Source: an uncultured bacterium
Lineage (GTDB): Bacteria > Desulfobacterota > Binatia > HRBIN30 > CADEER01
Length of the DNA: 64,000 nucleotides
Direction: 5' to 3'
NCBI GenBank assembly: GCA_965651925.1
Contig: CBFGUK010000005.1
Coordinates: forward strand, 357 to 64,356
Under the pieces are notes generated by a model. That model searched no databases. It was not told where the DNA came from and saw only the letters and a list, made by a program, of their open reading frames with translations. Positions 1 to 64,000 of the stretch are shown here, piece by piece. A program made the position numbers and the translations under genes. Positions within the stretch are counted from its first letter, which is position 1, and the number at the start of each line of letters is the position of its first letter.

Positions 1-898
1 GCCTCCCCTCGGCGAGGTAGCTGCGGGCCAGTGTGAAGCGCGCCGACTCGAGGAGCGCGCTGAACGACGTCCCCTCGGCGACGAGCCGGCGCTGCAGCGT
101 GCGCGTACTCATGCCGAGCCGGCGCGCGAGCGCCGGCTTGCTCGGCGGGCCGTCGGGCAGGGCGGCGAGCAGCGCCTGCTCGAGCCGGTGCGCGACGCGC
201 GTCGCATCGAGGCCGGCGAGATGGCGGACGAGCACCTCGTCGTTGCCGCGCGCCAGCTCGGCATTGCCGCTCGGCAGCAGATCCTCGATGTCGCGCCGGC
301 TGAAGCACAGCGCGTTCTGCGACTGCGCGAACGCCACCGGCGCGCGGAACGCCCGCCGGTACGGAGTCGCATCGACCGGCGCCGGGCGGGCGAACCACAC
401 CGCCGCCGGCGTGCAGACCCGTGGCGCATGCAGCAGGCGCGCCTGCTGCGCGCTGATCGCGGCGACCGCATCGACCGCCTGGAACGGCATGTCGGGGTGC
501 GCGGAGACGTCGATCGTGAAGCGGTAGCCGTCGCCGGTGTCGATCAGCGCGAGCTGGAGCACATCGCCGATCAGGCGCCGGTAGCGGATGACGCGTTCGA
601 ACGCCTCGCGCAGCGTCGTGCTGGCGAGCACCGCGTAGCCGAGGGCGTGAAACGTCGTCTGGCCGACGAAGCGCGCCGCGGTGAGGCCGAACGCCGGATT
701 GCCGGTCGCCTCGACCGCCAGCACCCAGAGCCGGTCGAGCGCGGCGCGCGGCACGCGCGCGCCCGGCCCGAGCGCGTCGGGATTGATGCCCGCCCGGCGC
801 GCGAGCGCCGGCGCATCGTGCCCCGCGGCGGCGAGCGCGCGCAGGATCACGGCCGTCCAGGAGGCGAGCGTCGAGGCGCCACGGCGTGGAGGCGTCAT
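1..898 (-). CDS. AraC family transcriptional regulator (3' end runs off the left window edge)
   Basis: Own minus-strand translation; the frame is missing from the ORF track because it has no stop inside the window. ATG at 898..896 gives MTPPRRGASTLASWTAVILRALAAAGHDAPALARRAGINPDAL... Near the edge it reads KPALARRLGMSTRTLQRRLVAEGTSFSALLESARFTLARSYLAEG, a typical AraC-type HTH. Divergent from the catabolic genes at 997-5604. Confidence 0.85.
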   Translation of the reverse strand, partial: MTPPRRGASTLASWTAVILRALAAAGHDAPALARRAGINPDALGPGARVPRAALDRLWVLAVEATGNPAFGLTAARFVGQTTFHALGYAVLASTTLREAFERVIRYRRLIGDVLQLALIDTGDGYRFTIDVSAHPDMPFQAVDAVAAISAQQARLLHAPRVCTPAAVWFARPAPVDATPYRRAFRAPVAFAQSQNALCFSRRDIEDLLPSGNAELARGNDEVLVRHLAGLDATRVAHRLEQALLAALPDGPPSKPALARRLGMSTRTLQRRLVAEGTSFSALLESARFTLARSYLAEGR

Positions 899-996
899 GC
901 AGATCGGCTCAGGCGGCCAAGACCATGGCCGGCTCGGCACAGCAAGCCGACGCGCGCTGTCCTACGGTGCGCCCCGTCACCGCAGCGGAGGAACCC

Positions 997-1929
997 ATGA
1001 CCGAGCCGATCATCCGAGTCCGCGACCTCGCGTTCCCGCGCTTCCAGGCGCCGGATCTCGACGTGATGGAGCAGTTTCTCGTCACCTTCGGCATGCAGCG
1101 CGCGGCGCGGAGCGCGACGGCGCTCTACATGCGCGGCACCGACGCGCAGCATCACGTGCACGTCACCGAGCACGGCGCGCCGGCGTTTCTCGGGCTGGCG
1201 TTCCATGCCGCGGCGCGCGCCGATCTCGACCGGCTGGCGACCGCGACCGGCACGGCGGTGGCGCCGCTCGACGAACCCGGCGGCGGCGTCGTCGTGCGCC
1301 TCACCGATCCCGACGGGCGGCGCGTCGAGGTCGTGCACGGCATCGCCGCGCTGCCGTCGCTGCCGCCGCGCACGCATCCGCCGCTCAACACCGGCGCGGC
1401 GCGGCCGCGCGTCGGCACGCTGCAGCGCATCGCCCCCGGGCCGTCGCAGGTGAAGCGCTGCGGCCATGCGGCGCTGAAGACCGCTGACCTCGACACCCTG
1501 TCGCGCTGGTACCGGCAGCATCTCGGACTGCTGGTCTCCGACGATCTCTACGTCGAGACGCCCGAGCAGCCACTCGGCCGCTTCCTGCGCTGCGACCGCG
1601 GCGGCGAGGCGGCCGATCATCACACGCTGCTCCTGCTCGCGTTCGGCGAGGCGAAGCTCGGGCACGTCGCCTGGGAGGTCGCCGACTTCGACGATCTCAT
1701 GGTCGGCCACGAACAGCTCGCCGCCGCCGGCGCGCGCCACTACTGGGGCATCGGCCGCCACGTGCTCGGCGGGCAGATCTTCGACTACTGGAAGGATCCG
1801 CTCGGCTTCACCGTCGAGCACTGGACCGACAGCGACCTGCTCGACGCCAGCACGCCGCCGGGTGCGCATCATCTCCTCGCCGCCGGCAACCAGTGGGGCC
1901 CGCCACCGCCGCCGGATCTGGACTTCTAA
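997..1929 (+). CDS. VOC / extradiol ring-cleavage dioxygenase family protein
   Basis: ORF 886..1929 with the start moved to ATG 997 (GGAGGA just upstream). Two glyoxalase-like halves: ...QHHVHVTEHGAPAFLGLAF... and ...KLGHVAWEVADFDDLMVGHEQL...HYWGIGRHVLGGQIFDYWKDPLGFTVEHWTD. Confidence 0.75.
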   Translation: MTEPIIRVRDLAFPRFQAPDLDVMEQFLVTFGMQRAARSATALYMRGTDAQHHVHVTEHGAPAFLGLAFHAAARADLDRLATATGTAVAPLDEPGGGVVVRLTDPDGRRVEVVHGIAALPSLPPRTHPPLNTGAARPRVGTLQRIAPGPSQVKRCGHAALKTADLDTLSRWYRQHLGLLVSDDLYVETPEQPLGRFLRCDRGGEAADHHTLLLLAFGEAKLGHVAWEVADFDDLMVGHEQLAAAGARHYWGIGRHVLGGQIFDYWKDPLGFTVEHWTDSDLLDASTPPGAHHLLAAGNQWGPPPPPDLDF

Positions 1930-1939
1930 GATGCTCAAC

Positions 1940-1963
1940 GCGGAGGCGCGGAGACGCGGAGGT
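1940..1963. repeat. Tandem octamer array GCGGAGGC GCGGAGAC GCGGAGGT
   Basis: Read directly in the 36-nt spacer between the stop at 1929 and the next start (GTG 1966 / ATG 1969). The last unit supplies a GGAGG Shine-Dalgarno. Confidence 0.9.
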
Positions 1964-1965
1964 GT

Positions 1966-2748
1966 GTGATGGATCTGGCGATTCGTGGGCGGGCGGCGAT
2001 CGTCTGTGCGGCGAGCAGGGGGCTCGGGCGGGCGTGCGCGGAGGCGCTGGCGCGCGAGGGGGTGGCGGTGACGATCAACGCGCGCGATGCGGCGGTGCTC
2101 GAGGAGACGGCGACGGCGATCCGCGCCGCGAGCGGCGTCGCGGTGACCGCGGTGGCGGGCGACATCGGCCACCCCGAGACGCACGCGGCGCTGCTCGCCG
2201 CGTGTCCCGCGCCGGACATCCTGGTGACCAACAACGCCGGGCCGCCGCCCGGGCGCTTCCAGGACCAGGACGACGCCGCGTGGGCGCGCGCGATCGCGGC
2301 GAACCTGCTCGCGCCGCTGGCGCTGATCCGCGCCGTGGTCGACGGCATGGTCGAGCGCCGCTTCGGCCGCATCGTCAACATCACCTCGGCGATGGTGAAG
2401 GCGCCGCAGGCGCCGATGGGGGTGTCGGCGGGCGTGCGCTGCGGCCTGACGGCGGCGTGCAAGGCGCTGTCGCTGCAGGTCGCGTGGGCGAACGTCACCA
2501 TCAACAATCTCCTGCCCGAGCGCATCGACACCGACCGGCAGGTGCAGATGGCCGGGCTCAGTGCCGCGGTGCACGGCATCACGGTCGACGAGGCGTACGC
2601 GCGCATCCGCGCGGCGATTCCCGCCGGCCGGCTCGGCGCACCGCGCGAGGTCGGCGAGGCGTGCGCGTTTCTCTGCGGCCGCCACGCCGGCTTCATCACC
2701 GGTCAGAACCTGCAGATCGACGGCGGGGCGTACCCGGGATTGCTGTAG
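1966..2748 (+). CDS. SDR family oxidoreductase
   Basis: 260-aa ORF. Contains GRAAIVCAASRGLGRACAEALAREG (Rossmann glycine motif), NNAG, and the C-terminal GFITGQNLQIDGG typical of classical SDRs. Confidence 0.85.
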   Translation: MMDLAIRGRAAIVCAASRGLGRACAEALAREGVAVTINARDAAVLEETATAIRAASGVAVTAVAGDIGHPETHAALLAACPAPDILVTNNAGPPPGRFQDQDDAAWARAIAANLLAPLALIRAVVDGMVERRFGRIVNITSAMVKAPQAPMGVSAGVRCGLTAACKALSLQVAWANVTINNLLPERIDTDRQVQMAGLSAAVHGITVDEAYARIRAAIPAGRLGAPREVGEACAFLCGRHAGFITGQNLQIDGGAYPGLL

Positions 2749-2776
2749 ACGGGCAACGCGACGAGACGGAGCGGGG

Positions 2777-4441
2777 ATGGACCACATCGATGTACCGGTG
2801 CTGATCGTCGGGGCCGGGCCGACCGGAGTGATGACCGCGCTGCTGCTGCGGCGGCTGGGCATCGCGGCGCTGATCGTCGAACGGCGCGACGGACCGCGGC
2901 GCGCCCCGGCGGCGCACGTCGTCAACGCGCGCACCTTCGAGATCTGCCGCCAGGCGGGCGTCGACATGGCGGCGCTCGCCGCGGCCTCGACGCCGCCCGA
3001 GGAGGGGGGCGCGACGTGGTGGGTGACGCGGCTCGGCGGCGAGGTGCTCGGCACGCTGCCGTTCGAGCGCCAGGACGAGGCGGTGCGGGCGCTGACGCCG
3101 ACGCCGCTGCGCAACCTCGCGCAGCACCGCTTCGAGCCGATTCTCCTCGCCGCGCTGCGCGACGCCGGGGCGCCGGCGCCGCGCTGCCGGCAGCGGTGGG
3201 TGCGCGCCGCGGCCGACGACGACGGCGTCACGTCGGAGATCGAATCGCTCGCGGACGGCGCGCGCTGGCGCGTGCGCAGCCGCTACGTCGTCGCCGCCGA
3301 CGGCGCCGCGAGCCCGGTGCGCGCCGCCTGCGGCATCACGCCGCTCGGACCCGAACGCCTGCAGGAGTTCGTCATGATCCACTTCGAGGCCGATCTGCGC
3401 GCGCTCGTCGGCGCGGCGCGCGGCGTCCTCTACTGGATCTGCGACCCCGACTGCCCCGGGATCTTCGTCGCACACGACCTCGGGCGCGAGTGGGTGTTCA
3501 TGCACCCGGCCGATGGCGATGCCGGCGCGGCGTACACGCCGGCGCACTGCGCAGGGCTGGTGCGCCGCGCCCTGGCGCGGGTCGACGTGCCGCTCGCGGT
3601 GCGCACGGTGTCGCGCTGGACGATGAGCTGCCAGGTCGCGGAGCGCTACCGCGCCGGGCGCGTGTTCCTCGCCGGCGATGCGGCGCACCGCTTTCCACCC
3701 ACCGGCGGGCTCGGGCTGAACACCGGCGTGCAGGACGCGCACAACCTCGCCTGGAAGCTCGCCCGTGTGCTGCGCGGCACGGCGGCGCCGGCCCTGCTCG
3801 ACACCTACGAGGCCGAGCGGCGTCCGGTGGCGCAGTACAACGCCGAGCAGAGCCTGCAGAACGCGATGCGCCTGCTCGAGGTGCCGCGCGCGCTCGGCGC
3901 CGATGCCGATCCCGCGACGGCACGGCGGCAGTTCGCCGCCGTGCTCGCCAGCCCGGCCGGCCGCGCCGCGGTGACGACGGCGATCGCCGCCCAGGCGGAG
4001 CACTTCGACATGCTCGGGCTGCAGCTCGGCTACACCTACGAGCGCGGCGCGCTGCTCGCCGACGGCAGCGCGCCGCCGGTGCTCGCCAACCCGGTGCGCG
4101 AGTACGTACCGTCGAGCCGGCCCGGCGCGCGCCTGCCGCACGGCCGCGTCAGCGGCGGCTCGAGCCTCGATCTCGTCGCGCTCGATCGGCCGACACTCTT
4201 CTGCGGGCCGGCGGGCGCGGCGTGGGCCGCCGCGGCGTCCACCGCCGATGTGGCGGTCGTGCACCTCGGCGTCGACGCCGCCGATCCCGACGACTGGTGG
4301 GGGGCGACCGCGGACATGACCGCCGACGGCGCACTGCTCGTGCGCCCCGACCAGCACGTCGCCTTTCGCGCCCGCGGCGCGATCGCCGATCCCGCCGCCG
4401 CGCTCGCCGCGGCGCTGCGCGTCGTGGACGGCCGCGCATGA
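2777..4441 (+). CDS. FAD-dependent aromatic-ring monooxygenase (PheA/TfdB-like)
   Basis: ORF 2561..4441 with the start moved to ATG 2777. Contains DVPVLIVGAGPTGVMTALLLRRLG (GxGxxG) and GRVFLAGDAAHRFPPTGGLGLNTGVQDAHNLAWKL (flavoprotein hydroxylase fingerprint). Length about 554 aa. Confidence 0.85.
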   Translation: MDHIDVPVLIVGAGPTGVMTALLLRRLGIAALIVERRDGPRRAPAAHVVNARTFEICRQAGVDMAALAAASTPPEEGGATWWVTRLGGEVLGTLPFERQDEAVRALTPTPLRNLAQHRFEPILLAALRDAGAPAPRCRQRWVRAAADDDGVTSEIESLADGARWRVRSRYVVAADGAASPVRAACGITPLGPERLQEFVMIHFEADLRALVGAARGVLYWICDPDCPGIFVAHDLGREWVFMHPADGDAGAAYTPAHCAGLVRRALARVDVPLAVRTVSRWTMSCQVAERYRAGRVFLAGDAAHRFPPTGGLGLNTGVQDAHNLAWKLARVLRGTAAPALLDTYEAERRPVAQYNAEQSLQNAMRLLEVPRALGADADPATARRQFAAVLASPAGRAAVTTAIAAQAEHFDMLGLQLGYTYERGALLADGSAPPVLANPVREYVPSSRPGARLPHGRVSGGSSLDLVALDRPTLFCGPAGAAWAAAASTADVAVVHLGVDAADPDDWWGATADMTADGALLVRPDQHVAFRARGAIADPAAALAAALRVVDGRA

Positions 4442-5604
4442 TCCGCACCGCCTGCCTGCACGCGCCGCTGCTGCTGCTGGCCGCCTGCGCTCCGTCGTGG
4501 GAGCCGGCATTCGATGAACCCGTGCCGCCGGAGCGCTTCGCCTCCGTGGCGATCGCCGATCCCGACGAGGCGCTGACGTTCGCGCGCGTGCGCGACGGCG
4601 GGCGCCCGGTCGTGCTCGGCGTCACCGACTACCGCGACGGCACGGTGGCCGGCCTCGATCTCACCGCCGTGCTCGCCGCCGGCGACGCGGACCCGATCGC
4701 GCTCTTCAACGCACACGGGTACGACCGGCTGCGCGAGGTGATCCGCGACGCCCCGGCCGCGGCGCGCCGCACGGTGGCGGCGACGGCGCTCGTCGCGCCA
4801 GTGGACCTTGGTGCCCATCACATCGCCGCCGCGACGAACTTCCCTGCGCACGCCGACGACGCCGGTGTCGAGGACGGACCGTTCCTCTTCGCCAAGCTCG
4901 TGCCGCCGACCGGCCCGTACGATCCGCTGCCGGCCGGCGACGCGCTGCTCGACTACGAGGTCGAGCTCGCGTGGGTGACGCTCACGCCGCTCGCGGCGGG
5001 CGACGGCGCGCCGCCGTATCTCGGGCTCGTGGCGTGCAACGACGTCACCGATCGCGACACGCTGCTGCGCCACCTCGACCCGTGGGACATCGCCTCCGGT
5101 GCCGGCTTCACCACCGGCAAGAGCTTTCCCGGTTTCCTGCCGATCGGCACGCTGTTCGTCGTGCCGCGCGATCACCGGCGCTTCGTCGCCGGGCTCGCGC
5201 TCGCGCTCGCGGTCGACGGCGCGCTGCGCCAGCGCGCGCCGGCCGCCGCGATGGTGTGGGATCTCGACGCGCTGCTGCGTGAGGTGCAGGCGCGCCGCGG
5301 GCAGCGCTGGGCGCATCGCGGCGGCGAGATCGCGCTCGTCGCGGATGACGGCGCGATTCCGGCGCGCACGCTGCTGCTCGCCGGGACGCCGCACGGCACG
5401 GTGTTCGACGGCGTGCCGGCGCGTCACTACGTCGCCGGCCTCGGCCGCTGGCTCGCCGGCGGCTGGGACGCGCCGCTCGCCACGCAGGTGCTGGCGGCCT
5501 ACATCGACGACGCGCACGCCGCGGCCGCCTATCTCCAGCCCGGGCAGCGCGTCGAGATCCATATCGACCGGCTCGGCGTGCTGCGCAACGAAGTCGTGCC
5601 CTGA
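4438..5604 (+). CDS. Fumarylacetoacetate hydrolase (FAH) family protein with lipoprotein-like N-terminus
   Basis: In-frame ATG 4438 overlaps the upstream TGA (ATGA). FAH-like core: ...LDYEVELAWVT...VACNDVTDRD...GKSFPGFLPIG...LLLAGTPHGT. N-terminus is MIRTACLHAPLLLLAAC (lipobox LAAC). Confidence 0.8.
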   Translation: MIRTACLHAPLLLLAACAPSWEPAFDEPVPPERFASVAIADPDEALTFARVRDGGRPVVLGVTDYRDGTVAGLDLTAVLAAGDADPIALFNAHGYDRLREVIRDAPAAARRTVAATALVAPVDLGAHHIAAATNFPAHADDAGVEDGPFLFAKLVPPTGPYDPLPAGDALLDYEVELAWVTLTPLAAGDGAPPYLGLVACNDVTDRDTLLRHLDPWDIASGAGFTTGKSFPGFLPIGTLFVVPRDHRRFVAGLALALAVDGALRQRAPAAAMVWDLDALLREVQARRGQRWAHRGGEIALVADDGAIPARTLLLAGTPHGTVFDGVPARHYVAGLGRWLAGGWDAPLATQVLAAYIDDAHAAAAYLQPGQRVEIHIDRLGVLRNEVVP

Positions 5605-5736
5605 GGAGCAATTCGAACGCGCGCGCGATCCCTGGAGGGCGCTGCGGACGGACGTTTTCGTTCTCAGGAGGCGACGCGCTGCATGCGGGCGGGGACGCCC
5701 GCGGTTCGGGACACGTAAGCCGTGGATCCGGATCGA

Positions 5737-6858
5737 TCAGTCGGCGAGCAGCTGCTCCGCCAGATGCGCCGCGATGCGTTCGGCGGCGCGCCCGTCGCCG
5801 AAGGGGTTTTCCGCGGCGCGCATGGCGGCGTGCGCCGCGGGATCGTCGAGCAGCGTCGTCGCGGCGGCGAGGATCGCGTCGCCGTCGGTGCCGACGAGAC
5901 GGGCGGTGCCGGCGGTGAGCGCCTCGCTGCGTTCGGTGGCGGCGCGCGTCACCAGCACCGGCACGCCGAACGACGGCGCCTCCTCCTGCACGCCCCCGGA
6001 GTCGGTGATGATCAGCGCCGCGCGGCGCATCAGGGCGACAAAGCCGAGATAGTCGAGCGGCGGCGTGAGGAGGATGTTCGCCTGCGCGCCGAGCGCGGCG
6101 CGCACCGGCTCGCGCACGGCGGGGTTGAGGTGCACCGGGTAGACGATCACGGCATCGGCGTAGCGTTCGGCGAGCGTGCGCAGTGCCGCGCACAGGCTGG
6201 CGAGGCCGGCGCCGAAGTTCTCGCGGCGGTGGCCGGTGACCAGCACCAGCCGGCGGCCGGCGAGTGCGGCGGCGGGCACGCCGTCGGGCAGCGGCAGGGC
6301 GCGGTCGCCGATCGCGTGCAGCGCGTCGACGACGGTGTTGCCGGTCACCAGGACGTCCGTCTCGGCGACCCCCTCGCGGCGCAGGTTCGCGGCGGCGGCG
6401 GCGGTCGGCGCGTAGTGCCACGCGGCGAGCCGGGTGACGAGGCGGCGGTTCATCTCCTCCGGGAACGGCTGGTCGAGCCGGCCGGTGCGCAGACCGGCCT
6501 CGACGTGGCCGACCGGCACGCCGGCGTAGAACGCGGCGAGCGCGCCGGCCATGGCGGTGGTCGTATCACCCTGGACGAGCACGGCGGCCGGCTGCTCGGC
6601 GGCGAGCACGCCGCGCACGCCGACGAGCACGCGCGCGGTGAGCTCGGCGAGATCCTGCGCCGGCTGCATGACCGAGAGATCGTGCGCCGGCGTGATCGCG
6701 AACACGGCGAGCATCTGGTCGAGCATCTCGCGGTGCTGGCCGGTGACGCAGACGCGCGGCGCAAGACCCGCCGTGCGCCCCAGCGCGGCGATCACCGGGG
6801 CGAGCTTGATCGCCTCGGGCCGCGTGCCGAAGACGACCAGCACCCGGCGCGCGCTCAC
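5737..6858 (-). CDS. wecB: UDP-N-acetylglucosamine 2-epimerase (non-hydrolysing)
   Basis: C-terminal 373 aa of ORF 5737..8031. GTG start at 6858 overlaps the upstream stop (GTGA). Contains RVLVVFGTRPEAIKLAPV..., ...VQGDTTT..., ...HVEAGLRT..., ...ITDSGGVQEEAPSFGVPVLV... Confidence 0.9.
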   Translation of the reverse strand: MSARRVLVVFGTRPEAIKLAPVIAALGRTAGLAPRVCVTGQHREMLDQMLAVFAITPAHDLSVMQPAQDLAELTARVLVGVRGVLAAEQPAAVLVQGDTTTAMAGALAAFYAGVPVGHVEAGLRTGRLDQPFPEEMNRRLVTRLAAWHYAPTAAAAANLRREGVAETDVLVTGNTVVDALHAIGDRALPLPDGVPAAALAGRRLVLVTGHRRENFGAGLASLCAALRTLAERYADAVIVYPVHLNPAVREPVRAALGAQANILLTPPLDYLGFVALMRRAALIITDSGGVQEEAPSFGVPVLVTRAATERSEALTAGTARLVGTDGDAILAAATTLLDDPAAHAAMRAAENPFGDGRAAERIAAHLAEQLLAD

Positions 6859-7991
6859 GGCCGCGCCTCGGCGCCCGCGAGCAGCCGCTGGTAGAGGCCG
6901 AGCAGCTCGGCGGCGATCGCGTCCCAGCCGAAGCGGGCGCGCACGAACGCCACCGCCTGCGGCGAGAGCGTGCCGCGCTCGCGCAGCGCGCGCGCGAGGC
7001 AGTCGGCGAGCTCGAGCGGGTTGCCCGGCGTGGCGAGGTAGCCGGTGCGACCCTCGTCGACCAGCGTGCGCACGCCGGGCAGGTGCGAGGCGACCACCGG
7101 CGTGCCGCAGGCGAGCGCCTCGAGCAGCACGAGCCCGAACGCCTCGGTGCGGTCGATCGACGGCAGCGCCAGCACGTCGGCGGCGCGGTAGTACCCCGGC
7201 AGGAGCGCATCGGGCACGTCGCCGACGAAGCGCGCGCGGTTGCCGAGCCGGGCGCGCGCCATCGCCTCGTAGTCGCCGCGCCACTCGCCGTCGCCGCCGA
7301 CGACGAGCGCCGCCTCGGGGATGTGCGCGAGCGCCTCGATGAGGACGTGCAGGCCCTTGAAGTAGTGCGCGCGGTCGAGGCGGGCGAGGAAGAAGACCGT
7401 CGGCTGCTCGGGAAAGGCGAGCTCGGCGCGCAGCGCGGCGCGGTTCTCGACCGGCGAGAAGTGCGTCAGGTCGACCCCGCCGGGCACGGCGACGAGCTTG
7501 CGCTCGAGGGCGGGCAGGCGCGCGGCGAGGAACGAGGACGCGGCGTAGTCGTGCGAGGTGACGAGGATCGCGTCGGCGGCGTGGAGAATGAACGGCAGCA
7601 GCGCGCGCCGGTGCCAGTGGAAGAGGCGCGCCTTCCAGTGCACGCCGACGACGTCCATCTGGTACTGCAGGACGAGGCGCGGGCCGCCGGCGAGCCGGCG
7701 CGCGGCGAGCAGCTCGGCGGTGCCGAAGAACGGATAGTGCAGGTGCGCGACATCGAAGCGCGCCGTGCGCCAGAGAAGCTGCGGCAGCGAGGCGGCATTG
7801 CCGCGCGCGAGCAGCGCCGGCACCTCGACGAGCTCGACATGGTCCGGCACGCTGCGCGGCGTCGGCGCGCGCGGCGTGAAGACCGTCACCTGCACGCCCG
7901 CCGCGGCCAGCGCCCGCGCCTGGTGAAACGCGACCGTGCCCATGCCGCCGCGATACGGCGGGAAGACGGGCGCGATGTGCGCGACTCGCAA
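6855..7991 (-). CDS. Glycosyltransferase family 4 (GT-B fold)
   Basis: C-terminal 378 aa of ORF 6855..9548. TTG 7991 is preceded by GGAGAG; the start is uncertain. Contains LRVAHIAPVFPPYRGGMGTV... and ...ALPSIDRTEAFGLVLLEALACGTPVVASHLPGVRTLV (E-x7-E type motif). Confidence 0.8.
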   Translation of the reverse strand: MRVAHIAPVFPPYRGGMGTVAFHQARALAAAGVQVTVFTPRAPTPRSVPDHVELVEVPALLARGNAASLPQLLWRTARFDVAHLHYPFFGTAELLAARRLAGGPRLVLQYQMDVVGVHWKARLFHWHRRALLPFILHAADAILVTSHDYAASSFLAARLPALERKLVAVPGGVDLTHFSPVENRAALRAELAFPEQPTVFFLARLDRAHYFKGLHVLIEALAHIPEAALVVGGDGEWRGDYEAMARARLGNRARFVGDVPDALLPGYYRAADVLALPSIDRTEAFGLVLLEALACGTPVVASHLPGVRTLVDEGRTGYLATPGNPLELADCLARALRERGTLSPQAVAFVRARFGWDAIAAELLGLYQRLLAGAEARP

Positions 7992-8159
7992 CGGCTCTCC
8001 TTGCTGCGTGGGCGGGACGCGGGAGGCACACGCGACGCCGCCGTGAAAATGGAGACGAGCACCTACCAAGCGTGCGTCACGCAGGTCAACGAGGATTCCC
8101 CGCGCCCCACGCCCGCCGTTGGCTGGCGTCCCCGGGCGACGCCGAGTAAGATCCCGCCG

Positions 8160-9353
8160 ATGTCCGTCAAGCGTCTCGCCATCGCGACCCTGGTGCTCGC
8201 GCTCGCCGGCCTGGTGGTCGCGGCGATGATCTCGTACACGCACGCGCAGCTGGCGCAGAACATCGGTTCGTGGTGCGACGTCAACGCGACGGTCAGCTGC
8301 TCGACGGTGCTGAGCAGCGAGCACGCCTACCTCTTCGGCCTGCCGGTGGCCTGGTTTGCCCTCGCCGCCTACGCGGCGATGGCCGTCGCTGCGGCGGTCA
8401 TTCTCGCCTCGCCGAGCGCCGCGCGCCGGCGCCAGCTCGCGACGCTGCTGTTCGTCGCATCGGCCGGCTCGGCCGTGTACTCGATCTATCTCGCCTGGAT
8501 CGCGCTCGGCGTGCTCGGCGCCGTGTGCGTGCAGTGCGCGATGCTCTATGCGGTCAACGCCGGGCTGCTCGGCGCCACCGCGCTCCTCTACGGAGCGACG
8601 CAGGGCGGAACGCGCGACCAGCAGACGTGGCAGGGACGCGCAAAGCTCATCGCCGCCGCCGCGCTCGGCGTCGTGCTCGTGCTCGCCGCCTCGATTCTCT
8701 GGAAGACGACCGCCGGTGGCGCGCCGACCACCGCCGAGGCCCTCTGCGCCCGGGAACCGGCGTTCTGCGAAAGCTATCGCAGCCTGCCGGTGGTCACGGT
8801 CGAAACGACCGGCGGCCATCACAAGGGCGGCGACGGCGCGCCGGTGGTGATCGTCGAGTTCTCCGACTTCGAGTGCGGTCACTGTGCCAAGGCGTACCGC
8901 AACCTCAAAGCCGTGCTGCCGCGCTTCCGCGACGACGTGCAGGTCCGCTTCCATCACTTCCCGCTCGACAACGCGTGCAATCCCGCGATTCCCGCCGGCG
9001 GCGGTCACCGCTTCGCGTGTCTCGCCGCGATGGCGGCCGAGTGTGCCGCCGCGCAGGGCAAGTTCTGGGAGTACCACGACACGCTGTTCGATCATCAGCC
9101 GCAGTTCGATCGCGACAGCCTGCTCGGCTACGCCGCCGATCTCGGTCTCGATCGCGAGCAGTTCCGCGCCTGTCTCGAGAGCGACGCGCCGCGTGCCGCC
9201 GTCGCGCGCGACGTCGCGCTCGCCACACAGCTCGGTGTCGCGTCGACGCCGACGTTGTTCCTCAACGGTCGCACGCTGCGCGGCGCGCCGAACGCCGATC
9301 AGCTGGGCTACGCGATCGTGCTCGAACGCAGCGCGCGTCAACGGAAGAGTTGA
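8160..9353 (+). CDS. Vitamin K epoxide reductase (VKOR) domain fused to a DsbA-like thioredoxin domain
   Basis: ATG 8160 inside ORF 7083..9353. N-terminal multi-TM part has the conserved Cys pairs (WCDVNATVSC ... CVQC). C-terminal part has VVIVEFSDFECGHCAK (CxxC thioredoxin fold). Confidence 0.85.
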   Translation: MSVKRLAIATLVLALAGLVVAAMISYTHAQLAQNIGSWCDVNATVSCSTVLSSEHAYLFGLPVAWFALAAYAAMAVAAAVILASPSAARRRQLATLLFVASAGSAVYSIYLAWIALGVLGAVCVQCAMLYAVNAGLLGATALLYGATQGGTRDQQTWQGRAKLIAAAALGVVLVLAASILWKTTAGGAPTTAEALCAREPAFCESYRSLPVVTVETTGGHHKGGDGAPVVIVEFSDFECGHCAKAYRNLKAVLPRFRDDVQVRFHHFPLDNACNPAIPAGGGHRFACLAAMAAECAAAQGKFWEYHDTLFDHQPQFDRDSLLGYAADLGLDREQFRACLESDAPRAAVARDVALATQLGVASTPTLFLNGRTLRGAPNADQLGYAIVLERSARQRKS

Positions 9354-9366
9354 CGCGACGCGCGCC

Positions 9367-9398
9367 GTGCGGCGCGTGATCGGCATCGCGCGCCGCAC
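9367..9398 (+). terminator. GC-rich hairpin downstream of the VKOR-DsbA gene (no U-tract)
   Basis: GTGCGGCGCG (9367-9376) pairs perfectly with CGCGCCGCAC (9389-9398) across a 12-nt loop, 14 nt after the stop. Confidence 0.35.
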
Positions 9399-9768
9399 AC
9401 TGCAAGCGGTGCGCCGCGCGCGCGACGACGCGCAACACGCGCTCGCGTCGCGCGACGACGCGTGATCGCGCACGTTGTGCAGGAAAATTCTTGACAGGAT
9501 TGGCTGCTGAGCATACAGAGGGCGCCTCTTCTTTTCGGCTCCACGCAATTACGTCTGAAATGATGCTGTTTGGGTACACGCATCGCCTTCCTTCCGGGGA
9601 GGGCGGGGCGGCGGTGCGTGTCGCGGCTGTGCATGGTGGTGTGGATGGTGGGGAGAAGCGGTGGGGTGGCGGTGAGTTAGGGAGTTGTCCCCAGGTGTGG
9701 AAAGCGGAAGCAGTCGCGTGCGGAACCGTGTCGGGATCACCAACGGTGAACACGAGGGGTGGGCGCGC

Positions 9769-11109
9769 ATGGAGGCACTGTGGTCGGCGGCACTGCCACT
9801 GCTCCAGCAACACATGGGAGCACGGAATTACGATGCCTGGATCAAACCGATCGGCTGTCAGCTCATCGACGGGGAGATCCGGCTCGAGGTGCCGAGTCGA
9901 TTCTTTCAGTCCTGGGTGACGCGACATTTCCTCCCGACGATTCGCGAGACGTTGAGCGAGTTGGCCGGGGCGCCCTGTGCGGTGCGGGTGGTGGTGGCGG
10001 ACGGGAACGGGCAGCCGCGGCCGGCGCCCGTCGCGCCGGCGCCGGCTGATGCGGCGCCGGCGCGGCCCGCGCGCCAGGCCCGCATCGGGCGGCTGATTCC
10101 GCACTACACGTTCGCGACGTTCGTCGTCGGGGCGACGAACGAGGTCGCGTTCCGCGCCGCGCAGGCGGTGAGCGCCGCGCCCGGCGTGCGCTTCAACCCG
10201 ATGTTCCTGCACGGCGGCGTCGGGCTCGGGAAGACGCATCTCATCACCGCGATCGGTCACGATCTCCTGCGCCGGCGCGCGCGCGCCCAGGTGGCGTGCG
10301 TCTCGGCCGAGGCGTTCATGAACTCGCTCATCACCGCGCTGCGGCAGGACAAGATGAACGAGTTCCGCAACCGCTTCCGGCTGATCGACGCGCTGATTCT
10401 CGACGACGTGCAATTCCTCGCCGGCAAGGAGCGCACCCAGGAGGAGTTCTTCCACACGTTCAACGCGCTGCACGACAGCCAGAAGCAGATCGTGCTGACG
10501 TCGGACAAGCCGCCGGGGGCGATCGCCGGGCTCGAGCAGCGGCTGCGCAGCCGCTTCGAGGGCGGCCTGATCGCCGACATCCATCCGCCGACGCGCGACA
10601 TGCGGCTGGCGATCCTCACGGCGAAGGCGCGTGCCCAGGGCATCGAGCTCGGCGACGAGGTGATCGAGCTGCTCGTGCAGCGCGCCGGCGCGAGCGTGCG
10701 CGAGCTCGAGGGCTGCCTCAACCGCGTCGCGGCGATGGCGGCGGTGCGCGGGACGGCGATCACCCCCGATCTGGCGCTGGCGGCGCTCGGGCCGTACGCC
10801 GCGTGCGCGCCGGCGGTGTCGGTCGAGACGATCCAGGAAACCGTCAGTCACCAGTTCGGCGTCAGCGTCGCCGACCTCGTCTCGCATCGCCGCGAGCGCG
10901 GCGTCTCCTATCCGCGCCAGCTGGCGATGTATCTCAGCCGCACGGTCGCGGCGGCGTCCTTCCCGCTGATCGGCGAGAAGTTCGGCGGCCGCGATCACTC
11001 GACCGTGATGTACGCGGTGCGGACGATCGAGAATCGGCGCGCCGCGGAGACCGGCGTCGATCAGCTCCTCGCGCGCATCGAGGGCGAGTTGCGCGAGCGG
11101 ACGCGCTGA
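9769..11109 (+). CDS. dnaA: Chromosomal replication initiator protein DnaA
   Basis: ORF 9685..11109 with the start moved to ATG 9769 (MEALWSAALPLLQQHMGARNYDAWIKPI). Contains NPMFLHGGVGLGKTHL (Walker A), LILDDVQFLAGKERTQEEFFHTFN (Walker B/sensor) and the C-terminal DnaA signature KFGGRDHSTVMYAVRTI. Confidence 0.95.
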   Translation: MEALWSAALPLLQQHMGARNYDAWIKPIGCQLIDGEIRLEVPSRFFQSWVTRHFLPTIRETLSELAGAPCAVRVVVADGNGQPRPAPVAPAPADAAPARPARQARIGRLIPHYTFATFVVGATNEVAFRAAQAVSAAPGVRFNPMFLHGGVGLGKTHLITAIGHDLLRRRARAQVACVSAEAFMNSLITALRQDKMNEFRNRFRLIDALILDDVQFLAGKERTQEEFFHTFNALHDSQKQIVLTSDKPPGAIAGLEQRLRSRFEGGLIADIHPPTRDMRLAILTAKARAQGIELGDEVIELLVQRAGASVRELEGCLNRVAAMAAVRGTAITPDLALAALGPYAACAPAVSVETIQETVSHQFGVSVADLVSHRRERGVSYPRQLAMYLSRTVAAASFPLIGEKFGGRDHSTVMYAVRTIENRRAAETGVDQLLARIEGELRERTR

Positions 11110-11169
11110 GCGCGGCGGTTGCCTGCGCTGGAGTGGTCGGTTTCCCGTCTCACGGCTTGCCCGACGACG

Positions 11170-11285
11170 AATCGCTGAACCGCCAAGACGCCAGGGGCGC
11201 CACGTCCGGGAAGGAAGCGGTCTCGCGGCCGGTATCCGGAACCCTTCCGGACCTGGCGTCCTTGGCGCCCTGGCGGTTGGATCCT
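11170..11285 (+). ncRNA. Candidate structured RNA: roughly 100-nt imperfect hairpin with an SRP-RNA-like GUCCGGGAAGGAAGCGG motif
   Basis: GACGCCAGG (11187-11195) pairs with CCTGGCGTC (11252-11260). CGCCAAG (11181-11187) pairs with CTTGGCG (11261-11267). GTCCGGGAAGG pairs with CCTTCCGGAC. The motif resembles the 4.5S domain IV core but has substitutions and one insertion, so its identity is unresolved. Confidence 0.3.
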
Positions 11286-11415
11286 GCGCCCGGCCCCGGG
11301 GGGCGGAACGATTTGACAATTTGTGCGGGCGTCAAGAGAGTAGGGCATCACGCCGCTGAATAACTCCCACCGGGCCGTCGTCAGGCGCCCCACCCTGTCT
11401 GCAAAGTCGCATCCT

Positions 11416-14400
11416 ATGTTGAAGCCCGCCTGTTCTGGTCCGTTCCTGCGTTCCGCCCGCCCGGCCGTCCACCTCCTTGCCGCGGCGATGATCGGCCTCC
11501 TGTGTGGCGCGCGCGGCGCCGAGGGGCAGTTGACGCCGCGGTTCTCGACGCTTGCGCCGATCGTGGTGAACGTCGGCGAGGACCCGGGCCGGCAGGCGAT
11601 CGCCGTCGCCGACCTCGACGACGACGGGAACCTCGACCTCGTGGTCGCCGAACTGTTCGATGACCGCATCAACGTCTACTTCGGTGCCGGAGACGGCACG
11701 TTCGACGACTTCGATACATATGAGCTCGAGGTGAGCCCGCTTTCGGTCGCCATCGGCGATGTCGGCTCGCCGCTGAGCTCCGACGAGCAGGGCGCCCCCG
11801 ACGGCAACCTCGACATCGCCATCGGCAGCGATTTCGGCGGCATCGAAGTGCTCTACGGCGATGGCGACGGAGATTTCGAATCCGACGGCACGCTGTTCGG
11901 CGAGGACGACACGCTCGCGGTCATCGGCATGGTCATCGACGATTTCGACGAGGGCGACGGCAACGACATCGCGGTGCTCGATGAGGACGGCGTCGTCCTC
12001 CTCTGCAATGACGGCAGCGGCGGCCTCGCCGTCTGCGGCGCCGAGGAGCCCATCGAGGTCGGCTTCGACGTGATCGACATCGTCGGCGGCGACTTCGATG
12101 GCGACGGTGATGCCGACGTCGCGGTGCTCGACCGCGAGGATCAGCGGGTGTCGATCCTGCGCGGCAACGGCGACGGCACCTTCGCGGCGCCGGTGCAGCG
12201 CGACGTGTCCGGTCAGGCGGATCTCGAGGACGAGTTCGCCGCCGACATGGACGCCGGCTTCCTCAACAGCGACGGGCTCACCGATCTCGTGGTCATCAAC
12301 CACGGCACGTTCGATGCGAACTTCCTCGTCGCCGTCCTCGGCGCCGCGAACGGGAACTTCGGCACGCGCGAGGCGGTCGCCGATTTCGAGGGCGCGGCCG
12401 TGACACTCGCCGACTTCGACGACATGGGCGGCACGGACGCCATCGTCGGCTACCTGGATGGCGGCGTCTCGGCGAACCTCGGCGTCGGCAACGGCACGTT
12501 CGACGATCCGTTCACCCCGATCGGCACGAACTCGATCGGCCGCGTCAGCCTGCTGGTGAGTGGCGATTTCGATGGCGACGTGCTGCCCGACTTCCTCGCG
12601 CTGAACGAGGACGGCACGCAGTTGACCATCGCGCTCAACGCCTCCGACGAGGCGACGCCGACCGAGGGCCCGACGGGCACGCCGACGCCGACGATCACCG
12701 GCACGCCGCCGCCGACGAGCACGGTGACGCCGACCCCGACCCTGACGCCGACGGACACGGCAACGCCGACGCCGACGCCGATTCCGACCGCGAACTACGG
12801 GCGCTGCAACCTCACCGCCGGCGGCCAGGCGCTCGGCGGCATCGTCGCCGCGCCGCTCGACGGCGACGGCACGCCGGACCTCGCGGTCACCGATCCGGCG
12901 GCGAATGCCGTCCGCATCCTCTTCAACACCACGGCGGCGCAGCAGCAGTTGCGCGGCTGCGCCATGAGCATGCTGGCGGAGCCGATCGAGGTCGCTCAGA
13001 CGACGGTCGCCGTGGCGAACGCGCCGCGCGCCCTGGCGGCCGTCGATGCCGAACGCGACGGCGACACCGACCTGGCGGTCTGCGCCGGCAATGCAGTGGT
13101 CCTGCTGCGCAACGACGGGCAGGGCGGCTTCACCGCCGAGACGCCGATCAGCGTCGGCACGAATCCGGTCGCGATCATCGCCGACTACCCGACCGACCCC
13201 GGCGATCCGACCCGTCGCACGCCGCTCGACCTCAACCGCGACGGCCGCACCGACCTCGTCGTCGCGAATGCCGGCAGCGCGTTCCTCACCATCCTCTACG
13301 GCGCCCCCGGCGGCGGCTTCACCGTGCACAACCAGGGCATCCCGGGCCAGGCGCGCGCCGTGACCGCGGCCGACTACGACGGCGACGGGCGCATCGATCT
13401 CGTCGCCAGCCGCGGCACCGATGCCGTGTTCCTGCGCCAGACCGGGATCGACGGCAGCAACCGCTCGGTGTTCCAGTCGAGCGACTTCGGCACCGGGGCG
13501 ACGATCATCGCCCTGGAGAGCGGCTTCTTCGACGAGAACCGCTTCCCCGATCTGCTCGTCACGCGCGGCGGCGTGGGACAGCTGCAGCTCTTCATCAACA
13601 ACCTGTTCGCCGCCGGTGGCGAGATCAGCGTGTTCGAGCCGGCGGCATCCGGCATCGGCCTGTTCAGTCCCGGCGATCGCCGCGCCGATGCGGTCATCGC
13701 CGGCACGTTCGAGATGAAGCCGGTCCTGCAGTTCGCCTACGGCAGCGGCAGCGGCGACTTCCCGCCGCCGATCGTCATGCCGTTCGATCTGCGCAGCCGC
13801 CCGGTCGCGCTTGCGGTCGTCGATGTCGACAGCGACGGGGTGCACGACGTGGTGACGGCAAACGGCGACGGCACGATCACCGTGCTGCTCAGCAGCGTGC
13901 CGCCGCCAACGCCGACGCCGACCGTCACCCCGACGGCGACCGCCACCGGCACCGACACCGTGACGCAGACGCCGAGCGAGACGCCGACGGAGACGCCGAC
14001 GGCGACGCCCACCGACACCGCGGCGCCGACCGGCACCGTGACCGGAACGCGCACGCCGCGGCCGGGCGACACGCCGACGGTGACGCCGACGAAGGCGGGC
14101 ATCTTCGAGGTCAGCAGCTGCGCAATCGGCGACGGCGCACAGACGCCGCTGCCCGTCGGGCTGCTCGGCCTGGCGCTGGCGCTGCTCGGCCCGCTGGCGC
14201 GGCGCGTGCGTCGGCCGGCGCTGCCGGCGCGTGCGGGGCGACGGTTCCTGGCCGCGCTCGCGGCGTCGGCCGCGGCGCTGCCGGCCCTGCCGGCCGACGC
14301 GCAGCCGGTGCCCGCGTACGTGCGCTGCACGGTGCCCGGCACGCAGCTCGGAACCGGCAGCGGCCTGGTGCCCGGTGCCGCGGGAGACCTGAACGGCGAT

Positions 14401-15726
14401 CGCTCGGCGGATCTCGTGCTGCTCGATGCGACGCGCGCGGTGGTCGCGCTCACCGATGCCGAGCAGTTCCGCGCCGGCGCCTGCCCGGAACCGGTCACCG
14501 CCCGTCCGCTCGAGGCGGTGACCCGGCCCCAGGCGGCGGCGATCGCGCTGACCGGCACCGATCTCTTCCCCGATCTCGCCGTGACGACGCTGACGCCACC
14601 GGTTGCCTCGGTGTTGAGCGGCGACGGCAACGGCGGCTTCCCCGCCGGTGTCAGCTCCGTGCCGCTGTCCCAGCCCGGCCCGGTCGCGGTGGCGGCGATC
14701 ACCGGCGGCACCGAGCCGGACCTCGTCGTCGGTGACGGCGCCTCGCTGCTGCTGCTCGAGCTGCGCCTCACCGAGGGCACGCTGCGCTACGAGATCGCCA
14801 GGACGCTGGTGGAGAGCGGCAGCCGGGTGCAGGCCGTCGGCGTTGCCGATTTCAACGGCGATGCCCGGCTCGACGTCGTCGCCATCGATCTCGTCGGCGT
14901 ACGCGTTTTCCTCCAGGAGGATGACGGCGAGTTCACGGAGCAGGGCTCGTTCGACATCGGCAGCTCCGAGGACCCGCTCTTTCCGCTCGACATGCGCGTG
15001 GCCGATCCGCTCGTGACCGGCGACTTCAACCGCGATTTCATCCCCGACCTCGCCGTGATCACCACGACCGGCCCGCTGCTCGTCTATCTCGGCCGGCGCG
15101 ACGCCGCCGGCTTCGCCTTCGAGCGCAGCGCGGTGCTCGAGTCGGCAAACGGCTTCGCCGATCTCGCGCTCGGCGATCTGAACGATGACCTGCGGCCCGA
15201 CATCGCCGTCGCCGATGCGACGACCCGCACGGTCCGCTTCTTCCTCGGTGACGGGAGCGGCGGGTTCACCGACGGCGGCAGCCGCACGCTCGGCGACACG
15301 CCGACCGGCGTCCTGCTCGCCGACGTCGACGCCGATGGTCGTCCCGATCCCGTGCTGACGACCGCCGGCCGGTCGGTGGAGTTCTTCCTCAGCAGTGCGC
15401 CGGCGCCGACCGCGACGCCGACGTTCACCGACACCCCGGAAGCCACCGAGACGCCGACCGTCACGCCGACCGAAACGGTGACCGAAACGCCGTCCGATAC
15501 GCCAACCGAAACCCCGACGGCGACGCCGACCGGGACGGTCACGGGTACGCGCACGCTCACCGTCACCCGCACCGGCACCGTCACGCCGACGGTGACCTGC
15601 GACGGGTTCTGCGTGCAGGGCGAGGGGTGTGCGAACGTCTCGGGTGGCGAGGGCAACGCCGGTGCGGTGCTGCCGCTGCTGATCGTCGCCGCGCTGCTGT
15701 TCGTCACCCGCCGCGTGCGCTTCTGA
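11416..15726 (+). CDS. Giant secreted FG-GAP/VCBS-repeat protein with Pro/Thr linkers and two Cys-containing C-terminal-anchor-like segments
   Basis: 1436-aa ORF. Signal peptide MLKPACSGPFLRSARPAVHLLAAAMIGLLCGARGAEGQ. Many FG-GAP-like units (DLDDDGNLDLVV, GDFDGDGDADVAV, DYDGDGRIDLV, DFNGDARLDVV, DVDADGRPD). PT linkers lie near 12655-12790, 13905-14090 and 15400-15600. The antisense 1483-aa ORF is Arg/Gly junk. Confidence 0.8.
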   Translation: MLKPACSGPFLRSARPAVHLLAAAMIGLLCGARGAEGQLTPRFSTLAPIVVNVGEDPGRQAIAVADLDDDGNLDLVVAELFDDRINVYFGAGDGTFDDFDTYELEVSPLSVAIGDVGSPLSSDEQGAPDGNLDIAIGSDFGGIEVLYGDGDGDFESDGTLFGEDDTLAVIGMVIDDFDEGDGNDIAVLDEDGVVLLCNDGSGGLAVCGAEEPIEVGFDVIDIVGGDFDGDGDADVAVLDREDQRVSILRGNGDGTFAAPVQRDVSGQADLEDEFAADMDAGFLNSDGLTDLVVINHGTFDANFLVAVLGAANGNFGTREAVADFEGAAVTLADFDDMGGTDAIVGYLDGGVSANLGVGNGTFDDPFTPIGTNSIGRVSLLVSGDFDGDVLPDFLALNEDGTQLTIALNASDEATPTEGPTGTPTPTITGTPPPTSTVTPTPTLTPTDTATPTPTPIPTANYGRCNLTAGGQALGGIVAAPLDGDGTPDLAVTDPAANAVRILFNTTAAQQQLRGCAMSMLAEPIEVAQTTVAVANAPRALAAVDAERDGDTDLAVCAGNAVVLLRNDGQGGFTAETPISVGTNPVAIIADYPTDPGDPTRRTPLDLNRDGRTDLVVANAGSAFLTILYGAPGGGFTVHNQGIPGQARAVTAADYDGDGRIDLVASRGTDAVFLRQTGIDGSNRSVFQSSDFGTGATIIALESGFFDENRFPDLLVTRGGVGQLQLFINNLFAAGGEISVFEPAASGIGLFSPGDRRADAVIAGTFEMKPVLQFAYGSGSGDFPPPIVMPFDLRSRPVALAVVDVDSDGVHDVVTANGDGTITVLLSSVPPPTPTPTVTPTATATGTDTVTQTPSETPTETPTATPTDTAAPTGTVTGTRTPRPGDTPTVTPTKAGIFEVSSCAIGDGAQTPLPVGLLGLALALLGPLARRVRRPALPARAGRRFLAALAASAAALPALPADAQPVPAYVRCTVPGTQLGTGSGLVPGAAGDLNGDRSADLVLLDATRAVVALTDAEQFRAGACPEPVTARPLEAVTRPQAAAIALTGTDLFPDLAVTTLTPPVASVLSGDGNGGFPAGVSSVPLSQPGPVAVAAITGGTEPDLVVGDGASLLLLELRLTEGTLRYEIARTLVESGSRVQAVGVADFNGDARLDVVAIDLVGVRVFLQEDDGEFTEQGSFDIGSSEDPLFPLDMRVADPLVTGDFNRDFIPDLAVITTTGPLLVYLGRRDAAGFAFERSAVLESANGFADLALGDLNDDLRPDIAVADATTRTVRFFLGDGSGGFTDGGSRTLGDTPTGVLLADVDADGRPDPVLTTAGRSVEFFLSSAPAPTATPTFTDTPEATETPTVTPTETVTETPSDTPTETPTATPTGTVTGTRTLTVTRTGTVTPTVTCDGFCVQGEGCANVSGGEGNAGAVLPLLIVAALLFVTRRVRF

Positions 15727-15730
15727 CCGC

Positions 15731-15759
15731 GGGGCGGGGACGGTGGCCGTCCCCGCCCT
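15731..15759 (+). terminator. Perfect 12-bp GC hairpin after the giant FG-GAP gene (no U-tract)
   Basis: GGGCGGGGACGG (15732-15743), loop TGG, CCGTCCCCGCCC (15747-15758), starting 6 nt after the stop. Confidence 0.5.
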
Positions 15760-15802
15760 GGCGTGCGTGGACCTCGCCGGCAAATCGCGTTACAGCGACG
15801 CG

Positions 15803-17206
15803 ATGGTCGGCATCACGCGTTACGCCAGTTACGTTCCCGTCCACCGCCTCGAGCGCCGGCTGATCGAGCAGGCATGGGGCGCGCGCCAGGCGAAAGGCGC
15901 GATCGCGGTCGCGAACTACGACGAGGACGCGCTGACGCTGGCGATCGATGCCGCACTCGGCTGTCTCGGCGATCCGCCGGCGACGGTCGACGGCGCGTTC
16001 TTCGCCAGCACGAGTGCGCCGTATGCCGAGAAGCAGATGGCGAGCGTGCTCGCCACCGCCTGCGATCTGCCGCGCGCCCTGGTCACCGCGGACTTCGCCG
16101 GGTCGGCGCGCGCCGGCGTCAGCGCGCTGCTCGCCGGCGTGCGGACGGTGCAGGCGGGCGGCGCCCGGGCGATGCTCGTCGCCGCCGCCGACGTGCGCGT
16201 CGCCGCGCCGGAGAGCGACCTCGAGGGCGTCCTCGGCGACGGCGCCGCGGCGGTGACCGTCGGCAGCGACGACGTGATTGCCGAGTTCGTCGACGCGGCT
16301 GCGATGGCCGAGGAGTTCACCTACCACTGGCGCACCGACGTGCAGCGCACGGTGCAGGTCGCCGGCGGCAAGTTCTCGAACGATTACGGCTACGGGCGCG
16401 ATCTCGGCGCCGCGGTGCGCACGCTGCTCGAACGCCAGCGCGTCGAGGCGCGCGCCATCCACCGCGTTGCCTTCGGATCGCCGGATGCGCGCGCCGCCGC
16501 CGATCTCGCCCGGACGCTCGGCTTCGAGGCGGGGCAGCTCGTGCCGTCGCTGTACGGCGACATCGGCTGCACGGGCAGCGCCGAGCCGCTGCTGCTGCTC
16601 GCCCGCGCGCTCGACGAGGCCGGGCCCGACGAGCTCATCCTCGTCGGCGGCTACGGCGAGGGCGCCGATGCGCTGCTGCTGCGCACCACCGCGCGCCTGC
16701 CCGCCGCGCGCGCGGCGGCGCCGCTGGCGCGCTGGCTGGCGGCGGCGACGCCGCTGGCGTCGTATGCGCGCCTGCTCAAGTTCCGCCGCCTGGTGGCGGT
16801 CGAGGAGGTCACCGACACGGTGACCAACGTGCTCGAATACAAGGAGCGCAAGCAGGACATCCGCCTGTACGGCAGCCGCTGCCGCGCCTGCGGCCAGGTG
16901 CAGTACCCGATGGCGCGCGTCTGCGTGCGCTGCCGCGCCGCCGAGCAGCTCGACGACGCGCGCATCGCGCGCCGCGGCACGGTGTTCACGTTCACCGTCG
17001 ACCACCTGATCCCGAACCTCGAGCATCCGCTGCCGATGGCGGTGGTCGACGCCGAGGGCGGCGGGCGTCTCTATCTGCAGGTGGCCGACACCGACGATGT
17101 GCAGATCGGTGCGCGCGTCGCGCTCACCTATCGCCGCCTGCACGAGGGGGCCGGCAACCGCAACTACTACTGGAAGGCGCGGCCGCTGCGCGAAGCAGAG
17201 CATTGA
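15803..17206 (+). CDS. HMG-CoA-synthase-like (thiolase-fold) domain fused to a DUF35 zinc-ribbon/OB-fold domain
   Basis: ORF 15743..17206 with the start moved to ATG 15803 (MVGITRYASYVPVHRL). The N-terminal part aligns by eye to HMG-CoA synthase. The C-terminal part has YGSRCRACGQVQYPMARVCVRCR (rubredoxin-like 4-Cys) followed by an OB-like segment, as in DUF35 proteins. Confidence 0.75.
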   Translation: MVGITRYASYVPVHRLERRLIEQAWGARQAKGAIAVANYDEDALTLAIDAALGCLGDPPATVDGAFFASTSAPYAEKQMASVLATACDLPRALVTADFAGSARAGVSALLAGVRTVQAGGARAMLVAAADVRVAAPESDLEGVLGDGAAAVTVGSDDVIAEFVDAAAMAEEFTYHWRTDVQRTVQVAGGKFSNDYGYGRDLGAAVRTLLERQRVEARAIHRVAFGSPDARAAADLARTLGFEAGQLVPSLYGDIGCTGSAEPLLLLARALDEAGPDELILVGGYGEGADALLLRTTARLPAARAAAPLARWLAAATPLASYARLLKFRRLVAVEEVTDTVTNVLEYKERKQDIRLYGSRCRACGQVQYPMARVCVRCRAAEQLDDARIARRGTVFTFTVDHLIPNLEHPLPMAVVDAEGGGRLYLQVADTDDVQIGARVALTYRRLHEGAGNRNYYWKARPLREAEH

Positions 17207-17227
17207 CCAGGTACCCGCGCTTTCAAC

Positions 17228-17245
17228 GCGGAGACGCGGAGACGC
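17228..17245. repeat. Tandem octamer GCGGAGAC x2 (+GC)
   Basis: Read directly. It is part of a 28-nt element (17223-17250) that is 25/28 identical to 1935-1962. Confidence 0.85.
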
Positions 17246-17313
17246 AAAGGCGACGGGCTTGTGATGCACGGTTCGATGCCGTTTCTGTGGACGGCCTGGA
17301 TATGGGGTAACTG

Positions 17314-18456
17314 ATGAAGGATCAGGTGGCGGTCATCGGGGTCGGCTGCACGAAGTTCGGCGACCTCTGGGAGCTCGGCTACGAGGATCTCATCTGCGAG
17401 GCGGCGTTCGCGGCGTATCGCGACGCGCGCATTGATCCCGCCGACATCCAGGCGGCGTACCTCGGCACGTACATGCCGGGCGCGGCGGGCGGCAAGGCGG
17501 CGGTGTCGCTCGGCGACGCGCTGCGCCTCTACGATCGGCCGATCACGCGCGTCGAGAACTACTGCGCCACCGGCACCGACGCGTTCCGCAATGCCTGTCT
17601 GGCGGTCGCCTCGGGCACGTATGACGTCGTGCTCGTGCTCGGCGCCGAGAAGCTCAAGGACCGCGGCGGCCGCGGCCTGCCGCGCTTCGGCCACCCGCTG
17701 CTCGCCAAGGGCAACTCCGCCCCCGGGCTCTTCGCGCTCGCCGCGAACCGCTACATGCACACGTTCGACGTCGGCCGCGAGACGCTGGCGAAGATCGCCG
17801 TCAAGAATCACTACAACGGCGCGCGCAACCCGAAGGCGCACCTGCGCATGGAGGTCACCGAGGAGAAGGTGCTCGCGGCGCCGATGATTTCCTCGCCGTT
17901 CGGGCTGTTCGACTGCTGCCCGACCACCGACGGCGCGGCGGCGGCGATCGTCTGCCGTGCCGACCTCGCGCGCCGCTACACCGACCACCCGGTGCTGGTG
18001 AAGGGCGTCGGGCTGGCCGTGACCACGGGCCGCCCGTACTTCGATCCGACGTTCGATTATCTCGGCTTCCGCTCGACGCAGCAGGCGGCGCAGCAGGCCT
18101 ACCGCATGGCCGGCATCGCTCCGCAGGACGTCGATTTCGCCGAGGTGCACGACTGCTTCACGTGGACCGAGCTGTCGAACATCGAAGATCTCGGGTTCTG
18201 CGAGAAGGGAACCGGCAAGGCGCTCGTGCACGAGGGGCGGACCGCGCTGACGGGCGACATCCCGATCAATCCGAGCGGCGGGCTGAAGTCCTTCGGCCAC
18301 CCGATCGGCGCCAGCGGCGTGCGGATGATCTACGAGTGCGTCACCCAGCTGCGCGGCGAGGGCGGCGAACGCCAGGTGCGCACCCCCGAACTCGGGCTGG
18401 CGCACAACGTCGGCGGTCCCGGTGCCGTCGCCTGCGTCATCGTGCTCGGGCACTGA
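17314..18456 (+). CDS. Thiolase-domain protein (SCP-x / archaeal-type acetyl-CoA acetyltransferase family)
   Basis: 380-aa ORF. Contains VAVIGVGCTKFG, VENYCATGTDAF (nucleophile Cys context), NPSGGLKSFGHPIGASGVRM and AHNVGGPG. Confidence 0.85.
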   Translation: MKDQVAVIGVGCTKFGDLWELGYEDLICEAAFAAYRDARIDPADIQAAYLGTYMPGAAGGKAAVSLGDALRLYDRPITRVENYCATGTDAFRNACLAVASGTYDVVLVLGAEKLKDRGGRGLPRFGHPLLAKGNSAPGLFALAANRYMHTFDVGRETLAKIAVKNHYNGARNPKAHLRMEVTEEKVLAAPMISSPFGLFDCCPTTDGAAAAIVCRADLARRYTDHPVLVKGVGLAVTTGRPYFDPTFDYLGFRSTQQAAQQAYRMAGIAPQDVDFAEVHDCFTWTELSNIEDLGFCEKGTGKALVHEGRTALTGDIPINPSGGLKSFGHPIGASGVRMIYECVTQLRGEGGERQVRTPELGLAHNVGGPGAVACVIVLGH

Positions 18457-18597
18457 CGTGGCATCTGCAGTGTCATAATCTCGCCGGCCTGCCACTGCAG
18501 GGCGCCGCCGGCCCGTCGCGTCGATCACGCCGGCGCCCCTGCACTGCCGGCACGCGCCTGTGGCCGGCATGGCGTTCGATTTGCAGTCGCGTGCCGC

Positions 18598-20247
18598 ATG
18601 ATGAACGCGAGCGGCATGGCCGGGGGGACGTCCCCCGAGAGGAGTGCGATCATCGCCGCGCTCGAACCGCGGCGTGTCGTCGTCCTGCTGCGCGCGGTGG
18701 TCATCGCCACCTGCGCCTACCTGGTGTTCACCGCCGAGCCGATCGCCGCCGGGGCGGTGCTGGCCGTCATCGGCCTCGTCGTCTCCAACGTGCTGCTCGC
18801 CTGCGCGCCGCGCGCCTGGTTCCACAAGCCGCAGTTCGGGCCGGCGCTGCTGCTCTGCGACACGGCGGTCATCCTGCTCGGCCTCTCCTGGAGCCACGGG
18901 CTCTCGCAGGACCTGCTGCTCGCCTACTTCTTCATCGTCTTCCTCGTCACGATCGGTGAGACGATCGGTCAGATTGCCATCGGCGGCGCGCTCATTGCCG
19001 CCGTCTACGGCTACTGGCTGTGGGAGAGCGGCAGCGCCACGCTCGCCTCGGACGCCTGGGTGCGGCTGCCGTTCTTCTTCCTCGTCGCGGTCTTCTACGC
19101 CTCGCTGATCGAGCAGCTGAAGCGCGAGCGCCACCGCCGCGAGGAGGCGGAGACCGAGAACCAGCATCTGCGCTTCCTGCTCGATCTCGCCGGCGTGTTC
19201 TCCGAAACGCACGCGACGCGCGAGTTCGTGCGCGGACTTGGTCGCTTCGTCGAGAACACCTGTCCGGGCCTGCGCTGCCACATCGCGCTCGCCGAGCACG
19301 AGCCGTGCGCGCTGGCGCATCCCGTCACGTTCCCGCTGCGCGCGCATGGTGAAGCGTACGGCGCGCTGTTCGTGCAGGCCGAGAGCGGCCGCGCCCTGAC
19401 GCAGCGCGAACGCTGGCTGTGCCAGATGGTCGCGCACGCCACCGCCGGCGCGCTCTACAGCGCCGAGCAGTCCGATGCCGCGCGCGTCGCCGCGGATGCC
19501 AAGGATCAGTTCCTCGCCACCGTGTCGCACGAATTCCGCACGCCGCTGCATGCGATCCTCGGCTATCTCGACGTGGTCGACAGCTCCGGGTCCACGGCGC
19601 AGGACGCGGTGCTCGCCGAGAGCATCGAGCGCATGCGCGTCAACGCCTGCCGCCTGCAGCATCTGCTCGAGGAGCTGCTGAGCTTCGCCGAGATCCGCTC
19701 CGGGCGCCGCGCCGTGCGTCCCGAGACGGTCCGGCTCACGGAGGTGATCGAGGCGCTGCTGCCGCTCACCCGCGAGCTCACCGAAGGCAAGCCGGTCACC
19801 ATCTCGGCGCTGGTCGACGACGCCGCCGACGAGCTGCGCACCGACCCGCGCAAGCTGAGCCGTGCGCTCGGTTGTCTGCTGAGCAATGCCGCGAAGTTCA
19901 CCGAGGCGGGGGAAATCCGCATCGCGGCGCGGCGTGCCGGCGACGGGCTGGTCGAGATCGCGATCGCCGATTCGGGCATCGGCATCGCGCCGCACGACCT
20001 GGCGATCATCTTCGACGACTTCCGCCAGGTCGACGGCTCGTTCACGCGCCGCTTCGGCGGGCTCGGCATTGGCCTCACGCTGGCGCGCGAGCTCGTCGGC
20101 CTGCTCGGCGGCACGCTCGAGATCGAGAGCGAGGTGGCCGTCGGCACCACCGTCCGTGTGCGCCTGCCACAGGTGCTCGGCGAGGCGCTGCAGCCGATGC
20201 TGCGCCCGGCGCGGGTCCGCGACGTCGCGTTCGCCGCGGCGGGGTGA
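18598..20247 (+). CDS. Membrane-bound sensor histidine kinase (orphan)
   Basis: 549-aa ORF with about 5-6 N-terminal TM helices and a central GAF-like segment. Contains FLATVSHEFRTPLHAILGY (H-box), LLSNAAKFT (N-box), DSGIGI and GGLGIGLTLAREL (G-boxes). No response regulator is adjacent. Confidence 0.85.
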   Translation: MMNASGMAGGTSPERSAIIAALEPRRVVVLLRAVVIATCAYLVFTAEPIAAGAVLAVIGLVVSNVLLACAPRAWFHKPQFGPALLLCDTAVILLGLSWSHGLSQDLLLAYFFIVFLVTIGETIGQIAIGGALIAAVYGYWLWESGSATLASDAWVRLPFFFLVAVFYASLIEQLKRERHRREEAETENQHLRFLLDLAGVFSETHATREFVRGLGRFVENTCPGLRCHIALAEHEPCALAHPVTFPLRAHGEAYGALFVQAESGRALTQRERWLCQMVAHATAGALYSAEQSDAARVAADAKDQFLATVSHEFRTPLHAILGYLDVVDSSGSTAQDAVLAESIERMRVNACRLQHLLEELLSFAEIRSGRRAVRPETVRLTEVIEALLPLTRELTEGKPVTISALVDDAADELRTDPRKLSRALGCLLSNAAKFTEAGEIRIAARRAGDGLVEIAIADSGIGIAPHDLAIIFDDFRQVDGSFTRRFGGLGIGLTLARELVGLLGGTLEIESEVAVGTTVRVRLPQVLGEALQPMLRPARVRDVAFAAAG

Positions 20248-20251
20248 GTGG

Positions 20252-20272
20252 GTCAGCCGTCAGCCGTCAGCG
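20252..20272. repeat. Tandem heptamer GTCAGCC x3
   Basis: GTCAGCC GTCAGCC GTCAGCG read directly, 5 nt after the kinase stop codon. Confidence 0.9.
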
Positions 20273-20410
20273 GGTGCAGGAATCCCCTGCAGGGCGCCGC
20301 TCCGTCGACGCCTGTTGGAAGGGCCGGTCGCGCTCAATCCGGCAGGCGCCGACAAAGCGGCGCCCTCCAGAAGATGCATCGGTGGCGGATCATCCCGGAA
20401 TCGATGGGCA

Positions 20411-20438
20411 GCTGACAGCTGACCGCTGTCGGCTCAAC
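20411..20438. repeat. Tandem heptamer GCTGACA GCTGACC GCTGTCG GCTCAAC (inverse orientation of the 20252 array)
   Basis: Read directly. GGCTGAC is the reverse complement of GTCAGCC. Confidence 0.8.
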
Positions 20439-20842
20439 TACAACAGGTCCGCGGCGAGCGAGGCGAACTTGCCGAGCCACGGACCGAGCGAGAGCACGCA
20501 GTACACCGCGGCCAGGCCGCGCATGATGTGGAGGCCGACCGGCGGCGGCGCCGTCCGGTGCAGCAGTACGAGCAGCCCGCAGGCCTTGGCCTTGAACAGC
20601 AGCAGCGTCGGCCCGATGCCGATCAGGCCGAACGCGGCCACGAGGATCGGGTTCGCCTCTTTGAAGCCGAGACGCAGACCCTGATAGGTCGCGACGCCGT
20701 CGAACAGCTGCAGCGCGAGGTTCAGGACCAGCAAGCGGTGTACGTGCACGTCCACGTCCCGAGTCTGTTCCCCCGCCGCGTCCGTGTCCACGGGCGGATC
20801 CTGCCGGGCCGATTTACGGATTGCGAGCACAAAGCACAGCAT
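20438..20842 (-). CDS. Small integral membrane protein (DUF5658-like); start uncertain
   Basis: C-terminal 134 aa of ORF 20438..21163. Contains LLVLNLALQLFDGVATYQGLRLGFKEANPILVAAFG..., with about 3 TM helices. Alternative GTG starts lie near 20751-20757. Confidence 0.45.
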   Translation of the reverse strand: MLCFVLAIRKSARQDPPVDTDAAGEQTRDVDVHVHRLLVLNLALQLFDGVATYQGLRLGFKEANPILVAAFGLIGIGPTLLLFKAKACGLLVLLHRTAPPPVGLHIMRGLAAVYCVLSLGPWLGKFASLAADLL

Positions 20843-20933
20843 CCGGTGCAGCGCATGCGAGAGCGCACACGGAGCCGCTCCAGCGGAGACGGGGCGCACA
20901 GCGCAGCGCAGGCGCAGTGACGAGCCGGATCGT

Positions 20934-22142
20934 TCAGACGAGCACGCCCGCGGCGCGCAGTGCGGCGATGCGGGCGTCGTCGTAGCCGACGATGCGGCGC
21001 AGGACGTCGTCGGTGTGCTCGCCGAGGCAGGGGGCGGCGCGCTCGACCATGCAGGGCGTGTCGGACATCTGCCAGGGGATGCCGAGATGGAGGCGCGTGC
21101 CGATCTCGGCGTGGTCGCGTTGAACGAAGAAGCCGCTCGCCGCGAGGTCGGGATCCTCCGCAAGATCCCTGCTGGTCATCGACAGCGATGCCGGCACGCC
21201 GGCCGCCTGCAGTGTCGCGACCACCGCCTCGGCGCTCTGCTCGCGGGTCCACTCGCCGATGAGTGTCTCGAGCGCGTCCTCGTTCGCCTGGCGGGCGGCG
21301 AGTGTGGCGAAGCGCGCGTCCCCGGCCAGCGCGGGCTGATCCATGCAGGCGGCGAGCGCCGCCCAGTCGGTGTCGTCGCGCGCGGCGATTGCCACCCAGC
21401 GCTGCTCGCCGGCGCAGCGGAAGACGCCGTGCGGTGCCATGTGCGGATCGCGATTGCCGCGGCGCGGTGGCGCGGCGCCGCCGAGAGACTCGGCGAGGAC
21501 GCCTTCGCCGAGCACGGCGACGCTCGTCTCCCACTGCGAGAGGTCGATGTACTGGCCGGCGCCGGTTTCGGCGCGATGCCAGAGCGCCGCGAGCACCGCC
21601 AACGCGCCGTGCAGGCCGCCGGTCGGATCGCCGTAGGAGATGCCGACGTGCATCGGCGGCCAGCCGGCGTAGCCGGTCAGCGAGGACATCCCGGAGAGCG
21701 GCACCTGGGCCGGGCCGTAGGAGACGAAGTCGGCATCCGGGCCGCTCGCGCCGTACCCGGACAGCGCGATCATGATCAGGTCCGGCCGCCGCGCGCGCAG
21801 CGCCTCGTAGCCGAGCCCCATGCGCTCCATCACGCCGGCGGCGAAGTTCTCGCAGACGATATCGCACTGGGCGACGAGATCCTGCGCCACCTCGATGGCC
21901 GCCGGCTGCTTGAGATCGAGCGCCAGGCTGAGCTTGCCCTGATTGTACTGGTTGAAGTAGCCGCTGCGATTCGGTCCGGGCACGCCGTCGGCGAACGGCG
22001 GCAGCAGGCGCGTCACGCAGGTGCGCGTCGCGCTCTCGATGCGGATCACCTCGGCGCCGAGATGGGCGAGCTGCAGCGTGCAGAACGGGCCGGCCCACAC
22101 CCAGGTGAAGTCGGCGACGCGGATGCCGTCGAGCGGGCGCAT
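20934..22142 (-). CDS. CaiB/BaiF family (class III) CoA-transferase
   Basis: 402-aa ORF. Contains MRPLDGIRVADFTWVWAGPFCTLQLAHLGAEVIRIE, ...NRSGYFNQYNQGK... and ...GDPTGG... Confidence 0.9.
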   Translation of the reverse strand: MRPLDGIRVADFTWVWAGPFCTLQLAHLGAEVIRIESATRTCVTRLLPPFADGVPGPNRSGYFNQYNQGKLSLALDLKQPAAIEVAQDLVAQCDIVCENFAAGVMERMGLGYEALRARRPDLIMIALSGYGASGPDADFVSYGPAQVPLSGMSSLTGYAGWPPMHVGISYGDPTGGLHGALAVLAALWHRAETGAGQYIDLSQWETSVAVLGEGVLAESLGGAAPPRRGNRDPHMAPHGVFRCAGEQRWVAIAARDDTDWAALAACMDQPALAGDARFATLAARQANEDALETLIGEWTREQSAEAVVATLQAAGVPASLSMTSRDLAEDPDLAASGFFVQRDHAEIGTRLHLGIPWQMSDTPCMVERAAPCLGEHTDDVLRRIVGYDDARIAALRAAGVLV

Positions 22143-22196
22143 GGGTCAGGGGCTCCGCTGGTCGCAGCGACGCGCGACTCGCGAAGCGGACGGCGT

Positions 22197-22228
22197 GCGG
22201 AGGTGCGGAGGTGCGGAGGTGCGGAGGG
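22197..22228. repeat. Tandem octamer GCGGAGGT x3 + GCGGAGGG
   Basis: Read directly in the 89-nt spacer between the two minus-strand CoA-transferase genes, so it is antisense to them. Confidence 0.9.
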
Positions 22229-22231
22229 GTG

Positions 22232-23392
22232 TCATGCGTGCATCGCGGCGAGAATCTCGGCGGTGTGTTCGCCGAGGCGCGGGGCCGGGCGACGGATGGC
22301 CCACGGCGTCGCCGACAGGCGGTACGGGGCGCCGGGAACGGTGACCGGCGTGCCGCCGGCGTCGAGTACGGCGAAGAAGCCGCGCGCCTTGAGGTGCGGC
22401 GAGGCGAGCAGGTCTCCCATCGTCGAGACCGGCGCGAACGGAATGCGGCGCCGCTGCGCGGCGGTGTACACGTCCATCACCGCGTGCTCGCCTGCCCACT
22501 CCTGGAGGAAGAGCTTGAGCGCGTCCCAGTTCGCGCCGCGGCTCAGGCGATCGGCGAACAGCTCGAGGCCGGCCCACTCCGGTGAGCCGATCATGCGGAC
22601 GAACTCCTGCCACTGGTGTTCCTCGACGCAGCAGATGAACACCCAGCCGTCGCGGCACTCGAGGAAGTCGAGCGGCTGGATCGGCTTGCGGCCGAGGCGC
22701 GAGGCGATCAGTCCCTGGTACGGCCAGTACTCGAACGTCAGCTCGAGGATTGCGGCCAGTGCCTGCTGGATCGAGATGACGACGTGCTGGCCGCGGCCGG
22801 TCCGACGGCGCGCGAGCAGGGCGCCGAGCGCGGCGAGTGCGGCATTGACGCCGCCCTGGTAGGCGGCCTGCTGGCCGAAGGGCTTGAGCGGCGGCAGGTC
22901 CTCCGCCTCCGGCCCGCCGCCGTTCAGATACGCGATGCCGCCGGCGTTCCACAGCGTCAGGTCGGTCGCCGCCCAGTCGCGCTTCGGGCCGTGCAGGCCG
23001 TACGGCGTGATCGAGGTCATCACCAGCCGCGGATTGACGGCCGCGAGCTCCTCGTACACCAGCCCGTGGGCGGCCATCGCCGCCGGCGGGACGTCGTGGA
23101 CGAGGAGATCGGCGTGTCGCGCCAGGGCGGTGAGGGCCGTGCGGTCGGCGGCGGTCGACGGGTCGAGGACGATGCCGCGCTTGTTGGTGTTCAGATAGAG
23201 GAAGAAGCCGCTGCGCTCCGGGTCGGGGATGCCGCCGGGGTAGGGACCGCGGTGGCGCGCCGGATCGCCCGCCGGGGGTTCGACCTTGATCACCTCCGCG
23301 CCGAGGTCGGCGAGCAGCTTGCCGGCATATGCCGCCGCGACCTGCTCGCCGCATTCGATGACCCGCAGCCCGCCCAGCGCCGTCGGCGACAT
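22232..23392 (-). CDS. CaiB/BaiF family (class III) CoA-transferase
   Basis: 386-aa ORF. Contains LGGLRVIECGEQVAAAYAGKLLADLGAEVIKVEPP and ...ERSGFFLYLNTNKRG... Confidence 0.9.
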   Translation of the reverse strand: MSPTALGGLRVIECGEQVAAAYAGKLLADLGAEVIKVEPPAGDPARHRGPYPGGIPDPERSGFFLYLNTNKRGIVLDPSTAADRTALTALARHADLLVHDVPPAAMAAHGLVYEELAAVNPRLVMTSITPYGLHGPKRDWAATDLTLWNAGGIAYLNGGGPEAEDLPPLKPFGQQAAYQGGVNAALAALGALLARRRTGRGQHVVISIQQALAAILELTFEYWPYQGLIASRLGRKPIQPLDFLECRDGWVFICCVEEHQWQEFVRMIGSPEWAGLELFADRLSRGANWDALKLFLQEWAGEHAVMDVYTAAQRRRIPFAPVSTMGDLLASPHLKARGFFAVLDAGGTPVTVPGAPYRLSATPWAIRRPAPRLGEHTAEILAAMHA

Positions 23393-23622
23393 GGCCGGCG
23401 CTTAGCGCAGCGGCGTGCCGATCGGCAACCGCGGGCGTGCGCTCCCGCTTGCGCGCCAAGCGCTTGCGCGGCTTGACAACTTTCCGAACGACCGGCAAAG
23501 CTCCGACCATCAGCAAGACATCGTGGAGAGTGGCGCACGCGCTGCGCACCGGGCGGTGCATCTGCACCAGAGCCTGACCCGCGAATCCAACCATCAATCC
23601 ACTGCCGACGCCGAGGGAGGGT

Positions 23623-24996
23623 GTGGTGAGCCGCATGCGAAAAGTGACGAGAGGAACGTTCGCAACGTGGGGACTGCTTGCCGTTGCGGGCATCGCACTG
23701 GCCGGAACCGCGGCGCTGTCCTTTGCTCCGCATGTCGAGATTTCGCTCGGTCCGCCCGACTGCACGGCCGGCGTCGACTGCTCGGAAGGCGCGTTCGCCG
23801 TGGTCGCCGGTGACTTCAACGGCGACGGCAACCTCGACGTCGCCACCGCGAACAACGGGTCGGACGACGCGACGGTGTTCTTCGGCGACGGCGCGGGCGG
23901 CCTGACCGTGGCGCAGACGCTGACCGCCGGCGTGGCGCCGAGCGCGATCGCCACCGGCGATCTCGACGGCGATGCCGTGCTCGATCTCGCGGTCGCCAAC
24001 GACATCGGCAACTCGGTCAGCTTCTTCCTCAACGACGGCTCGGGCACGTTCGGCGAGGCGACGACGCTCGATACCGGCTCGTCGCCGAGCGGCATCGTGC
24101 TCGCGGATTTCAACGGTGACGGCAACACCGATGTCGCCACCGCGGATCTCTTCGGCGGGACGGTGTCGGTGCGGCTCGGCAACGGTGACGGCACGTTCGG
24201 CGAGATCCTCACCACCGAGACCGGCGGCGGACCGATCAGCCTGGCCGCCGGACGGCTGGACGCCGGCGACGTGCTCGATCTCGCCGTGAGCCTGAATGAC
24301 GACGCGGTCATGCTGCCGCTGCTGGGCAATGGCGACGGCACCTTCACGCTCGGCGAGCCGAGCGCGGTCGAGGAGTCGCCGCAGGGGCTGACGATCGCCG
24401 ATCTCGACGGCGACGGCGATGCCGACGTGGCAGTGGCCACGGAATTCTTCGATACGCTCTCGGTGCTGCTCGGCAACGGCGACGGCACGTTCGCCGAGGC
24501 GGTGCACTACGAGGTCGGCGCCTATCCCGAGACGGTCGTTGCCGCCGATCTGAACGGCGACGGCATTCCCGATCTCGCCACGTCCGACAATCTCGGCACG
24601 CTCGAGTTCGACGGCAGCGTCTCGGTACTGCTCGGCAACGGCGACGGCACCTTCGCCGACGCGGAGACCTTCGAGGCCGGCGTCGGCCCGTGGGGCATGG
24701 TGGCCGCGGACCTCAACGGCGACCGCCTGCCGGACCTGATCACGGCCAACTTCGATGCCGAAGACATCTCGCTGCTCGAGAACACCGGCACGCCGCCGAC
24801 GCCGAGCTGCGTCGGCGACTGCAACGGCGACGGCGAGGTGTCGATCAACGAGCTGATCACCGGCGTCAACATCGCGCTCGGCAGCGCCCCCGTCAGCTCC
24901 TGCGAAGCGATCGACGAGAACGGCAACGGCGAAGTGACGATCAACGAGCTGATCTCGGCGGTCAACAACGCTTTGACCGGCTGTCCTGCAGCATAA
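23623..24996 (+). CDS. Secreted FG-GAP repeat (beta-propeller) protein with C-terminal dockerin-like double EF-hand module
   Basis: 457-aa ORF with a signal peptide (TFATWGLLAVAGIALAGTAA). About 7 repeats of the GDFNGDGNLDVA / LLGNGDGTF type. C-terminus is CVGDCNGDGEVSINELITGVNIALG...CEAIDENGNGEVTINELISAVNNALTGC. Confidence 0.8.
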   Translation: MVSRMRKVTRGTFATWGLLAVAGIALAGTAALSFAPHVEISLGPPDCTAGVDCSEGAFAVVAGDFNGDGNLDVATANNGSDDATVFFGDGAGGLTVAQTLTAGVAPSAIATGDLDGDAVLDLAVANDIGNSVSFFLNDGSGTFGEATTLDTGSSPSGIVLADFNGDGNTDVATADLFGGTVSVRLGNGDGTFGEILTTETGGGPISLAAGRLDAGDVLDLAVSLNDDAVMLPLLGNGDGTFTLGEPSAVEESPQGLTIADLDGDGDADVAVATEFFDTLSVLLGNGDGTFAEAVHYEVGAYPETVVAADLNGDGIPDLATSDNLGTLEFDGSVSVLLGNGDGTFADAETFEAGVGPWGMVAADLNGDRLPDLITANFDAEDISLLENTGTPPTPSCVGDCNGDGEVSINELITGVNIALGSAPVSSCEAIDENGNGEVTINELISAVNNALTGCPAA

Positions 24997-25124
24997 CCGC
25001 GCCCCGTGGCACCTTTGACAACATCTTAATTCGTGAGGTAGCAGTGGCACACTCGTTCAGACCCGGGACACACGTGGGACAGCGCGGCGCAGCGTCGGCA
25101 GGACGCGCGCGAGGAGGCGCACGG

Positions 25125-26060
25125 ATGCTGCAGAGGGTTGCGTTGGTGGTGGGGGGAGCACTGTGCGTCATCGGCGCCAGCGCCGTTCACGCCCAACCCT
25201 GTCCGACCCCGGTGGCGGTCACCACCGCCTGCACCGGCAGCAGCTGTGCGGTGCTCGACATCGGCGACGCGAACGGCAACAGCACCACCGCCGGCACGGT
25301 GGAGATCAGCTTCTCGCAGGCCCCCGACAACGGGCAGGCGCAGAGCGGCGCGGATGATGTCGCGGCGATCGCCTTCACCGTCGGCATGCCCGGCACCGGC
25401 AGCGGCGAGCCGCCGCTGGTCTTCGACTGCGTCGAGGGCGCGCTGGCTGCGGGCGCGGTCGAGGTGGATGCCGCCATTGCCGACACGTTCCAGGTGGTCG
25501 TCGAGAACGCGCAGTGCACGAACCGCAATCGCTGCCTGTGCCCGACCGGCGACGGCCAACAGCGTGACGACTTCGTCAACCTCGCCGTCTACGGTCCGAA
25601 GACGCTTCCCGAGCAGGGGCCGGTGACCATCCCGGCGCTGCCCGACAGCGGCGTGCTCGTCCGCCTGAACCTCAAGGCGGCCGAGGGTGCGACCGGCATG
25701 GTGCCGCTCAAGGTGTTCTCGGCGCTCGATGCGACCCGGCCGCAGTTCGCTGCCAACCTGTCGATCGGCGATCAGTCGGCCTGTGACGTCAGCGCCACCG
25801 AAGCCGGCGTGAGCACGGTGCAGCTGAACGGCGGCACGTTCACGATCGGGGGCGTCACCCCGCCGCCGACCGGCTGCGTCGGCGACTGCAATACCGACGG
25901 CAGCGTCGCGATCAACGAGCTGATCATCGGCGTGAACATCGCCCTCGGGTCGACCCCGGTCGGGAACTGTTCCTCGTTCGACGTCAACAGCAATGGCAGC
26001 GTCGAAATCAACGAGCTCATCAGCGCGGTCAACAACGCCCTGAACGGCTGTCCTTCGTAG
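25125..26060 (+). CDS. Secreted protein: cohesin-like beta-sandwich plus C-terminal dockerin-like module
   Basis: ATG 25125 (GAGGAGG upstream) inside ORF 24690..26060. Signal peptide MLQRVALVVGGALCVIGASAVHAQ. Central part (AGTVEISFSQ..., VAAIAFTVGMPG..., GVLVRLNLKAAEGATGMVPLKV) resembles a cohesin by eye. C-terminus is CVGDCNTDGSVAINELIIGVNIALG...FDVNSNGSVEINELISAVNNALNGC. Confidence 0.65.
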   Translation: MLQRVALVVGGALCVIGASAVHAQPCPTPVAVTTACTGSSCAVLDIGDANGNSTTAGTVEISFSQAPDNGQAQSGADDVAAIAFTVGMPGTGSGEPPLVFDCVEGALAAGAVEVDAAIADTFQVVVENAQCTNRNRCLCPTGDGQQRDDFVNLAVYGPKTLPEQGPVTIPALPDSGVLVRLNLKAAEGATGMVPLKVFSALDATRPQFAANLSIGDQSACDVSATEAGVSTVQLNGGTFTIGGVTPPPTGCVGDCNTDGSVAINELIIGVNIALGSTPVGNCSSFDVNSNGSVEINELISAVNNALNGCPS

Positions 26061-26169
26061 GACGGCTTGCGTGCCGCGCAGCAGTCCGTATTGTTAGCGT
26101 TCGAGAGTTGCTTGGGAACATCCGTAACGCTATGAACCGCCAACCGAACTATCCAGGGGAGGGCAAGAG

Positions 26170-27360
26170 ATGAGCAAGTACGGATTCAAGACCGCCGCGA
26201 TCGCGGCGGGCGCCATGATGATGGCGGCCAGCGCGCACGCGGTGGTCATCCTCGGCGATGAGGCCGCCAGCGGCGCACCCGGCGACACCGTGGAGTTCTC
26301 CGTCAGCGTCGACACGGAGGGTGAGGACGTCGCGGGTACGCAGAACGACATCACCTTCGGCGAGGGCGTTGCGGTCGCCGCGCGGGCGAACGGCCGTCCG
26401 GACTGCACGGTGAACGAAGAGATCAACAAGGGCGGCACGTCGTTCGCGTTCCAGCCCGCGGGCTGCAGCGGCGATGCGTGCACCGGCGTGCGCGCGCTCG
26501 TGCTGGCGCTCGACAACGTCGACCCGATTCCCGACGGCTCGACGCTCTACACCTGCAACGTGGTGATCGCCGAGGACGCGACGGACGGTGAGAAGACGAT
26601 GTCGATCACCAACACCGGCGCCAGCGATCCCGCCGGTGCGGCGCTGACGACCTCGGGTGTCGATGGCCGCGTGACCGTCGGCGGCGGTGGCGCCGCGGAC
26701 GCGAACATCATCATCGGCGATGCCTCGGGCAACGCGGGCGACACCGTCGCCGTGACCGTGACCCTCAACACCGGGACGGACGTCGCCGGGACGCAGAACG
26801 ACATCACGTTCGCGCCTCCGCTGTCGGTCGCGGCACGCGCGAACGGCCGTCCGGACTGCACGGTGAACGAGACGATCAACAAGGGCGGCACGTCCTTCGC
26901 GTTCCAGCCGGCGGGCTGCAGCGGCACGGAGTGCACCGGTGTGCGCTCGCTCGTGCTGGCGCTCGACAACGTCGATCCGATTGCCGATGGCTCGGCACTG
27001 TACACCTGCAACGTCGTGATCGCCGAGGACGCCGAGGACGGCGACTACGAGCTCGCCTGCTCGAACCCCGGCGCGAGCGATCCGAACGGCGGCGCGCTGG
27101 TCGCCGAGTGCGAGCCTGGCACGGTGACCGTTGGCGGTGGTGGCGATGTTACCCCGACGCCGACCGAGACGCAGGTCGAGGCGACGTCCACGCCGACCGT
27201 CCAGGATGGCACGCCGACCCGCACGCGCACCCCGGGTGGTGGCGGCCGCAGCAACGACGACGACGGCTGCGCGGTCGTGGCGCCGGCGGACAGCACCAGC
27301 GCCTGGCTGCTGCTGCTGCCGTTCGCTGCGCTGCTCTGGTGGCGCCGCCGCTCGCACTGA
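26170..27360 (+). CDS. Cell-surface protein with two tandem cohesin-like domains, a PT linker and a Cys-containing C-terminal anchor
   Basis: 396-aa ORF with signal peptide ...AMMMAASAHA. Two 152-aa repeats begin GDTVEFSVSV / GDTVAVTVTL and contain VAGTQNDITF and LYTCNVVIAEDA, a cohesin-like pattern. Then TPTPTETQVEATSTPT..., then DDDGCAVVAPADSTSAWLLLLPFAALLWWRRRSH. Confidence 0.7.
   Translation: MSKYGFKTAAIAAGAMMMAASAHAVVILGDEAASGAPGDTVEFSVSVDTEGEDVAGTQNDITFGEGVAVAARANGRPDCTVNEEINKGGTSFAFQPAGCSGDACTGVRALVLALDNVDPIPDGSTLYTCNVVIAEDATDGEKTMSITNTGASDPAGAALTTSGVDGRVTVGGGGAADANIIIGDASGNAGDTVAVTVTLNTGTDVAGTQNDITFAPPLSVAARANGRPDCTVNETINKGGTSFAFQPAGCSGTECTGVRSLVLALDNVDPIADGSALYTCNVVIAEDAEDGDYELACSNPGASDPNGGALVAECEPGTVTVGGGGDVTPTPTETQVEATSTPTVQDGTPTRTRTPGGGGRSNDDDGCAVVAPADSTSAWLLLLPFAALLWWRRRSH
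26281..27144 (+). repeat. Intragenic tandem duplication (2 x about 456 nt) encoding the two cohesin-like domains
   Basis: aa 38-175 and aa 190-325 align without gaps for most of their length. One shared stretch is ARANGRPDCTVNE(E/T)INKGGTSFAFQPAGCSG. Confidence 0.85.
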
Positions 27361-27391
27361 GCCGCGACGCAGCATCGGACCTGAACGAGTG

Positions 27392-27425
27392 GAGGGGGCT
27401 GAGCAATCAGCCCCCTCTTCTTTTT
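27392..27425 (+). terminator. Rho-independent terminator
   Basis: GAGGGGGCTGA (27392-27402), loop GCAA, TCAGCCCCCTC (27407-27417), then TTCTTTTT. Confidence 0.85.
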
Positions 27426-27500
27426 GCATCGCCGAATTGAGCCCGGGGCTGCGCCGCGCTGCCACGGCGACGCACGTCACGTCCCGCCCCTCCCGATGAC

Positions 27501-28271
27501 ATGAGCGAGTTTGCCGGCAAACGGGTCGCGATCTTCGGCGTCGCGAACGACCACAGCATCGCCTGGGCGATCGCGCAGCGCTTCCATGCGGCCGGCGCCG
27601 AGCTGGCGCTCACGTATCCGAACGAGGCGATCGAGAAGCGCGTGCGGCCGCTCGCCGAGACGCTCGGCGTCTCCTGTGTGCTGCCGTGCGACGTCACCCG
27701 CGACGCCGAGATCGAGGCCGTGTTCGCGGCGCTGCGTGACCGCTGGGGCACGCTCGACGCCGTCGTCCATTCACTCGCCTTCGCCGGGCGCGACGAGCTC
27801 AAGGGTCGCTACGTCGACACCACCCGCGACGGCTTCCATTTGGCGCTCGACGTGAGCGCCTATTCGCTGGTCGCCATGGCGCGCTGCGCCGAGCCGCTGC
27901 TCGCCCCGCAGCGCGGCGCGATCGTCACCATGACCTACCTCGGTGCCGAACGCGTCATCCCGCACTACAACGTGATGGGCATCGCCAAGGCGGCGCTGGA
28001 GGCGAGCGTGCGCTATCTCGCGTGGGATCTCGGCGCGAGCGGCGTCCGCGTCAACGCCATCTCCGCCGGCCCGCTGCGCACGCTGTCGTCGGCCGGCATC
28101 GCCGGCTTCAAGACCATGCTGCATCATCACGAGGAGCACGCGCCGCTGCGCCGCAACATCAGCGGCGAGGAGGTCGCGGCCGCGACGCTCTATCTGTGCA
28201 GCGCGGCGGCGGGCGGCATCACCGGCGAGGTGCTGCACGTCGACGGCGGCTACAACGTCATGGGCATGTGA
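27501..28271 (+). CDS. fabI: Enoyl-[acyl-carrier-protein] reductase (NADH)
   Basis: 256-aa ORF. Contains GKRVAIFGVANDHSIAWAIA, ...HSLAFA..., ...YNVMGIAKAALEASVRYLA (Y-x6-K) and ...ISAGPLRTLS... Confidence 0.9.
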   Translation: MSEFAGKRVAIFGVANDHSIAWAIAQRFHAAGAELALTYPNEAIEKRVRPLAETLGVSCVLPCDVTRDAEIEAVFAALRDRWGTLDAVVHSLAFAGRDELKGRYVDTTRDGFHLALDVSAYSLVAMARCAEPLLAPQRGAIVTMTYLGAERVIPHYNVMGIAKAALEASVRYLAWDLGASGVRVNAISAGPLRTLSSAGIAGFKTMLHHHEEHAPLRRNISGEEVAAATLYLCSAAAGGITGEVLHVDGGYNVMGM

Positions 28272-28420
28272 ACGCGATCCGCCACAGAGGTGCAGAGGAC
28301 ACGGAGTCGAGCGTTTCCAGTCGGGAGCTCGAGCGGCCAGTCGAGGCGGTGTGCTCTGCCACTCCGGAGCCGATCCCGGACTGGTTGGGCACAGCCCCAG
28401 ATTCCTGACCCTGATACGTC

Positions 28421-29182
28421 GTGTATCCCGTCCTCTTCGAGCTCTTCGGCATCCCCATCGAGGCCTTCTGGGTCACGGTGTTTCTCGGGTTCCTCGCCGC
28501 GCTGTTCGTCGTGCGCGCCGAGCTGATCCGCCAGGGGCACGACGGCACGGCCGCCTACGACCTGATCCTCTGGGCCTACATCGGCGGCTTCGTCGGGGCG
28601 CGACTCTTCATGATCGTCACCGCGTGGCCGGACTTCCAGCGCGACCCGCTCGGGCTCCTGTTCTCGGGTAGCGGCTGGGTGTGGCAGGGCGGTGTCGTCG
28701 GCGGCGCGCTCGCCGTCGCCTGGAAGGCACGTGCGCTCGGGCTGCCGCTCGGTGACGTCGCGGACTTCTCCGGCCTCGCGCTGGCCATCGGCCAGGCGAT
28801 TGGTCGTGTCGGCTGTCAGCTTTCCGGCGATGGCGACTACGGGGTCCCGACCGATCTGCCGTGGGGGATGAGCTATCCCGATGGCGTCGTGCCGACCACC
28901 GAGCGCGTGCACCCGACACCGGTGTACGAGACGATCGCGCTGCTGGCGATCTTCGTTGTACTCTGGCGGCGGCGCACGCGCCCGCACCTGCCCGGCGCGC
29001 TCTTCGGCGAGTACCTCGTCGCCACGGGTGTGCTGCGCTTCGGGGTCGAGTTCGTCCGCCGCAACCCGGCGATCGGGCTCGGGCTGACGCTGGCACAGTG
29101 GGTCAGTCTCGCATCGATCGCCATTGGCGTCGTCGTCCTGCTGCGCCGCCCGGCGCCGGCGCTGCCGGCCGGCGCACCCTGA
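28421..29182 (+). CDS. lgt: Prolipoprotein diacylglyceryl transferase family protein (copy 1)
   Basis: 253-aa ORF, polytopic. Contains IGRVGCQLSGDGDYGVPTDLPWGMSYPDGVVPTTERVHPTPVYE (Lgt-like HPxxxYE signature). Confidence 0.8.
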   Translation: MYPVLFELFGIPIEAFWVTVFLGFLAALFVVRAELIRQGHDGTAAYDLILWAYIGGFVGARLFMIVTAWPDFQRDPLGLLFSGSGWVWQGGVVGGALAVAWKARALGLPLGDVADFSGLALAIGQAIGRVGCQLSGDGDYGVPTDLPWGMSYPDGVVPTTERVHPTPVYETIALLAIFVVLWRRRTRPHLPGALFGEYLVATGVLRFGVEFVRRNPAIGLGLTLAQWVSLASIAIGVVVLLRRPAPALPAGAP

Positions 29183-29991
29183 TGCGTCCGATCCTGTTCC
29201 ATATCGGCGAGATCGCGATCCCCAGCTTCTGGGCGATGGCGTTCCTCGCCTTCGTCGTCGCGCTGCTCGTCATCCGCCGCGACATGGCCGAACGTGGCTG
29301 GCCGGAGCGGCACGCCTACGATCTGGTGCTCTGGGCCTACGTCGGCGGCTGGGTGGGGGCGCGACTGTTCGTCATCCCGACCGGCTGGGCGTACTTCGTC
29401 GACGATCCCTTCCGCTTCCTCATCTCGTCGAGCGGCTGGGTGTGGTACGGCGGCGTGATCGGCGGCGCGGTGGCCGTCCTCGCCTGGGCGTATCGCAGCG
29501 GCCTGCCGCTGCGCACGGTCGGTGACATCGCCGCCCCGGCGCTGGCGATCGGGCTGGCGATCGGGCGCATCGGCTGCCAGCTCGCCGGCGACGGCGATTA
29601 TGGCGTTCCCACCGATCTGCCGTGGGGAATGGCGTATCCCGACGGCGTCGTGCCGACCACCGAGCGCGTGCATCCGACACCGCTCTACGAGCTGGCCGCG
29701 TACCTCGCGCTGTTCGCGTTCCTCTGGCACGCGCGCGGCCGCGGCCTGCCGCCGGGGCACCTGATCGGCCACTATCTGCTCTGGTCGGGCGCGGCGCGGT
29801 TCGCGGTCGAGTTCCTGCGCCGCAATCCCGACTGGCTGTTCGGCCTCACCACCGCGCAATGGATGTCGCTCGGCAGCATCGCGATCGGCGTGTGGCTGCT
29901 GCGTACGGGCGCCGCACGCGACGCCGGCGTGCGCCCCCGTCCCGCACCCGGGCCACCCGAGACCGTCCGGCAGCCGCCTTCCGCTCCCTGA
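29182..29991 (+). CDS. lgt: Prolipoprotein diacylglyceryl transferase family protein (copy 2, tandem paralog)
   Basis: ATG 29182 overlaps the upstream TGA by 1 nt. Contains MRPILFHIGEIAIPSFWAMAFLAF and IGRIGCQLAGDGDYGVPTDLPWGMAYPDGVVPTTERVHPTPLYE. Confidence 0.8.
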   Translation: MRPILFHIGEIAIPSFWAMAFLAFVVALLVIRRDMAERGWPERHAYDLVLWAYVGGWVGARLFVIPTGWAYFVDDPFRFLISSSGWVWYGGVIGGAVAVLAWAYRSGLPLRTVGDIAAPALAIGLAIGRIGCQLAGDGDYGVPTDLPWGMAYPDGVVPTTERVHPTPLYELAAYLALFAFLWHARGRGLPPGHLIGHYLLWSGAARFAVEFLRRNPDWLFGLTTAQWMSLGSIAIGVWLLRTGAARDAGVRPRPAPGPPETVRQPPSAP

Positions 29992-30031
29992 CGATCGCTG
30001 CGCCGCAATCCCGGCGCGCGCAGCGCTCCGC

Positions 30032-30847
30032 TTACCCGCGCGCCCCGCGCCGTTTGATGGCGTCGAGCGTGGTGCGTTTCAGATTGCGGCGCATGAAACG
30101 CGGCGCGACGGCCTTGGTGATGTAGGCGGCGGCGATCGGGCGCGGGAACGTCAGCTCGTGGCGACCGGTGGCGAGCGCCTGCAGGATCGCGGCGACCAGC
30201 GGTTCGGGTTCCACCATGCTGCGGCGCGCCACCGGCGGCATGCGCTCCAGCGCCTCGGCATCGAAGAACTCGGTGCGGATCGCGCCCGGGCAGACGGTGA
30301 GCACGTGGACTCCCTGATCCTCGACCTCGATCGAGAGCGCCTCCGCCAGGCCGACCATGGCGAATTTCGATGCCGCATACGCGGACTCGTCCGGTACGCC
30401 GATCCGGCCCGCCACGGAGGCGATGAACACCAGCCAGCCGGCGCGCCGGGCGACCATCGCCGGCAGCAGCGCCTTGGTGAAATAGAGCGTGCCGAGGAAG
30501 TTGACCTGCAGCATGCGCTCCATGTCGTCGAGATCCCAGTCGAGGAACGGGCGGTGGTGCCCGTAGCCGGCGTTGTTCACCAGGATGTCGACGCGACCGA
30601 AGCGGTCGAGGGCCTCGGCCGCGGTCGCGAAGACCGCGTCGCGATCGGCGACGTCGCACGGCAGTACGAGTGCTTCGCCGCCGGCGGCGCGGATCTCCGC
30701 GGCGACGGCGTCGAGGGCGGCCTGCCGGCGCGCGACCAGGGCCACGCGCGCGCCGCGCGCGGCCATGCGCAGCGCCAGCAGCCGGCCGATGCCGCTGGAG
30801 GCCCCGGTGATCAGCGCCGTGCGGCCGGCATACGTGGTCAGGCGCAC
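30032..30847 (-). CDS. SDR family oxidoreductase
   Basis: C-terminal 271 aa of ORF 30032..31978. GTG 30847 overlaps the upstream TAG by 1 nt. Contains RTALITGASSGIGRLLA, NNAG and YAASKFAMVG. Confidence 0.85.
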   Translation of the reverse strand: MRLTTYAGRTALITGASSGIGRLLALRMAARGARVALVARRQAALDAVAAEIRAAGGEALVLPCDVADRDAVFATAAEALDRFGRVDILVNNAGYGHHRPFLDWDLDDMERMLQVNFLGTLYFTKALLPAMVARRAGWLVFIASVAGRIGVPDESAYAASKFAMVGLAEALSIEVEDQGVHVLTVCPGAIRTEFFDAEALERMPPVARRSMVEPEPLVAAILQALATGRHELTFPRPIAAAYITKAVAPRFMRRNLKRTTLDAIKRRGARG

Positions 30848-32343
30848 TAGCGTCTCGCGCGCGCCGCGCGCTGGGGCGCGGCATGGGGCCGGCGCTGCGG
30901 CGGACGCCGCGGCCGTGCCGGCCGGCGCGCCGGCACGACCTGGGCCGCGGCCGCATCCTGCAGCTCGGCGAACGACTGCTCGACCGCGAGCACGAACTCG
31001 TGCAGGTCGGGCACCGTCTCCCAGTCGGCGGTGAAGCCCCAGAAGAGCCCGCCATTGTAGCTGAACAACCCGACCACCAGCGCCACGTTCTCGAACAGCG
31101 GCACGACCGGAAACGTCGTCTGCATCTCGCAGCCGAGGAAGTAGAGCGGAATCTGCGGGCCGGGCACGTTGGTGACCGTCAGATTGTACGGGCGCGAGCG
31201 GATGCCGAGCTTGACCGCCTGCACGAGCACGTTCGGCACCGTCCATTCCGCGATCGCCGTCATCACCTCGCCGCCGAGCGCCTGTTTCGATTCCTTCAGA
31301 TCGCCCATGGTGATGCGCACGGCCTCGAGCCGCGCGACCGGATCCTCGACGTTGACCGGCAGCGGCGCGATGATCTCGGTGATGCGGTTGCCGAGCGCGC
31401 CGTGTTCCTCGGCGGCGCGCACGCTGACCGGCACCATGGCGCGCACGTTGAGGATGTCGGGATCGACGCCGCGTTCGATGCAGAAGCGGCGCAGCGCGCC
31501 GGCGACGGTGGCGAGCACGACGTCGTTCAGCGTACCGCCGAGCACGTTCTTCACCGCCTTGAAGTCGGCGACGCGCATCGCCGTCCAGTCGAAGCGCCGC
31601 GAGGGCCCGACCTCGCCATTGATCGGCAGCTGCGAGGCGGGATTCAACGCCGGCGAGAACGTTTCGGCGAGGGCGGACACCGCTTCCTCGACCTTGGCGA
31701 GCGTCTGTTCGGGATGGCGGATCGCCTGCCGGGCGGCGAACAGCACATCGAGCGGCTGCAGCAGCCGGCGCTTCGCTTCGTCGAGCAGCAGGCGCGCGTC
31801 GCTCGGGTGCGGCCGCGGCACCCACGGCAGCGGCTCGCCGGGATCGGGATTCGGCGCCGGTTCCATCATCACCGAAATCAGGTCGGCGCCGGCGACGCCG
31901 TCGATCATGCAGTGATGGGTCTTGCTGATCAGCGCGAACTGACCGTTCGCGAGCCCCTCGACGAACCACATCTCCCACAGCGGCCGTGTCCGGTCGAGCT
32001 GCTGCGACATGATGCGGCCGACCAGACGCTTGAGCATCCGCTCGTCGCCGGGGCGCGGCAGGGCGGTGTGGCGGACGTGGTAGGCGAGCCGGAAGCGGTC
32101 GTCGTCGATCCAGATCGGCAGCCGCTCGTAGGGCAGCCAGGCGAGGCGCTGGCGGAAACGCGGCACCAGGTGCAGGCGCGCCTCGATCGCCTGGCGCACG
32201 CGCGCGATGTCGATCCCGCCGTCGGGCGTACGGATCGGCTCGGCATCGAACAGCATCACGCCGCCGACGTGCATGTGGCAGCGCGAGTCCTCGAGCCCGA
32301 TGAAGGACGCATCCTGGGCGCTCAGACGTTCGTAGAAGGCCAT
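30847..32343 (-). CDS. Wax ester synthase / diacylglycerol acyltransferase (WS/DGAT) family
   Basis: 498-aa ORF with the catalytic HHCMIDGVAG (HHxxxDG) motif and the N-terminal ERLSAQDASFIGLE pattern. Confidence 0.9.
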   Translation of the reverse strand: MAFYERLSAQDASFIGLEDSRCHMHVGGVMLFDAEPIRTPDGGIDIARVRQAIEARLHLVPRFRQRLAWLPYERLPIWIDDDRFRLAYHVRHTALPRPGDERMLKRLVGRIMSQQLDRTRPLWEMWFVEGLANGQFALISKTHHCMIDGVAGADLISVMMEPAPNPDPGEPLPWVPRPHPSDARLLLDEAKRRLLQPLDVLFAARQAIRHPEQTLAKVEEAVSALAETFSPALNPASQLPINGEVGPSRRFDWTAMRVADFKAVKNVLGGTLNDVVLATVAGALRRFCIERGVDPDILNVRAMVPVSVRAAEEHGALGNRITEIIAPLPVNVEDPVARLEAVRITMGDLKESKQALGGEVMTAIAEWTVPNVLVQAVKLGIRSRPYNLTVTNVPGPQIPLYFLGCEMQTTFPVVPLFENVALVVGLFSYNGGLFWGFTADWETVPDLHEFVLAVEQSFAELQDAAAAQVVPARRPARPRRPPQRRPHAAPQRAARARR

Positions 32344-32379
32344 CGCGGACTCCTCATCTCCTCAGCGCGCGGCCGGGGC

Positions 32380-32691
32380 TCACGTCGCGCTCGGCAGGGC
32401 GATGCGCGGCGTTTCGGGGTGCGGGCGGTACAGGATCAGCACGCGGCCGATGCTGCCGGCGACTTCGCAGCCGGTGCGCTCGACGAGTCGTTGTGCCGCG
32501 GTGTCGCGGTCGTCGGGTGACTCGCCGCTGATCCGCACCTTGATCAGCTCGTGGTCGGTGAGCGCGCCATCGACCTGCCGGACGACGGCGTCGCTGATCC
32601 CGCGCTGGCCGACGATCACCACCGGGGCGAGCTCGTGAGCCAGCCCGCGCAGATATCGACGATCTTTTCCGGTCATGGACAGGGGATCCAT
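32380..32691 (-). CDS. yhbY: YhbY-like CRM-domain RNA-binding protein
   Basis: ATG 32691 inside ORF 32380..32862. Contains LSMTGKDRRYLRGLAHELAPVVIVGQRGISDAVVRQVDGALTDHELIKVRI... Confidence 0.8.
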   Translation of the reverse strand: MDPLSMTGKDRRYLRGLAHELAPVVIVGQRGISDAVVRQVDGALTDHELIKVRISGESPDDRDTAAQRLVERTGCEVAGSIGRVLILYRPHPETPRIALPSAT

Positions 32692-32725
32692 AGGGCGCTC
32701 CAGTGATGAAATCCAGCCGGAAACC

Positions 32726-32770
32726 GTGACCAGAGACCGGTGACCAGACATCGGTGACCAGTGACCGGTG
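32726..32770. repeat. Degenerate array of GGTGACC-type heptamers
   Basis: GTGACCA, GGTGACC (32739-32745), GGTGACC (32753-32759) and GTGACCG read directly. Confidence 0.7.
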
Positions 32771-32849
32771 TGGCCGTGGCGATTCGTCCTGTACGCCTTC
32801 AGGGCTGTCGGGATACCTCTTGCCCTGCGGGGCGGGACCTGACAGGTCC

Positions 32850-32890
32850 GGTCACCGGTCACCGGTCACCGGTCACCGGTCACCGGTCAC
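32850..32890. repeat. Tandem heptamer GGTCACC x5.9
   Basis: Five perfect copies plus GGTCAC read directly. This is the reverse complement of the GGTGACC units 80-120 nt upstream. It lies 25 nt upstream of the ATG at 32915. Confidence 0.95.
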
Positions 32891-32914
32891 GCTTCTTCTT
32901 CGCGCGGAGTTGCA

Positions 32915-33901
32915 ATGAACGTCGGAAAACTCGCCCTCAGCCTTCCCGTGCCCGGCGACGTCAAGGCCTGCGTCGATTGGGCGCGCCGCGCCGAGGATCT
33001 CGGCTACGAGAGCATCTGGATCGCCGAGACCGGCGGGCCGGATCCGTTCGTCCTCGCCGGCGTGGTCGCGCAGGCGACGACGCGGGTGCGCATCGGTCTC
33101 GCCGTGTCGCCGGTCTACATCCGCACCCCGGCCACCATCGCGGCGGCGGCGGGCACGGTGTCGCAACTGGCACCCGGGCGGTTCATTCTCGGTCTCGGTG
33201 CCTCGAGTCACGCGATCGTCGAGGGCTGGCACGGGATTCCGTTCCGCAAGCCGCTGACGCGCGTGCACGAGACGGTGACCACGGTGCGTGCCATGCTCGC
33301 CGGACAGAAGTCCGCGTTCGACGGCGTGACCCTGCGGACGCATGGCTTCCGCCTGATGGTGCCGCCGGCGGCACCGGTGCCGATCTACGTCGGGGCGCTG
33401 CGCCCGGCGATGCTCGAGCTCGCCGGCGAAGTCGGCGATGGGGTGGCGATCAACCTGCTGCCGGTCTCGGCGGTGGCGCCAACCCGGGCACATCTCGCCG
33501 CCGGCGCGGCGCGGTCGGGGCGCGATGCCGCCAGCCTGGAGGTCGTCTGCCGCCAGCAGGTGCTGGTCACCGACGACAAGGCGGGCGCACGCGAGCTGTT
33601 CCGCAACGCGCTCACCGGCTACTTCGCTACGCCGGTCTACAACCAGTACGCCGCCTGGTACGGGTTCGAGGAGGAGGCGAAGCTGATCGCCGAAGGCTTC
33701 CGCGCCGGCGATCGCGCCCGCACCCGCCAGGGCATGAGCGACCGCCTGATCGACAGCATCGCGATCTTCGGGTCGCTCGAGGAGTGCCGCGAACGGATCG
33801 CCGAGTACGTCGCCGCCGGCGTCGACACGACCGCGATCAGCGTGCTCTCGTTCGATCCCGCTGTGTTCGCGCGCGTGATCGAGGGCTTCGCTCCGCGCTG
33901 A
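32915..33901 (+). CDS. Luciferase-like monooxygenase (LLM) class, probably F420-dependent, oxidoreductase
   Basis: 328-aa ORF. Contains GYESIWIAETGGPDPF, GRFILGLGASSHAIVEGWHGIPF and IYVGALRPAMLELAGEVGDGV. Confidence 0.8.
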   Translation: MNVGKLALSLPVPGDVKACVDWARRAEDLGYESIWIAETGGPDPFVLAGVVAQATTRVRIGLAVSPVYIRTPATIAAAAGTVSQLAPGRFILGLGASSHAIVEGWHGIPFRKPLTRVHETVTTVRAMLAGQKSAFDGVTLRTHGFRLMVPPAAPVPIYVGALRPAMLELAGEVGDGVAINLLPVSAVAPTRAHLAAGAARSGRDAASLEVVCRQQVLVTDDKAGARELFRNALTGYFATPVYNQYAAWYGFEEEAKLIAEGFRAGDRARTRQGMSDRLIDSIAIFGSLEECRERIAEYVAAGVDTTAISVLSFDPAVFARVIEGFAPR

Positions 33902-33914
33902 GCATCCCCGAGCC

Positions 33915-33930
33915 GCGAAGGCGCGAAGGC
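33915..33930. repeat. Tandem octamer GCGAAGGC x2
   Basis: Read directly between the convergent genes at 33901 and 33944. Confidence 0.8.
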
Positions 33931-33943
33931 ACAGCGGTTTCCG

Positions 33944-34930
33944 TCAGTCCGCGCCGCGGCGCAGCAGTCCGGCGCGATCGTAGATCGCGTCGATGACCGC
34001 CATGTTCGCGATGCTGTCGGCGGGATCGGTCGGCGTCTGGTGCCCGTGGCGCACGGCATCGACGAACGCGCGCAGCTGGTGGCTGTAGGTCGCGTGCCCG
34101 GGCACCCGCTCACGCCGCGTTCCGGCGGGCGTTCGCACCGTGATGCGATGGGCGAAATGCGGCGCGAACGGGTTGAAGACGCGCAGCTCGCCCCGGTCGC
34201 CGCGCACGATTGCCTGCAGCTTGAGGAGCGTCGACGAGAACAGCGAACACGTGATCCGGCCGGTGCACCCGTCCGGAAACTGCAGCTCGGCGACCATGTG
34301 CCGGTCGACGTTCGGGCGCGCGAGGCGCGCCGTGGCACGCACCACCGTCGGCTCGGCGCCCGCCAGGAAGCGGACGACGCTCACCGTGTAGCAGCCGACG
34401 TCCATCGTCGCGCCGCCGGCGAGGTCGAAGCGATAGCGGATGTCGCTCGGCAGCGGCAGCGGGATGCACATCGTTGCCTCGATGTGACGGATCGTGCCGA
34501 GCTCACCGGCATCGAGGAGCGCCCGCAGTCGTCCGGCGAGCGGGTGATACCGCCAGTGGAAGGCTTCGACGAGCCGCCGCCCGCTGGCGCTCGCCGCGTC
34601 CGCCATGCGGCGCGCCTCCGCGGCGTTGGCAGCGAGCGGCTTCTCGCAGAGCACGTGCTTGCCCGCCTCGAGGGCGCGGATTGTCCATTCCGCGTGGTGA
34701 CTGTTCGGCAGCGGGTTGTAGATCGCCTCGATGTCCGGATCGGCGAGCAGTGCCGCATAGCTGTCGTGTACGTGTGCGATGCCGTGCCGGCGGGCGAACG
34801 CGCGTGCCCGCTGCGGATCGCGCGCCGCCACCGCGGTGACCGCGACATCGGGCATCGGCCGCGCCGGCCTGATGAGCGCCAGCGGAGTGATGCGTGCGGC
34901 GCCGAGGACGCCGATGCGGAGAATGGCCAT
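33944..34930 (-). CDS. Gfo/Idh/MocA family oxidoreductase
   Basis: 328-aa ORF. Contains LRIGVLGAARIT and HVLCEKPLAANAAEARRM. Confidence 0.85.
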   Translation of the reverse strand: MAILRIGVLGAARITPLALIRPARPMPDVAVTAVAARDPQRARAFARRHGIAHVHDSYAALLADPDIEAIYNPLPNSHHAEWTIRALEAGKHVLCEKPLAANAAEARRMADAASASGRRLVEAFHWRYHPLAGRLRALLDAGELGTIRHIEATMCIPLPLPSDIRYRFDLAGGATMDVGCYTVSVVRFLAGAEPTVVRATARLARPNVDRHMVAELQFPDGCTGRITCSLFSSTLLKLQAIVRGDRGELRVFNPFAPHFAHRITVRTPAGTRRERVPGHATYSHQLRAFVDAVRHGHQTPTDPADSIANMAVIDAIYDRAGLLRRGAD

Positions 34931-34963
34931 GGCGGGGCTATAGCACAGGTGGTGGCGAACCGC

Positions 34964-35083
34964 GTGCGGAGGTGCGGCACATGGGGAGCTGCTGACGCTT
35001 TGACCTGCTGGAGTCGGTAGCCATCGACCGGGGAGTGGCTGCTACAGCGCTCCACCTCCGCACCGCAGCACCTCCGCCCGCAC
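34964..35083. repeat. Inverted copies of the GCGGAGGT-type motif in a divergent promoter region
   Basis: GTGCGGAGGTG (34964-34974) against CACCTCCGCAC (35053-35063) and CACCTCCGCCCGCAC (35069-35083). Confidence 0.75.
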
Positions 35084-35144
35084 GGTTTCCCCTTCCGTGG
35101 GCTCGGGTTTCCGCTGGCGGCGCTGCGGGCTATGGTCGCCGGCA

Positions 35145-36197
35145 ATGTCGCGTCTGGACTTCTTTATCCGTCCCGCGGTGCGGGCGATGGCGGGGTACGT
35201 GCCCGGTGAGCAGCCGCAGGACGGCGGCTACATCAAGCTGAACACGAACGAGAACCCGTATCCGCCGTCGGCACACGTCCGCGCCGCGATCGGCGCCTGC
35301 GCCAGCGACGACGTGCGCCTCTATCCCGATCCACTTGCGAATGCGCTGTGCGACGCGGCGGCGCAGGTGTACGACCTGCCGCGCGACCATCTCATCGCCG
35401 GCAACGGGTCGGACGACCTGCTGGCGATGGTCATGCGCGCCTGCATCGATCCCGGCGATCGCGTCGTCTACCCGACCCCGACGTACAGTCTCTACGACAC
35501 GCTCGCCGAAATCGCCGGTGCCCGGGTCGAGCGGCTGCCGTGGCCGGCGGACTGGTCGCTGCCGCCGGGGCTGGCGGAGGCCGGCGGGCGGGTGACCATC
35601 GTCTGCAACCCGAACGCGCCGTCGGGAACCGTGGTGCCGATCGGCGCGCTCGACGAGCTGGCGCGTCGTGTTCCGGGCCTGCTGGTGATCGACGAGGCGT
35701 ACGTCGACTTCGCGCCGGACCATGCGCTGCGACTGGTCCGCACGCACGACAACGTCCTCGTGCTGCGCACGCTGTCGAAGTCGTATTCGCTCGCCGGCAT
35801 GCGCGTCGGCCTCGGCTGCGCGCAGCCGGCATTGATCGCCGAGCTGATGAAGGTGAAGGATTCCTACAACCTGAGCCGCGTCAGTATCGCCGCCGGTGCG
35901 GCGGCGCTCGCCGACAGCGAGGCGATGCGTGCGCACGTCGCACGCGTCGCCGCCACGCGCACCCGCCTCGAGGAGCGACTGCGGGCGCTCGGCTGGCAGG
36001 TGCCACCGAGTGCCGCGAACTTCGTCCTCGCCCGCCGCCCGGGCCACGATCAGCGCGCGACCTACGAGCAGCTCAAGGCGCAACGGATCCTCGTCCGCTA
36101 CTTCGCCACGCCCGAGCTCCGCGACGCCCTGCGCATCTCGATCGGCACCGACGAGGAGATCGACGCGCTGCTCGATGCGCTCACCGCGCCGGGGTGA
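35145..36197 (+). CDS. hisC: Histidinol-phosphate aminotransferase
   Basis: ATG 35145 inside ORF 35097..36197. Contains IKLNTNENPYPPS, GNGSDDLL, VIDEAYVDF and RTLSKSYSLAGMRVG (PLP lysine context). Confidence 0.85.
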   Translation: MSRLDFFIRPAVRAMAGYVPGEQPQDGGYIKLNTNENPYPPSAHVRAAIGACASDDVRLYPDPLANALCDAAAQVYDLPRDHLIAGNGSDDLLAMVMRACIDPGDRVVYPTPTYSLYDTLAEIAGARVERLPWPADWSLPPGLAEAGGRVTIVCNPNAPSGTVVPIGALDELARRVPGLLVIDEAYVDFAPDHALRLVRTHDNVLVLRTLSKSYSLAGMRVGLGCAQPALIAELMKVKDSYNLSRVSIAAGAAALADSEAMRAHVARVAATRTRLEERLRALGWQVPPSAANFVLARRPGHDQRATYEQLKAQRILVRYFATPELRDALRISIGTDEEIDALLDALTAPG

Positions 36198-36214
36198 GCC
36201 CGTCGCGTGACGGG

Positions 36215-37579
36215 TCAGCCGGCCGGCGGCGTCGCGTCCGCCGCGGCGAAATCCACCGCGCGCTTGTCGATGTCCTTGAACTGGTACTCGCCGAGACGCA
36301 GCACGGCGGCGTCGCCGGCCCGCTGGGCCGTGTACTCGGTGGCCGGCGGATTCGACGTATGCATGCCGGCGTGCAACGTGCCGAGCGTGCTGCCGTCCTT
36401 CCCCGTGACGGTGATCGTCAGCGCCGGCGGTGCGAGCCCGTAGGTGGCGAGGTCTGAAGGGGCCTCCGCCAGCACTTCGGTACCGGCGAGACGGCTGAGC
36501 GCACCGACGAACGCGTCGACCGCGTCCGTGTTCACCGTGCCGTGGAGGCCCCCCACCGTCCAGCCGTTCTCTCCGGCCGTCAGCGTGACCGTCTCTCCGC
36601 CGTCGGGGCGGGCGATGGTGATCGAGCCGGCGGTCGCCGGGTCGAAGGCGAGCAGCGTCTTGTCGCGCAGCTCGGCGATCCCCTTGCTCAGATCGGGCGC
36701 CACCCACTTGCCGACGACGAACGCCGTCGGCCGGTCGCCGGCCTGCACGTACAGCCCCTGATCCGTTTCCTTGCCGACCCGCAGGCGCACCTCGCGATCC
36801 GCGCTGGTGCGCAGCACGATTTCGCGCGCCGGAGTCGCCAGGCCGTAGGTCTCGAGATCGGCGGGGGACGGTTGATCGCTCGCGAAGTCGGTGGCGCGCA
36901 GGTTGCGGATCGTCGTGAGCATCGCGCGCACCGCGGCCGGGTCGGCGCGCTGGACCGCCGGTTGCTCGATCATCCACGTGCCGTCCTGCCTGGCGATCTC
37001 GACGGTTTCGGTCGGCTCCCGCAGGACGATCGCCGTGATCTCGTCCTCGTTGAACTCGACGACCGTCTTGTCGCGCAGATCCTTCGGCTGCTTGTCGACG
37101 CCGGTGCGGAAACCCGAGCCGGTGAGATAGACAGCCGGCCGGTCGGCGCGCTGGACGTAGGTCGCCATGCTTACGGCGGTGTTCTTGCCGACCTTGATCG
37201 GCGGCACCTCGGCATCGGTGGCGGTGAGCGTGATGGTCACGAACGGCGACGCGAGCCCGAACGGTGCGAGGTCGGCCGGCGGATCGTCGATCGTCTTCTT
37301 CACCTCGGCGTCGGTGATGGCACGCAACAGGTTCGCGACCACGATCTGATCGGCGGCGGCGTCGACCGGGGCGGTGAGCCGCCAGCGTCCGTCGCGCTTC
37401 TCGAGCGCGAGCTCGCGGTCGCCGTACGTCAGGCGTACGCCCGTCACCTGGTCGGCGTCGAGCGCCAGCAGCGTCTCGGTCTCGGCCTCCTTCGCGGCGC
37501 GCTCGCGCTCGACGAAGTAGAAGTACGCGACCAGGCCGGCGAGGATCAGCGCGAGGACGACAGTGGAACGGAACCGCAT
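36215..37579 (-). CDS. DUF4340-like membrane-anchored protein
   Basis: ATG 37579 inside ORF 36215..37624. One N-terminal TM helix (STVVLALILAGLVAYFYFV) followed by repeated beta-rich modules. It is the last gene of the GldFG-like ABC cluster. Confidence 0.7.
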   Translation of the reverse strand: MRFRSTVVLALILAGLVAYFYFVERERAAKEAETETLLALDADQVTGVRLTYGDRELALEKRDGRWRLTAPVDAAADQIVVANLLRAITDAEVKKTIDDPPADLAPFGLASPFVTITLTATDAEVPPIKVGKNTAVSMATYVQRADRPAVYLTGSGFRTGVDKQPKDLRDKTVVEFNEDEITAIVLREPTETVEIARQDGTWMIEQPAVQRADPAAVRAMLTTIRNLRATDFASDQPSPADLETYGLATPAREIVLRTSADREVRLRVGKETDQGLYVQAGDRPTAFVVGKWVAPDLSKGIAELRDKTLLAFDPATAGSITIARPDGGETVTLTAGENGWTVGGLHGTVNTDAVDAFVGALSRLAGTEVLAEAPSDLATYGLAPPALTITVTGKDGSTLGTLHAGMHTSNPPATEYTAQRAGDAAVLRLGEYQFKDIDKRAVDFAAADATPPAG

Positions 37580-37598
37580 GGCGGAGCGGGCGCCGAGG

Positions 37599-39155
37599 CT
37601 ACTCGCGGCGCCACCAGGCGACAAGTCCGGCGAGCAGCAGCAGCTCGGGGAGCACCAGGACCGACAGGTAGAAGATTGCGGTGCCCTCGCGTTCGGTGAA
37701 GTTCACGCGCGAGGCGCGCAACGCGCGCGGCCGGATCGACAGCAGGTCGGACTGGCCGACGAGCCAGCCGACCGTGTTGAGGAACAGGTCGCGGTTGTAG
37801 AACGTGCCTTCGAGATGCTGGTTGTCGGCGAACTCGCTCGAGCCGAACACCGCGATGCGCGCGTCCGTGCCGGTGGCGCCATCGCCGAACTGCGTCAGGT
37901 CGAGCTCGGCCGCGACGGCGATCGGCACCGGGCCACGCCGGTCGGTGGGATCGAGCGCCGCCTGCTGCTGCTGGAACAGGCCGGCGAGATCGGTCTCGGC
38001 CCAGCTCGACGGGCTCGTCCTGACGAGCTCGGTGACCTTCACGCCCGCCTTGCCGTCGGCGGCGCCGCTGACCGAGCGAGTCATCGGAAACAGCGTGCGG
38101 CCGTTGATCGCGCGGGTGATCTCGTGCTCGGGATCGTAGGTCTCGACCAGCGGCGCGAGACCGAGCGCGGGGCCCTGGAAGAGGCGCACGACCTGGTCGA
38201 CGACGACGTCCTGGCCGAGCTGCACGCCGTACGGCTCGAGGAAGGCGACGAACTCCTGCGCCTGGCGCGGCGGCAGCATGAGCAGCAGCCGCCCGCCGCC
38301 GCGGACGTAGGCGTCGAGGAGCGGGAGCTCCTGTGACAGGAACGGCCGCGTCGGGCCGGCGACGATGACCGCCGAGCAGTCCGCCGGCACGGCATCGAGC
38401 GTCGCCAGCAGTACCGGCTTCACCGTATACGTCTCGTTCTCCAGCGCCTGCTTGAGCAGCGCGAAGCCGCGCGCGTTCTCGCGATCGTCGAGACCCGGCT
38501 CGCCGTGGCCCTCGACGACGCAGATCGTCTGCGAACCGGTGCGCGTCAGCTTGATCAGCGCGTTGGTCAGATTCTCCTCGCTCGGCTCGGTCACCTGGCT
38601 CGAGGCTTCGCCGTACTGCAGCCGGACGGTGTTGTAGGCCTTGATGCCGTAGCGCTCGGCGAGCTCGGGCTCGCGATCGGGGTCGACGAGGCGATAGCGG
38701 ACCTGGCTCGACGCCTCGCGGTAGTTCTTGAGGAGATCGTCGAGCTCGGGGTTCGCGCCGCCCTCGACGAACGCCTCCATGCGCAGATCCTGCGTCAGCC
38801 CCTGCAGGACCTGGGCGGACTGCGGTGACAGGCTGAAGACCCGCTCGCTGGTGAGGTCGAACCGCGCGTTGTGGCGATACGCGAGCACGTTCAGCACGCC
38901 GAGAATGGCGATGAACAGCAGCGAGGCGACGATCGTGTTCGTGCCGTAGCGGGTCGAGCGCTCGCCGAGGAAGGTGCGCAGGTTGTCGACGCCGGTGCTG
39001 AAGTAGGCGATCAGCGCCAGCACGCCGGCGATGGCGTGCACGGCGACATAGATGACGTCGAAGACGGTCGCGAGCCGCGTCAATGCCAGCGCGACGCCGG
39101 CAAAAAGCAGCAGGATGATGCCGATCAGGCCGAGAAGGCCGCCACTGCGCCGCAC
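37599..39155 (-). CDS. GldG-like ABC-transporter auxiliary component
   Basis: 518-aa ORF with N- and C-terminal TM helices and a large extracytoplasmic domain. It sits immediately downstream of the ABC-2 permease. Confidence 0.75.
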   Translation of the reverse strand: MRRSGGLLGLIGIILLLFAGVALALTRLATVFDVIYVAVHAIAGVLALIAYFSTGVDNLRTFLGERSTRYGTNTIVASLLFIAILGVLNVLAYRHNARFDLTSERVFSLSPQSAQVLQGLTQDLRMEAFVEGGANPELDDLLKNYREASSQVRYRLVDPDREPELAERYGIKAYNTVRLQYGEASSQVTEPSEENLTNALIKLTRTGSQTICVVEGHGEPGLDDRENARGFALLKQALENETYTVKPVLLATLDAVPADCSAVIVAGPTRPFLSQELPLLDAYVRGGGRLLLMLPPRQAQEFVAFLEPYGVQLGQDVVVDQVVRLFQGPALGLAPLVETYDPEHEITRAINGRTLFPMTRSVSGAADGKAGVKVTELVRTSPSSWAETDLAGLFQQQQAALDPTDRRGPVPIAVAAELDLTQFGDGATGTDARIAVFGSSEFADNQHLEGTFYNRDLFLNTVGWLVGQSDLLSIRPRALRASRVNFTEREGTAIFYLSVLVLPELLLLAGLVAWWRRE

Positions 39156-39159
39156 GAGC

Positions 39160-39933
39160 CTACCTCCAGCGCAGCGACTCGACCGAGCGCTGGGTGAGGA
39201 AGAGGGCGAGGATGATCACGCTTGCGAAGTACGTCAGGTCGCGCGTGTCGATGACGCCCTTCACCATTTCCGCGAAATGCTCGGTGAGGGAGAGATAGCG
39301 CAGGACCGCCCCCATCGTCTCGCCGGCGGTGTCGGCAGGCCACGAGATGACGTAGAGCAGCAGCAGCGCCACCAGGCAGCTCACCGCGGCGATGATCTGG
39401 TTCTCGGTAAATGACGAGGTCAGCAGGCCGACCGCAACGAACGCGGTGGCGAGCAGCAGCAGGCCGAGATAGCCGCTCAGGATGACGCCGGCTTCCGGAT
39501 TGCCGTACAGGACGAGGATCAGCGGGTAGATGCCGGTCAGAAGCACCATGAGGAACACGAAGCCGAACGCGCCGAGGAATTTGCCGAGCACGATCTCGGT
39601 GATCGACAGCGGCGAGGTCATCAGCAGCTCGTACGTGCCGCTGCGCTTCTCCTCGGCGAAGCTGCGCATCGTGATGACCGGCACGAGGATGACGAGGATC
39701 ACCGACAGGTTGTGCAGCAGCGGCGCGATCACGAACTCGTTCAGGTTGAGGCGCGTCATCGCCTCCGGATTGCGGAAGCTCAGGTAGAGATTGAGCAGGA
39801 AATTGAAGCGCGCGAGCAGGTTGAAGAAGAACCACCCGCCGAGCAGGAGAAACCCGGTCAGGACGACGTAGGCGATCGGCGAGGTGAACTGCGAGCGGAA
39901 ATCCTTCGCCGCGATGGCGAGCACGTTCCTCAC
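39160..39933 (-). CDS. ABC-2 type transporter permease (GldF-like)
   Basis: 257-aa polytopic ORF beginning MRNVLAIAAKDFRSQFTSPIAYVVLTGFLLLGGWFFF. Confidence 0.8.
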   Translation of the reverse strand: MRNVLAIAAKDFRSQFTSPIAYVVLTGFLLLGGWFFFNLLARFNFLLNLYLSFRNPEAMTRLNLNEFVIAPLLHNLSVILVILVPVITMRSFAEEKRSGTYELLMTSPLSITEIVLGKFLGAFGFVFLMVLLTGIYPLILVLYGNPEAGVILSGYLGLLLLATAFVAVGLLTSSFTENQIIAAVSCLVALLLLYVISWPADTAGETMGAVLRYLSLTEHFAEMVKGVIDTRDLTYFASVIILALFLTQRSVESLRWR

Positions 39934-40658
39934 GCGACCGCCTCCTCGCCGCGGCCGCGGCTGATGTAGCGCATGAAGACTTCCTCGAGCGGCGCGCCCT
40001 GGGTGAGGTGCTCGATCTGATCCTCGACGACGACGCGGCCCTCGTTGATGATCACGACCTTCTGACAGATCTGCACGACTTCCTGCAGGATGTGGGTCGA
40101 CAGGATGACCGTGCGTTCGCCGGCGAGCTCGCGCACCAGCGACCGGATCTCCCGGATCTGGCGCGGATCGAGCCCGATCGTCGGCTCGTCGAGCACGAGC
40201 ACGCGCGGCTCGTGGACGATCGCCTGGGCGAGCCCGACGCGCTGGCGATAGCCTTTCGACAGATGCCCGAGCACGCGGCGGTGCACCTCGGTGAGGCCGC
40301 AGCGCTGCAGCGCACGCTCGACGGCGTCGGACAGCGCGGCGCGCGGAATGCCCTTGATGCGCCCGACGAACTCCAGGTAGGCGGTGACCGTCATGTCCTG
40401 GTAGAGCGGCGGGTTCTCCGGCAGGTAGCCGATCCGCTTCCGTACCTCGTGCGAGTCGTGGAAGATGTCGAACCCCTCCACGGTCACGGTGCCGCTCGTC
40501 GCCGGCAAAAAGCCGGTGATGATGCGCATCGTGGTCGTCTTGCCGGCCCCGTTGGGGCCGAGGAAGCCGACCACCTCGCCCTTGCTGGCGGTGAAGGAGA
40601 CGTGTTCGACGGCGACGAGATCGCCGTAGCGTTTCGTGAGATCGCGAACTTCGATCAT
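39930..40658 (-). CDS. ABC transporter ATP-binding protein
   Basis: ATG 40658 inside ORF 39930..40835. Contains GFLGPNGAGKTTT (Walker A), LSKGYRQRVGLAQA (signature) and VLVLDEPTIGLD (Walker B). Confidence 0.9.
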   Translation of the reverse strand: MIEVRDLTKRYGDLVAVEHVSFTASKGEVVGFLGPNGAGKTTTMRIITGFLPATSGTVTVEGFDIFHDSHEVRKRIGYLPENPPLYQDMTVTAYLEFVGRIKGIPRAALSDAVERALQRCGLTEVHRRVLGHLSKGYRQRVGLAQAIVHEPRVLVLDEPTIGLDPRQIREIRSLVRELAGERTVILSTHILQEVVQICQKVVIINEGRVVVEDQIEHLTQGAPLEEVFMRYISRGRGEEAVA

Positions 40659-40824
40659 CGGCGAGCCAGGTGAGCGACGGTCATCGTAGACGACGAAGCA
40701 GTGGGGGAATTCAGTTCGCCCCGCGCGGGCGCGGCCGCATTTAGTGTTGTGCTCCAGGCATGTCAAGACACGCGGGTGCGAATTGCCGCCGCGCAGGGGG
40801 TCTGGTAGCGTCGTCAGCCGCCCT

Positions 40825-43434
40825 ATGTCCGGCACTCGCCCGCGCCTCGTGCTGGTGGACGGCAGCAGCTACGTCTACCGTGCCTTCCACGCCCTGCCGC
40901 CGCTCACCGGTCCGCACGGCCTGCCGACGCACGCGGTGTACGGCTTCACCACCATGCTGCTGAAGCTGCTCACCGAGGCGCGTCCGGACTACGTCGTCGT
41001 CGTCTTCGATGCCGGGCGCCGGACGTTCCGCGACGAGCTGTATGCGCAGTACAAGGCACACCGGCCCGAGATGCCGAACGAGCTCGCCGCGCAGTTCCCG
41101 TACATACAGCGCGTCCTCGAGGCGCTGCGGATACCGGTGCTGCGCGTCGAGGGCGTCGAGGCCGATGATGTGATCGCCTCGCTGCTCGAGCGCTGCGCGG
41201 GGCCGGAGCTCGACTGCGTCGTCGTCACCGGCGACAAGGACCTCATGCAGCTCGTCCGTCCCGGCGTGCGGCTGTGGGACACGATGCGCGACAAGTGGAC
41301 CGACGTCGCCGCGGTCGAGGCGCGCTACGGCGTGCCGCCCGAGCGCATGGCCGACGTGCTGGCGCTGATGGGCGACCCGATCGACAACGTGCCGGGCGTC
41401 AGCGGGATTGGCGAAAAGACCGCGGTGGCGCTCGTGCAGGCGCTCGGCTCGGTCGAGGACGTCCTCGCCCAGCCGGATGCGGTGGCGCGCCTGCCGCTGC
41501 GCGGGGCGAAGAAGGTCGCCGAGCGGCTGGCGGCGGAGGCGGACACCGCGCGGCTGAGCAAGGCGCTGGTGCTCATCCGCCGCGACGTACCGATCACCTG
41601 CGCGCTCGAGGACCTGGCGGTCCAGCCGGTCGATCAAGCCGCGGTGCGCGCGCTGTTCACCGAGCTCGGCTTCCAGTCACTGCTGCGCCAGCTCACCGAC
41701 GAGGCGCCGCCGCTCGCCATCGAGCCGGTCACCGCGACCGACCCGAAGCAGGTGGCGGCGTGTTTTGCCCGGGCCCGCGCGGGCGGCTGGCTGGCACTCG
41801 CAACCGTGCCGGCCGCCGGGCCGCCCGCGACCACGCCGGCCGAGCAGCTGCTGCTCGTCGCCGGCGACGAGCCGCCGCTGCAGGTGGCACTCGATCGCGT
41901 GGCGCTCCGCGACGCGGCGCGCGCCGGTCTGGCCGACCCGACGCTCGAGGTCGTGGCGCACGACCTCAAGCGCGATCTGCTGGCGCTCGACGCCGCCGCG
42001 CTGCCGCTTGCGGCGCGCGGCTTCGACGTCGCGATCGCCGCCGCGCTCGTCGATGTCACCGCCGGCACGACGCTCGAGCGCCTCGGTGCCGACCTGCTCG
42101 GTATCAAGGTGCCGCCCTACCGCGACGGCGCTCCCGGGGCGGCGGCGGGCGTCACCCTGCTGCAGCCGCTCGCCGCGCAGCTGCGTGAGCGGATGCGCAT
42201 CGACGCACTGGCCGAGCTGTTCGACACGGTCGAGATGCCCCTGGTGCGCGTGCTGACGCGCATCGAGCAGCGCGGCATGCTGGTCGATGTCGCCGCGCTG
42301 CAGCGGCTCAGCGCGTCGTTCGGGGCGCGCATCGATGCCGCACTGCGCGACATCCACGCCATGGCCGGCGAGGAGTTCAACGTGCACTCGCCTCCGCAGC
42401 TGCGTGCCGTGCTCTTCGAGCGGCTGAAGTTGCCGACGCGTGGCGTGAAGCGCGGCAAGACCGGTCTGTCCACCGACGTCGACGTGCTGACCCGCCTCGC
42501 GGCGGAACACCCGCTGCCGGCGCGCATCCTCGAGTACCGCGCGCTCGCCAAGCTCAAATCGACGTACGTCGACGCGCTCCCGCTGGCGGTCAACCCGATC
42601 ACCGGGCGCCTGCACACGAGCCTCAACCAGACCGGCGCGGCGACGGGGCGGCTGAGCTCGAGCGAGCCGAACCTGCAGAACATCCCGGTGCGCGGCGAGG
42701 AGGGGCGCCGCATCCGCGAGGCGTTCATCGCCGAGCCGGGCAAGGTGCTGATCGCCGCCGACTACTCGCAGATCGAGCTGCGCGTGCTCGCCCACCTGTC
42801 GCGCGAGCCGGCGCTGATCGAGGCGTTCGTCAGCGAGCAGGACATTCATACCCGCACCGCCGCCGAGGTGTTCAACGTCCTGCCCGGCCTCGTCAGCGCC
42901 GATCAGCGGCGCGCCGCCAAGGTCATCAACTTCGGTATCCTCTACGGCATGGGCCCGCAGCGGCTCGCCAACGAGCTCGGCATCCCGATCCCCGAAGCCC
43001 AGGAGTACATCGCGCGCTATTTCGCACGCTACCCGAGCGTGCGCGGGTTCATGGAGGGCATCGTCGCCGAGGCCCGTGAGCGCGGCTTCGTCACCACGCT
43101 GCTCGGGCGCCGCCGTGCCGTGCCGGAGCTGCGCAGCCGTGAGCGGGGCGTCGCCCAGGCCGCCGCCCGCGTCGCCGCGAACACGCCGATCCAGGGCTCG
43201 GCCGCCGACCTGATCAAGCTCGCGATGGTTGGGGTCGACCGTCGCCTGAGCGAGGCGGGCGTCGATGGCGGGATGATCCTGCAGGTGCACGATGAGCTGC
43301 TGCTCGAGGTCGCCGAGGCGGATCGCGAGCGCGCCTGCGCCATGGTGCGCGAGGAGATGGAGGGGGTCGCCCGGCTCGCCGTGCCACTCAAGGTCGAGCT
43401 CGGCATCGGGTACACATGGGCGGAGGCACATTAA
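40825..43434 (+). CDS. polA: DNA polymerase I
   Basis: ATG 40825 inside ORF 40744..43434. The 5'-nuclease N-terminus is LVLVDGSSYVYRAFHALPPL. The polymerase domain has DYSQIELRVLAHLS, RRAAKVINFGILYGM and QVHDELLLEV. Confidence 0.95.
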   Translation: MSGTRPRLVLVDGSSYVYRAFHALPPLTGPHGLPTHAVYGFTTMLLKLLTEARPDYVVVVFDAGRRTFRDELYAQYKAHRPEMPNELAAQFPYIQRVLEALRIPVLRVEGVEADDVIASLLERCAGPELDCVVVTGDKDLMQLVRPGVRLWDTMRDKWTDVAAVEARYGVPPERMADVLALMGDPIDNVPGVSGIGEKTAVALVQALGSVEDVLAQPDAVARLPLRGAKKVAERLAAEADTARLSKALVLIRRDVPITCALEDLAVQPVDQAAVRALFTELGFQSLLRQLTDEAPPLAIEPVTATDPKQVAACFARARAGGWLALATVPAAGPPATTPAEQLLLVAGDEPPLQVALDRVALRDAARAGLADPTLEVVAHDLKRDLLALDAAALPLAARGFDVAIAAALVDVTAGTTLERLGADLLGIKVPPYRDGAPGAAAGVTLLQPLAAQLRERMRIDALAELFDTVEMPLVRVLTRIEQRGMLVDVAALQRLSASFGARIDAALRDIHAMAGEEFNVHSPPQLRAVLFERLKLPTRGVKRGKTGLSTDVDVLTRLAAEHPLPARILEYRALAKLKSTYVDALPLAVNPITGRLHTSLNQTGAATGRLSSSEPNLQNIPVRGEEGRRIREAFIAEPGKVLIAADYSQIELRVLAHLSREPALIEAFVSEQDIHTRTAAEVFNVLPGLVSADQRRAAKVINFGILYGMGPQRLANELGIPIPEAQEYIARYFARYPSVRGFMEGIVAEARERGFVTTLLGRRRAVPELRSRERGVAQAAARVAANTPIQGSAADLIKLAMVGVDRRLSEAGVDGGMILQVHDELLLEVAEADRERACAMVREEMEGVARLAVPLKVELGIGYTWAEAH

Positions 43435-43449
43435 CATGCGCGGCGGTCT

Positions 43450-43474
43450 GAATACCGGCCACGGTGCGCCGTCT
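43450..43474 (+). promoter_or_regulatory. Possible ECF-type autoregulated promoter (GAAT-N16-CGTCT)
   Basis: GAAT at 43450-43453 and CGTCT at 43470-43474, about 20 nt upstream of the GTG at 43494. Motif resemblance only. Confidence 0.25.
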
Positions 43475-43493
43475 ATGGCGCTGGGTTCTCCCA

Positions 43494-44063
43494 GTGGCGC
43501 GTAGCGATCGCGAACTCGTTCGCGACAGCCGGCTGGGTGACAAGGAGGCCTTCCGCGAGCTCGTAGAACGATACCAGCGCAAGATCCTGGCGGTCGCCGT
43601 CGGCATGGTGCACAACCGCGACGATGCCCTCGAGCTGACGCAGGAAACGTTTGTCAAAGCGTACGAAAACCTAGATCGTTTCAAGGGCGAGTCGAGCTTC
43701 TATACATGGCTGTACCGCATCGTCGTGAACCTGGGGATCGATTTCCGTCGTCGCGGTCGGCGGCAGGGCACTGTGGCGCTCGCCGACCGGCCGGGAGGCG
43801 GCGAGGACATCGAGGCGACGCTGCCCGAGCAGCGGCTGGCCGATCCCTACCAGCAGACGCGATCGCGACAGATCGGGGAACGCATGCAGCAGGCCATCAA
43901 CGAGTTGACCCCCGATCACAAAGCGGTCATACTCCTGCGCGAAGTCGAAGGGCTCTCCTACGAAGACATCAGCCGAGTCATGCAGTGCTCAAAAGGCACC
44001 GTCATGAGCCGACTGCATTACGCGCGCAAGAAGCTGCAGGACAAGCTGAAGGACCTGCTGTGA
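43494..44063 (+). CDS. ECF (sigma-70 family group 4) RNA polymerase sigma factor
   Basis: ORF 43464..44063; GTG 43494 is preferred (VARSDRELVRDSRLGDKEAFRELVERY). Region 2 is ALELTQETFVKAYENLDRF...FYTWLYRIVVN. Region 4 is LSYEDISRVMQCSKGTVMSRLHYARKKL. Confidence 0.85.
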   Translation: MARSDRELVRDSRLGDKEAFRELVERYQRKILAVAVGMVHNRDDALELTQETFVKAYENLDRFKGESSFYTWLYRIVVNLGIDFRRRGRRQGTVALADRPGGGEDIEATLPEQRLADPYQQTRSRQIGERMQQAINELTPDHKAVILLREVEGLSYEDISRVMQCSKGTVMSRLHYARKKLQDKLKDLL

Positions 44064-44115
44064 GGCGCGCTGCCAGGGGAGCCGGCAGGATGCCGGATCG
44101 ACTGTGGACACCGGC

Positions 44116-44679
44116 ATGACCTGTCGCGACACGCGACCCCTGCTGCCGTTGTTTTTCGACGGCGAGCTGGAAGCGCGCCAGATGCGCGCCGTCGCCCTGC
44201 ACAGTACGCGATGTGCGGAGTGCGAGCACGAGCTGCGCGCGCTCGAGCACCTGCAGGAGGCGCTGAATACGCACGTCGCGTCGCTGGTCGACTCGATCGA
44301 TCTCGACCGCGTCTGGGCCGGCGTGGCGCCGCGGCTGCCCGGTCGCGCCCCCTCGCTCGCCGAGCGCTGGCGCGCGTGGTGGGAGGAGCATCGCAGCAGC
44401 TGGGGCGTCCGCGGCCCGGCGCTGGCGACGCTCGGGGCCGCCATCGCCCTCGCGCTGGTGCTCGTGCCGCGCGGGCCGGACGCGTCCTCGACGGCCGCCG
44501 GTCCGCTCGCCGATGTCGCCAAGATCGACAACTCGGCGAAGCTCGATTCCATGCACAGCAGCGTCGATTCCGTGGCGGTGGTGACCGACGCGGAAACCAA
44601 CACCACGCTGCTGTGGATCATGGACGACACGGCAGGTGCCTTCGAGCACGTCGCCGACGACCTGGAGGCCTACGAGTGA
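44116..44679 (+). CDS. Anti-sigma factor with N-terminal zf-HC2-like motif and one TM helix
   Basis: Contains MTCRDTRPLLPLFFDGELEARQMRAVALHSTRCAECEHEL (H-x3-C-x2-C) and the TM helix LATLGAAIALALVLV. Immediately downstream of the ECF sigma gene. Confidence 0.7.
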   Translation: MTCRDTRPLLPLFFDGELEARQMRAVALHSTRCAECEHELRALEHLQEALNTHVASLVDSIDLDRVWAGVAPRLPGRAPSLAERWRAWWEEHRSSWGVRGPALATLGAAIALALVLVPRGPDASSTAAGPLADVAKIDNSAKLDSMHSSVDSVAVVTDAETNTTLLWIMDDTAGAFEHVADDLEAYE

Positions 44680-45188
44680 TCGGCCGGCTGGTCGTCGCCG
44701 TTGCTGGTTGTATCGCCTATGCGGCGACGGCACAGGCCGATGCGATGCGCGTTCCCGATGAGGGCGTCGAGGTGCGCATCGATACGGTGCTGGCCAGCAA
44801 TTCCGGCACGGTTTTCGATTCCGCGCTGAAGCCGCTCAAACAGCCATTCCGCGGGCTGTTTCCGTACTCGTCGTACCGCCTCATCCAGGGCGAGCGGCGT
44901 CTGGTCGGCTGGAAGCGCGAGGAGCAGTTCCTGCTGCCGGGGCAGCGCTATCTGATCGTCATGCCGCGCGGCATCCAGGGCGATCGCGTGTCGCTGAGCG
45001 TCATGCTGATCCAGGGCACGCGGCCGCTGGTCAATACCGTGCTGTCGCTCAAGAACGACGGCACGTTCCTCGTCGGCGGTCCGAGCTACGGCGACGGCGT
45101 GCTGATCATTGCGATCGGCGCGCGCACCACGGCGCCGACGACGCCGAGCCTGCCGCTGCGACCGGTCGCCGGGCAGACCGACCGCTGA
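44676..45188 (+). CDS. Hypothetical exported (possibly lipo-)protein, third gene of the ECF module
   Basis: GTG 44676 overlaps the anti-sigma TGA (GTGA). N-terminus is VIGRLVVAVAGCIAYAATAQA. I recognise no family. Confidence 0.5.
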   Translation: MIGRLVVAVAGCIAYAATAQADAMRVPDEGVEVRIDTVLASNSGTVFDSALKPLKQPFRGLFPYSSYRLIQGERRLVGWKREEQFLLPGQRYLIVMPRGIQGDRVSLSVMLIQGTRPLVNTVLSLKNDGTFLVGGPSYGDGVLIIAIGARTTAPTTPSLPLRPVAGQTDR

Positions 45189-45266
45189 TCCGGCGCCGCG
45201 TGCGCGGCGCACACCCGGTATCCAGACCGCTGCTCGATGCGGCGCACCGGGGGGCGGTTGCCTCGT

Positions 45267-45749
45267 TCAGGCCGACTCGCCGTCGGGCGACTCCTCCAGC
45301 ACCGTCACGGCGACGTCGGGGATCGACGGCAGGCGCACTCCGGCCGAGCGCGACAGGAGGCGAGAGAGCCAGGAGCGCTTCTCGACCACCAGGATCGCAC
45401 TCGCAATGTCGTGCGCCCGTACGACCCGGGCGCAGACGACATCGGGATCGCCTTCTTCGATCAGCGGCGTGAACGGCACGCCGCGCGCCGCCGCCTGTGT
45501 GCCGACCGCCGCGAGGATCGCCTCCGCCTGGCTGCGCTGTTCGCGCGTCAATACCTCGACGACGCGGTCGCTCACGTGCTCGCCCATGAACGCGCTGTCG
45601 AGGGACGCCGCGACGCGCGCCGTCTCCGCCGGATCGAGCAGCACCAGGCCGACGAGCGTGGCGCCGGTGCGCGCGGCGCGCTCCAGCGCCTCATCGCGCG
45701 CCAGACGCGGCTCGATGCCGGGCGGAATGATCAGCAGCACGTTCCCCAT
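45267..45749 (-). CDS. Universal stress protein (UspA)-like protein
   Basis: 160-aa ORF with an alpha/beta pattern: NVLLIIPPG..., LVGLVLLD..., GDPDVVCARVVRAHDIASAILVV. Assignment made by eye. Confidence 0.55.
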   Translation of the reverse strand: MGNVLLIIPPGIEPRLARDEALERAARTGATLVGLVLLDPAETARVAASLDSAFMGEHVSDRVVEVLTREQRSQAEAILAAVGTQAAARGVPFTPLIEEGDPDVVCARVVRAHDIASAILVVEKRSWLSRLLSRSAGVRLPSIPDVAVTVLEESPDGESA

Positions 45750-45762
45750 CGGACCGCCCTCC

Positions 45763-47202
45763 CTAGAGGCGCACGCCGATTACCGGCCAGAACCAGAACG
45801 CCATCAGGTTGAACACCACGAACGCGATCAGGTTCAGCAGCAGCCCGGGCCATGCCATGTCGCTCAGGCGCAGATAGCCGGAGGAGAACGCGATCGCGTT
45901 TGCCGGCGTGCCGATCGGCAGCATGAACGCCATGCCCGCCGGCACGGCGACGAGCGGCGCCGCGGCCCGGACGTCGAGACCGAACTGCTGCAACACCGCG
46001 ATGGCCATCGGCATGGTGATCGCGACTGCCGCGGAGTTGCTCATCACCTCGGTGAGCACCACGGTCGCGAACGCGATCATGATCACGACCGTCACCGGGC
46101 CGCCCGCCCACTGCGAGATGCTGTTGTCCGCCACCCAGGCGGCCGCCCCGGTGCTGTTCAGCGCCGAGCCGAGACAGATCGCGCCACCGTACATCAGGAT
46201 CAGCCCCCAGTTGACGTAGCGCTCGACATCCCGCCACTGCACGACGCCGAAGGCGAACAGCGCGACGACCGCGGCGAGCGCGATGTTCGCCAGCCCGAAC
46301 TCCTCGCCGAGCACGATCCACGCGAGCACGGTCACCACCATCGCGGTCGCGATCTGCAGCTCCTGCAGCGTCATCCGGCCGGTGCGCTGCAGCCGCTCCT
46401 CGACCGCGCGCGCCGCGGCCGCCGTGTCGTGCAGATCGATCGGGAAGAAGGTCCGCAGCACGGTCCAGCCGACCGCGAACAGCACGAGCGCGAGGGGCAC
46501 GTTCATCGCCGCCCATTCGGCGAACGAGTAGGACTCGCCGGTGACCTCCTTGAGAATGCCGATGGCCAGCGGCGCGCGCGCGCCGCCGAGCATCGTCGCG
46601 ACACCGCCGATCGTCGTGCCCCACGCCATCGCGAGGAAGAGCCCCTTGGCGTAGGTGCTGCGCCCGGGCGGCAGCCGCAGGGCGGCGACGATCTCGACGA
46701 TGATCGGGAAGGTCATCGCCGCGACCGCATGCTCGGACATGAAGAAGGACATCACCCCGTTGAGCAGGAAGACGCCGCCGAGCAGGGTCGATGGCCGGTG
46801 CCCGAAGCGCCGCAGGATGGTCAGCGCGAGCCGTGCCGACAGGCCGGATTTCATCATCGCCGCCGCGAGGATGAACGCGCCGAGGATGAAGAACACCGCC
46901 TCGTTGCCGAAGTTCGCGTACGCCTGCTTCGCGGTCATCGCGCCGGTGAGCGGCAGCAGGATGATCGCGAGCAGGCCGGTGATCATGATCGGCAGGAGCT
47001 CGAAGACCCAGTAGAAGATGCACAGCCCGAACACGGCGAGCGCGTTCTGCGCCGCGGTATCGAGCCCGTCCGGCTGCGGCAGCGAGCGGATCAGGGAGAA
47101 CACGCCGAGGCCGGCGAGCAGCATGACCAGCCGCCGGCTGCGCGCGAGGACGATGATCCACAGGGGCCGGGTGTCGATCTCGACGCGCGGGGCCGCGGGC
47201 AT
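45763..47202 (-). CDS. DASS / SLC13 family anion:sodium symporter
   Basis: 479-aa polytopic ORF. Contains FYWVFELLPIMITGLLAIILLPLTG and two SNSA/TPAN-type hairpin motifs (EVMSNSAAVAI, LPIGTPANAIAF). Confidence 0.85.
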   Translation of the reverse strand: MPAAPRVEIDTRPLWIIVLARSRRLVMLLAGLGVFSLIRSLPQPDGLDTAAQNALAVFGLCIFYWVFELLPIMITGLLAIILLPLTGAMTAKQAYANFGNEAVFFILGAFILAAAMMKSGLSARLALTILRRFGHRPSTLLGGVFLLNGVMSFFMSEHAVAAMTFPIIVEIVAALRLPPGRSTYAKGLFLAMAWGTTIGGVATMLGGARAPLAIGILKEVTGESYSFAEWAAMNVPLALVLFAVGWTVLRTFFPIDLHDTAAAARAVEERLQRTGRMTLQELQIATAMVVTVLAWIVLGEEFGLANIALAAVVALFAFGVVQWRDVERYVNWGLILMYGGAICLGSALNSTGAAAWVADNSISQWAGGPVTVVIMIAFATVVLTEVMSNSAAVAITMPMAIAVLQQFGLDVRAAAPLVAVPAGMAFMLPIGTPANAIAFSSGYLRLSDMAWPGLLLNLIAFVVFNLMAFWFWPVIGVRL

Positions 47203-47327
47203 TGGGCGTGTGAGCTAGCAGGAAAGGACCGGGGCGGGAAACGGAACCGCCGCGTGTGGCGGATGCCTCGTGGACTCGGAACGGATGCGATCGTGGCGAG
47301 TCGCGTCAGCCGCGGATGCCGCGACGC

Positions 47328-48551
47328 TCACAGGTGCGACGAATCGAACGAGTCACTGACCTGGCGCACGCGCAGCCGGCGGCGCAATCGCGACAGATTG
47401 CGCGCCGCGAGCGCGCCGAGCCGCGAGCGATAGAACTGGCCCATGCCGATCGACGCCCGCGCGTCGTCGCCGGCGAAGAAGCGCGCCTCGATCGGCGTCA
47501 CGGCGAAGCTCAGGTCGCGCACCCAGTGCATGTTGATGCGGGCATCGCGCACGGCACGGAACAGATGCGCGAAGATCGGCGCGACGGCCGCGGCATCCGG
47601 CAGCGGATGGTCGCGCAGGCGGGTGTCGACGAGCGGGCGGAACAGCGACAGCACCGGCAGCACGCCGAGACCGACGAGCGTGTCGATGCCGGCGATCGTC
47701 GATTCCGGCGCCTCGAGGCCGACGATCAGATCGCTCCACACCGTGCCGCTCGGGAACACCGTCGCGGCATGCGCGAGCGCCTCGTAGTACCGGTCGCGGC
47801 CGACCTCCCGTACCCGACCCGGGCACAGCTCGGCGAGCCGCTGCGGATCGTGGATCTCGACCGCGTAGCTGAGCGCGTCGACGCCCATGGCGTACGTGCG
47901 GTCGATCCAGAAGTCGTCGCGCGGCGGCTGCAGCTGCACGGCGACGAGCGTGTCGAAGTGGCGCTTGATGGCGCGGACGTACGGCTCGAGGAACTCGACG
48001 CCGGCATCGTCGCCGGCATGCTGGCCGATGTGGAGATAGACGAATTCGACCGCGCCCTCGGCGAACGCCGCGCGCACGGTGTCGACCACGTCGGCCACCG
48101 CCAGCGGCTCGACCCGATCGGGGGCGCGCGACGGCAGGTCGCAGAAGTCGCACGCGAGCCCGCGCGGTACGAACGCACAGCCGGCCGCCGGATTGATCGC
48201 CAGATAGCCGCCGTACGCGGAGCCGACGCGCCACATCGGCAGACCCGAGCGGGTCGTCTGGCGGTAGAAGCGCGGCGGCGGCACGATGCGCACCTCGCAG
48301 CGCTGCGCCTCGCTGGCGAGCACGAAGGTCGCGCCCTCGGCGCGCAGCTCGTACGGCGAGGCGTCGGTGAAGGCCTGGCCCGCCGGCACGCTGACCCAGA
48401 CGTCCTCGGGCAGCACGATCTCGAGATTGTGTGCCGTGTAGTCCTGGTCGACGGTCAGGGCAGCGATGTCCGGATGATCGCAGACCCCGGCGCCGAGGCG
48501 CGCGCCGCGGATCGCGAGGTCGAACTTGAGGAATCCCGGATTGGGGGTCAT
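47328..48551 (-). CDS. Uncharacterised protein, possibly a radical-SAM-like Fe-S enzyme with non-canonical CX8CX2C motif
   Basis: ATG 48551 overlaps the upstream TGA (ATGA), inside ORF 47328..49067. 407 aa with a beta-rich N-terminal segment of about 95 aa, then YLAINPAAGCAFVPRGLACDFCDLP. The rest looks like an alpha/beta barrel by eye. It is clearly coding; its function is unknown. Confidence 0.5.
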   Translation of the reverse strand: MTPNPGFLKFDLAIRGARLGAGVCDHPDIAALTVDQDYTAHNLEIVLPEDVWVSVPAGQAFTDASPYELRAEGATFVLASEAQRCEVRIVPPPRFYRQTTRSGLPMWRVGSAYGGYLAINPAAGCAFVPRGLACDFCDLPSRAPDRVEPLAVADVVDTVRAAFAEGAVEFVYLHIGQHAGDDAGVEFLEPYVRAIKRHFDTLVAVQLQPPRDDFWIDRTYAMGVDALSYAVEIHDPQRLAELCPGRVREVGRDRYYEALAHAATVFPSGTVWSDLIVGLEAPESTIAGIDTLVGLGVLPVLSLFRPLVDTRLRDHPLPDAAAVAPIFAHLFRAVRDARINMHWVRDLSFAVTPIEARFFAGDDARASIGMGQFYRSRLGALAARNLSRLRRRLRVRQVSDSFDSSHL

Positions 48552-49219
48552 GCGGCGGGCGGTCCCGGATTGCAGAGCGGGCACGCCGGCCGCGACGGCG
48601 CCATGACCGGCGTCAGCGCCGCGGTCGCGGCATCGAAGCCGAACGTCATCGGGCGTCGCGCGCCGGGCCGATCGAGCGCGATGCCGACCGCCGCGAACGC
48701 CAGCAACGAGCCGAGCACGGTCGCGCTGAGGACCGCAAACGCCTCGTCGCCGCGATCCGGAGTCGCGGGACGGGACACCGACGCACAGAGCGCGCAGGGA
48801 CCGGTGCCGTCGTCGACGTGCAGCCAGCCGCCCGTCGCCGTGACGGCAGCGGCGACCAGCGGCACGCGGGCGGCTCGCATGCTGGCGGCGAGCGTCTCGA
48901 GTGCGGCCGGGTCGAGCCCGGCGGCGAGTGCCGCGGCGATCGAGGCCGCCGCAGCGCCCGCCGGTACCGCATCCACCGGTTGCAGGTCGATCGTCGAGTT
49001 CAGGGCGCGCAGCGAGGCAACGAGCGCGCCGGCATCGGTTGCCAGCCGGAGGTGGCCGATGCCGCATCCGGCGAGCGCGCGGCCGGTCACCTGCGCCAGC
49101 GTGCCGGCGCCGGCGAGCACGACCGTCGCCTCCGCGAGTCGCTCCTGACCGGTGCCGCCGATCTCGGGCAGGATGATCTGGCGGCTGTACCGCTCGATCT
49201 GCGCGTCGGTGAGCGCCAT
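48548..49219 (-). CDS. Degenerate ThiF/MoeB (E1-like) family protein retaining the N-terminal RYSRQ motif
   Basis: ATG 49219 inside ORF 48548..50017; 223 aa. Contains MALTDAQIERYSRQIILPEIGGTGQERLAEATVVLAGAGTLAQ and two CxxC pairs (CALC, CPLC). The SNLxRQ and D-x-T-D-N adenylation motifs are not recognisable. Confidence 0.65.
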   Translation of the reverse strand: MALTDAQIERYSRQIILPEIGGTGQERLAEATVVLAGAGTLAQVTGRALAGCGIGHLRLATDAGALVASLRALNSTIDLQPVDAVPAGAAAASIAAALAAGLDPAALETLAASMRAARVPLVAAAVTATGGWLHVDDGTGPCALCASVSRPATPDRGDEAFAVLSATVLGSLLAFAAVGIALDRPGARRPMTFGFDAATAALTPVMAPSRPACPLCNPGPPAA

Positions 49220-49227
49220 GCGCGTCG

Positions 49228-50214
49228 TCAGCCGCGTGGATGCCGCTGCTGCCACTCGCGCCACCCGGCCCAGAGATTCGTGCTCAGGTAGCGGTCGCCG
49301 AAATCGGGGAAGATCATCACCACCACGCCCGTCGCGAGGTCGCGCGCCACCCGACGCGCCGCGTACAGCGCCGCTCCCGAGGACTGGCCGACGATCAGGC
49401 CGAAGCGCGCCCCGAGCTCGTAGACGAGATCGTACGCGACGTCGGTAGGGACCGGGATTTTCGCGTCGAGCTCTTCCTCCTTGTAGATGCCGGGCACGAT
49501 CGAGCTCGCCATGTGCTTGAGCCCCTCGAGCCCGTGCAGCGCATCGTCCGGTTCGGCGGCGATCACCTGCACGCGCGGATTGCGCTGCTTGAGATAGCGG
49601 CCGGTGCCCATGATCGTGCCGCCGGTGCCGATGCCGGCGACGAAGTGCGTGACGCGGCCGCCGGTCGCCTCCCAGATTTCGGGTCCGGTACTCTCGAAGT
49701 GCGCCTGCGGATTCAGCGGGTTGAAGTACTGATCGGGCTTGAAGTAGCGCTCCGGCTGCTCGGCGAGCAGCGTGCGGCACAGGAGAATCGCGCCGTCGGA
49801 GCCTTCGAGGCCGCTGCTGTAGACGATCTCGGCGCCGAACGCGCTGATGATCCGCTTGCGCTCCTCGCTGACGTTCGCCGGCATCACCAGCGTCACCGGA
49901 TAGCCGAGCGCCGCGCCGATCATCGCCAGCGCAATGCCGGTGTTGCCCGAGGTCGAATCGATGATCGTCTTCCCGGGCCGCAGTGCGCCGGTGGCGAGGC
50001 CGTGGCGCACCATCCACAGCGCCGCGCGATCCTTCACCGAGCCGCCGGGATTGAATCCTTCGAGCTTCGCGTACAGCCGCACGCTCGACGCGAGATCGGG
50101 CGCGATCGCCGAGATGTCGAGCAGCGGCGTGCGGCCGACCAGGTCGAGAATCGACCGGGCGCGGCCGCCGGGGTCGGCGGGCGACACCGTCGCGGTGGCG
50201 CCGGGAACGGGCAT
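49228..50214 (-). CDS. Cysteine synthase B (CysM)-like PLP-dependent sulfhydrylase
   Basis: ORF 49228..50235 (TTG); ATG 50214 is preferred. Contains GRTPLLDI, KLEGFNPGGSVKDRAA (PLP lysine), DSTSGNTGIALA and GIGTGGTIMG. Confidence 0.85.
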   Translation of the reverse strand: MPVPGATATVSPADPGGRARSILDLVGRTPLLDISAIAPDLASSVRLYAKLEGFNPGGSVKDRAALWMVRHGLATGALRPGKTIIDSTSGNTGIALAMIGAALGYPVTLVMPANVSEERKRIISAFGAEIVYSSGLEGSDGAILLCRTLLAEQPERYFKPDQYFNPLNPQAHFESTGPEIWEATGGRVTHFVAGIGTGGTIMGTGRYLKQRNPRVQVIAAEPDDALHGLEGLKHMASSIVPGIYKEEELDAKIPVPTDVAYDLVYELGARFGLIVGQSSGAALYAARRVARDLATGVVVMIFPDFGDRYLSTNLWAGWREWQQRHPRG

Positions 50215-50221
50215 GGACCGC

Positions 50222-50497
50222 TCAGCCGCCCGCAATCGCCGGGACGATCGACAGCTCGTCGCCGTCCTTGACCGCGGTCTCGAGGTTGCTGAGAAAGCGG
50301 ATGTCGTCGCCGTTCAGGTAGATGTTGACGAAGCGGCGCACGCGGCCCTCGTCGTCGCAGAGCCGTTCCTTGATGCCGGCAAACTGGCGCTCGAGGTCGT
50401 CGACGACGGCGGCCACGGTGGAGCCGGCGGCGCCGACCTCCTCGGCACCGCCGGTGAAGCGACGCAGCGGCGTCGGGATGCGAACTTTTGCGGGCAT
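50222..50497 (-). CDS. MoaD/ThiS/CysO-like sulfur-carrier protein ending in Gly-Gly
   Basis: ATG 50497 with GGGGAGGA 8 nt upstream, inside ORF 50222..50530. 91 aa: MPAKVRIPTPLRRFTGGAEEVGAAG...NGDDIRFLSNLETAVKDGDELSIVPAIAGG followed directly by the stop. Confidence 0.8.
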   Translation of the reverse strand: MPAKVRIPTPLRRFTGGAEEVGAAGSTVAAVVDDLERQFAGIKERLCDDEGRVRRFVNIYLNGDDIRFLSNLETAVKDGDELSIVPAIAGG

Positions 50498-50526
50498 GCT
50501 GACTGTCCTCCCCTCGGTGGAACTGC

Positions 50527-51789
50527 TCACTCGGCCGCGGCGGCGCGGCGCGCCGCCGGAACGAGCGAGTCGTAAAGCCTGTCGAAATCCTGCAGCCGCG
50601 CGTCGATGACCGTCGGCTGCGCGACGCTCGCGCGCACCGCCTCGAGTGTCTTGTAGCCGTTGCCGGTGATGCAGATGACGATCGATTCGTCGCGCGGAAT
50701 GCGGCCCTGATCAATCAGTTTTTTCGTCACGGCGACGGTGGTGCCGCCGGCCGGCTCGGTGAAAATGCCCTCGGTGCGCGCCAGCAGGTGGAGCGCCTCG
50801 ACGATCTCGGCGTCGCTGGCCGCCTCGCCCCAGCCGCCGCTGCCCCGCACGGTACGCAGCACGTCGTAGCCGTCGGCGGGGTTGCCAATCGCGATCGAGC
50901 TCGCGATCGTGTCGGGCTTCACCGGCTCGATGACGTCGGTGCCGCGATGCAGCGCCTGTACGACCGGCGCGCAGCCCGCTGCCTGCGCCGTGTGGATCGC
51001 CGGCGACGGCGCGTCGAGCAGGCCGACGAGGCGCAGCTCGTCGAATGCCCGGGCGATCTTCGGCAGGAGCGTGCCGCCGGCGGTGGGCACGACGATGTGC
51101 CGCGGCGGCGTCCAGCCGAGCTGCTCGGCGATCTCGAAGCCGCAGGTCTTCGCACCTTCGGTGTAGTACGGGCGCAGATTGATGTTGACGAACGCCCAGC
51201 GGTACTTGTCCGCGATCTCGCTGCACAGGCGGTTGACGTCGTCGTAGTTGCCGCGCACCGCCACGGTGTGCGGCCCGTAGATGGCCGAGCCGAGGATCTT
51301 TCCCTGCTCGAGGTCGTCGGGGATGAAGATGACGCAGGGGAGCCCGGCTCGCGCCGCGTGCGCCGAGACGCTGTTGGCGAGGTTGCCGGTGGAGGCGCAC
51401 GACACGGTGGTGAAGTCGAGCTCCATCGCGGCGGAGATGGCGACCGAGACGACGCGGTCCTTGTACGAGAACGTCGGGTGGTTGACCGAGTCGTCCTTGA
51501 CCCAGACCTCGCGCGCTCCCAGCGCCGCGGCGAGCCGCTCGGCTCTCACCAGCGGCGTGCAGCCCGAGTGCGGACCGACGCGCGGTTCGCGCGTCACGGG
51601 CAGCAGCTCGCGATAGCGCCAGAGATTGCGCGGCCGGGCGGCGATCGCCGCGCGCGTCAGCGCGCGCGCGATCGCCGGGTAATCATAGACCACCTCCAGC
51701 GGTCCGAAGCACTGTTCGCAGACGTGCAGCGGCTCGCGCGCGTATTCGGCACCGCACTCGCGGCAGCGCAGCCCCTCGACGTGGCCCAT
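50527..51789 (-). CDS. Threonine-synthase-like PLP enzyme with N-terminal zinc ribbon
   Basis: ATG 51789 with AGGGGA upstream. Contains LRCRECGAEYAREPLHVCEQCFG, HPTFSYKDRVVSV (PLP lysine), SCASTGNLANS and NINLRPYYTEG. Confidence 0.85.
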   Translation of the reverse strand: MGHVEGLRCRECGAEYAREPLHVCEQCFGPLEVVYDYPAIARALTRAAIAARPRNLWRYRELLPVTREPRVGPHSGCTPLVRAERLAAALGAREVWVKDDSVNHPTFSYKDRVVSVAISAAMELDFTTVSCASTGNLANSVSAHAARAGLPCVIFIPDDLEQGKILGSAIYGPHTVAVRGNYDDVNRLCSEIADKYRWAFVNINLRPYYTEGAKTCGFEIAEQLGWTPPRHIVVPTAGGTLLPKIARAFDELRLVGLLDAPSPAIHTAQAAGCAPVVQALHRGTDVIEPVKPDTIASSIAIGNPADGYDVLRTVRGSGGWGEAASDAEIVEALHLLARTEGIFTEPAGGTTVAVTKKLIDQGRIPRDESIVICITGNGYKTLEAVRASVAQPTVIDARLQDFDRLYDSLVPAARRAAAAE

Positions 51790-51801
51790 CAACTGTCCCC
51801 T

Positions 51802-52548
51802 CTATCGCGCTGGTCCCGCGGCATCCAGCCGCCCGGCGGCCGGGCGGCCGGCGCACGCCGGGCAGCGCGGATTGCGCGCCAGGCGCACCTGGCGCCAGCG
51901 GCCGGAGAGCAGATCGACGGTCAGCAGGCGATCGGTCAGCGGGCGGCCGCGACCGGTGAGCTGCTTGATGGCTTCGCCGGCCTGCACCGCACCGATGACG
52001 CCGGCAATGGCACCGATGACCCCGGCGGTCTGGCACGTCGGGAGGCCATCGGCGGGCGGCGCCTCGGGAAACAGGCAGCGATAGCAGGCGCTGGTGCCCG
52101 GGACGACGGTCAGCGTCTGGCCGAGGAAACCGAGGATGCCGGCATGCGAGTACGGCCGCCCGAACGCCACCGCGCCGTCGTTGATCAGGAACTTGGTCGC
52201 CACGTCGTCGGTGGCGTCGATGACGAAGTCGCTGGTGAACACGTCCGCCAGGTTGGCAGCGGTGAGGCGTTCCACCCGCGCGATGAGCTCCAGACCGGGG
52301 TGCGCGTCACGCAGCGCGGAGGCCGCGGCGAGCACCTTCGGCAGGCCGAGGTCGTCCTCGCGGTAGAGCGGCTGCCGTGGCAGGTTCGAGAGCTCGACGA
52401 CATCGGAGTCGAGCAGGATCAGCGTGCCGACGCCGGCGGCGGCGAGCACCGGCGCGGCGGCACAGCCCAGCGCACCCATGCCGATCACCGCGATGCGCGC
52501 GTCCGCCAGGTCGCGCCCGGCGGCGTTCCGTTTCCCATCGGCAGCCAT
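51802..52548 (-). CDS. ThiF/MoeB-type E1-like adenylyltransferase lacking the N-terminal RYxRQ segment and lacking a rhodanese domain
   Basis: ATG 52548; the longer ORF to 52605 would run through the riboswitch terminator. Contains ARIAVIGMGALGCAAAPVLAAAGVG, LLDSDVVELSNLPRQ, FVIDATDDVATKFLIND and the CYRC...CPAC zinc motifs. Confidence 0.85.
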   Translation of the reverse strand: MAADGKRNAAGRDLADARIAVIGMGALGCAAAPVLAAAGVGTLILLDSDVVELSNLPRQPLYREDDLGLPKVLAAASALRDAHPGLELIARVERLTAANLADVFTSDFVIDATDDVATKFLINDGAVAFGRPYSHAGILGFLGQTLTVVPGTSACYRCLFPEAPPADGLPTCQTAGVIGAIAGVIGAVQAGEAIKQLTGRGRPLTDRLLTVDLLSGRWRQVRLARNPRCPACAGRPAAGRLDAAGPAR

Positions 52549-52564
52549 GCTCGCTCGCGTCAGA

Positions 52565-52594
52565 CAAAAAAGCCCCGCCCGGGAGGGCGGGGCC
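52565..52594 (-). terminator. Intrinsic terminator forming the expression platform of the SAM-I riboswitch
   Basis: The minus strand reads GGCCCCGCCC-TCCC-GGGCGGGGC-TTTTTTG, 17 nt upstream of the thiF-like ATG. Confidence 0.8.
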
Positions 52595-52613
52595 AAGAAC
52601 GGCACGTTCTCGC

Positions 52614-52723
52614 CTTATCTCCCCGGGCCTGTTCCCGGCTGGATTTAGCACCGGCGCCCCGGCGGACCCGGAAACCGGTTGCTGTGGCGTCACAGGGCCA
52701 GTCCCTCAGCCACTCTGGATAAG
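52614..52723 (-). promoter_or_regulatory. SAM-I (S-box) riboswitch aptamer
   Basis: The minus strand reads CTTATCCAGAGTGGCTGAGGGACTGGCCCTGTGACGCCACAGCAACCGG...GCCGGTGCTAAATCCAGCCGGGAACAGGCCCGGGGAGATAAG. This matches the conserved S-box core (CUUAUCnAGAG-GG-GAGGGAcUGGCCC-GA-CC-GCAACC ... GGUGCUAAnUCC ... AGAUaAG), with P1 formed by CTTATC/GATAAG. Confidence 0.9.
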
Positions 52724-52754
52724 GATGTTGGTCGTCAGTCTGCGGACGGGTGGA

Positions 52755-52784
52755 ACGCTACGCCAGCGTCAGCGCGCGAGTCAA
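52755..52784 (-). promoter_or_regulatory. Candidate sigma-70 promoter for the riboswitch operon (TTGACT-N18-TAGCGT)
   Basis: Minus strand: TTGACT at 52784..52779 and TAGCGT at 52760..52755, about 30 nt upstream of the aptamer. Motif resemblance only. Confidence 0.3.
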
Positions 52785-52804
52785 CCGACGCCTTGCCACG
52801 AGCG

Positions 52805-53767
52805 TCAATAGCGCGCGCCACCGGCCCCGTACGGGCCGGTGCGGCCGAACGGACCCGCGCCGCCGGGCAGTCCGAGCCCGCCGCCGGCCGGCGTCGTGCC
52901 GCGTCGCTGAGTCTGCGGCAGCTGGCGCGGCGGGATCTGGGCCACGGCGATGTCACGCGTCCGACCGGTGGTGCTGCGCAGCAGGACGAGCGGATCCCCC
53001 GACGGCGCTGGGTGCTCCTTCGTCAGGCGATCGAGTGCCTCCTCGGCCTCGCGTGCCGCTTCATGCGTCGGGTGATGGTAGGTCACGGCCGTGTAGGCGA
53101 GCACGGCCGTATCGTAGTTCTCCTGACGCTCGTAGATGCCGGCGAGGCGGAGCAGCGCCTCGCCGGAGACGTCGGTTTCCGGGAAGCGGTTGACGAGGTC
53201 GAGATAGCGGATCGCGGCGGCTTCGAGCTTGCCGTGCCGCTCGTAGTAGCGACCGACGTCGAGCTCGTGCGTCGCCAGGGTCTCACGAGTGCGCGCCAGG
53301 CGATCGCGTGCCAGCACCGCATACGGGCTGGTCGGGAACTGCTGAATCACCGCCTGGTAGTAGGCGTGCGCATTCTGCGACGCGCTCTGGTCGCGGTCCG
53401 ACGGCCGCATCTGCTGCTCGGCGCACTGGCCGAGCAGATAGCCAACCATCGGCAGGGACGGGCTGGTCGGATGCCGGCGCTGGAAGTCTGTGAACGACGC
53501 CGTCGCTTCCGGGCAGAGATTGTTCATGTACTGGGCGACGCCGATGTGCAGTTCCGCCTGCTCGCTCTGCTCGCTGAACGGATACTCGTCGAGCAAGGCG
53601 CGGTACGTCTCCACCGCCTGCGTGTAGGCGCCGAGGCGCATGTGCTCGGTGGCGAGCGCATGGTACTCGCCGGCGGCCACCGGCTGCTTCGGTCCGCAGC
53701 CGCTGGTGACGAGACCGAGGACGAGCGGCGCGCCGAGCAGCAGCGCGCGAAGTGCAGCAGGATGCAT
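52805..53767 (-). CDS. bamD: Outer membrane protein assembly factor BamD (TPR lipoprotein)
   Basis: ATG 53767 inside ORF 52805..53977. Lipoprotein signal MHPAALRALLLGAPLVLGLVTSGC. TPR-like repeats are present (YPFSEQSEQAELHIGVAQY, FPTSPYAVLARDRLA, HELDVGRYYERHGKLEAA), followed by a Gly/Pro-rich tail. Confidence 0.8.
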   Translation of the reverse strand: MHPAALRALLLGAPLVLGLVTSGCGPKQPVAAGEYHALATEHMRLGAYTQAVETYRALLDEYPFSEQSEQAELHIGVAQYMNNLCPEATASFTDFQRRHPTSPSLPMVGYLLGQCAEQQMRPSDRDQSASQNAHAYYQAVIQQFPTSPYAVLARDRLARTRETLATHELDVGRYYERHGKLEAAAIRYLDLVNRFPETDVSGEALLRLAGIYERQENYDTAVLAYTAVTYHHPTHEAAREAEEALDRLTKEHPAPSGDPLVLLRSTTGRTRDIAVAQIPPRQLPQTQRRGTTPAGGGLGLPGGAGPFGRTGPYGAGGARY

Positions 53768-53905
53768 GCGCCGACTATGCAGGACGCGGCCCGCGGTCGC
53801 AAAGCCCACCGGCGCGCACCGCGGCCGACGCTCGCCTGCGGGCGGCGCGCGGCGACGCCATTGCGCCGGCGCACCGCCTTTTGGTAGCCGGGCGCGGAAC
53901 CCCGC

Positions 53906-54532
53906 ATGGCCGGCCTCTCGCTTCCCGTCTCGCGCGCGGCGCTGCTGCTCGTCGAGCTGCAGAACGACATCGTGCACGCATCAAACATCGGCGGGCCGGG
54001 ATTCCGTGGCGTGCTCGCCGAACAGGTCCGCACCCGCGGCGTGCTCGAGCGGGCGGCCGCCCTGGCGGCGGCGGCGCGCGCCGCGCGGGTGCCGGTGGGC
54101 TACATCAACTACGCGCGCAAGCCGGACTTCCCGCGGCCGCGCACGCTCCTGCACCGGCGTACCGGCACGACGCCGACGCTGATCGAGGGCACCTGGGGGG
54201 CGGAGACGCACGAGGCGGTGGCGCCGACGGCGGCCGATTTCGTCTTCACGCGCTGCATCGGCATCGACGGCTCGTACGGCACACAGCTCTACCCGGTGCT
54301 GCGCATGCTCGGACGCGATGTGCTGCTCGTCGGCGGCGTGTCGACGACCCTCGCCGTCGAGGGACTGGTGCGTGCGTCGGTCAACCGCGGGTTCGAGCTG
54401 TTCGTCATCGAGGACTGCTGCGCCGGCGCGCCACCTGCGTGGCACGAGTTCTCGATCACCAACGTCCTGCCGCTGCTGGCGACGGTCACCTCGACCGAGG
54501 CCGTGCTCGCGGCGCTGCGGGAGGCCGCGTGA
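53906..54532 (+). CDS. Isochorismatase / cysteine hydrolase family protein
   Basis: 208-aa ORF. Contains ALLLVELQNDIV and LLVGGVSTTLAVEGLVRASVNRGFELFVIEDCCA. Confidence 0.8.
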   Translation: MAGLSLPVSRAALLLVELQNDIVHASNIGGPGFRGVLAEQVRTRGVLERAAALAAAARAARVPVGYINYARKPDFPRPRTLLHRRTGTTPTLIEGTWGAETHEAVAPTAADFVFTRCIGIDGSYGTQLYPVLRMLGRDVLLVGGVSTTLAVEGLVRASVNRGFELFVIEDCCAGAPPAWHEFSITNVLPLLATVTSTEAVLAALREAA

Positions 54533-55227
54533 GTGCCGCGCTGGCCGGGCGGCGCGTCCTGGTCACCGGGGCGTCGAGCGGCATCGGCCGCGCGCTCGTC
54601 GACCTGCTCGTGGCGCGCGGCGCGACGGTGATCGCCGCGGCGCGCCGGGCGGAGGCGCTCGCCGCGCTCGCCGACACGCTCGGCCCCGCCGTCGTGCCGG
54701 TGCCCGCCGATGTCGCCGATGGGCTTGAGGTCGCCCGGCTCGCCGCCGCGGCCGCGCCGCTCGATGCGCTCGTCAACAACGCCGGCATCGGCTACGTGGC
54801 GCCGTTCGTCGGTTCCGATCCGGCGACCTGGCAGGCGACGCTCGACACGAACCTCGTCGGCGCGCTGCGGCTGATGCACGCCGTGCTGCCCGGCATGCTC
54901 GCCGCCGGCCGCGGCGTGGTGATCAACGTCGGCTCGGCAAGCGCCTCGGGGTGGCCGTATCTCGCGCTCTACGCCGGCTCGAAGGCGGCGCTGCAGGCCG
55001 TCAGTATCGCGATCGATCGCGAGATCGCCGGCCAGGGCGTGCGCGTGCGGCATGTGGAGATCGGTCCGACGGTCGGCACGGACTTCGGGATGCGGTCCGA
55101 TCCCGCCCATCTGCCGGTTGCGGCGCGTGTCTGGACGGCGCTCGACATTCCGTGGAACGTCGGGACGGGCATGCCGGCCGACGCTGCCGGAGTGATTCTC
55201 GACGCGCTCATGGCGGAATTGTGCTGA
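54529..55227 (+). CDS. SDR family oxidoreductase
   Basis: GTG 54529 overlaps the upstream TGA. Contains RVLVTGASSGIGRALV, NNAGIG and YAGSKAALQ. Confidence 0.8.
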   Translation: MSAALAGRRVLVTGASSGIGRALVDLLVARGATVIAAARRAEALAALADTLGPAVVPVPADVADGLEVARLAAAAAPLDALVNNAGIGYVAPFVGSDPATWQATLDTNLVGALRLMHAVLPGMLAAGRGVVINVGSASASGWPYLALYAGSKAALQAVSIAIDREIAGQGVRVRHVEIGPTVGTDFGMRSDPAHLPVAARVWTALDIPWNVGTGMPADAAGVILDALMAELC

Positions 55228-55895
55228 CCGCGCGGCGCGTCCTGATGGCGGCGCTGCTCGTCGTGCTCGTCGCCGGCCTGGCGGCGTATCCGATCATGCG
55301 TGCCGCCGGCCACTACCTCGTCGAGGTCGACCCGCTCGAGCCCGCCGATGCGATCGTCGTCCTCACCGGATCGTATCCCGACCGGATCCTCGAAGCCGTC
55401 ACCCTCTACCGCGAAGGCTGGGCGCCGAACCTCGTCCTCTGCCGCGAGCCGGAGAACGCCGGGTTCCGCAAGCTGCGCGAGCTCGGGGTGCGGGTGCCGC
55501 GCTACTTCGAGCTCAACCGTACCGTCGCCGAGCAGCTCGGCGTCCCGCCGGCGGCGATCACCGTGCTCACGCGCCCGGCCGGCAGCACGTTCACCGAAGC
55601 GGAGCTGGTCGTGCAGGACGCGCTGCAGCGCGGCTACCGCACGCTGATCATCGTCACGTCGAAGTACCATGCGCGGCGGGCGAAACGGATCTACGAGGAG
55701 GTCGCCGACGGCCGCCTGCAGATCCTCATGCGACCGGCGCGCGACGACGAGTTCGATCCCGAGGGGTGGTGGCGTCACCGCCCGAGTACCCGGCGCCTGG
55801 TGTTCGAGTACCAGAAGCTGCTGACGTTCCTGCTGCTCGATCGCTGGCGGCTGCGCCAGCCGACGGCCCCGGCGGCGTCGCCGACGCCCGCGTGA
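55221..55895 (+). CDS. YdcF/ElyC (DUF218) family protein
   Basis: GTG 55221 (or ATG 55245) inside ORF 54951..55895. N-terminal TM helix, then ADAIVVLTGSYPDRILEAVTLYREGWAP and IIVTSKYHARRA. Confidence 0.75.
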   Translation: MLTARRVLMAALLVVLVAGLAAYPIMRAAGHYLVEVDPLEPADAIVVLTGSYPDRILEAVTLYREGWAPNLVLCREPENAGFRKLRELGVRVPRYFELNRTVAEQLGVPPAAITVLTRPAGSTFTEAELVVQDALQRGYRTLIIVTSKYHARRAKRIYEEVADGRLQILMRPARDDEFDPEGWWRHRPSTRRLVFEYQKLLTFLLLDRWRLRQPTAPAASPTPA

Positions 55896-55899
55896 CGCG

Positions 55900-56181
55900 A
55901 TGGCGGCCGTCGGCGGTCTCGAGGCGATCTTCCTGCGCGTCGCGCCGGTCGACATTGCGCTCGTCAAGTTCGTCTTCGAATCCTACGAGGGCGTCGGCAT
56001 CGTCCGGACGCTCGATCGGCGCGCCGCGACCGTGGTCGCGCTCGTCAGTCGCGACTTCCTTGCCGATGCGCACGGCATCATCGCCGACCTGCAGGCGCGC
56101 ATCGGGTGCGCGATCGTTCCGCCGCCGCCCGATGCGGGCGAGGACTGGCTGCTCGCGCTGCTGACCGATCAGGGCGCGTGA
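55900..56181 (+). CDS. Small hypothetical protein (DUF4911-like by recollection)
   Basis: 93-aa ORF: MAAVGGLEAIFLRVAPVDIALVKFVFESYEGVGIVRTLD. Codon usage is consistent with its neighbours. Confidence 0.45.
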   Translation: MAAVGGLEAIFLRVAPVDIALVKFVFESYEGVGIVRTLDRRAATVVALVSRDFLADAHGIIADLQARIGCAIVPPPPDAGEDWLLALLTDQGA

Positions 56182-56206
56182 CCGGCACCGCGCGCGGCGC
56201 GCCGAT

Positions 56207-56977
56207 TCACCGCTCCGCCGGCGGCGTTGCGTCGGCGGCGGGGGCGGGGGCGGGACGCTCGACCGCGAACACGTACGCGACGCCGATGCTCAGCACGTAG
56301 AGGACGAACAGCGGGCCCGCCATGAGCAGCTGCGAGGCGATGTCCGGTCCCGGCGTCAGGACCGCCGCCGTGATGAAGATGAACAGGATCGCGTAGCGCA
56401 GGTAGTGAATCATCGTGCGGTGCGTGACCGCCCCGAGGCGGGCGAGAAAGAACGTCACCACCGGCAGCTCGAACGTCAGGCCGAACGCGAGCAGCATGCG
56501 CGCGGTGAACGACAGGTATTCGCTGATGCGGATCGCCGGCGAGACGCCGATGGTCGCGTATTCGGCGAGGAAGAAGCGGTAGCCGACGGGAAAGACGACG
56601 ATGTAGCAGAAGGTCGCGCCGAGGAGGAAAAACAGCGTCGCGAAGAACACGAACGGACGCGCGTAGCGCTTTTCGTGGTCGTAGAGGCCGGGCGCGACGA
56701 ACATCCACCCCTGGTAGAAGATCACCGGGCTGGCGACGAACAGCGCGCCGATGAACGAGACCTTGAGCTTGGTGAAGAACGCCTCGGTGACGCCGGTGCC
56801 GATCAGCTCGACCTCGCCGAGCTGCAGCGCGAGCAGCGGCCACGTGAGGAGCTCGAACAGCTGGTCGGCAACGGTGTAGACGAACGCGAACGCGATCCCG
56901 ACGGCGATGATCGCGCGCACCATCCGCCAGCGCAGCTCCTCGAGGTGTGCCGTCAGCGGCATCTCGGCGCTGGTCAT
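56207..56977 (-). CDS. tatC: Twin-arginine translocase subunit TatC
   Basis: 256-aa ORF. Contains MPLTAHLEELRWRMVRAII, LKVSFIGALFVASPVIFYQGWMFVAPGLY and AVLTPGPDIASQLLMAGPL. Confidence 0.9.
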   Translation of the reverse strand: MTSAEMPLTAHLEELRWRMVRAIIAVGIAFAFVYTVADQLFELLTWPLLALQLGEVELIGTGVTEAFFTKLKVSFIGALFVASPVIFYQGWMFVAPGLYDHEKRYARPFVFFATLFFLLGATFCYIVVFPVGYRFFLAEYATIGVSPAIRISEYLSFTARMLLAFGLTFELPVVTFFLARLGAVTHRTMIHYLRYAILFIFITAAVLTPGPDIASQLLMAGPLFVLYVLSIGVAYVFAVERPAPAPAADATPPAER

Positions 56978-57007
56978 GGGAACGGATCGGGTCCGGGGGC
57001 AGGCGCG

Positions 57008-57373
57008 TCAGGCGCGCGGCGGCTCACCGCCGGCCGGGCCCGGATCGGCCGGGTTCGTGGCCGGCTGCTCGGCCGCCGCCTCGCCGGCCGCGGCGGGCGC
57101 GGCCGCGCCGGGAGCCGCCTCGCGCTGGGCGACGCCGCCCGGCAACGGACGGCCGGTGTCGCGCTGGCGGGCGGCCCGGTCGGCATCGCGCGCCTCGCGT
57201 TCGATGAGCTGCTGGGCGCTGCGCAGCTCCTCGGTCAGATCGGAGGTGGCGCGCCGGAACTCCGCCAGCCCGCGGCCGAGCGCCTTGGCCACGTCGGGGA
57301 GCCGCTTCGGGCCGAGCACGATGAGCGCGACGACCAGGATCACGAGCAGCTCGGGAAGACCGATGCCGAACAT
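57008..57373 (-). CDS. tatA: Twin-arginine translocase TatA/TatB family protein
   Basis: ATG 57373 inside ORF 57008..57412. Begins [42 protein letters not shown]. At 121 aa with a long acidic/Pro-rich tail, it could be TatB-like. Confidence 0.85.
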
Positions 57374-57510
57374 TCCTCGTGATCTCTTCCACAGATGCGC
57401 GCGGATCGCCACACGGGGCGCGGTGCCTGGTGCGCCGCCCCGCGGCGGGCGCGCACGCCGGCGGCCAGGCCCCGGTGGCCAACCGTGCGCGACTGTGGTT
57501 CGCTGGCCGC

Positions 57511-58533
57511 ATGCATACCGGCGTGGTTCTCGATGCGCGCTACCAGGAGCACGACACCGGCGCGGGGCATCCCGAACGCGCCGATCGCATCGGCGTGCTG
57601 CTGGCGCCGCTCGCCGAGCGGTCCGACGTGACGCGTCTGGCGCCGCGCCTGGCGACCGCCGACGACATCACGCTGGTGCACGGCGCCGGCCATTTCGAGC
57701 ACGTGGCGCGCTCGGCGGCGCACACGCGCTACGCGTTCGACGGCGACACGCCGGTCTGCGACCGCTCCTTCGAGATCGCCTGCCTCGCCGCCGGCGGCCT
57801 GCTGACGCTGCTCGACGAGATGATGGCCGGCCGCGTGCGCAACGGCTTCGCGCTCGTCCGTCCTCCCGGTCATCACGCCGAGCGCGAGCGCGCGATGGGG
57901 TTCTGTCTGTTCAACAACGTCGCCGTCGGCGCCGCCCACCTGCGCCACCGCCACGGCCTCGAACGCGTCATGATCGTCGACTGGGACGTTCACCACGGCA
58001 ACGGCACGCAACATGCGTTCTGGGACGATCCGGGCGTGCTCTTCGTCTCGCTGCACCGCTGGCCGTTTTATCCCGGCACCGGCGCCATCGAGGAGATCGG
58101 CGCCGGCGATGGCCGCGGCTTCACCATCAACCTGCCGTTCCCCGGGGGCTTCGGCGACGCGGAATACCTCGCCGCCTTCGAGGCGGTCGTGCAGCCGCTG
58201 GCATTGGAGTACGAGCCGCAGGCGATCCTCGTGTCCGCCGGGTTCGATCCGCATCGCCGCGATCCGCTCGGCGGCATGGGAGTCACCGAGCACGGATTTG
58301 CCGGCATGGCGCGCGCGCTGCGCGACGCGGCCGAGCGCGTCTGCGACGGGCGCCTGATCGCCGTCCTCGAGGGCGGCTACGACCTGCGCGGGATGCGCGA
58401 CTCGACCGAGGCGGTACTCGATGTGCTGTGCGGTCGCGAGGTGCCGCCCGCGCCGCCGCTGCCGCCGAGTCATGCCGGGCCGCTGCTCGAGGCGGTGAAA
58501 CGGCGGCTCGGCGACCAGTGGCGGGCACTCTGA
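57511..58533 (+). CDS. Histone deacetylase / acetoin utilisation (AcuC) family deacetylase
   Basis: ATG 57511 inside ORF 57379..58533. Contains [35 protein letters not shown] and [14 protein letters not shown]. Confidence 0.85.
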
Positions 58534-58554
58534 GCGGCCGGGGCCGCGCCGGCG

Positions 58555-60891
58555 TCAGAAGTCCTTCTTCAGGAAGTCGAGCGTCGAGGGTTGCTGCGGC
58601 TTGCTGCTCTCGACGATGCGCACCGCCTGGATCGCGCCGGGCTGCGGCTCGCTGCCCTCGCGGAAGCATTCCAGATAGGCGCCCTCGGTCGCGGCGCGGG
58701 TGCCGGTGGCGGGATCGATGTTGACGCACTTCAGGCCGTCCGGCACCGGGAACGCGCCGGCGGGCACACTGGCCAGCGCCGCCGTCATGAAGTCCTTCCA
58801 GATCGGCGCGGCCACCTTGCCGCCGGTCTGCTTCGGCCCGAGCGGCCGCTTGTTGTCGAACCCGATCCACACCGCGGTGAGCAGCTGCGGCGTGTAGCCG
58901 ACGAACCAGGCGTCCTCGAGGTCGTTCGTCGTGCCGGTCTTCCCGGCGGTGGGCTGCCGCAGGCCGCGCGCCGCCGTGCCGGTGCCGCGGCGCACGACGT
59001 CCTGCATCATGCTCGTCATCTGGTACGCCGTGGTCTGCGGCAGGACCTGCACGAGCTCGGGATCGTTGCGCTCGAGCACCTGCCCCTGGGCGTCGGTGAT
59101 CTCGGTGATCACGATCGGCGTCGGCCGCAGGCCGTTGTTGGCGAACGGCGCGTACGCGACCGCGATCTCGAGCGGCGTCACCTCGAGCGTGCCGAGCGCG
59201 ATCGACAGGTTGCGCGGAATCGGGTCCTGGATGCCGAAGCGCGGCAGGTAGCGCGACAGATAGGTGAGGCCGACCCGCTCGGCGAGGCGCACCGTCACGA
59301 CGTTGCGCGACTTCGTCAGCGCCTCGCGCAGCGAGGTCGGCCCGTAGAACTTGCGGTCGTAGTTCTGCGGTGCCCAGATGCGGCCGTTGTCGCGGTACGA
59401 GATCGGCTCGTCGATGATCACCGAGGCGGGTGTGAAGTTGCGGTCGAGCGCCGCGGCGAAGATCAGCGGCTTGAACGCCGACCCCGGCTGGCGTCGCGCC
59501 TGGACGGCGCGGTTGAACTGGCTGCGATCGAAGTCGTACCCGCCGACGATCGCGCGCACGTACCCGGTCGCCGGCTCGATCGCGACCAGCGCGCCTTCGA
59601 GCAGCGGGCTCGGATCGTATTCGAACGTCACCCGCTCGTCGTCGTCGTTCTCGGGCGGCAGCGCGCGGGCGCGGATCAGATCCATGAGCCGCAGCGTCGT
59701 CGGTGAGCGCCCGGTCGGGGAGGTCGGCACGATGAGATCGCCGGAGAACGGGCCGACCTGCACGCGCGCGCCGCTGCCGCGGACGCTGGTGACCAGCGCC
59801 TCGTAGCTGAAATCCGACTCGGGCCGCTGCATGCCGCGGAACGCCGCGGTCTGCAGCTTCAGGTAGATCTCGCGCTGCTCGGGCGACATGCGCCGATAGG
59901 CGTCGCGGAAGCCGTCACGCTCCGCCGACAGTGTCTCGATGCCGGCGCGCAGCGCGCGCTCGGCTTCGCGCTGCATGCGCACGTCGAGCGTCGTGTGCAC
60001 GCGCAGCCCGAGCTCGTAGAGCACCGTGCGGCCGTACTTGTCCTCGAGCAGACGGCGGACGTGCTCGACGAAATACGGCGCCGCCTGGAAGCTGCCCTTG
60101 CGGCTGCTGAGCGCGATCGGCTCGACCAGCGCCGCGTCGCGCTGCTCGCGATCGAGGAACCCTTCCTCGTACATGCGGTTGAGCACGTAGCGCTGCCGCC
60201 CCTTCGCCTCCGGCCAGTGCGCGTAGGGCGAGTAGCGACTCGGGGCCTGCGGCAGGCCGGCGAGCAGGGCCGCCTCCGGCACCGTCAGCTCGCTGACCGG
60301 CTTGCCGAAGTATTCCTGCGCCGCGGCGGCCACGCCGTACGCGCCGGCGCCGAGGTAGATGTGGTTGAGATAGAGGGTGAGGATCTGATCCTTCGTCAGC
60401 TCGCCTTCGAGCCGCGTCGAGAGGATCACTTCCTTCAGCTTGCGTTCGTAACTCTTCTGCGGCGTCAGCAGCAGCGTCTTCACCACCTGCTGCGTGATCG
60501 TGCTGCCGCCCTGCACCTTGCCGCCGGCGAGCACGTTGTTGACGAAGGCGCGCAGGACGCCCTGGGCGTCGACGCCGCGGTGGTCGTAGAAGGCGTCGTC
60601 CTCGGCGGCGATGAACGCCTGCCGGACGTGCACCGGGATCTGCTCGAGGGGAACCAGGTAGCGCTTCTGCGAGTAGAACTCGCCGATCAGCGTCCCGTCG
60701 GCGGCGAAAATCTGGGTCGTCGTCGGCGGCTGATAGTCGACCGCCGCCTGAATCGGCGGCAGGCTGGCCATGAACTCGCGGTAGACGAACGCACCGAGCA
60801 CGCCGGCGACGACGAGGGCGACGACCACCGCCGCAAGGAAGAGGCGTCGCACGACCAGAAACGGACGACGCCGGGTGCGGCTCACAGCCAT
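58555..60891 (-). CDS. mrcA: Penicillin-binding protein 1A (bifunctional transglycosylase/transpeptidase)
   Basis: 778-aa ORF. Contains AFIAAEDDAFYDHRGVD, GGSTITQQVVK and RKLKE (GT51 motifs), plus PGSAFKP (SxxK) and KTGTTN (KTG). Confidence 0.9.
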   Translation of the reverse strand: MAVSRTRRRPFLVVRRLFLAAVVVALVVAGVLGAFVYREFMASLPPIQAAVDYQPPTTTQIFAADGTLIGEFYSQKRYLVPLEQIPVHVRQAFIAAEDDAFYDHRGVDAQGVLRAFVNNVLAGGKVQGGSTITQQVVKTLLLTPQKSYERKLKEVILSTRLEGELTKDQILTLYLNHIYLGAGAYGVAAAAQEYFGKPVSELTVPEAALLAGLPQAPSRYSPYAHWPEAKGRQRYVLNRMYEEGFLDREQRDAALVEPIALSSRKGSFQAAPYFVEHVRRLLEDKYGRTVLYELGLRVHTTLDVRMQREAERALRAGIETLSAERDGFRDAYRRMSPEQREIYLKLQTAAFRGMQRPESDFSYEALVTSVRGSGARVQVGPFSGDLIVPTSPTGRSPTTLRLMDLIRARALPPENDDDERVTFEYDPSPLLEGALVAIEPATGYVRAIVGGYDFDRSQFNRAVQARRQPGSAFKPLIFAAALDRNFTPASVIIDEPISYRDNGRIWAPQNYDRKFYGPTSLREALTKSRNVVTVRLAERVGLTYLSRYLPRFGIQDPIPRNLSIALGTLEVTPLEIAVAYAPFANNGLRPTPIVITEITDAQGQVLERNDPELVQVLPQTTAYQMTSMMQDVVRRGTGTAARGLRQPTAGKTGTTNDLEDAWFVGYTPQLLTAVWIGFDNKRPLGPKQTGGKVAAPIWKDFMTAALASVPAGAFPVPDGLKCVNIDPATGTRAATEGAYLECFREGSEPQPGAIQAVRIVESSKPQQPSTLDFLKKDF

Positions 60892-60970
60892 GCACGGTCG
60901 ACGTTACCGCCCGACCGGTCCTTGTCAAGCAACGCTCGCGCGCGCCGCCGCCGCACCCGCACGGTTCCGT

Positions 60971-61663
60971 TCATCGCGCCGTCGCGCCGCCGCGTGCGCG
61001 GCGCGCCACCGCCGTCGTCCCCGCCGTCCCCGCCCGGCGCGTGCGCGGCGCCGCCCACGAACAGATCGGGCACTGTCGCGCGTCGTGTCCACGCGCCGGA
61101 CAGTGCGCGCGACCGAAGTAGATGATCTGCAGATGCAGCCGCGCCCACGCGTCGCGCGGGAACGTGCGCTTCAGGTCGCGCTCGGTGCGCGCGACGCTGG
61201 AACCGTCCGACAGACCCCAGCGTGCCGCGAGTCGGTGGATGTGCGTGTCGACCGGAAAGGCCGGCACGCCGAACGCCTGGACCATGACGACGCTCGCCGT
61301 CTTGTGTCCGACTCCGGGCAGGGCTTCGAGCGCCGCGAAGTCCGCCGGCACCTCGCCGCCGTGCTCCGCGACCAGCTGCTGCGCGAGCTGCTTGAGATGC
61401 CGTGCCTTCTGCGGTGCAAGCCCGCAGGTGCGGATCAGTGCCAGGATCTCGTCTTCGTCGAGTGCAGCGAGCGCTGCCGGTGTGGGAGCGCGGTCGAACA
61501 GCGCCGGGGTGACGAGATTGACGCGCGCGTCGGTGCACTGCGCCGACAGCACCACCGCGACGAGCAGCGTGAACGGATCGCGATGCTCGAGCGGGATCGG
61601 CGGGTCGGGGTCGTGCGCGTCGAGAATCGCCTGGATGCGCCGCGCCTTCTCGGCGCGCGTCAT
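60971..61663 (-). CDS. nth: Endonuclease III (DNA glycosylase/AP lyase)
   Basis: ATG 61663 overlaps the upstream TGA (ATGA). Contains FTLLVAVVLSAQCTDARVN, LPGVGHKTASVVM (HhH-GPD) and VDTHIHRLAARWGL. Confidence 0.85.
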   Translation of the reverse strand: MTRAEKARRIQAILDAHDPDPPIPLEHRDPFTLLVAVVLSAQCTDARVNLVTPALFDRAPTPAALAALDEDEILALIRTCGLAPQKARHLKQLAQQLVAEHGGEVPADFAALEALPGVGHKTASVVMVQAFGVPAFPVDTHIHRLAARWGLSDGSSVARTERDLKRTFPRDAWARLHLQIIYFGRAHCPARGHDARQCPICSWAAPRTRRAGTAGTTAVARRARGGATAR

Positions 61664-62229
61664 GGCGCGAGATGGGCCGTGCAGTTCAGCACCTGCACGC
61701 GCCACGGGGCGTGCGGCTCGACGACCGTCAGCGAGGCGTTCTGCCACGGGCCGCAGGTCGCCCCGTCGAGCGCGAGATGGCGCTCGCTGATCGCGCGACA
61801 CACGAGGCCGTGGGTCACCACCGCGAGATTGCCGGGCGTTTCGGCGGCCCGCGCGACGAGGCGCGCCCACGCGGCATCGACGCGCGCGTGAAACGCCGCC
61901 CAGCTCTCGCCGCCCGGCGGCTCGTAGGTCGGCGCGAGGATGTCGACGTCGAACGTCGCATACGCGCGGCCGCGCAGGTCGCCGAAGTTGCGTTCCTGCA
62001 GGTCGGACTCGAGCGTCAGCGGCGCCGTCGTGGCGGCCTGCAGACGCTCGGCGGTCATCAGCGCGCGCGGCAGATCGCTCGAGACGATCGCCGCGACGCC
62101 GAGCGCGGTGACGCGGCGGGCGAGCGCCTCGGCCTGCGCGAGCCCGCGCTCGCTGAGCGGGGTGTCGGGCGTCTGCACGATGCGCGCCGCGTTCGCGGCG
62201 GTCTCGCCGTGCCGGATGAGGAAGATCAT
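61660..62229 (-). CDS. Histidine phosphatase (phosphoglycerate-mutase-like) family protein
   Basis: ATG 62229 inside ORF 61660..62514. Contains MIFLIRHGETAAN (RHG motif) and VVTHGLV. Confidence 0.8.
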   Translation of the reverse strand: MIFLIRHGETAANAARIVQTPDTPLSERGLAQAEALARRVTALGVAAIVSSDLPRALMTAERLQAATTAPLTLESDLQERNFGDLRGRAYATFDVDILAPTYEPPGGESWAAFHARVDAAWARLVARAAETPGNLAVVTHGLVCRAISERHLALDGATCGPWQNASLTVVEPHAPWRVQVLNCTAHLAP

Positions 62230-62234
62230 CGCCG

Positions 62235-63071
62235 TCAGCCGGGCGTGCGGGCGCGTTCGAGGTGGTGCGTGATCGCCGCAGACCACGCCGTCGGATTTTC
62301 GAGCTGCGGGCTGTGGGCGGCGTCGGGAATGGTGATCAGCTCGGCGCCGGGGATCGCGGCGGCCAGCTCGGCCGACGGCTGCAGGAAGCCGGCGTCCTCG
62401 CTGCCGACGATCACCGTGGTCGGGCAGGCGATCTCGCCGAGCCGCGGGGTGAGCGGCGTCTGGTCGACGAGCTCGAGCGTCAGCACGGCGAATGCCTCCG
62501 GGTCCATCGCGCACAGCCGTCGCTCGCGCCGCGCCCAGTAGGCGTCACCGAGCGTCGCCTCGAGGCGCCGCTCGGCGGGCGCGCGCGACGCATCGTCGGC
62601 GGCGCGGGCACGCAGCAGCGTGGCGAGCGTCCGCATGCCGTCGCTGCGCGCGATCGTGCCGGCGGCGGCGAACGGCGCCCGCGGCATGCGGTCCGGCGCG
62701 CGCGCCGCGGTGTCCATCAGCACCAGCGAGGCGACGCGCCCGGGATGCGCGAGCGCGAAGCGCAGCGCGATCATGCCGCCCATCGAGTGGCCGAGCAGGT
62801 CGCACGCCGCGATGTCGCGCGCGGTGAGCAGCGCCTCGAGATCGGCGACCAGCTGTGCGAACGTGTACGTCGTCGCATCGCCGGTGTGCCCGGCGTCACC
62901 GTGCCCGCGCTGGTCGTAGATCAGCGTGCGGCCACGATCCGCGAGCGCCGGCAGGTGCTCGCGGAAATCCTCGCGGCACCCGGTCAGGCCGTGCACGAGC
63001 ACGAACGGGCGCCCGCCGGTGCCGACATCCTCGACCACGAGCTCGGCGCCGTGGATCGTCACCCGTTCCAT
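62235..63071 (-). CDS. Alpha/beta hydrolase fold protein
   Basis: 278-aa ORF. Contains PFVLVHGLTG, LLGHSMGGMIAL (GxSxG nucleophile elbow) and AAHSPQLENP. Confidence 0.85.
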   Translation of the reverse strand: MERVTIHGAELVVEDVGTGGRPFVLVHGLTGCREDFREHLPALADRGRTLIYDQRGHGDAGHTGDATTYTFAQLVADLEALLTARDIAACDLLGHSMGGMIALRFALAHPGRVASLVLMDTAARAPDRMPRAPFAAAGTIARSDGMRTLATLLRARAADDASRAPAERRLEATLGDAYWARRERRLCAMDPEAFAVLTLELVDQTPLTPRLGEIACPTTVIVGSEDAGFLQPSAELAAAIPGAELITIPDAAHSPQLENPTAWSAAITHHLERARTPG

Positions 63072-63270
63072 CCCGGCTCCGTTAGCGGAGATCGCGCGCC
63101 GCGCCTAGCGGGTGCCACGGCGCGATCCGCCACGACGCGCGACCGCAGTGATCCCGCAGCGCCCGCCAATGCGCGGTAGCCTTACCGGCCTGCCTGCGGT
63201 AGGCGGCAGGGATGGAGAAGACGCGGTGCGTCACGACCGCGCGACGGCGGCCGGGGTGGCTGGGGGACGC

Positions 63271-64000
63271 GTGAACGAGCCAGGGGATCCGGGCGTGCCG
63301 GGCCGCACCTTCGTCGGCCGGGCGCGCGAGCTGGCCGAGCTCCGTGCTGCCATCGCCGACGCGGGGGCCGGACGCGGGCGCCTCGTGCTGATCGCCGGGG
63401 CGGCCGGGATCGGCAAGACGCGCCTCGCGGGCGAGCTGCAGGTGCTCGCGGAGGCGGCCGGCATGCAGGCGAGCTGGGCGCGCTGCTGGGACGGCGGCGG
63501 CGCGCCGGCGTTCTGGCCGTGGACGGTTCTGCTGCGGCCGCTCCTCGCCTCGACCGACGCGGCGGCGGTCGCGGCCCGACTCGGCCTGGCCGCGGCGCCG
63601 CTCGTGCACCTCGTGCCCGAGCTGCGTGCGCAGCGCACGCCGGTTCCCGCGCCGCCGCCGCCCGGCGCCTTCGACAGCGAACGCGCCCGGTTCCCGCTCT
63701 TCGATGCGGTCGCCCGTGTGCTGCGCGAGCTGGCGCAGGACCGGCCGCTGCTGCTGCTGTTCGACGACCTGCACGCCGCCGACGAGGCGTCGCTGCTGTT
63801 GCTGCGGTTCGTCGCCCGCGATCTGCACGGGGCGCGGCTGCTGATCGCCGCGACGCTGCGCGAGCGCGATCCGGACATCGATCCCGCCACCGCACAGCTC
63901 CTCGCGCGCCTCGGCCGCGCCGGAACCCACCTGCCGCTCGCCGGCTGGAGCGAGGAGGAGACGGCACAGTTCGTCACCGCGGCGAGCGGGACGGCGCCGC
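63271..64000 (+). CDS. AAA_16-type ATPase N-terminus of a large signal-transduction regulator (runs off the right edge)
   Basis: Own translation from GTG 63271 (alternative GTG 63295): VNEPGDPGVPGRTFVGRARELAELRAAIADAGAGRGRLVLIAGAAGIGKTRLAGEL (Walker A) ... LLLLFDDLHAADEASL (Walker B). Absent from the ORF track because there is no stop in the window. Confidence 0.7.
   Translation, partial: MNEPGDPGVPGRTFVGRARELAELRAAIADAGAGRGRLVLIAGAAGIGKTRLAGELQVLAEAAGMQASWARCWDGGGAPAFWPWTVLLRPLLASTDAAAVAARLGLAAAPLVHLVPELRAQRTPVPAPPPPGAFDSERARFPLFDAVARVLRELAQDRPLLLLFDDLHAADEASLLLLRFVARDLHGARLLIAATLRERDPDIDPATAQLLARLGRAGTHLPLAGWSEEETAQFVTAASGTAP

Follow-up and report, generated by a model that had tools for sequence, protein, structure and literature searches.

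A candidate cohesin-dockerin cassette in the uncultured phylum Candidatus Binatota

Three adjacent genes on a DNA stretch of 64,000 nucleotides (in the following, the window) raise the question of whether the cohesin-dockerin principle may serve purposes other than cellulose degradation. A preliminary description had read them as cargo, adaptor and anchored scaffold of a cellulosome-like module. On balance, we favour the view that these genes form the core of a Ca2+-dependent cohesin-dockerin "socket and plug" system of Binatota, by which many different secreted proteins, not cellulases, are most likely hung on the cell surface.

The locus and its context

By its relatives, the host belongs to Candidatus Binatia, phylum Candidatus Binatota; the source is described as an uncultured soil bacterium of candidate phylum Binatota. 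All three genes lie on the plus strand. G1 (23623-24996) encodes an FG-GAP propeller with a dockerin-like module (the plug), G2 (25125-26060) a divergent cohesin-fold domain and a plug of the same kind, and G3 (26170-27360) a pair of cohesin-fold domains followed by a Pro/Thr linker and a MYXO-CTERM-type tail. The domain logic proposed earlier (propeller plus plug, cohesin fold plus plug, two cohesins plus anchor) is real, and it is kept as a cassette: the order G1-G2-G3 is seen again in 13 or more other Binatia genomes, at identities as low as 35-41%, which excludes chance. Flanking genes differ in at least one cassette-bearing genome (L003).

The intergenic region at 23393..23622 (plus strand), located in the ORF map between a divergent CoA-transferase gene and G1, is the presumed promoter. 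No match to the sigma-70 consensus was found in it, so a promoter upstream of G1 is no more than presumed. Downstream of G3, the strong terminator described before was recovered as an intrinsic-terminator-like hairpin and T-run at 27391..27428 (plus strand; 12-bp stem, 8 G-C pairs), with the hairpin proper spanning 27391-27418 and the T-run following; no other such site lies in 23200-27700. The VKOR-DsbA oxidase claimed for the window is encoded by a fusion gene at 6810-9350, 14 kb from the cassette. The context is non-cellulolytic, as had been stated: none of the window ORFs scanned gave a match to a glycoside hydrolase. Six-frame translation of the window contains only two plug modules, those of G1 and G2.

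Plug and socket domains

G1 (23623..24996) is a secreted protein of 457 aa when read from GTG, with an alternative ATG start at codon 5. It matches Pfam FG-GAP_3 in 6 stretches (E 1.4e-43) and FG-GAP (E 1e-21), and seven DxNGDG-type loops are readable in its sequence. These repeated blades with DxDxDG Ca loops are those of an FG-GAP or integrin-alpha-type propeller of the seven-blade type, and orthologues occupy the equivalent position in at least 11 other loci. The C-terminal dockerin-like module (24808..24984, plus strand, aa 396-454) reads CVGDCNGDGEVSINE...DENGNGEVTINE...GC in a motif scan, in agreement with the double loop noted previously.

From first to last Cys, the plug comprises 59 aa with two 12-residue Ca loops, a helix after each, and four Cys. 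Its loops DCNGDGEVSINE and DENGNGEVTINE lie 32 residues apart; aligned in register, both have the EF-hand ligand positions 1, 3, 5, 9 and 12, and neither has an entering helix. The sole AlphaFold2 model of the module, that in G2, places helices only behind the two loops, apart from a short one of 3 residues that lies in between (263-273, 279-281, 295-306). At its low pLDDT of 47-71, this model points to the topology of type I dockerins, i.e. two loop-helix (F-hand) segments without entering helices. The conserved Cys said to bracket the module are invariant in 81 of 81 plugs (79 from related loci and the two of the window).

Profile searches yield a more ambiguous picture. In full-length context, Dockerin_1 (PF00404) scores 12.9 bits in G1 and 13.5 bits in G2, below its cut-off of 22.9. 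The isolated G1 module reaches 19.4 bits with Dockerin_1 (cut-off 22.9), aligned over profile positions 2-47 of 57 across both loops, and 32.5 bits with EF-hand_1 (cut-off 25.4). Among 56 plug modules, Dockerin_1 is found at E<=1 in 44 (best 5.4e-6) and EF-hand_1 in all. Comparison by hhalign with the solved CelS and CelD dockerins brings both loops into register (E 4e-4, 35% probability); no dockerin is among the best 60 PDB sequences from a plug profile search, in which calmodulins and other EF-hand proteins come first. By sequence the plug stands between EF-hand and Dockerin_1, but its modelled topology is that of a dockerin.

G3 (26170..27360) is a putatively anchored, scaffoldin-like protein of 396 aa. 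Several of its 380 homologues carry the source annotation "MYXO-CTERM domain-containing protein" or "Cohesin domain". The AlphaFold2 model has a pLDDT of 82.8, exceeding 90 in both beta-sandwich domains. These domains, at 26242..26679 (aa 25-170) and 26701..27132 (aa 178-321) on the plus strand, carry four conserved Cys each and were recognised with AlphaFold2 and Foldseek, the second also with Pfam. Pfam Cohesin (PF00963) matches domain 2 with 29.2 bits (cut-off 24.1) at aa 179-218, a marginal support covering profile positions 2-43 of 139 only. In the PDB, cohesins match these domains best: 3l8q (E 3.5e-11), 6kgc_A (target-normalised TM-score, TMt, of 0.80 at rmsd 2.7 A), 6kgf_C (TMt 0.82) and 2xdh (TMt 0.75), with overall ranges of E 3.5e-11 to 1e-7, TMt 0.70-0.82 and rmsd 2.2-3.6 A against solved cohesins.

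G2 (25125..26060; ATG at 25125, stop codon ending at 26060) is a secreted protein of 311 aa from a family of proteins of about 305-315 aa. Its N-terminal domain (25227..25853, plus strand, aa 35-243, about 205 aa) carries a conserved Cys-rich insert, ENAQCTNRNRCLCP, and matches no Pfam family, PF00963 included. In the AlphaFold2 model (pLDDT 81.9, above 90 over aa 35-243), the top 45 Foldseek matches in the PDB are all cohesins, among them 6kgc_A (E 2.9e-08, TMt 0.76) and 2xdh (TMt 0.74). The cohesin likeness of G2, as modelled, is visible only at the fold level and invisible to sequence profiles. A profile-profile match between G2 and G3 extends over 26 columns only (64% probability), and as judged from sequence the two types of cohesin are very different. 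The dockerin-like module of G2 follows at 25875..26051 (plus strand, aa 251-309, motif scan). The earlier reading of G2 as a single cohesin-like sandwich with a plug holds for fold and module, but not for sequence profiles. The proposed hmmscan had a mixed outcome: FG-GAP in G1 and, over a short profile stretch, Cohesin in G3 were recovered, whereas Cohesin in G2 was absent and Dockerin_1 stayed below its cut-off in G1 and G2.

The cohesin assignment relies on AlphaFold2 models and on their top Foldseek matches to solved cohesins (TMt 0.76-0.82). In these models, the domains of G2 and G3 are cohesin folds, nine-stranded flattened beta-sandwiches superposable on solved cohesins. Among the cohesin strands, numbers 3, 5 and 6 are the most conserved, as recorded for G3 domain 1 (0.83, 0.82 and 0.75, versus a domain mean of 0.67).

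The sandwich domains of G3 are followed by a Pro/Thr-rich linker (27133..27249, plus strand, aa 322-360), disordered by composition and pLDDT (<50), and by a tail (27250..27360, plus strand) consisting of a DDDGC motif, a transmembrane helix (aa 378-395 in the AlphaFold2 model), RRRSH and the stop codon. TIGR03901 scores 22.7 bits in whole G3 and 28.9 bits in the tail alone (cut-off 20); the DDDGC Cys, the hydrophobic helix and the RRR are invariant among 40 G3 homologues. Two cohesin-like domains and a PT linker are as first described, but the supposed membrane anchor is, by its tripartite build with invariant Cys and its TIGR03901 score, a MYXO-CTERM-type sorting signal and not a plain transmembrane anchor. 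In Myxococcus, myxosortase cleaves this signal, giving a surface-tethered protein (PMC11980579). A curated study judged MYXO-CTERM matches outside Myxococcota to be false positives, and the relatives of the present host are Candidatus Binatota, not Myxococcota or Bradymonadales. Concerning a cognate myxosortase (core model NF040914), no CPBP family match was found among the scanned window ORFs, and a CPBP motif scan over 1.7 Mb of related loci found nothing. A second MYXO-CTERM-like tail lies in the window at 15.7 kb and scores 19.6 bits, slightly below the TIGR03901 cut-off.

Distribution, cargo and rival explanations

A search of 1.84 billion representative proteins with the G1 module gave 3,380 relatives at E<=1e-10, so that about 3,400 protein clusters have the plug. 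Between 15 and 16 of the 24 genomes among the top plug matches are also among the 26 genomes with G3-type cohesins, and where the flanking sequence of a cohesin locus is long enough, a plug almost always lies close by. Cohesin-plus-plug fusion proteins exist, and a protein of 1965 aa combines an N-terminal plug with 7 cohesins. One metagenome-assembled genome (MAG) holds at least 16 plug-bearing contigs. Genomes with the cassette also encode many further proteins with a plug, among them propellers, cytochrome P460, peroxidase and protease, as well as scaffoldins of greater size with as many as 7 cohesins. The cargo is diverse and mostly non-carbohydrate, with FG-GAP, BNR/Sortilin, cytochrome P460, MauG-type peroxidase, trypsin, Kelch and RHS domains.

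At all 59 positions, one consensus describes the plug in G1, in G2 and in cargo proteins of other kinds; position by position these plugs are indistinguishable and look like one specificity class; two plug flavours exist, and some genomes have both. The cargo, adaptor and anchor hierarchy of cellulosomes needs two specificities. A cellulosome-type adaptor hierarchy is therefore not apparent from these plugs, and with a single class G2 could bind itself or compete with cargo instead of taking an ordered adaptor role.

EF-hand models scoring above their cut-offs with Dockerin_1 below, calmodulins in the PDB search, 9,762 plug representatives at the looser E<=1e-3 (sometimes in long tandem arrays) and a CxGDC motif present in other phyla as well would all suit a different explanation: the plug may be a Ca-binding, disulfide-stapled stabilising or export-associated tag that binds no cohesin, G3 an Ig-like-sandwich surface adhesin, and the genes neighbours through a common surface process. 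We consider this unlikely, yet a serious competitor. It is at odds with the predicted loop-helix topology without entering helices, with a plug placement that is strictly terminal (adjoining signal peptides or at C-termini), and with the tight conserved pairing of plugs and cohesin-fold genes, 7-cohesin proteins and fusions included; moreover, it is cohesins in particular, not generic Ig folds, that G2 and G3 match best in structure.

The propeller of G1, together with integrin alpha ectodomains in the Foldseek list of G3 (3fcs_A, E 3.8e-08), may recall a split integrin-alpha-like adhesion receptor with G1 as FG-GAP head and the G3 sandwiches as thigh/calf-type legs with anchor. Integrin TM-scores are 0.1-0.24 at rmsd 13-17 A, however, versus TMt 0.7-0.82 at 2-3.6 A for single cohesins; dozens of proteins unrelated to G1 bear this plug too, and G2 is left unexplained, all of which renders such a receptor very improbable. 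A true polysaccharide-degrading cellulosome with its enzymes elsewhere in the genome can draw on one GH5 cellulase and one GH94-type protein, but these are the only 2 of 79 plug-bearing proteins with glycoside hydrolase families among the matches listed. Dominant carbohydrate-active cargo and a scaffoldin CBM would mark a cellulosome; Pfam finds no CBM on G3, the scanned window ORFs gave no glycoside hydrolase, and the constant cargo of the cassette is a propeller. We give this possibility hardly any credence.

Proposed mechanism and comparison with known systems

For the socket and plug system favoured here, we hypothesize the following mechanism. All three proteins would be exported via Sec signal peptides. 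G3 would act as anchoring scaffoldin, its MYXO-CTERM-type tail being cleaved and the conserved Cys presumably lipidated, so that at the cell surface a flexible Pro/Thr stalk would bear the two cohesin sockets. The 59-residue plug would be a dockerin-type double loop-helix Ca2+ module stapled by two disulfides, and may insert into the conserved cohesin face made up of strands 8-3-6-5. Only indirect support for this contact comes from the co-occurrence of plugs and cohesins and from the stronger conservation of strands 3, 5 and 6. G1 would be the cargo that always accompanies the cassette, its integrin-like propeller probably being a ligand- or surface-binding module, and G2, with one divergent socket and one plug, could extend or branch the assembly. 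Dozens of other secreted proteins from the same genomes, with the same plug at the N- or C-terminus, would compete for these sockets, and capacity would be multiplied by larger scaffoldins that have as many as seven sockets as well as a plug.

More tentatively, Binatota may possess a general-purpose extracellular display network of Cys-stapled plugs on dozens of secreted proteins per genome, scaffoldins of 1-7 sockets, and a MYXO-CTERM-like, possibly lipidated surface tether. If true, an uncultured phylum, diderm and non-cellulolytic, would have turned the "cellulosome principle" into a means of organising its surface proteome, and myxosortase-type sorting would extend beyond Myxococcota. Precedents are non-cellulosomal cohesin/dockerin modules (Peer et al. 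2009, FEMS Microbiol Lett 291:1) and the hypothetical "planctosome".

Clostridial cellulosomes are built on type I cohesin-dockerin pairs with anchoring, adaptor and primary scaffoldins. Shared with them are tandem cohesin-fold sockets on linker-rich scaffoldins, a duplicated Ca-loop/helix plug of ~60 residues at protein termini, socket-plus-plug proteins, and multi-cohesin scaffoldins of up to 7 sockets. In contrast, the Binatota host is a Gram-negative-type candidate phylum, most of the cargo is not carbohydrate-active, G3 showed no CBM, and the G3 anchor is a MYXO-CTERM-type tail, not SLH or sortase. The Binatia plug differs further in that its loop position 12 is occupied by Glu and its four Cys are invariant, the G3 cohesins in their four conserved Cys each, and only one plug specificity class is visible.

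The amylosome of Ruminococcus bromii and the predicted mucinolysomes likewise reuse cohesin-dockerin assembly for non-cellulose substrates, but these Firmicutes systems are centred on glycan degradation (PMC9112005, PMC12997984), whereas no single enzyme class forms the core of the Binatia cargo. The G3 tail resembles Myxococcota MYXO-CTERM/myxosortase sorting (TraA) in its tripartite build with invariant Cys, transmembrane helix and Arg-rich end (PMC11980579; 10.1101/2023.06.07.544157); here, however, the host falls in Binatota and outside both Myxococcota and Bradymonadales, and the sorted protein is a cohesin scaffoldin. The "planctosome" of freshwater Planctomycetes, a computationally inferred hypothesis, is also a non-cellulolytic anchor/adaptor/cargo cohesin-dockerin complex of a Gram-negative-type cell, but it belongs to another phylum, with a lamin-tail domain as anchor and peptidases as cargo, and neither a conserved FG-GAP cargo nor a MYXO-CTERM tail or Cys-stapled plug is described there (PMC6461901).

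Cohesin and dockerin-like modules do occur in organisms not degrading cellulose, and the Archaeoglobus fulgidus cohesin 2xdh is among the best matches of both G3 and G2 (TMt 0.75 and 0.74). The known non-cellulosomal cases are mostly isolated modules. Binatia, unlike these, have a conserved three-gene cassette and a putative phylum-wide multi-scaffoldin, multi-cargo network.

Layout of the cassette and identity of its modules

Three neighbouring genes on the forward strand of the window, whose base composition is ~71% G+C, form a cassette: G1 (23623–24996), G2 (25125–26060, with ATG as start) and G3 (26170–27360), separated by 128 nt (G1–G2) and 109 nt (G2–G3). All three sequences begin with a Sec-type signal peptide. 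A hairpin 3′ of G3 (27391–27418; 12-bp stem, then a T-run) is the sole terminator-like site within 23200–27700, in line with the preliminary description, in which the three genes end at a terminator as one unit. However, no sigma-70 consensus promoter for the cassette was detected in the region upstream of G1, and hence a single transcription unit is regarded as plausible only.

The description of G1 as an FG-GAP propeller with a dockerin-like double-loop module was confirmed: Pfam matches are FG-GAP_3 (E 1.4e-43, six stretches) and FG-GAP (E 1e-21), and the module, CVGDCNGDGEVSINELITGVNIALGSAPVSSCEAIDENGNGEVTINELISAVNNALTGC, lies at the C-terminus within the last 62 residues. In 79 related proteins this module, termed plug here, has four invariant cysteines, and the outermost two almost always delimit a span of exactly 59 residues. 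Each half comprises a 12-residue loop with the EF-hand ligand positions D1, N3, D/N5, S/T9 and E12, followed by a helix. The AlphaFold2 model of G2, which carries a plug as well, displays helices only after the loops, plus a three-residue helix between; in this low-confidence region (pLDDT 47–71), the arrangement is the loop-helix "F-hand" known from dockerins and not the four-helix pair of EF-hands.

With EF-hand_1, the isolated G1 plug scores 32.5 bits and passes the cut-off of that model; with Dockerin_1, in an alignment spanning both loops, it reaches 19.4 of the 22.9 bits required. Dockerin_1 matches 44 of 56 plug family members at E≤1 (best E 5.4e-6). Searched against the PDB, the plug family profile returned EF-hand proteins, with calmodulins ranking first, and no dockerins among the best 60; when aligned by hhalign with the CelS and CelD dockerins of known structure, both loops fall in register (E 4e-4, 35% probability). 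PDB sequence search with G1, G2 and G3 gave nothing useful, the sole match being calerythrin, to the plug region, and a 61-aa plug query of a word-indexed protein database yielded only short fragments from 157 candidates, uninformative about cargo. By sequence, the plug stands between EF-hand and dockerin models. Since it has the architecture that defines dockerins and falls under the curated sequence threshold, we call it dockerin-like; what had been proposed for this module holds for its architecture but not for its Dockerin_1 score. Its halves, INELIxGVNIAL and INELIxAVNNAL, come close to symmetry, a feature that accompanies dual binding in dockerins of clostridia; by analogy, the Binatia plug might bind in two orientations as well.

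The N-terminal 240 residues of G2 match no Pfam or NCBIfam family, and profile-profile comparison of the G2 and G3 families is almost blank (26 columns, 64% probability). For this reason, the predicted cohesin status of G2 is taken solely from the structure model, with pLDDT >90 for aa 35–243. The best 45 Foldseek matches in the PDB are all cohesins (6kgc_A, E 2.9e-08, target-normalised TM-score (TMt) 0.76; 2xdh, TMt 0.74). The domain is ~60 residues longer than a classical cohesin and contains an invariant Cys-rich segment, ENAQCTNRNRCLCP...YGPK.LP..GPV.IP. A cohesin-like sandwich plus plug, as previously suggested for G2, is thus supported by the fold but not by a family match.

For G3, an AlphaFold2 model from 40 homologues (mean pLDDT 82.8) displays two beta-sandwiches (aa 25–170 and 178–321, each >90) and, after a disordered Pro/Thr linker, a helix at the end of the chain (378–395). 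Cohesins head the Foldseek list against the PDB, among them the ScaA type II cohesin dyad 3l8q (E 3.5e-11), CaCohA2 (6kgc/6kgf; TMt 0.80–0.82, rmsd 2.2–2.7 Å) and, from Archaeoglobus, the non-cellulosomal 2xdh (TMt 0.75). The list contains ectodomains of integrins too, at TM-scores of only 0.1–0.24, and a reading as a split integrin was rejected on account of these poor scores. Pfam Cohesin scores 29.2 bits on G3 (cut-off 24.1), but the match is marginal and partial (profile positions 2–43) and G2 is unmatched, so that this family check speaks for G3 in part. Each G3 cohesin has four conserved cysteines. The most conserved strands are 3, 5 and 6 (top-residue frequency 0.83, 0.82 and 0.75; domain mean 0.67). 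In solved type I cohesins, these strands are part of the dockerin-binding 8-3-6-5 sheet; matching strands by their order in the model, without superposition, we infer a putative binding face.

Predicted anchor, disulfides and neighbouring genes

The preliminary description had given G3 two cohesins, a PT linker and a membrane anchor. Domains and linker are present in the model, but the anchor needs care: the tail DDDGCAVVAPADSTSAWLLLLPFAALLWWRRRSH matches MYXO-CTERM (TIGR03901; 22.7 bits in context, 28.9 alone, cut-off 20), neither its Cys nor its Arg cluster varies among 40 homologues, and it is therefore read as a predicted sorting signal. In Myxococcus, such tails are cleaved by the CPBP protease myxosortase, lipidation is predicted, and the type II secretion system brings the proteins to the cell surface (PMC11980579). 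A curated MYXO-CTERM study judged matches outside Myxococcota to be false positives and, in cultured genomes, found the myxosortase core confined to Myxococcota and Bradymonadales; Binatia are placed in the candidate phylum Binatota, not in Myxococcota. No CPBP protease was found among the window ORFs scanned, and a motif scan of 1.7 Mb of related loci found no myxosortase, which, for loci only, proves nothing.

Downstream of the cassette lie fabI (27501–28271, +) and tandem lgt paralogues (28421–29182 and ~29185–29991, +), which share ~60% identity and both score under the NCBIfam equivalog cut-offs. In at least 10 other metagenome-assembled genomes (MAGs), fabI and one or two lgt genes are likewise found 3′ of the cassette. 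It is purely speculative that these tandem Lgt proteins might lipidate the MYXO-CTERM tail at its C-terminal Cys.

A 1460-codon frame (11344–15726, +) with FG-GAP repeats (FG-GAP_3, E 7e-59) carries no plug. Mid-frame, it contains a MYXO-CTERM-like tail (SSCAIGDG..., a hydrophobic stretch and RRVRR), with no stop codon before an apparent new signal peptide; the frame could represent a pair of genes, a fusion or an error in sequencing. With TIGR03901 (cut-off 20), the tail at its C-terminus reaches 19.6 bits; with JDVT-CTERM, it reaches 19.1 bits. Because the frame ends in such a near-threshold sorting tail, propellers seem to be displayed both directly and via plugs.

The four invariant Cys of the plug and the four conserved Cys of each G3 cohesin suggest disulfides, and these predicted bonds would fit export into an oxidising compartment. 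The VKOR-DsbA oxidase reported in the window was found at 6810–9353 (+), an 847-codon frame with VKOR (aa 459–588) fused to a DsbA/thioredoxin domain (aa 667–836); its first ~450 residues match no family, and there is a weak NCBIfam match to a thioredoxin-like (seleno)lipoprotein family. Between this gene and the large FG-GAP gene lies dnaA (9676–11109, +); the window shows no inflection in GC skew. A SAM (S-box) riboswitch (52612–52725, −; 82.5 bits, gathering score 44.4) lies upstream of three minus-strand genes, one of the ThiF family and two PLP-dependent (PALP). Two long frames with high third-position GC (4036–5736, −, 566 codons; 63082–63999, −, 305 codons) have no Pfam match.

Conservation of the cassette and plug-bearing proteins

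Homologues of G3 (380) and G2 (1,085) come exclusively from metagenomes and MAGs, named sources being mostly Candidatus Binatia or "Deltaproteobacteria bacterium". The order G1-G2-G3 recurs in at least 13 further genomes, with identity down to 35–41% (related loci L001, L003, L083–L088, L090, L101, L103, L105 and L114; partial cassettes in L109 and L113). The number of cohesins per G3 ranges from 1 to 3. In one large subclade, two CoA-transferase genes lie on one side of the cassette and fabI with one lgt gene or two on the other; flanking genes differ in at least one cassette genome (L003).

A genome scan for plugs gave 234 confirmed stretches. The best 80 of these belong almost entirely to Binatia-type MAGs, with many loci per genome and at least 16 plug-bearing contigs in JANRJF01. 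Plugs directly follow the signal peptide or are C-terminal. Pfam domains on 79 carriers include FG-GAP (7), BNR/Sortilin/PSII_BNR propellers (5) and cytochrome P460 (3), and, as single cases, a MauG-type di-haem peroxidase, virginiamycin-B-lyase-type and Kelch propellers, trypsin, RHS, cadherin-like and Ig-like domains, one GH5 and one GH94. Genomes carrying plugs encode further cohesin proteins, and 15–16 of the 24 genomes with top plug hits are also among the 26 genomes with cohesins.

Larger scaffoldins occur as well. In bacterium HR30 (L092, BEIG01000035.1, 3157–9054), a single protein of 1965 aa combines a signal peptide with an N-terminal variant plug CTGNCDGTGEVTINQLIRGVRMAMG..., a ~200-aa domain without assigned identity and a long Pro/Thr linker; seven cohesins, of which the first three are divergent, and a C-terminal Cys-rich domain of ~450 aa make up the rest. 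G3-type cohesins are fused to plugs in L093 and L104, and L097 encodes two-cohesin paralogues with MYXO-CTERM tails. In L108, two tandem plugs with inserted Cys form the end of a 700-aa protein (2559–4658), and the next protein (4631–5674) has one cohesin, a stalk rich in Cys and a MYXO-CTERM-like tail (GGGGCSCEID...RWRLRRPRA).

Among 1.84 billion representative proteins, in clusters at 50% identity, relatives of the G1 plug number 9,762 at E≤1e-3 and at least 3,380 at E≤1e-10, with up to 11 plug-matching stretches per protein; P0361, P0362, P0406 and P0489 (1,200–1,550 aa) have 4 to 11 in tandem. Most close relatives are unnamed or "hypothetical protein" in their sources. A DNA-pattern search for the plug gave at least 120 matches; among the matches listed, Planctomycetota and a small number of further phyla share the motif CxGDC[N/D]G[N/D]G.

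Putative docking and comparison with cohesin-dockerin systems

Pfam, AlphaFold2 and Foldseek thus recover the domains of the three-gene cohesin/dockerin-like module as first observed in the sequence. Because folds, terminal plug placement, the conserved pairing of plug and cohesin genes and multi-cohesin scaffoldins fit such an assembly, we lean towards a putative Ca2+-dependent docking of plugs onto cohesins. Plugs would dock on the conserved 8-3-6-5 face of the G3 cohesins, and G3 would be the surface anchor of the assembly.

The more specific interpretation, a cellulosome-style cargo, adaptor and anchor, finds support in the folds, in the domain logic and in the conserved gene order, but not in its hierarchy. 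Hierarchy in cellulosomes requires distinct specificities; here, one consensus, identical at all 59 positions, covers the plugs of G1, of G2 and of cargo in general. Hence an ordered adaptor is only one conceivable role of G2, which may extend or branch assemblies, cap sockets (cohesin domains) or even self-associate. There are two plug flavours, GVNIALG..CPSFD and MVNIALG..CxAGD..EITIDEI, and some genomes have both (e.g. JBGQHM01, CAVSQF01). The second (..MVNIALG..C.AGD..GEITI[DN]EI..) occurs in L028, L040, L042, L046, L049, L056, L063 and L074 and in the cassettes of L003, L088 and L090; it could represent a second specificity. The cohesin motifs of second-flavour cassettes also differ (AFRP, LSTENV), and this co-variation of plug and cohesin across cassettes is inseparable from shared ancestry.

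If plugs dock, cohesin-dockerin assembly would no longer be special to anaerobic fibre degraders, and a widespread soil and sediment phylum would have a general scheme for arranging secreted proteins on its surface. This would also provide a function for at least 3,380 protein clusters, a disulfide-stabilised cohesin-dockerin pair fit for engineering under oxidising conditions, and a test case for MYXO-CTERM-type sorting beyond Myxococcota. As all modules are small, docking is directly testable with recombinant domains.

Parts of the Binatia system would work like those of a cellulosome; as a system, however, it departs from the latter in two defining features, carbohydrate-active cargo and a scaffoldin CBM, and a true cellulosome was rejected on the plug cargo, with one GH5 and one GH94 among the Pfam matches listed for 79 carriers. 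Non-cellulosomal cohesin and dockerin modules were reportedly catalogued by Peer et al. in 2009. We found no literature linking Binatia or Binatota to cohesins or dockerins. New are the host phylum and a conserved cassette of three genes whose cargo is a propeller, together with a presumably Cys-stapled plug resembling EF-hands, cohesins that contain Cys, a predicted anchor of MYXO-CTERM type and the broad range of cargo. Beyond cellulose, the amylosome is an established use of cohesin-dockerin pairs and mucinolysomes are a proposed one (PMC9112005, PMC12997984). Very similar to the Binatia scheme is the "planctosome", an anchor/adaptor/cargo model derived from freshwater Planctomycetes genomes (PMC6461901).

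Follow-up and report, generated by a model that had tools for sequence, protein, structure and literature searches.

On the minus strand of the 64-kb window (the whole stretch of DNA that was analysed), six tightly packed genes lie downstream of a SAM-I (S-box) riboswitch and an intrinsic terminator. They encode, in order, an E1 (g1), a ThrC-like protein (g2), a sulfur carrier (g3), a CysM-like protein (g4), a degenerate E1 (g5) and a radical-SAM-like protein (g6). Apart from the radical-SAM reading of g6, these families had been assigned in an earlier note made from the sequence alone, and every assignment held in profile searches. The aptamer, described there as a textbook S-box, was searched with RF00162 and gave a match of 82.5 bits over the full model (1-108; 52612..52725, minus strand), where 44.4 is the gathering score (E = 6e-18). 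No other Rfam family matched in the window. The terminator of the expression platform (52565..52594, minus strand), also claimed earlier, is a GC-rich hairpin with a U-run and lies some 17 nt upstream of where g1 starts; its 10-bp stem (52594-52571) has 9 GC pairs and is followed by TTTTTT. In the MFE fold, a four-way-junction aptamer is followed by the terminator hairpin. The SAM-I aptamer is kept (80-96 bits) upstream of homologous operons in loci L003, L020, L033, L053, L062 and L073, and the operons that it precedes differ in architecture.

The junctions read from the sequence were those given before: 29 nt (g2-g3), 7 nt (g3-g4), 8 nt (g4-g5) and -4 nt (g5-g6), the start of g6 overlapping the stop of g5 (ATGA). 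The first junction (g1-g2) has the claimed length of 9 nt if g2 starts from the TTG at 51792, and a length of 12 nt if it starts from the ATG at 51789. Coding GC3 in the own frame is 0.88-0.92 for all six genes. Neither a rhodanese domain nor a JAB gene was found in the operon, as had been stated, and tblastn gave no JAB match anywhere in the window. TusA, sulfite reductase, CysH and Sat are likewise absent from the 64 kb. These absences count against the pathway proposed below, since product release and the sulfur source lack local genes.

The extent of six genes has to be revised. Because a DASS symporter gene and a Usp-like gene come after g6 in nearly all relatives, the operon probably consists of eight genes. 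The first of these, g7 (45763..47202, minus strand), starts 125 nt downstream of g6 and encodes a DASS family anion symporter (PF00939, 222 bits; TIGR00785, 281 bits against a cut-off of 198.6), probably an importer of sulfate or a related sulfur oxyanion. It likely shares a transcription unit with g6, although the 125-nt gap includes a weak hairpin, which counts against one unit. A gap of 13 nt separates the DASS gene from g8 (45267..45749, minus strand), which lies downstream and encodes a small Usp-like protein. The window copy has no Pfam match; its homologs come after the DASS gene in 60 loci, and those of L004 and L053 match PF00582 (Usp).

The sulfur carrier and the two PLP enzymes

The product of g3 (50222..50497, minus strand) is a CysO/MetO-type sulfur carrier of the ThiS/MoaD fold (PF02597, ThiS family, 61.7 bits) with a C-terminal Gly-Gly; in the PDB, the entry that matches it best is M. 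tuberculosis CysO (3DWG chain C, E = 1e-25). The PLP enzyme encoded by g2 (50527..51789, minus strand) is a MetM-like ThrC homolog (PALP, 242 bits; TIGR00260 thrC, 270 bits against 167; NF006050, 302.3 against 303). A CxxC..CxxC Zn-ribbon lies at its N-terminus, and solved ThrC structures align to it only from about residue 57. In Nonomuraea, a SAM riboswitch is followed by a g2 homolog (51% identity) and then by a homolog of the carrier gene (45% identity). The second PLP enzyme, g4 (49228..50214, minus strand), is CysM-like and belongs to the cysteine synthase B family (PALP, 234 bits; TIGR01138 cysM, 367 bits). Its PDB matches are Salmonella/E. coli CysM (235 bits) and M. tuberculosis CysM (204 bits).

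From homology and context, g2 is predicted to be a homocysteine synthase using O-phosphohomoserine, and g4 a cysteine synthase dependent on the carrier thiocarboxylate. Against these assignments, g2 scores above the cut-off of TIGR00260, a generic thrC model, and g4 falls under the cysM equivalog cut-off of 394. The two could then be an ordinary threonine synthase and an ordinary CysM acting on free sulfide or thiosulfate, with the carrier and E1 serving, for example, cofactor or tRNA thiolation. The lack of a JAB hydrolase in the window and the closeness of g4 to enterobacterial CysM, a user of sulfide or thiosulfate, would agree with such a role. It is nonetheless very improbable, since a SAM riboswitch is unexpected for a threonine synthase, the carrier is of the CysO type, the gene spacing is 7-29 nt, and JAB is located between the CysM-like and E1 genes in relatives. 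Moreover, the riboswitch, ThrC-like gene and carrier gene occur together in an actinomycete, and an S. albulus metM-metO unit with a SAM riboswitch has been shown to make homocysteine, as the earlier note had correctly stated for Streptomyces. Three observations support the reading given there, a SAM-controlled synthesis of sulfur amino acids by way of a protein thiocarboxylate: the CysO-type carrier, the Nonomuraea and metM-metO units, and the linkage to sulfate assimilation in many genomes. The pathway is most likely a carrier-thiocarboxylate route.

The complete and the degenerate E1

By its residues, the g1 product (E1a; 51802..52548, minus strand) is a catalytically complete ThiF/MoeB-type adenylyltransferase without a rhodanese domain (PF00899, ThiF, 226 bits). 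It aligns to MoeB 28-248 and ThiF 24-247 and keeps D62, R73, K86, D130, both CxxC pairs and the Cys187 equivalent, but lacks the N-terminal RYxRQ arginine-finger helix. The g5 product (E1b; 48548..49219, minus strand) has a ThiF match over residues 11-60 only and aligns well only to MoeB 4-62. It retains the N-terminal ERYSRQIILPE helix, with the MoeB Arg14 equivalent, and two CxxC pairs, whereas its nucleotide-binding and catalytic residues are lost. The ORF of g5 is intact, with a coding GC3 of 0.88.

The same division was seen in the relatives. All E1a copies keep D62, R73, K86, D130, the Zn cysteines and C187 and miss RYxRQ; all E1b copies keep R-Y-x-R-Q, with R14 in every copy, and lose the nucleotide-binding and catalytic residues. 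In the MoeB 4-30 region, E1b copies share a mean pairwise identity of 0.60 and E1a copies one of 0.08; in the MoeB 62-130 region, the values are 0.11 for E1b and 0.46 for E1a. Among the 27 genomes of Binatia and Myxococcota sampled for E1b conservation, the N-terminal 27 residues are 60% identical as against 11% for the core. E1b genes range in size from about 130 to 340 codons, depending on the genome. Every locus with a degenerate E1b also has a second, complete E1 (24/24); where the adjacent E1 is complete, it stands alone, without a second E1, in 23 of 26 loci.

An obligate heterodimeric E1 is suggested, because the degenerate copy co-occurs with an active copy in all 24 loci and the helix is found only in g5. 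The arginines concerned, MoeB Arg14 and ThiF Arg11, exert their effect from the adjacent subunit, and complementary degeneration has a precedent in yeast Tcd1-Tcd2. These results suggest that E1b, predicted to be non-catalytic, is a selectively conserved partner subunit of E1a, and it is fairly probable that g1 and g5 form an asymmetric heterodimeric E1. The earlier description of g5 as a second, degenerate E1-like protein added to the operon was right as to the degeneracy; the residue, identity and co-occurrence data indicate a conserved partner and not a mere addition.

Alternatively, g5 could be the decaying remnant, now without a role, of an ancestral E1 replaced by a homodimeric, MoeB/ThiF-like g1. 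Its eroded core and variable length would fit decay, lineages in which one complete E1 occupies this place would show the ancestral state, and in both MoeB and ThiF the arginine finger has been reported to be non-essential for activity. A remnant of this kind is, however, unlikely to have kept an intact ORF with normal coding GC3, an N-terminus so much better conserved than its core, R14 in every copy, an unfailing association with a complete E1 and a stop codon overlapping the g6 start, and E1a lacks exactly the helix that g5 keeps. As the arginine finger is reportedly non-essential in MoeB and ThiF, E1a might act alone and E1b be kept for another role, such as binding of g6.

The radical-SAM-fold protein and the transporter

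The last of the six genes, g6 (47328..48551, minus strand), encodes a variant radical-SAM-fold protein with the motif C125-x8-C134-x2-C137. It scored 166 bits with NF045502 (variant_rSAM, cut-off 125) and 24.1 bits with PF04055, below the gathering score of 29.5. Foldseek neighbours of its AF2 model (pLDDT 83.7) are BioB, HydE, ThiH, LipA and PylB, all distant (TM about 0.45-0.55), and the best PDB sequence match of the family profile is ThiH (E = 1.3e-4). The N-terminal domain had no match among solved structures. Across 84 loci, virtually no variation occurs in C125, C134, C137, C243 or the LRRxLRV tail. Some 40 residues inside the barrel are also invariant, and the SAM-site-like motifs SYNLEIFD and IVGLEP are conserved in the family. 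In nearly all loci with enough sequence, the g6 homolog is flanked by an E1 gene and a DASS gene, even in a branch only 33% identical. An rSAM-DASS fusion is present in one lineage (as in P0166), on at least 5 contigs. In Myxococcota loci, the g6 homolog lies next to JAB, and a single JAB-rSAM fusion was seen on a 3-kb contig. The protein had been noted as an uncharacterised Cys-motif protein; the CX8CX2C motif stands, and the profile, model and neighbourhood now place it as a radical-SAM-fold protein linked to a transporter.

Its neighbours tentatively point to a role of g6 at the interface of sulfur uptake and loading. The motivation for this role is weak because no known thiocarboxylate step requires radical chemistry, and related class 4e clusters function although they lack a protein of this sort. 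The PF04055 score below threshold and the unmatched N-terminal domain also count against it. A doubtful possibility is that g6 is instead a true radical-SAM catalyst of a reaction that is not part of the canonical pathway, for instance a modification or a lyase step, acting on the carrier or a carrier-bound amino acid, in the manner of ThiH with ThiF, ThiS and ThiG. The ThiH match, the conserved SAM-site-like motifs, the adjacency and fusion to JAB, and the substrates of the nearest folds, which are amino acids or protein-bound, would be consistent with catalysis, as would Myxococcota clusters that keep E1, carrier, JAB, rSAM and DASS without adjacent PLP genes. However, the JAB fusion was seen once, on a short contig, the structural matches are distant, neither a substrate nor a product can be put forward, and the most constant partner is the transporter, whose fusion is well supported.

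This constancy could also mean that g6 acts as a regulator, perhaps jointly with Usp and with the NIL protein of relatives, sensing SAM or redox state through an Fe-S/SAM site and gating the DASS importer, the E1 or both. In all lineages it is either fused to the transporter or next to it, its basic C-terminal helix LRRxLRV is conserved at the fusion join to the membrane domain, regulatory-type ligand-binding domains (NIL and Usp) co-travel with it, and L053 has no vacant canonical pathway step. The NIL domain of MetN, which mediates methionine trans-inhibition of import, offers an analogy. We know of no precedent, however, for a radical-SAM fold as a pure sensor; the barrel interior is invariant as in enzymes, and SAM regulation is already exerted at the RNA level. 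A regulatory g6 is therefore quite improbable, and the uptake and loading role is retained below.

Proposed pathway and comparison with known systems

We propose, with a probability of about 0.65 for the whole account, that this SAM-repressed eight-gene operon takes in sulfur and makes homocysteine and cysteine via a protein thiocarboxylate. When SAM is abundant, the aptamer would fold, the terminator would form and transcription would halt before g1. When SAM is scarce, g3 would be adenylated at its C-terminal Gly-Gly by the asymmetric E1, to which E1a would supply the ATP-binding and catalytic residues and the dead E1b the arginine-finger helix. The acyl-adenylate would be converted to carrier-COSH by reduced sulfur, derived from the anion imported by g7 and presumably reduced by enzymes encoded elsewhere in the genome; in relatives, the clusters themselves encode Sat, CysH, a small sulfite reductase and TusA. 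With carrier-COSH, g2 would convert O-phosphohomoserine to homocysteine, and g4 would convert O-phosphoserine (or O-acetylserine) to cysteine. Any carrier-amino-acid adduct would be hydrolysed by JAB, which is encoded in many relatives' clusters and not in this window. In the weakest step, g6 would bind a [4Fe-4S] cluster and serve as an accessory where the DASS importer meets the E1, helping either to deliver sulfur or to control its delivery.

A survey of gene neighbourhoods, recommended in the earlier note, found related clusters in about 110 species genomes. Genes added among them include those for ATP sulfurylase, APS reductase, sulfite reductase, TusA and JAB (Sat in 38 loci, CysH in 30, TusA in 22 and Sir in 20). 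At L053, a SAM riboswitch is followed by genes for a MetM-like protein, small sulfite reductase, TusA, carrier, NIL, CysM-like protein, JAB, E1, rSAM-like protein, DASS, Usp, PAPS/APS reductase and ATP sulfurylase. NIL and Usp, ligand-binding domains of regulatory type, accompany the cluster. The operon is a reduced member of this family. The earlier note knew of no account of its six-gene, riboswitch-controlled composition. In the searchable literature, the radical-SAM/DASS/split-E1 combination was nowhere described. The composition does not stand alone, though, and Iyer et al. (2006) had outlined the general cluster type as neighbourhood class "4e".

The riboswitch, ThrC-like gene and carrier match Streptomyces metM-metO, and the carrier with the CysM-like enzyme resembles mycobacterial CysO-CysM. 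The related clusters with sulfate-assimilation genes, TusA and JAB resemble class 4e, from which the present operon differs in having g6. The proposed pairing of g1 with g5 can be likened to eukaryotic UBA3/NAE1 and SAE2/SAE1 and to yeast Tcd2/Tcd1. The core pathway thus appears to be of a known kind, and the split E1 and the radical-SAM protein paired with DASS appear to be new.

The SAM-I riboswitch and the predicted sulfur-transfer core

An S-box aptamer followed by an intrinsic terminator had been claimed in the earlier note for the leader of a minus-strand operon. The Rfam family RF00162 matched this leader over the full length of the model (52612-52725, minus strand; model 1-108 of 108, 82.5 bits against a gathering score of 44.4, E = 6e-18) and was the only Rfam family matched in the whole 64-kb window. 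The terminator was found directly downstream of the aptamer (52594-52565, minus strand), as a 10-bp hairpin with nine GC pairs followed by a T-run, about 17 nt before the first gene, g1. In the minimum free energy fold the leader formed a four-way-junction aptamer and then the terminator hairpin; when sub-sequences of the leader were folded, an alternative anti-terminator pairing was weakly resolved at best. A sigma-70 promoter scan gave no match in the 71% GC DNA of the window.

Six minus-strand genes follow the leader. They are packed as tightly as had been described, with junctions of 9 or 12, 29, 7, 8 and -4 nt, the start of g6 overlapping the stop of g5, and GC3 is 0.88-0.92 in each of them. 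The family assignments of all six products were borne out: ThiF for g1, PALP/ThrC for g2, ThiS for g3, PALP/CysM-like for g4, a partial ThiF for g5 and variant_rSAM for g6. Next on the same strand lie a DASS anion symporter gene, g7 (45763-47202; PF00939 222 bits, TIGR00785 281 bits against a cut-off of 198.6), and, downstream of it, a small Usp-like gene, g8 (45267-45749). The order in the window is BamD, riboswitch, E1a (g1), MetM-like, carrier, CysM-like, E1b (g5), radical-SAM-like, DASS and Usp. Neither a rhodanese domain nor a JAB protein was found in the operon, as the earlier note had stated, and a search of the 64 kb gave no NIL, JAB, TusA, Sir, CysH or Sat.

Between g6 and the DASS gene the window has a gap of 125 nt (47203-47327), compared with 369 nt in the nearest relative (locus L001) and 6-70 nt in the majority of genomes. 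A weak hairpin resembling a terminator lies in this gap (47262-47247, minus strand), so the coupling of the transporter to the operon may be partly lost in the lineage of the window. The flanks are syntenic with two related loci, L004 and L005: a BamD (YfiO/TPR) gene lies upstream (52805-53977, minus strand), and DNA polymerase I, ABC transporter and DUF4340 genes downstream (40690-43434, plus strand). This synteny puts the window in a Binatia-type genome. Elsewhere in the window, positions 11344-15726 of the plus strand hold a very long ORF (about 1,460 codons) whose coding signature is strong (GC3 0.91).

Only for a few organisms has a protein-thiocarboxylate route to cysteine or homocysteine been characterised. 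The carrier g3 (PF02597, 61.7 bits) ends in ...AIAGG, and its best PDB match is M. tuberculosis CysO (3DWG chain C, E = 1e-25). The CysM-like g4 scored 367 bits with TIGR01138 (cysM; cut-off 394) and 335.5 bits with TIGR01136 (cysKM; cut-off 344). Its PDB matches were strong, with 235 bits to the enterobacterial (E. coli) CysM compared with 204 bits to M. tuberculosis CysM. In the alignment, the phosphate/anion-binding position R210 of E. coli CysM, which we take to be equivalent to R220 of the M. tuberculosis enzyme, is a lysine in g4. The product of g2 is a PALP/ThrC enzyme with an extra N-terminal CxxC..CxxC ribbon; it matches the NCBIfam threonine-synthase models, NCBIfam offering no other model for such enzymes.

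The likeness of g2 to MetM was drawn through Nonomuraea gerenzanensis as a proxy for S. albulus. In the Nonomuraea locus L086 (NZ_LT559118.1), a SAM-I riboswitch (4834-4975, 68.7 bits) is followed by homologs of g2 (5001-6209; 51% identical, aligned from residue 1) and g3 (6249-6521; 45% identical). The record, of 11.85 Mb and filed as "plasmid I" with 10 annotated features, is likely a mislabelled chromosome. According to the published account, S. albulus MetM converts O-phosphohomoserine to homocysteine via the MetO thiocarboxylate, and metM has a SAM riboswitch upstream (Hasebe et al. 2024, AEM 90:e01247-24); the Streptomyces route that the earlier note named matches this account. Since the riboswitch, ThrC-like gene and carrier of Nonomuraea reproduce the metM-metO arrangement, we read g2/g3 as a putative MetM/MetO-type pair and g3/g4 as a putative CysO/CysM-type pair, in which one carrier would serve both PLP enzymes. 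The CysO match, the CysM matches and the Nonomuraea unit all argue for this double role, as had been proposed. In annotation, g2 should not be named threonine synthase. Assignments to molybdenum cofactor synthesis (MoaA-type) and to thiamin synthesis (ThiH/ThiG) were rejected, the former because no MoaE or MoaA and the latter because no ThiG was present, and both because of the SAM riboswitch and the sulfate-assimilation context. Thus, the observation made in the earlier note is confirmed and its interpretation supported, with functions that we infer from sequence, structure prediction and gene context.

A proposed split E1: g1 and g5

Two E1-like proteins are encoded in the operon. The product of g1 has a full ThiF domain, the alignment of which begins at residue 28 of MoeB and residue 24 of ThiF. 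Together with all its orthologs (E1a) it keeps the glycine-rich loop, the equivalents of MoeB D62, R73, K86 and D130, and the Zn-binding CxxC pairs. The RYxRQ helix, which carries the arginine finger (MoeB R14/ThiF R11), was found neither in g1 nor upstream of its alignment start, and is missing in 23 of the 24 E1a orthologs taken from loci where E1a is paired with a degenerate E1b. In g5 the ThiF match is confined to residues 11-60, and a convincing alignment with MoeB covers 4-62 only, including ERYSRQ. In g5, and likewise in every degenerate E1b, the equivalents of D62, R73, K86 and D130 have been replaced or lost, while R-Y-x-R-Q is kept; g5 is thus the degenerate second E1-like protein that had been described. 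In some genomes E1b has shrunk to about 130 codons.

The same complementary pattern was seen in Binatia and in Myxococcota where two E1 genes occur, and it is visible in the conservation of the two proteins (27 E1b and 24 E1a sequences). Over MoeB 4-30 the mean pairwise identity is 0.60 for E1b and 0.08 for E1a; over MoeB 62-130 it is 0.11 for E1b and 0.46 for E1a. In all loci where a single E1 lies beside the radical-SAM-like gene, motif and catalytic set are both present in every case. Among loci with at least 4.5 kb of upstream sequence, a degenerate E1b was accompanied by a second, complete E1 in 24 of 24, and a complete adjacent E1 stood without a second E1 in 23 of 26. Two complete copies were found in three loci (L020, L021 and L023). 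A duplication of the adjacent E1 agrees with the identity matrix, which is compatible with one or two origins of E1a (Binatia, Myxococcota).

NAE1 and SAE1 are degenerate partner subunits that supply an arginine finger in eukaryotic E1 enzymes. Arg14 of MoeB and Arg11 of ThiF are arginine fingers donated by the neighbouring subunit, and yeast Tcd1-Tcd2 is a heterodimer with complementary degeneration of this kind; the account of Tcd1-Tcd2 also reports the finger to be dispensable in MoeB and ThiF. Our reading is that the E1 gene was duplicated and that complementary losses followed, so that g1 and g5 are predicted to form an obligate asymmetric E1. The related genomes form a series, from one complete E1, through two complete E1s, to a presumably active E1 with an arginine-finger helper. 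This series could serve as a simple bacterial model of a possible origin of the asymmetric E1s of the ubiquitin system. If the prediction is true, g1/g5 would have repeated, independently, the division into an active and an inactive subunit that is seen in eukaryotic E1s. In annotation, g5 should not be dismissed as a pseudogene.

The cluster family and the radical-SAM-like protein g6

The neighbourhood survey proposed in the earlier note was carried out by searching species-representative genomes with a 12-sequence alignment of the g6 family, the broader first alignment (A1) being too diverse. It gave 110 relatives, and loci were retrieved for 80 of these. The cluster family thus spans about 110 species, with members in Binatia, Myxococcota, Thermodesulfobacteriota and Nitrospirota and in unclassified "Deltaproteobacteria" MAGs; the architecture of the window is shared by, and typical of, Binatia. 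An E1-like gene precedes the g6 homolog in every locus mapped. Where a locus extends far enough downstream, a DASS gene almost always comes next, mostly together with the Usp gene, and the E1/g6/DASS neighbourhood is kept even in a branch only 33% identical to g6. RF00162 was also matched in five further loci of differing architecture (80-96 bits), and in about 30 loci a motif scan placed the riboswitch ahead of the first gene.

A larger, "type-B" cluster is exemplified by locus L053. Its order is LysR, SAM-I riboswitch, MetM-like, a small NIR_SIR/Fer4 sulfite reductase, TusA, carrier, NIL, CysM-like, JAB, one full-length E1, radical-SAM-like, DASS, Usp, PAPS/APS reductase and ATP sulfurylase. 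Across the loci, Sat was counted in 38, CysH in 30, Sir in 20, TusA in 22, JAB in 34 and NIL in 41. In most architectures of the family, the whole path from sulfur import to cysteine and homocysteine would lie under one SAM riboswitch.

Several variations accompany this core. MetN and MA1822, a methanogen protein of homocysteine synthesis, are known to contain NIL domains. A free-standing NIL gene (PF09383, 79-84 aa) follows the CysM-like or the carrier gene in the 41 loci (such as L001/L006 417-662; L003 6975-7208; L004 9174-9428; L053 7355-7594), among them the closest relative of the window. An extra gene of this kind comes after the CysM-like gene in many close relatives; there is none in the window, where the g4-g5 gap (49219-49228) is 8 nt. 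In some clusters the main CysM-like gene has a divergent paralog beside it, with 38-39% identity to g4 (L033 6596-7501; L036 6696-7598; L073 6823-7740; L023 8173-9090). In L004, a 4.77-Mb Binatia contig, a sulfatase gene (PF00884; 13332-15155) lies directly after the Usp gene, which may be a further link to sulfur acquisition or a coincidence. The Myxococcota clusters L061, L069, L079, L080 and L083 consist of E1a, carrier, short E1b, JAB, radical-SAM-like and DASS genes. No adjacent MetM-like gene was found in these five, a distant CysM-like match lying upstream in L083 only, and no SAM riboswitch was matched by Rfam in the two Myxococcota loci scanned, L061 and L069. The Myxococcota module may therefore have another end product or another regulation.

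The product of g6 was checked as a radical-SAM protein. It remained below the gathering score of PF04055 (24.1 bits against 29.5), but passed NF045502 (variant_rSAM; 166 bits, cut-off 125). Its spacing is CX8CX2C instead of CX3CX2C. With TIGR04043 (MSMEG_0568) it scored 116.8 bits against a cut-off of 303.7 and so is not a member of that family. The AF2 model (pLDDT 83.7, pTM 0.85) has a radical-SAM barrel. The nearest solved folds are BioB, HydE, ThiH, RlmN, MqnE, LipA and PylB, all distant; the matches to BioB, HydE, ThiH and LipA had probability 1.0, 13-18% identity and a TM of about 0.45-0.55. A single-sequence search of g6 against the PDB gave no match, and with the family profile the best match, a weak one, was ThiH. 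For the N-terminal domain of about 110 residues, modelled separately (pLDDT 81.8), no Foldseek match fell below E = 0.6. Some motifs of g6 resemble the "NHNLE" and "IVGLGE" elements of BioB/LipA. C125, C134 and C137 make up a variant of the three-cysteine motif for a SAM-binding [4Fe-4S] cluster, which in radical-SAM proteins follows beta-1 of a partial TIM barrel. In 84 loci these three, C243 as a fourth cysteine and some 40 further positions hardly vary, and the family also conserves a basic tail, LRRxLRV, at the C-terminus.

Some family proteins depart from this pattern. In P0134, P0137 and P0148 (alignment A1), one or all of the cluster cysteines are missing while the other motifs and the tail are kept; these could be pseudo-enzymes or sequencing artefacts. 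A cluster-independent function was rejected because the cysteines are essentially invariant in the 84 genomic loci. P0164 was set aside, as it looks like a frameshift artefact. Four fusions (P0225, P0247, P0254, P0255) join an N-terminal ATP-grasp domain to a distant CX8CX2C radical-SAM protein of 26-30% identity, which points to a separate branch of the variant radical-SAM family. These fusions and the extensions of P0168 and P0191 are uninformative on g6, since they belong to more distant branches, including MSMEG_0568-like ones. A JAB-radical-SAM fusion (P0142) is weak evidence: it was seen once, on a contig of 3 kb, and wherever JAB occurs in a genomic locus it has an ORF of its own. The fusion of the radical-SAM-like protein with DASS is real in one lineage, comprising four proteins of 881 aa and seen on at least five contigs.

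Gene context is the sole functional clue to g6: the flanking E1 and DASS genes, the overlap with g5 and the DASS fusion. In L053 all canonical steps from sulfate to cysteine and homocysteine have genes, and g6 would therefore provide an unrecognised step, control at an interface, or a side reaction on the carrier. We rank first a role at the interface between uptake and carrier loading, with a probability of about 0.3. We know of no radical or Fe-S-dependent step between the import of a sulfur anion and the loading of a ubiquitin-like carrier. A bolder proposal, in which g6 would be a new obligatory radical-SAM step from the DASS importer to carrier loading and g1/g5 the first prokaryotic obligate heterodimeric E1, we consider on the whole unlikely. 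Once worked out, the role of g6 might add a step so far missing from sulfur assimilation or expose a new point of its control.

Comparison with known systems

The six-gene set had been put forward as undescribed. This holds for the split E1, as no earlier account of such a bacterial E1 came up in the literature searched, a search that cannot prove absence. It does not hold for the pathway class and the riboswitch-metM-metO unit; both have been published before, and the finding is therefore not new in category. The novelty lies in two features of a family of clusters from about 110 species, most of them uncultured: the split E1 and the conserved radical-SAM/DASS/Usp module.

To our knowledge, neither a riboswitch nor a MetM, radical-SAM or DASS partner belongs to the mycobacterial CysO-CysM-MoeZ-Mec system. 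The operon resembles it in having a CysO-type carrier beside a CysM-like PLP enzyme, for which thiocarboxylate-dependent cysteine synthesis is predicted here. In M. tuberculosis, however, MoeZ has a rhodanese domain and the JAB hydrolase Mec is in the operon, whereas the operon studied here lacks both. With MetM-MetO of S. albulus (which act with MoeZ and Mec), the operon shares a SAM riboswitch followed by a ThrC homolog and a ThiS/MoaD-type carrier, and the predicted conversion of O-phosphohomoserine with the carrier thiocarboxylate to homocysteine. It differs in that the E1 is encoded in the operon, lacks a rhodanese domain and is split into E1a and E1b, in that the carrier would be common to a CysM-like enzyme, in the attached radical-SAM-like, DASS and Usp-like genes, and in having no Mec/JAB.

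Among the closest described gene clusters are those of the sulfur-assimilation class "4e" (Iyer, Burroughs & Aravind 2006), including HcyS-HcyF-HcyD-MetY of Wolinella succinogenes, in which the cluster feeds a sulfur amino-acid synthase; the operon core is thus of a known kind. A ThiS/MoaD-like carrier, JAB, a rhodanese-less E1, SirA/TusA, PAPS reductase, ATP sulfurylase and sulfite reductase are combined in class 4e, and all of them are present in the L053-like type-B relatives. In class 4e, ABC sulfate transporters and O-acetylhomoserine sulfhydrylase take the places held here by DASS with the radical-SAM-like and Usp genes and by the MetM-like and CysM-like enzymes; NIL and the SAM-I riboswitch are additions of the present clusters. 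Radical SAM and a split E1 are absent from the 2006 account.

For the E1 pair, the likeness is to NAE1-UBA3, SAE1-SAE2 and Tcd1-Tcd2, each with one adenylating subunit and a degenerate paralog giving the N-terminal arginine finger. Unlike these, g1/g5 are bacterial and minimal, without catalytic-cysteine or UFD domains, and the heterodimer is a prediction from complementary sequence loss and co-occurrence. For g6, ThiF-ThiS-ThiG-ThiH provides the parallel of a radical-SAM TIM-barrel enzyme encoded with an E1 and a ThiS-fold carrier. In contrast to ThiH, BioB, LipA, HydE and PylB, g6 has CX8CX2C and not CX3CX2C, an unmatched N-terminal domain and a basic C-terminal tail, and no ThiG accompanies it. 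The CX8CX2C motif is shared with the MSMEG_0568 family (Nit1C), NF045502 and the RadicalSAM.org megaclusters 4-6-x, which are listed there without a stated function. Plasmid-borne homologs about 30% identical to g6 carry the MSMEG_0568 family annotation, and the MSMEG_0568-like P0168 and P0191 lack the LRRxLRV tail of g6. MSMEG_0568 belongs to a nitrilase cluster, whereas the context of g6 is sulfur assimilation.

Follow-up and report, generated by a model that had tools for sequence, protein, structure and literature searches.

A sulfur-carrier operon under a SAM riboswitch

The window (the whole stretch of DNA that was analysed, 64 kb in length) contains on its reverse strand a string of genes encoding a sulfur-carrier protein, two PLP enzymes and two E1-like proteins, here called E1a and E1b. 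The string is headed by a SAM riboswitch aptamer of the S-box leader type (52612..52725, reverse strand), recognized by Rfam RF00162 (82.5 bits, E 1.2e-18; gathering score 44.4), and by an intrinsic terminator that forms the expression platform (52565..52594, reverse strand). The terminator stem runs from 52594 to 52571 and is followed by a T-run; the hairpin has 10 pairs, nine of them G-C, a loop of 4 and TTTTTT behind it, and the ATG of the E1a gene (52548) lies 16 nt downstream.

All genes described below are likewise on the reverse strand. E1a (51802..52548, 248 aa, Pfam ThiF PF00899) is a MoeB/ThiF adenylation subunit of the active type that lacks the N-terminal RYxRQ helix. The second gene encodes a threonine-synthase-like PLP enzyme (50527..51792; Pfam PALP, 1.2e-71; TIGR00260 thrC, 269.9 bits), and the third a ThiS/MoaD-like sulfur-carrier protein (50222..50530; Pfam ThiS, 1.4e-16; NF041918 SAMP1, 62.3 bits), the translation of which terminates in VPAIAGG and thus in a C-terminal Gly-Gly. 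Next comes a CysM-like cysteine synthase, also a PLP enzyme (49228..50235; Pfam PALP; TIGR01138 cysM, 7.3e-110), which scores 367 bits against TIGR01138, slightly below the cut-off of 394. E1b (48548..49219, 223 aa) is a degenerate MoeB/ThiF-fold subunit in which the N-terminal helix and the two CxxC pairs survive and the catalytic motifs are lost. Its stop codon overlaps, as ATGA, with the start codon of a gene for a variant radical-SAM (rSAM) protein (47328..48551; NF045502 variant_rSAM, 166 bits, cut-off 125), and the last gene of the string encodes a transporter of the Na+/sulfate-symporter family (45763..47202; Pfam PF00939, 2.4e-65). The order E1b, rSAM, transporter recurs in two related loci (L005 and L008), and the rSAM gene is accessory, being seen in 16 loci and missing from many other related ones. 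No other ThiF-family gene that might donate a helix was found within the 64-kb window, no JAB motif was detected by a simple motif scan in any plausible gene of the window, and the operon contains no E2-like gene.

E1a retains the active site and lacks the N-terminal helix

The match of E1a to the Pfam ThiF profile (E 3.9e-67, 226.3 bits, cut-off 28.1) extends over E1a residues 12-231 and reaches from position 16 to the last position (238) of the profile, leaving unmatched the positions 1-15 that correspond to the RYxRQ helix. Its alignments with E. coli ThiF (residues 24-247, E 2.9e-46) and MoeB (residues 28-248) are collinear and without insertions. The complete set of motifs is present, namely GMGALG, SNLPRQ, GLPK, IDATDD, CYRC and CPAC, and the alignment includes equivalents of MoeB Gly41, Arg73, Lys86 and Asp130 (residue list from PMC12355090). 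CYRC and CPAC line up with the two cysteine pairs that form the structural zinc site in ThiF and MoeB. An earlier reading of this DNA, made from the sequence alone, had credited E1a with an intact adenylation core and zinc site and had noted the absence of the helix, and both statements are borne out by these alignments. In the AF2 model of E1a (pLDDT 88.5), residues 1-9 are disordered and no helix lies ahead of strand 1. Residue 13 of E1a aligns with residue 14 of human SAE2/UBA2, so that both proteins start at the same place relative to strand 1. Within the E1a family, identity was found to be 0.16 in the segment before strand 1 versus 0.49-0.60 in the core.

The same reading held that there is no room for a longer N-terminus. 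This is correct, because the riboswitch and its terminator stop only 16 nt before the ATG. Moreover, no RYxRQ was found in frame between the preceding stop codon and the glycine loop in 30 E1a orthologues. A longer start at GTG 52605 was considered and rejected: the frame crosses the terminator stem and contains no RYxRQ, which is absent in orthologues too.

E1b retains the helix and has lost the catalytic segment

The N-terminus of E1b reads MALTDAQIERYSRQIILPEIGG, and its residues 3-25 (LTDAQIERYSRQIILPEIGGTGQ; 49145..49213, reverse strand), which constitute the proposed trans-acting helix, are conserved more strongly than any other part of the family. The Pfam ThiF profile recognizes E1b with 47.9 bits (cut-off 28.1), the match being limited to profile positions 1-50. 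Arg13 of E1b (codon 49181..49183) corresponds to Arg14 of MoeB and Arg11 of ThiF (numbers from PMC13139853). In the E1b alignment (A2), L3, Q7, I8, R10, Y11, S12, R13, Q14, I15, G21 and Q25 are invariant. Pairwise identity among E1b proteins is 0.69 for residues 1-33, 0.39 for residues 34-60 and 0.22 from residue 61 to the end, compared with 0.65, 0.67 and 0.50 for the same three regions of full-length E1s. Residues 1-33 are nearly invariant in about 55 orthologues, and even shrunken forms of E1b of about 150 aa retain the helix. The retention of the N-terminal helix, which had been proposed from the first residues of E1b, is thus well founded.

Alignment with MoeB extends along the whole of E1b and consists of two blocks (residues 3-61 to 4-62, and 70-217 to 94-248). 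A deletion of about 23 residues in E1b removes the D..SNLxRQ..K segment, and with it the ribose Asp, the SNLxRQ Arg and the Lys (alignment A1); the TDN Asp is not aligned. Part of the earlier description has to be revised here. The SNLxRQ and TDN motifs cannot be recognized, as had been claimed, but ASLRALNS is not a decayed SNLxRQ, since the segment with that motif is itself deleted; ASLRALNS aligns instead with the helix after Lys86 (DALTRINP in MoeB). The AF2 model of E1b (pLDDT 92.6, pTM 0.88) shows a complete MoeB/ThiF fold. The best Foldseek match of this model is MoeB (1jw9_B, TMq 0.80, E 3.9e-15), and the SAE1 chains 6cwz_C and 1y8q_C are matched at TMq of about 0.71. Alignment to MoeB/ThiF, which had been suggested as a check of the idea, therefore reveals an incomplete active site within a complete fold.

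The dN/dS ratio of E1b was found to be 0.19-0.58 across the entire protein, the C-terminal part included, demonstrating purifying selection. Clustering at 50% identity divides the E1b family, which has 446 hits at E <= 1e-30, into at least 140 clusters, and GxGxxG is retained by only 24 of 140 family representatives. Judged by its residues, E1b is predicted to be unable to adenylate and should not be classed as an adenylyltransferase.

Co-occurrence and evolution of the two genes

In 44 related loci, mostly from Candidatus Binatia, the helix-less E1a is always accompanied by E1b where the contig covers the region. Automated motif classification yielded 42 of these loci, and the other two (L082 and L105), whose divergent E1b genes were missed by the regular expression and caught by an HMM derived from the alignment of E1b proteins, were added by inspection and HMM. 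Among the loci examined, none was found to have a helix-less E1a and a covered downstream region but no E1b. Nor was E1b found in 24 sister operons with a single full-length E1, for which the HMM of the E1b alignment was also negative. One of the loci with a full-length E1 and no E1b (L106) nevertheless has the gene order of the window operon and a SAM riboswitch 5' of its E1; the riboswitch also lies 5' of E1a in six of the eight related loci tested. A scan anchored on ThrC, which is unbiased as to E1b, agrees with the pattern. Less in keeping with it is L047, in which E1b is present and no E1a lies immediately upstream. The complementary pattern of E1a and E1b is far beyond chance, and the comparison across genomes that had been called for thus resulted in strict pairing. 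Taken with the distribution of motifs and the complementary constraint on the two proteins, it upholds the central proposal of the sequence-only reading, that active site and helix are divided between two E1-like proteins.

In a tree of these E1s, the helix-less E1a proteins form a single clade beside the full-length E1s of the sister operons. The co-occurrence therefore represents one origin followed by long maintenance, and not many independent events. Identity among the E1a proteins of this clade is only about 50%, and E1b has been kept in every locus; the two genes are co-inherited. Mirror-tree analysis showed that all operon genes co-vary (r 0.72-0.87). With the other operon genes controlled, the partial correlation is only 0.17 for E1a-E1b and 0.33 for E1b-ThiS. 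Because both subunits best match MoeB/ThiF in sequence and structure, and not eukaryotic E1s, and because of the position of the E1a clade, the pair probably arose independently, via duplication within bacteria.

Fusions and changing partners of E1b

Two proteins of 448 and 449 aa (P0072 and P0172; 89% identical, 6 member sequences) carry on one chain an E1b-like degenerate helix-bearing domain followed by a helix-less active domain, which aligns to E1a starting at E1a residue 13. They belong to a lineage and gene context different from those of the E1a/E1b operon, and are encoded beside a ThiI-like gene on short contigs. The order of inactive and then active domain is that of Uba1 and BilD.

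E1b-like degenerate domains also occur in fusion with TusA, a sulfurtransferase, both in MAGs of Magnetococcales and in P0145. In many related loci a NIL-domain gene lies directly upstream of E1b, and the position of the rSAM gene is taken in other loci by NIL, HAD, APS-kinase or ATP-sulfurylase genes. A role of E1b as a dedicated partner of the rSAM protein was rejected as a general explanation, many loci keeping E1b without rSAM.

Comparison with known E1 systems

E1a and E1b share with E. coli MoeB and ThiF the fold, the zinc site of two CxxC pairs and a ThiS/MoaD-type substrate ending in Gly-Gly. E1a in addition appears to share the adenylation chemistry, all catalytic residues being aligned. 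MoeB and ThiF are symmetric homodimers with an active site and a helix (Arg14 or Arg11) in each subunit (PMC12355090, PMC13139853), whereas here the active site and the helix sit on two gene products. In the literature searched, coverage of which is incomplete, no description of a heteromeric bacterial MoeB/ThiF was found.

The arrangement resembles that of the eukaryotic heterodimers SAE1(Aos1)-UBA2 and NAE1(APPBP1)-UBA3, in which an inactive, helix-bearing paralogue is combined with an active one that starts just before strand 1. This parallel had been drawn already from the sequence, and it is reinforced by the start of E1a, which matches that of SAE2/UBA2, and by the model of E1b, which matches SAE1. 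From alignments and models, the operon appears to encode the two paralogues characteristic of a heterodimeric E1, an inactive one with helix and arginine and an active one without them. Unlike the eukaryotic E1s, the present proteins have no SCCH/CYS catalytic-cysteine insertion, no ubiquitin-fold domain and no E2, and the substrate would be a sulfur carrier for amino-acid synthesis instead of a protein modifier. On the same basis, E1a/E1b may be likened to the core of a canonical E1 that carries out adenylation, but they do not belong to that family.

Complementary degeneration of two ThiF-like paralogues is also seen in yeast Tcd1-Tcd2, which functions in ct6A tRNA modification. Tcd1 has the finger Arg59 and no ATP-coordinating arginine, and completes the site of Tcd2; the R59A substitution in Tcd1 was found to have little effect, a warning on the weight of the arginine itself (PMC13139853). 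Tcd1-Tcd2 differ from E1a/E1b in being eukaryotic, in belonging to the TcdA branch and in having a tRNA substrate. BilD, from the Bil antiviral operons, is a bacterial E1 with an inactive and then an active adenylation domain that form a pseudo-dimer, and every other known bacterial E1-like protein, including MoeB, ThiF and Cap2, was stated to be a homodimer (PMC10557695). However, BilD is a single polypeptide with a CYS domain and an E2 partner and functions in phage defence, whereas the E1 proposed here is metabolic, of the MoeB/ThiF type and encoded by two genes.

With respect to gene content, the operon is similar to the CysO-CysM-MoeZ system of Mycobacterium and the MetO-MetM-MoeZ system of Streptomyces, which likewise combine a ThiS-like carrier, CysM-like and threonine-synthase-like enzymes and an E1. 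In the MoeZ systems, the carrier is activated by a single rhodanese-fused E1, and the pathway depends on a JAB peptidase (Mec). Here, in contrast, there is no rhodanese, the simple motif scan of the window detected no JAB gene, although a Mec-like one may be encoded elsewhere in the genome, the carrier as translated has GG at its end, and the E1 is divided into E1a and E1b. MetM is ThrC-like and often misannotated (preprint 10.1101/2024.10.14.618325). Gene order, Pfam and NCBIfam matches and the riboswitch place a threonine-synthase-like gene next to a ThiS-like carrier with SAM-linked regulation, as for MetM and MetO. Since the gene adjoins the carrier and falls under the SAM riboswitch, its product is, by analogy, a candidate MetM-like homocysteine synthase.

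A putative heterodimeric E1 and its alternatives

What would a subunit without catalytic residues contribute? The most likely explanation is a split sulfur-carrier E1, a probable heterodimer like the SUMO and NEDD8 E1s and of a kind undescribed for bacterial sulfur-carrier E1s. More specifically, E1a and E1b are fairly likely to form a pseudo-symmetric heterodimer with one active site that activates the Gly-Gly carrier of the operon. In MoeB/ThiF homodimers, each subunit places its helix over the ATP site of the partner. E1a, having lost its own N-terminal helix, would hold the sole adenylation site, while E1b, having lost nucleotide binding and catalysis, would serve through its E1 fold as a scaffold for dimerisation and supply the helix with Arg13 in trans to E1a. 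We infer that the two proteins physically associate in this way, with the helix reaching the E1a pocket. The strict co-occurrence and the P0072/P0172 fusion speak indirectly for a stable 1:1 pair with one ATP site; the low E1a-E1b partial correlation, the single origin of the helix-less clade, L047 and the different lineage and gene context of the fusions count against it. The complex would then have one active site and one bound carrier, comparable with the adenylation core of SAE1-UBA2 or NAE1-UBA3, and the activated carrier would feed thiocarboxylate-dependent synthesis of cysteine and homocysteine, the presumed role of the operon in metabolism. Arg14 of MoeB and Arg11 of ThiF, their arginine fingers, were reported to be non-essential, and homodimeric TcdA has none (PMC13139853). 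Since the finger is reportedly dispensable in MoeB and ThiF, E1b may contribute the entire helix or a scaffold for the dimer instead of a single catalytic arginine.

For the same reasons, non-essential fingers in MoeB/ThiF and none in TcdA (PMC13139853), E1a might adenylate alone. E1a would then be a homodimeric adenylyltransferase without an arginine finger, as TcdA is, and E1b a separate, non-catalytic adaptor, the fold of which holds the carrier or recruits the sulfur donor in place of the rhodanese domain of MoeZ/Uba4. We regard this as unlikely. It accords with the fusion of E1b-like domains to TusA in the Magnetococcales MAGs and P0145, with the translational coupling of E1b to the rSAM gene in the window, and with the partial distance correlation, which is higher for E1b-ThiS than for E1a-E1b. 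However, an adaptor role fails to explain why conservation is highest in the helix that acts on the partner subunit in homodimers, whereas identity falls to only 22% in the remainder of E1b, to which the counterpart of the carrier-binding region of MoeB belongs. It also leaves unexplained the restriction of E1b to operons whose active E1 has lost the helix and the fusion of both domain types in P0072/P0172, and the rSAM, NIL and TusA partners vary between loci. The adaptor and the heterodimer are compatible, as a heterodimer partner could also recruit sulfur.

Alternatively, E1b could be a regulatory pseudoenzyme, whose mixed dimers with E1a or another MoeB/ThiF paralogue lower or gate activity. 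Titration of active enzymes by dead paralogues is common, E1b combines a complete E1 fold with a lack of catalytic residues, and the NIL domain encoded directly 5' of it in many related loci is of a type linked to methionine sensing in MetN. This role is nevertheless improbable: E1b is co-transcribed with its would-be targets under the same SAM riboswitch, which would make a purely negative role wasteful; the loss of the helix is universal in the E1a clade, suggesting that E1a is itself an incomplete partner; and the 64-kb window contains no further ThiF-family gene. That E1b is a functionless, decaying duplicate and the short N-terminus of E1a a harmless truncation would agree with the loss of every catalytic motif, the rapid divergence past residue 60 and orthologues of only about 150 aa, but is scarcely credible, being effectively refuted by purifying selection over the whole of E1b, the near invariance of residues 1-33, retention at every locus of a clade as divergent as that of E1a and the size of the family.

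Implications for asymmetric E1s

Bacterial E1s of the MoeB/ThiF type are held to be symmetric homodimers in textbook and recent accounts (PMC10557695, PMC12355090), and asymmetric E1s have so far been regarded as a trait of eukaryotes or of BilD, which acts in phage defence. The existence of a conserved two-gene E1 in an operon for amino-acid biosynthesis, and of a fused version elsewhere, would show that duplication and complementary loss arise readily in this fold. The heterodimeric E1 proposed here, bacterial and small (about 25 + 27 kDa), would allow the roles of the trans-acting helix and of the arginine to be tested. Reconstruction of the methionine/cysteine pathway in Binatia would need the genes for both E1a and E1b.

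A more far-reaching reading, which we consider doubtful, is that bacteria have independently re-invented the asymmetric inactive/active E1 in primary sulfur metabolism, now seen at a two-gene stage in Binatia and at a fused stage in P0072/P0172, and that the freed inactive subunit has become a docking arm for sulfur delivery that replaces the rhodanese domain of MoeZ/Uba4. If this were true, these proteins would be a living model of how eukaryotic E1 asymmetry arose and of subsequent domain gain on the dead half. The genomic context of such an arm comprises the TusA fusion of Magnetococcales, the NIL-domain gene that directly precedes it in most loci and the translationally coupled rSAM gene of the window.

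Relatives of E1b, which belongs to a family of at least 140 clusters, are currently named adenylyltransferases in the sources, although from their sequences they are probably unable to adenylate.

Operon layout

The operon lies on the minus strand of the window (G+C approximately 71%), which is most closely related to MAGs bearing the label Candidatus Binatia or 'Deltaproteobacteria bacterium'. A SAM riboswitch (52612..52725; RF00162, 82.5 bits) is followed by an intrinsic terminator with a 10-pair stem (52594..52571) and a T-run, and after a gap of only 16 nt by a tightly packed string of genes. These encode E1a, an active-type MoeB/ThiF adenylation protein (51802..52548), a threonine-synthase-like (ThrC-like) PLP enzyme (50527..51792), a ThiS/MoaD-like carrier with a Gly-Gly C-terminus (50222..50530), a CysM-like enzyme (49228..50235), E1b, a degenerate protein of MoeB/ThiF fold (48548..49219), a variant radical-SAM protein (47328..48551; NF045502, 166 bits; the MSMEG_0568 family matches less well), with a start codon (ATG) that overlaps the stop codon of E1b, and a Na/sulfate-symporter-family transporter (45763..47202); a weak Usp-like gene is found at 45267..45749. 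An ECF sigma factor, a zf-HC2 anti-sigma protein and two small unknown genes adjoin the operon on the opposite strand (43464..45212), a region conserved in the syntenic parts of the related loci L001, L002, L007 and L008, and a BamD/YfiO-like TPR gene (52805..53977) lies on its other side.

Complementary losses in E1a and E1b

E1a was matched by the Pfam ThiF profile at positions 16-238 of 238, and its alignments span residues 24-247 of E. coli ThiF and 28-248 of MoeB. The glycine loop, SNLPRQ arginine, GLPK lysine, TDD aspartate and both CxxC pairs are present; the motif residues align with MoeB Gly41, Arg73, Lys86 and Asp130, as listed previously (PMC12355090). Only about 17 residues precede strand 1, residues 1-9 being disordered in the AF2 model. 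E1a thus has the intact adenylation core without RYxRQ helix described in the sequence-only reading, which had also argued that the riboswitch terminator bars a longer N-terminus. This was borne out: extension to the in-frame GTG at 52605 runs through the terminator and yields no RYxRQ, and 30 orthologues whose 5' end is intact likewise have no RYxRQ in the frame between the preceding stop and the glycine loop.

E1b begins with MALTDAQIERYSRQIILPEIGG and retains the N-terminal helix, as had been proposed; the Pfam ThiF profile sees only its positions 1-50 in this protein. E1b is nevertheless collinear with MoeB along its entire length, and its AF2 model is a confident, complete E1 fold (pLDDT 92.6, pTM 0.88) with MoeB as the top PDB match (TMq 0.80). 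According to the alignment, a block of approximately 23 residues that follows strand 2 and precedes the next helix is lost, and with it the Asp that binds the ribose, SNLxRQ and the Lys. SNLxRQ is therefore unrecognisable, as first noticed, because its segment is deleted; the stretch ASLRALNS, taken for its decayed remnant, aligns instead as the helix following the missing block. Public sources name E1b-type proteins (P0004, P0007, P0014, P0027) 'adenylyltransferase/sulfurtransferase' or 'molybdopterin/thiamine biosynthesis adenylyltransferase', which, judged from sequence, is a systematic misannotation, every catalytic motif being absent.

Selection on the N-terminal helix of E1b

Among 55 non-redundant E1b orthologues, mean pairwise identity falls from 0.69 (residues 1-33) through 0.39 (34-60) to 0.22 (61 to the end). 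The equivalent regions of full-length E1s, in which helix and core form one ORF, gave 0.65, 0.67 and 0.50, the first value being inflated since many of these sequences were retrieved by the helix pattern; E1a gave 0.16 before strand 1 and 0.49-0.60 in the core. Close E1b pairs showed dN/dS of 0.19-0.58, with the N-terminal part usually lower and the C-terminal part likewise under 1, which, with the helix-centred conservation, identifies E1b as a maintained protein. Arg13 is invariant and aligns with MoeB Arg14 and ThiF Arg11, the arginine-finger residues (PMC13139853). The most important part of E1b is thus the stretch with which each subunit of a MoeB/ThiF homodimer acts on its partner. No signal specific to E1a and E1b emerged from a mirror-tree comparison (partial r 0.17).

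Recurrence and origin of the pair

A first protein search returned approximately 20 E1b relatives sharing the deletion, and 446 representatives scored E <= 1e-30 in an exhaustive profile search. The top matches included 141 newly listed ones, of which 140 are helix-only forms without SNLxRQ; GxGxxG is kept in just 24 of these 140, among the matches listed. Genomic context was examined in 169 fetched loci. The order E1a - ThrC-like - ThiS - CysM-like - (NIL) - E1b was found in 44, with a SAM riboswitch upstream of E1a in six of eight tested, and E1b is present in every E1a locus whose contig extends past the CysM-like gene, although in L105, L107, L109, L113 and L114 it is a very divergent protein of 150-170 aa with little beyond the helix and first strands. 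In 24 related operons from other phyla, a single full-length E1 is encoded and an HMM search found no E1b; one of these (L106) has the same gene order and riboswitch. A scan anchored on the ThrC-like gene, unbiased as to E1b, gave the same picture. E1b without adjacent E1a was observed in L047.

In the tree, helix-less E1a forms a single clade beside the full-length operon E1s, indicating that the pair arose once; it was kept while E1a diverged to approximately 50% identity. The co-occurrence accordingly counts as one evolutionary event. Nitrospirales/Nitrospira MAGs carry sister operons with two full-length E1 genes (CysM - E1 - ThrC-like - ThiS - E1; L056, L066, L078, L086, L089), natural examples of a duplicated state that has not yet degenerated.

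Gene content varies around the pair. A variant lacking the ThrC-like gene (E1a - ThiS - CysM-like - E1b, sometimes followed by the radical-SAM gene; L016, L020, L021, L025, L026, L055, L064) keeps both E1 genes, which ties the pair to the carrier and CysM-like gene and not to the MetM-like (ThrC-like) enzyme. In most related loci, the CysM-like gene and E1b are separated by a stand-alone NIL-domain gene (PF09383; L001 7726-8004; equivalent position in L004, L007, L170); the window lacks it, the gap being just 8 nt. MetN and homocysteine-synthesis proteins of methanogens are known to contain NIL domains. In 16 related loci the radical-SAM gene comes directly after E1b; many others lack it. HAD-hydrolase, APS-kinase and ATP-sulfurylase genes 3' of E1b (L001 8776-10029, L004 8591-11085, L170 1262-3817) link the operon to sulfate assimilation in some relatives; the radical-SAM, transporter and Usp-like genes take their place in the window.

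Natural fusion and proposed mechanism

Among the E1b profile matches, the 448-aa protein P0072 (L174 84-1430) joins both domain types. The N-terminal half resembles E1b: it has an ERYSRQ helix and the E1b-type deletion and lacks SNLxRQ. An active helix-less ThiF domain makes up the C-terminal half; it shares 40% identity with E1a and aligns from E1a residue 13. A second fusion cluster, P0172 (449 aa, 89% identical, five member sequences; L175 3038-4387), and a fusion fragment, P0173, come from other metagenomes, making an assembly artefact unlikely. At the level of sequence, this Rosetta-stone arrangement provides the analysis with its strongest support for a single unit made of the two domain types. 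A ThiI/PP-loop family gene, another sulfur-transfer setting, comes next after both fusions, and a histidine kinase and a DUF362/ferredoxin gene lie 5' of P0172.

The complementary loss, both folds, co-transcription under one riboswitch, co-inheritance, helix-focused constraint and fusion precedent are directly supported. As the sequence-only reading proposed, E1a and E1b would form a heterodimer, here a MoeB-like pseudo-dimer, with the E1b helix over the E1a nucleotide pocket and Arg13 near the gamma-phosphate. The complex would adenylate the Gly-Gly carrier, whose thiocarboxylate would supply the CysM-like and MetM-like enzymes for cysteine and homocysteine, on the model of the CysO/CysM and MetO/MetM pathways (10.1101/2024.10.14.618325). 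[quoted passage not shown] What E1b contributes may therefore be the entire helix or a more stable dimer, not a single residue, and some activity might remain in E1a alone.

In working, as far as sequence and predicted fold indicate, the pair is similar to the adenylation core of SAE1-UBA2 or NAE1-UBA3: E1a residue 13 aligns with SAE2 residue 14, and the predicted E1b structure matches SAE1. It also resembles yeast Tcd1-Tcd2, and the inactive-then-active order of the fusion is that of Uba1 and bacterial BilD (PMC10557695). Unlike canonical E1s, the pair has no Cys domain, UFD or E2 and hence falls outside that family. Since both proteins match MoeB and ThiF best in sequence and in structure, we infer descent from a bacterial MoeB/ThiF-type E1. 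Bacterial E1-like proteins except BilD are stated to be homodimers (PMC10557695), and no description of a split MoeB/ThiF was found in the literature searched.

Other degenerate E1 domains

In a Magnetococcales MAG (JADGCM010000021; L014 7995-8966, plus strand), and also in L015 and in protein P0145, a degenerate E1b-like ThiF domain that keeps the helix but not SNLxRQ is fused at its C-terminal end to a TusA domain (PF01206, E 9.7e-11); the gene context, with ispD-like, aminotransferase and trpF-like neighbours, is unrelated. These fusions suggest that sulfur-relay modules can be attached to dead E1 domains, and that the dead subunit may serve sulfur delivery, additionally or instead. Further helix-only degenerate ThiF-like proteins (P0014, L173 1128-1793; P0018 group, L172 152-835) were found beside an Era-type GTPase or on short contigs.
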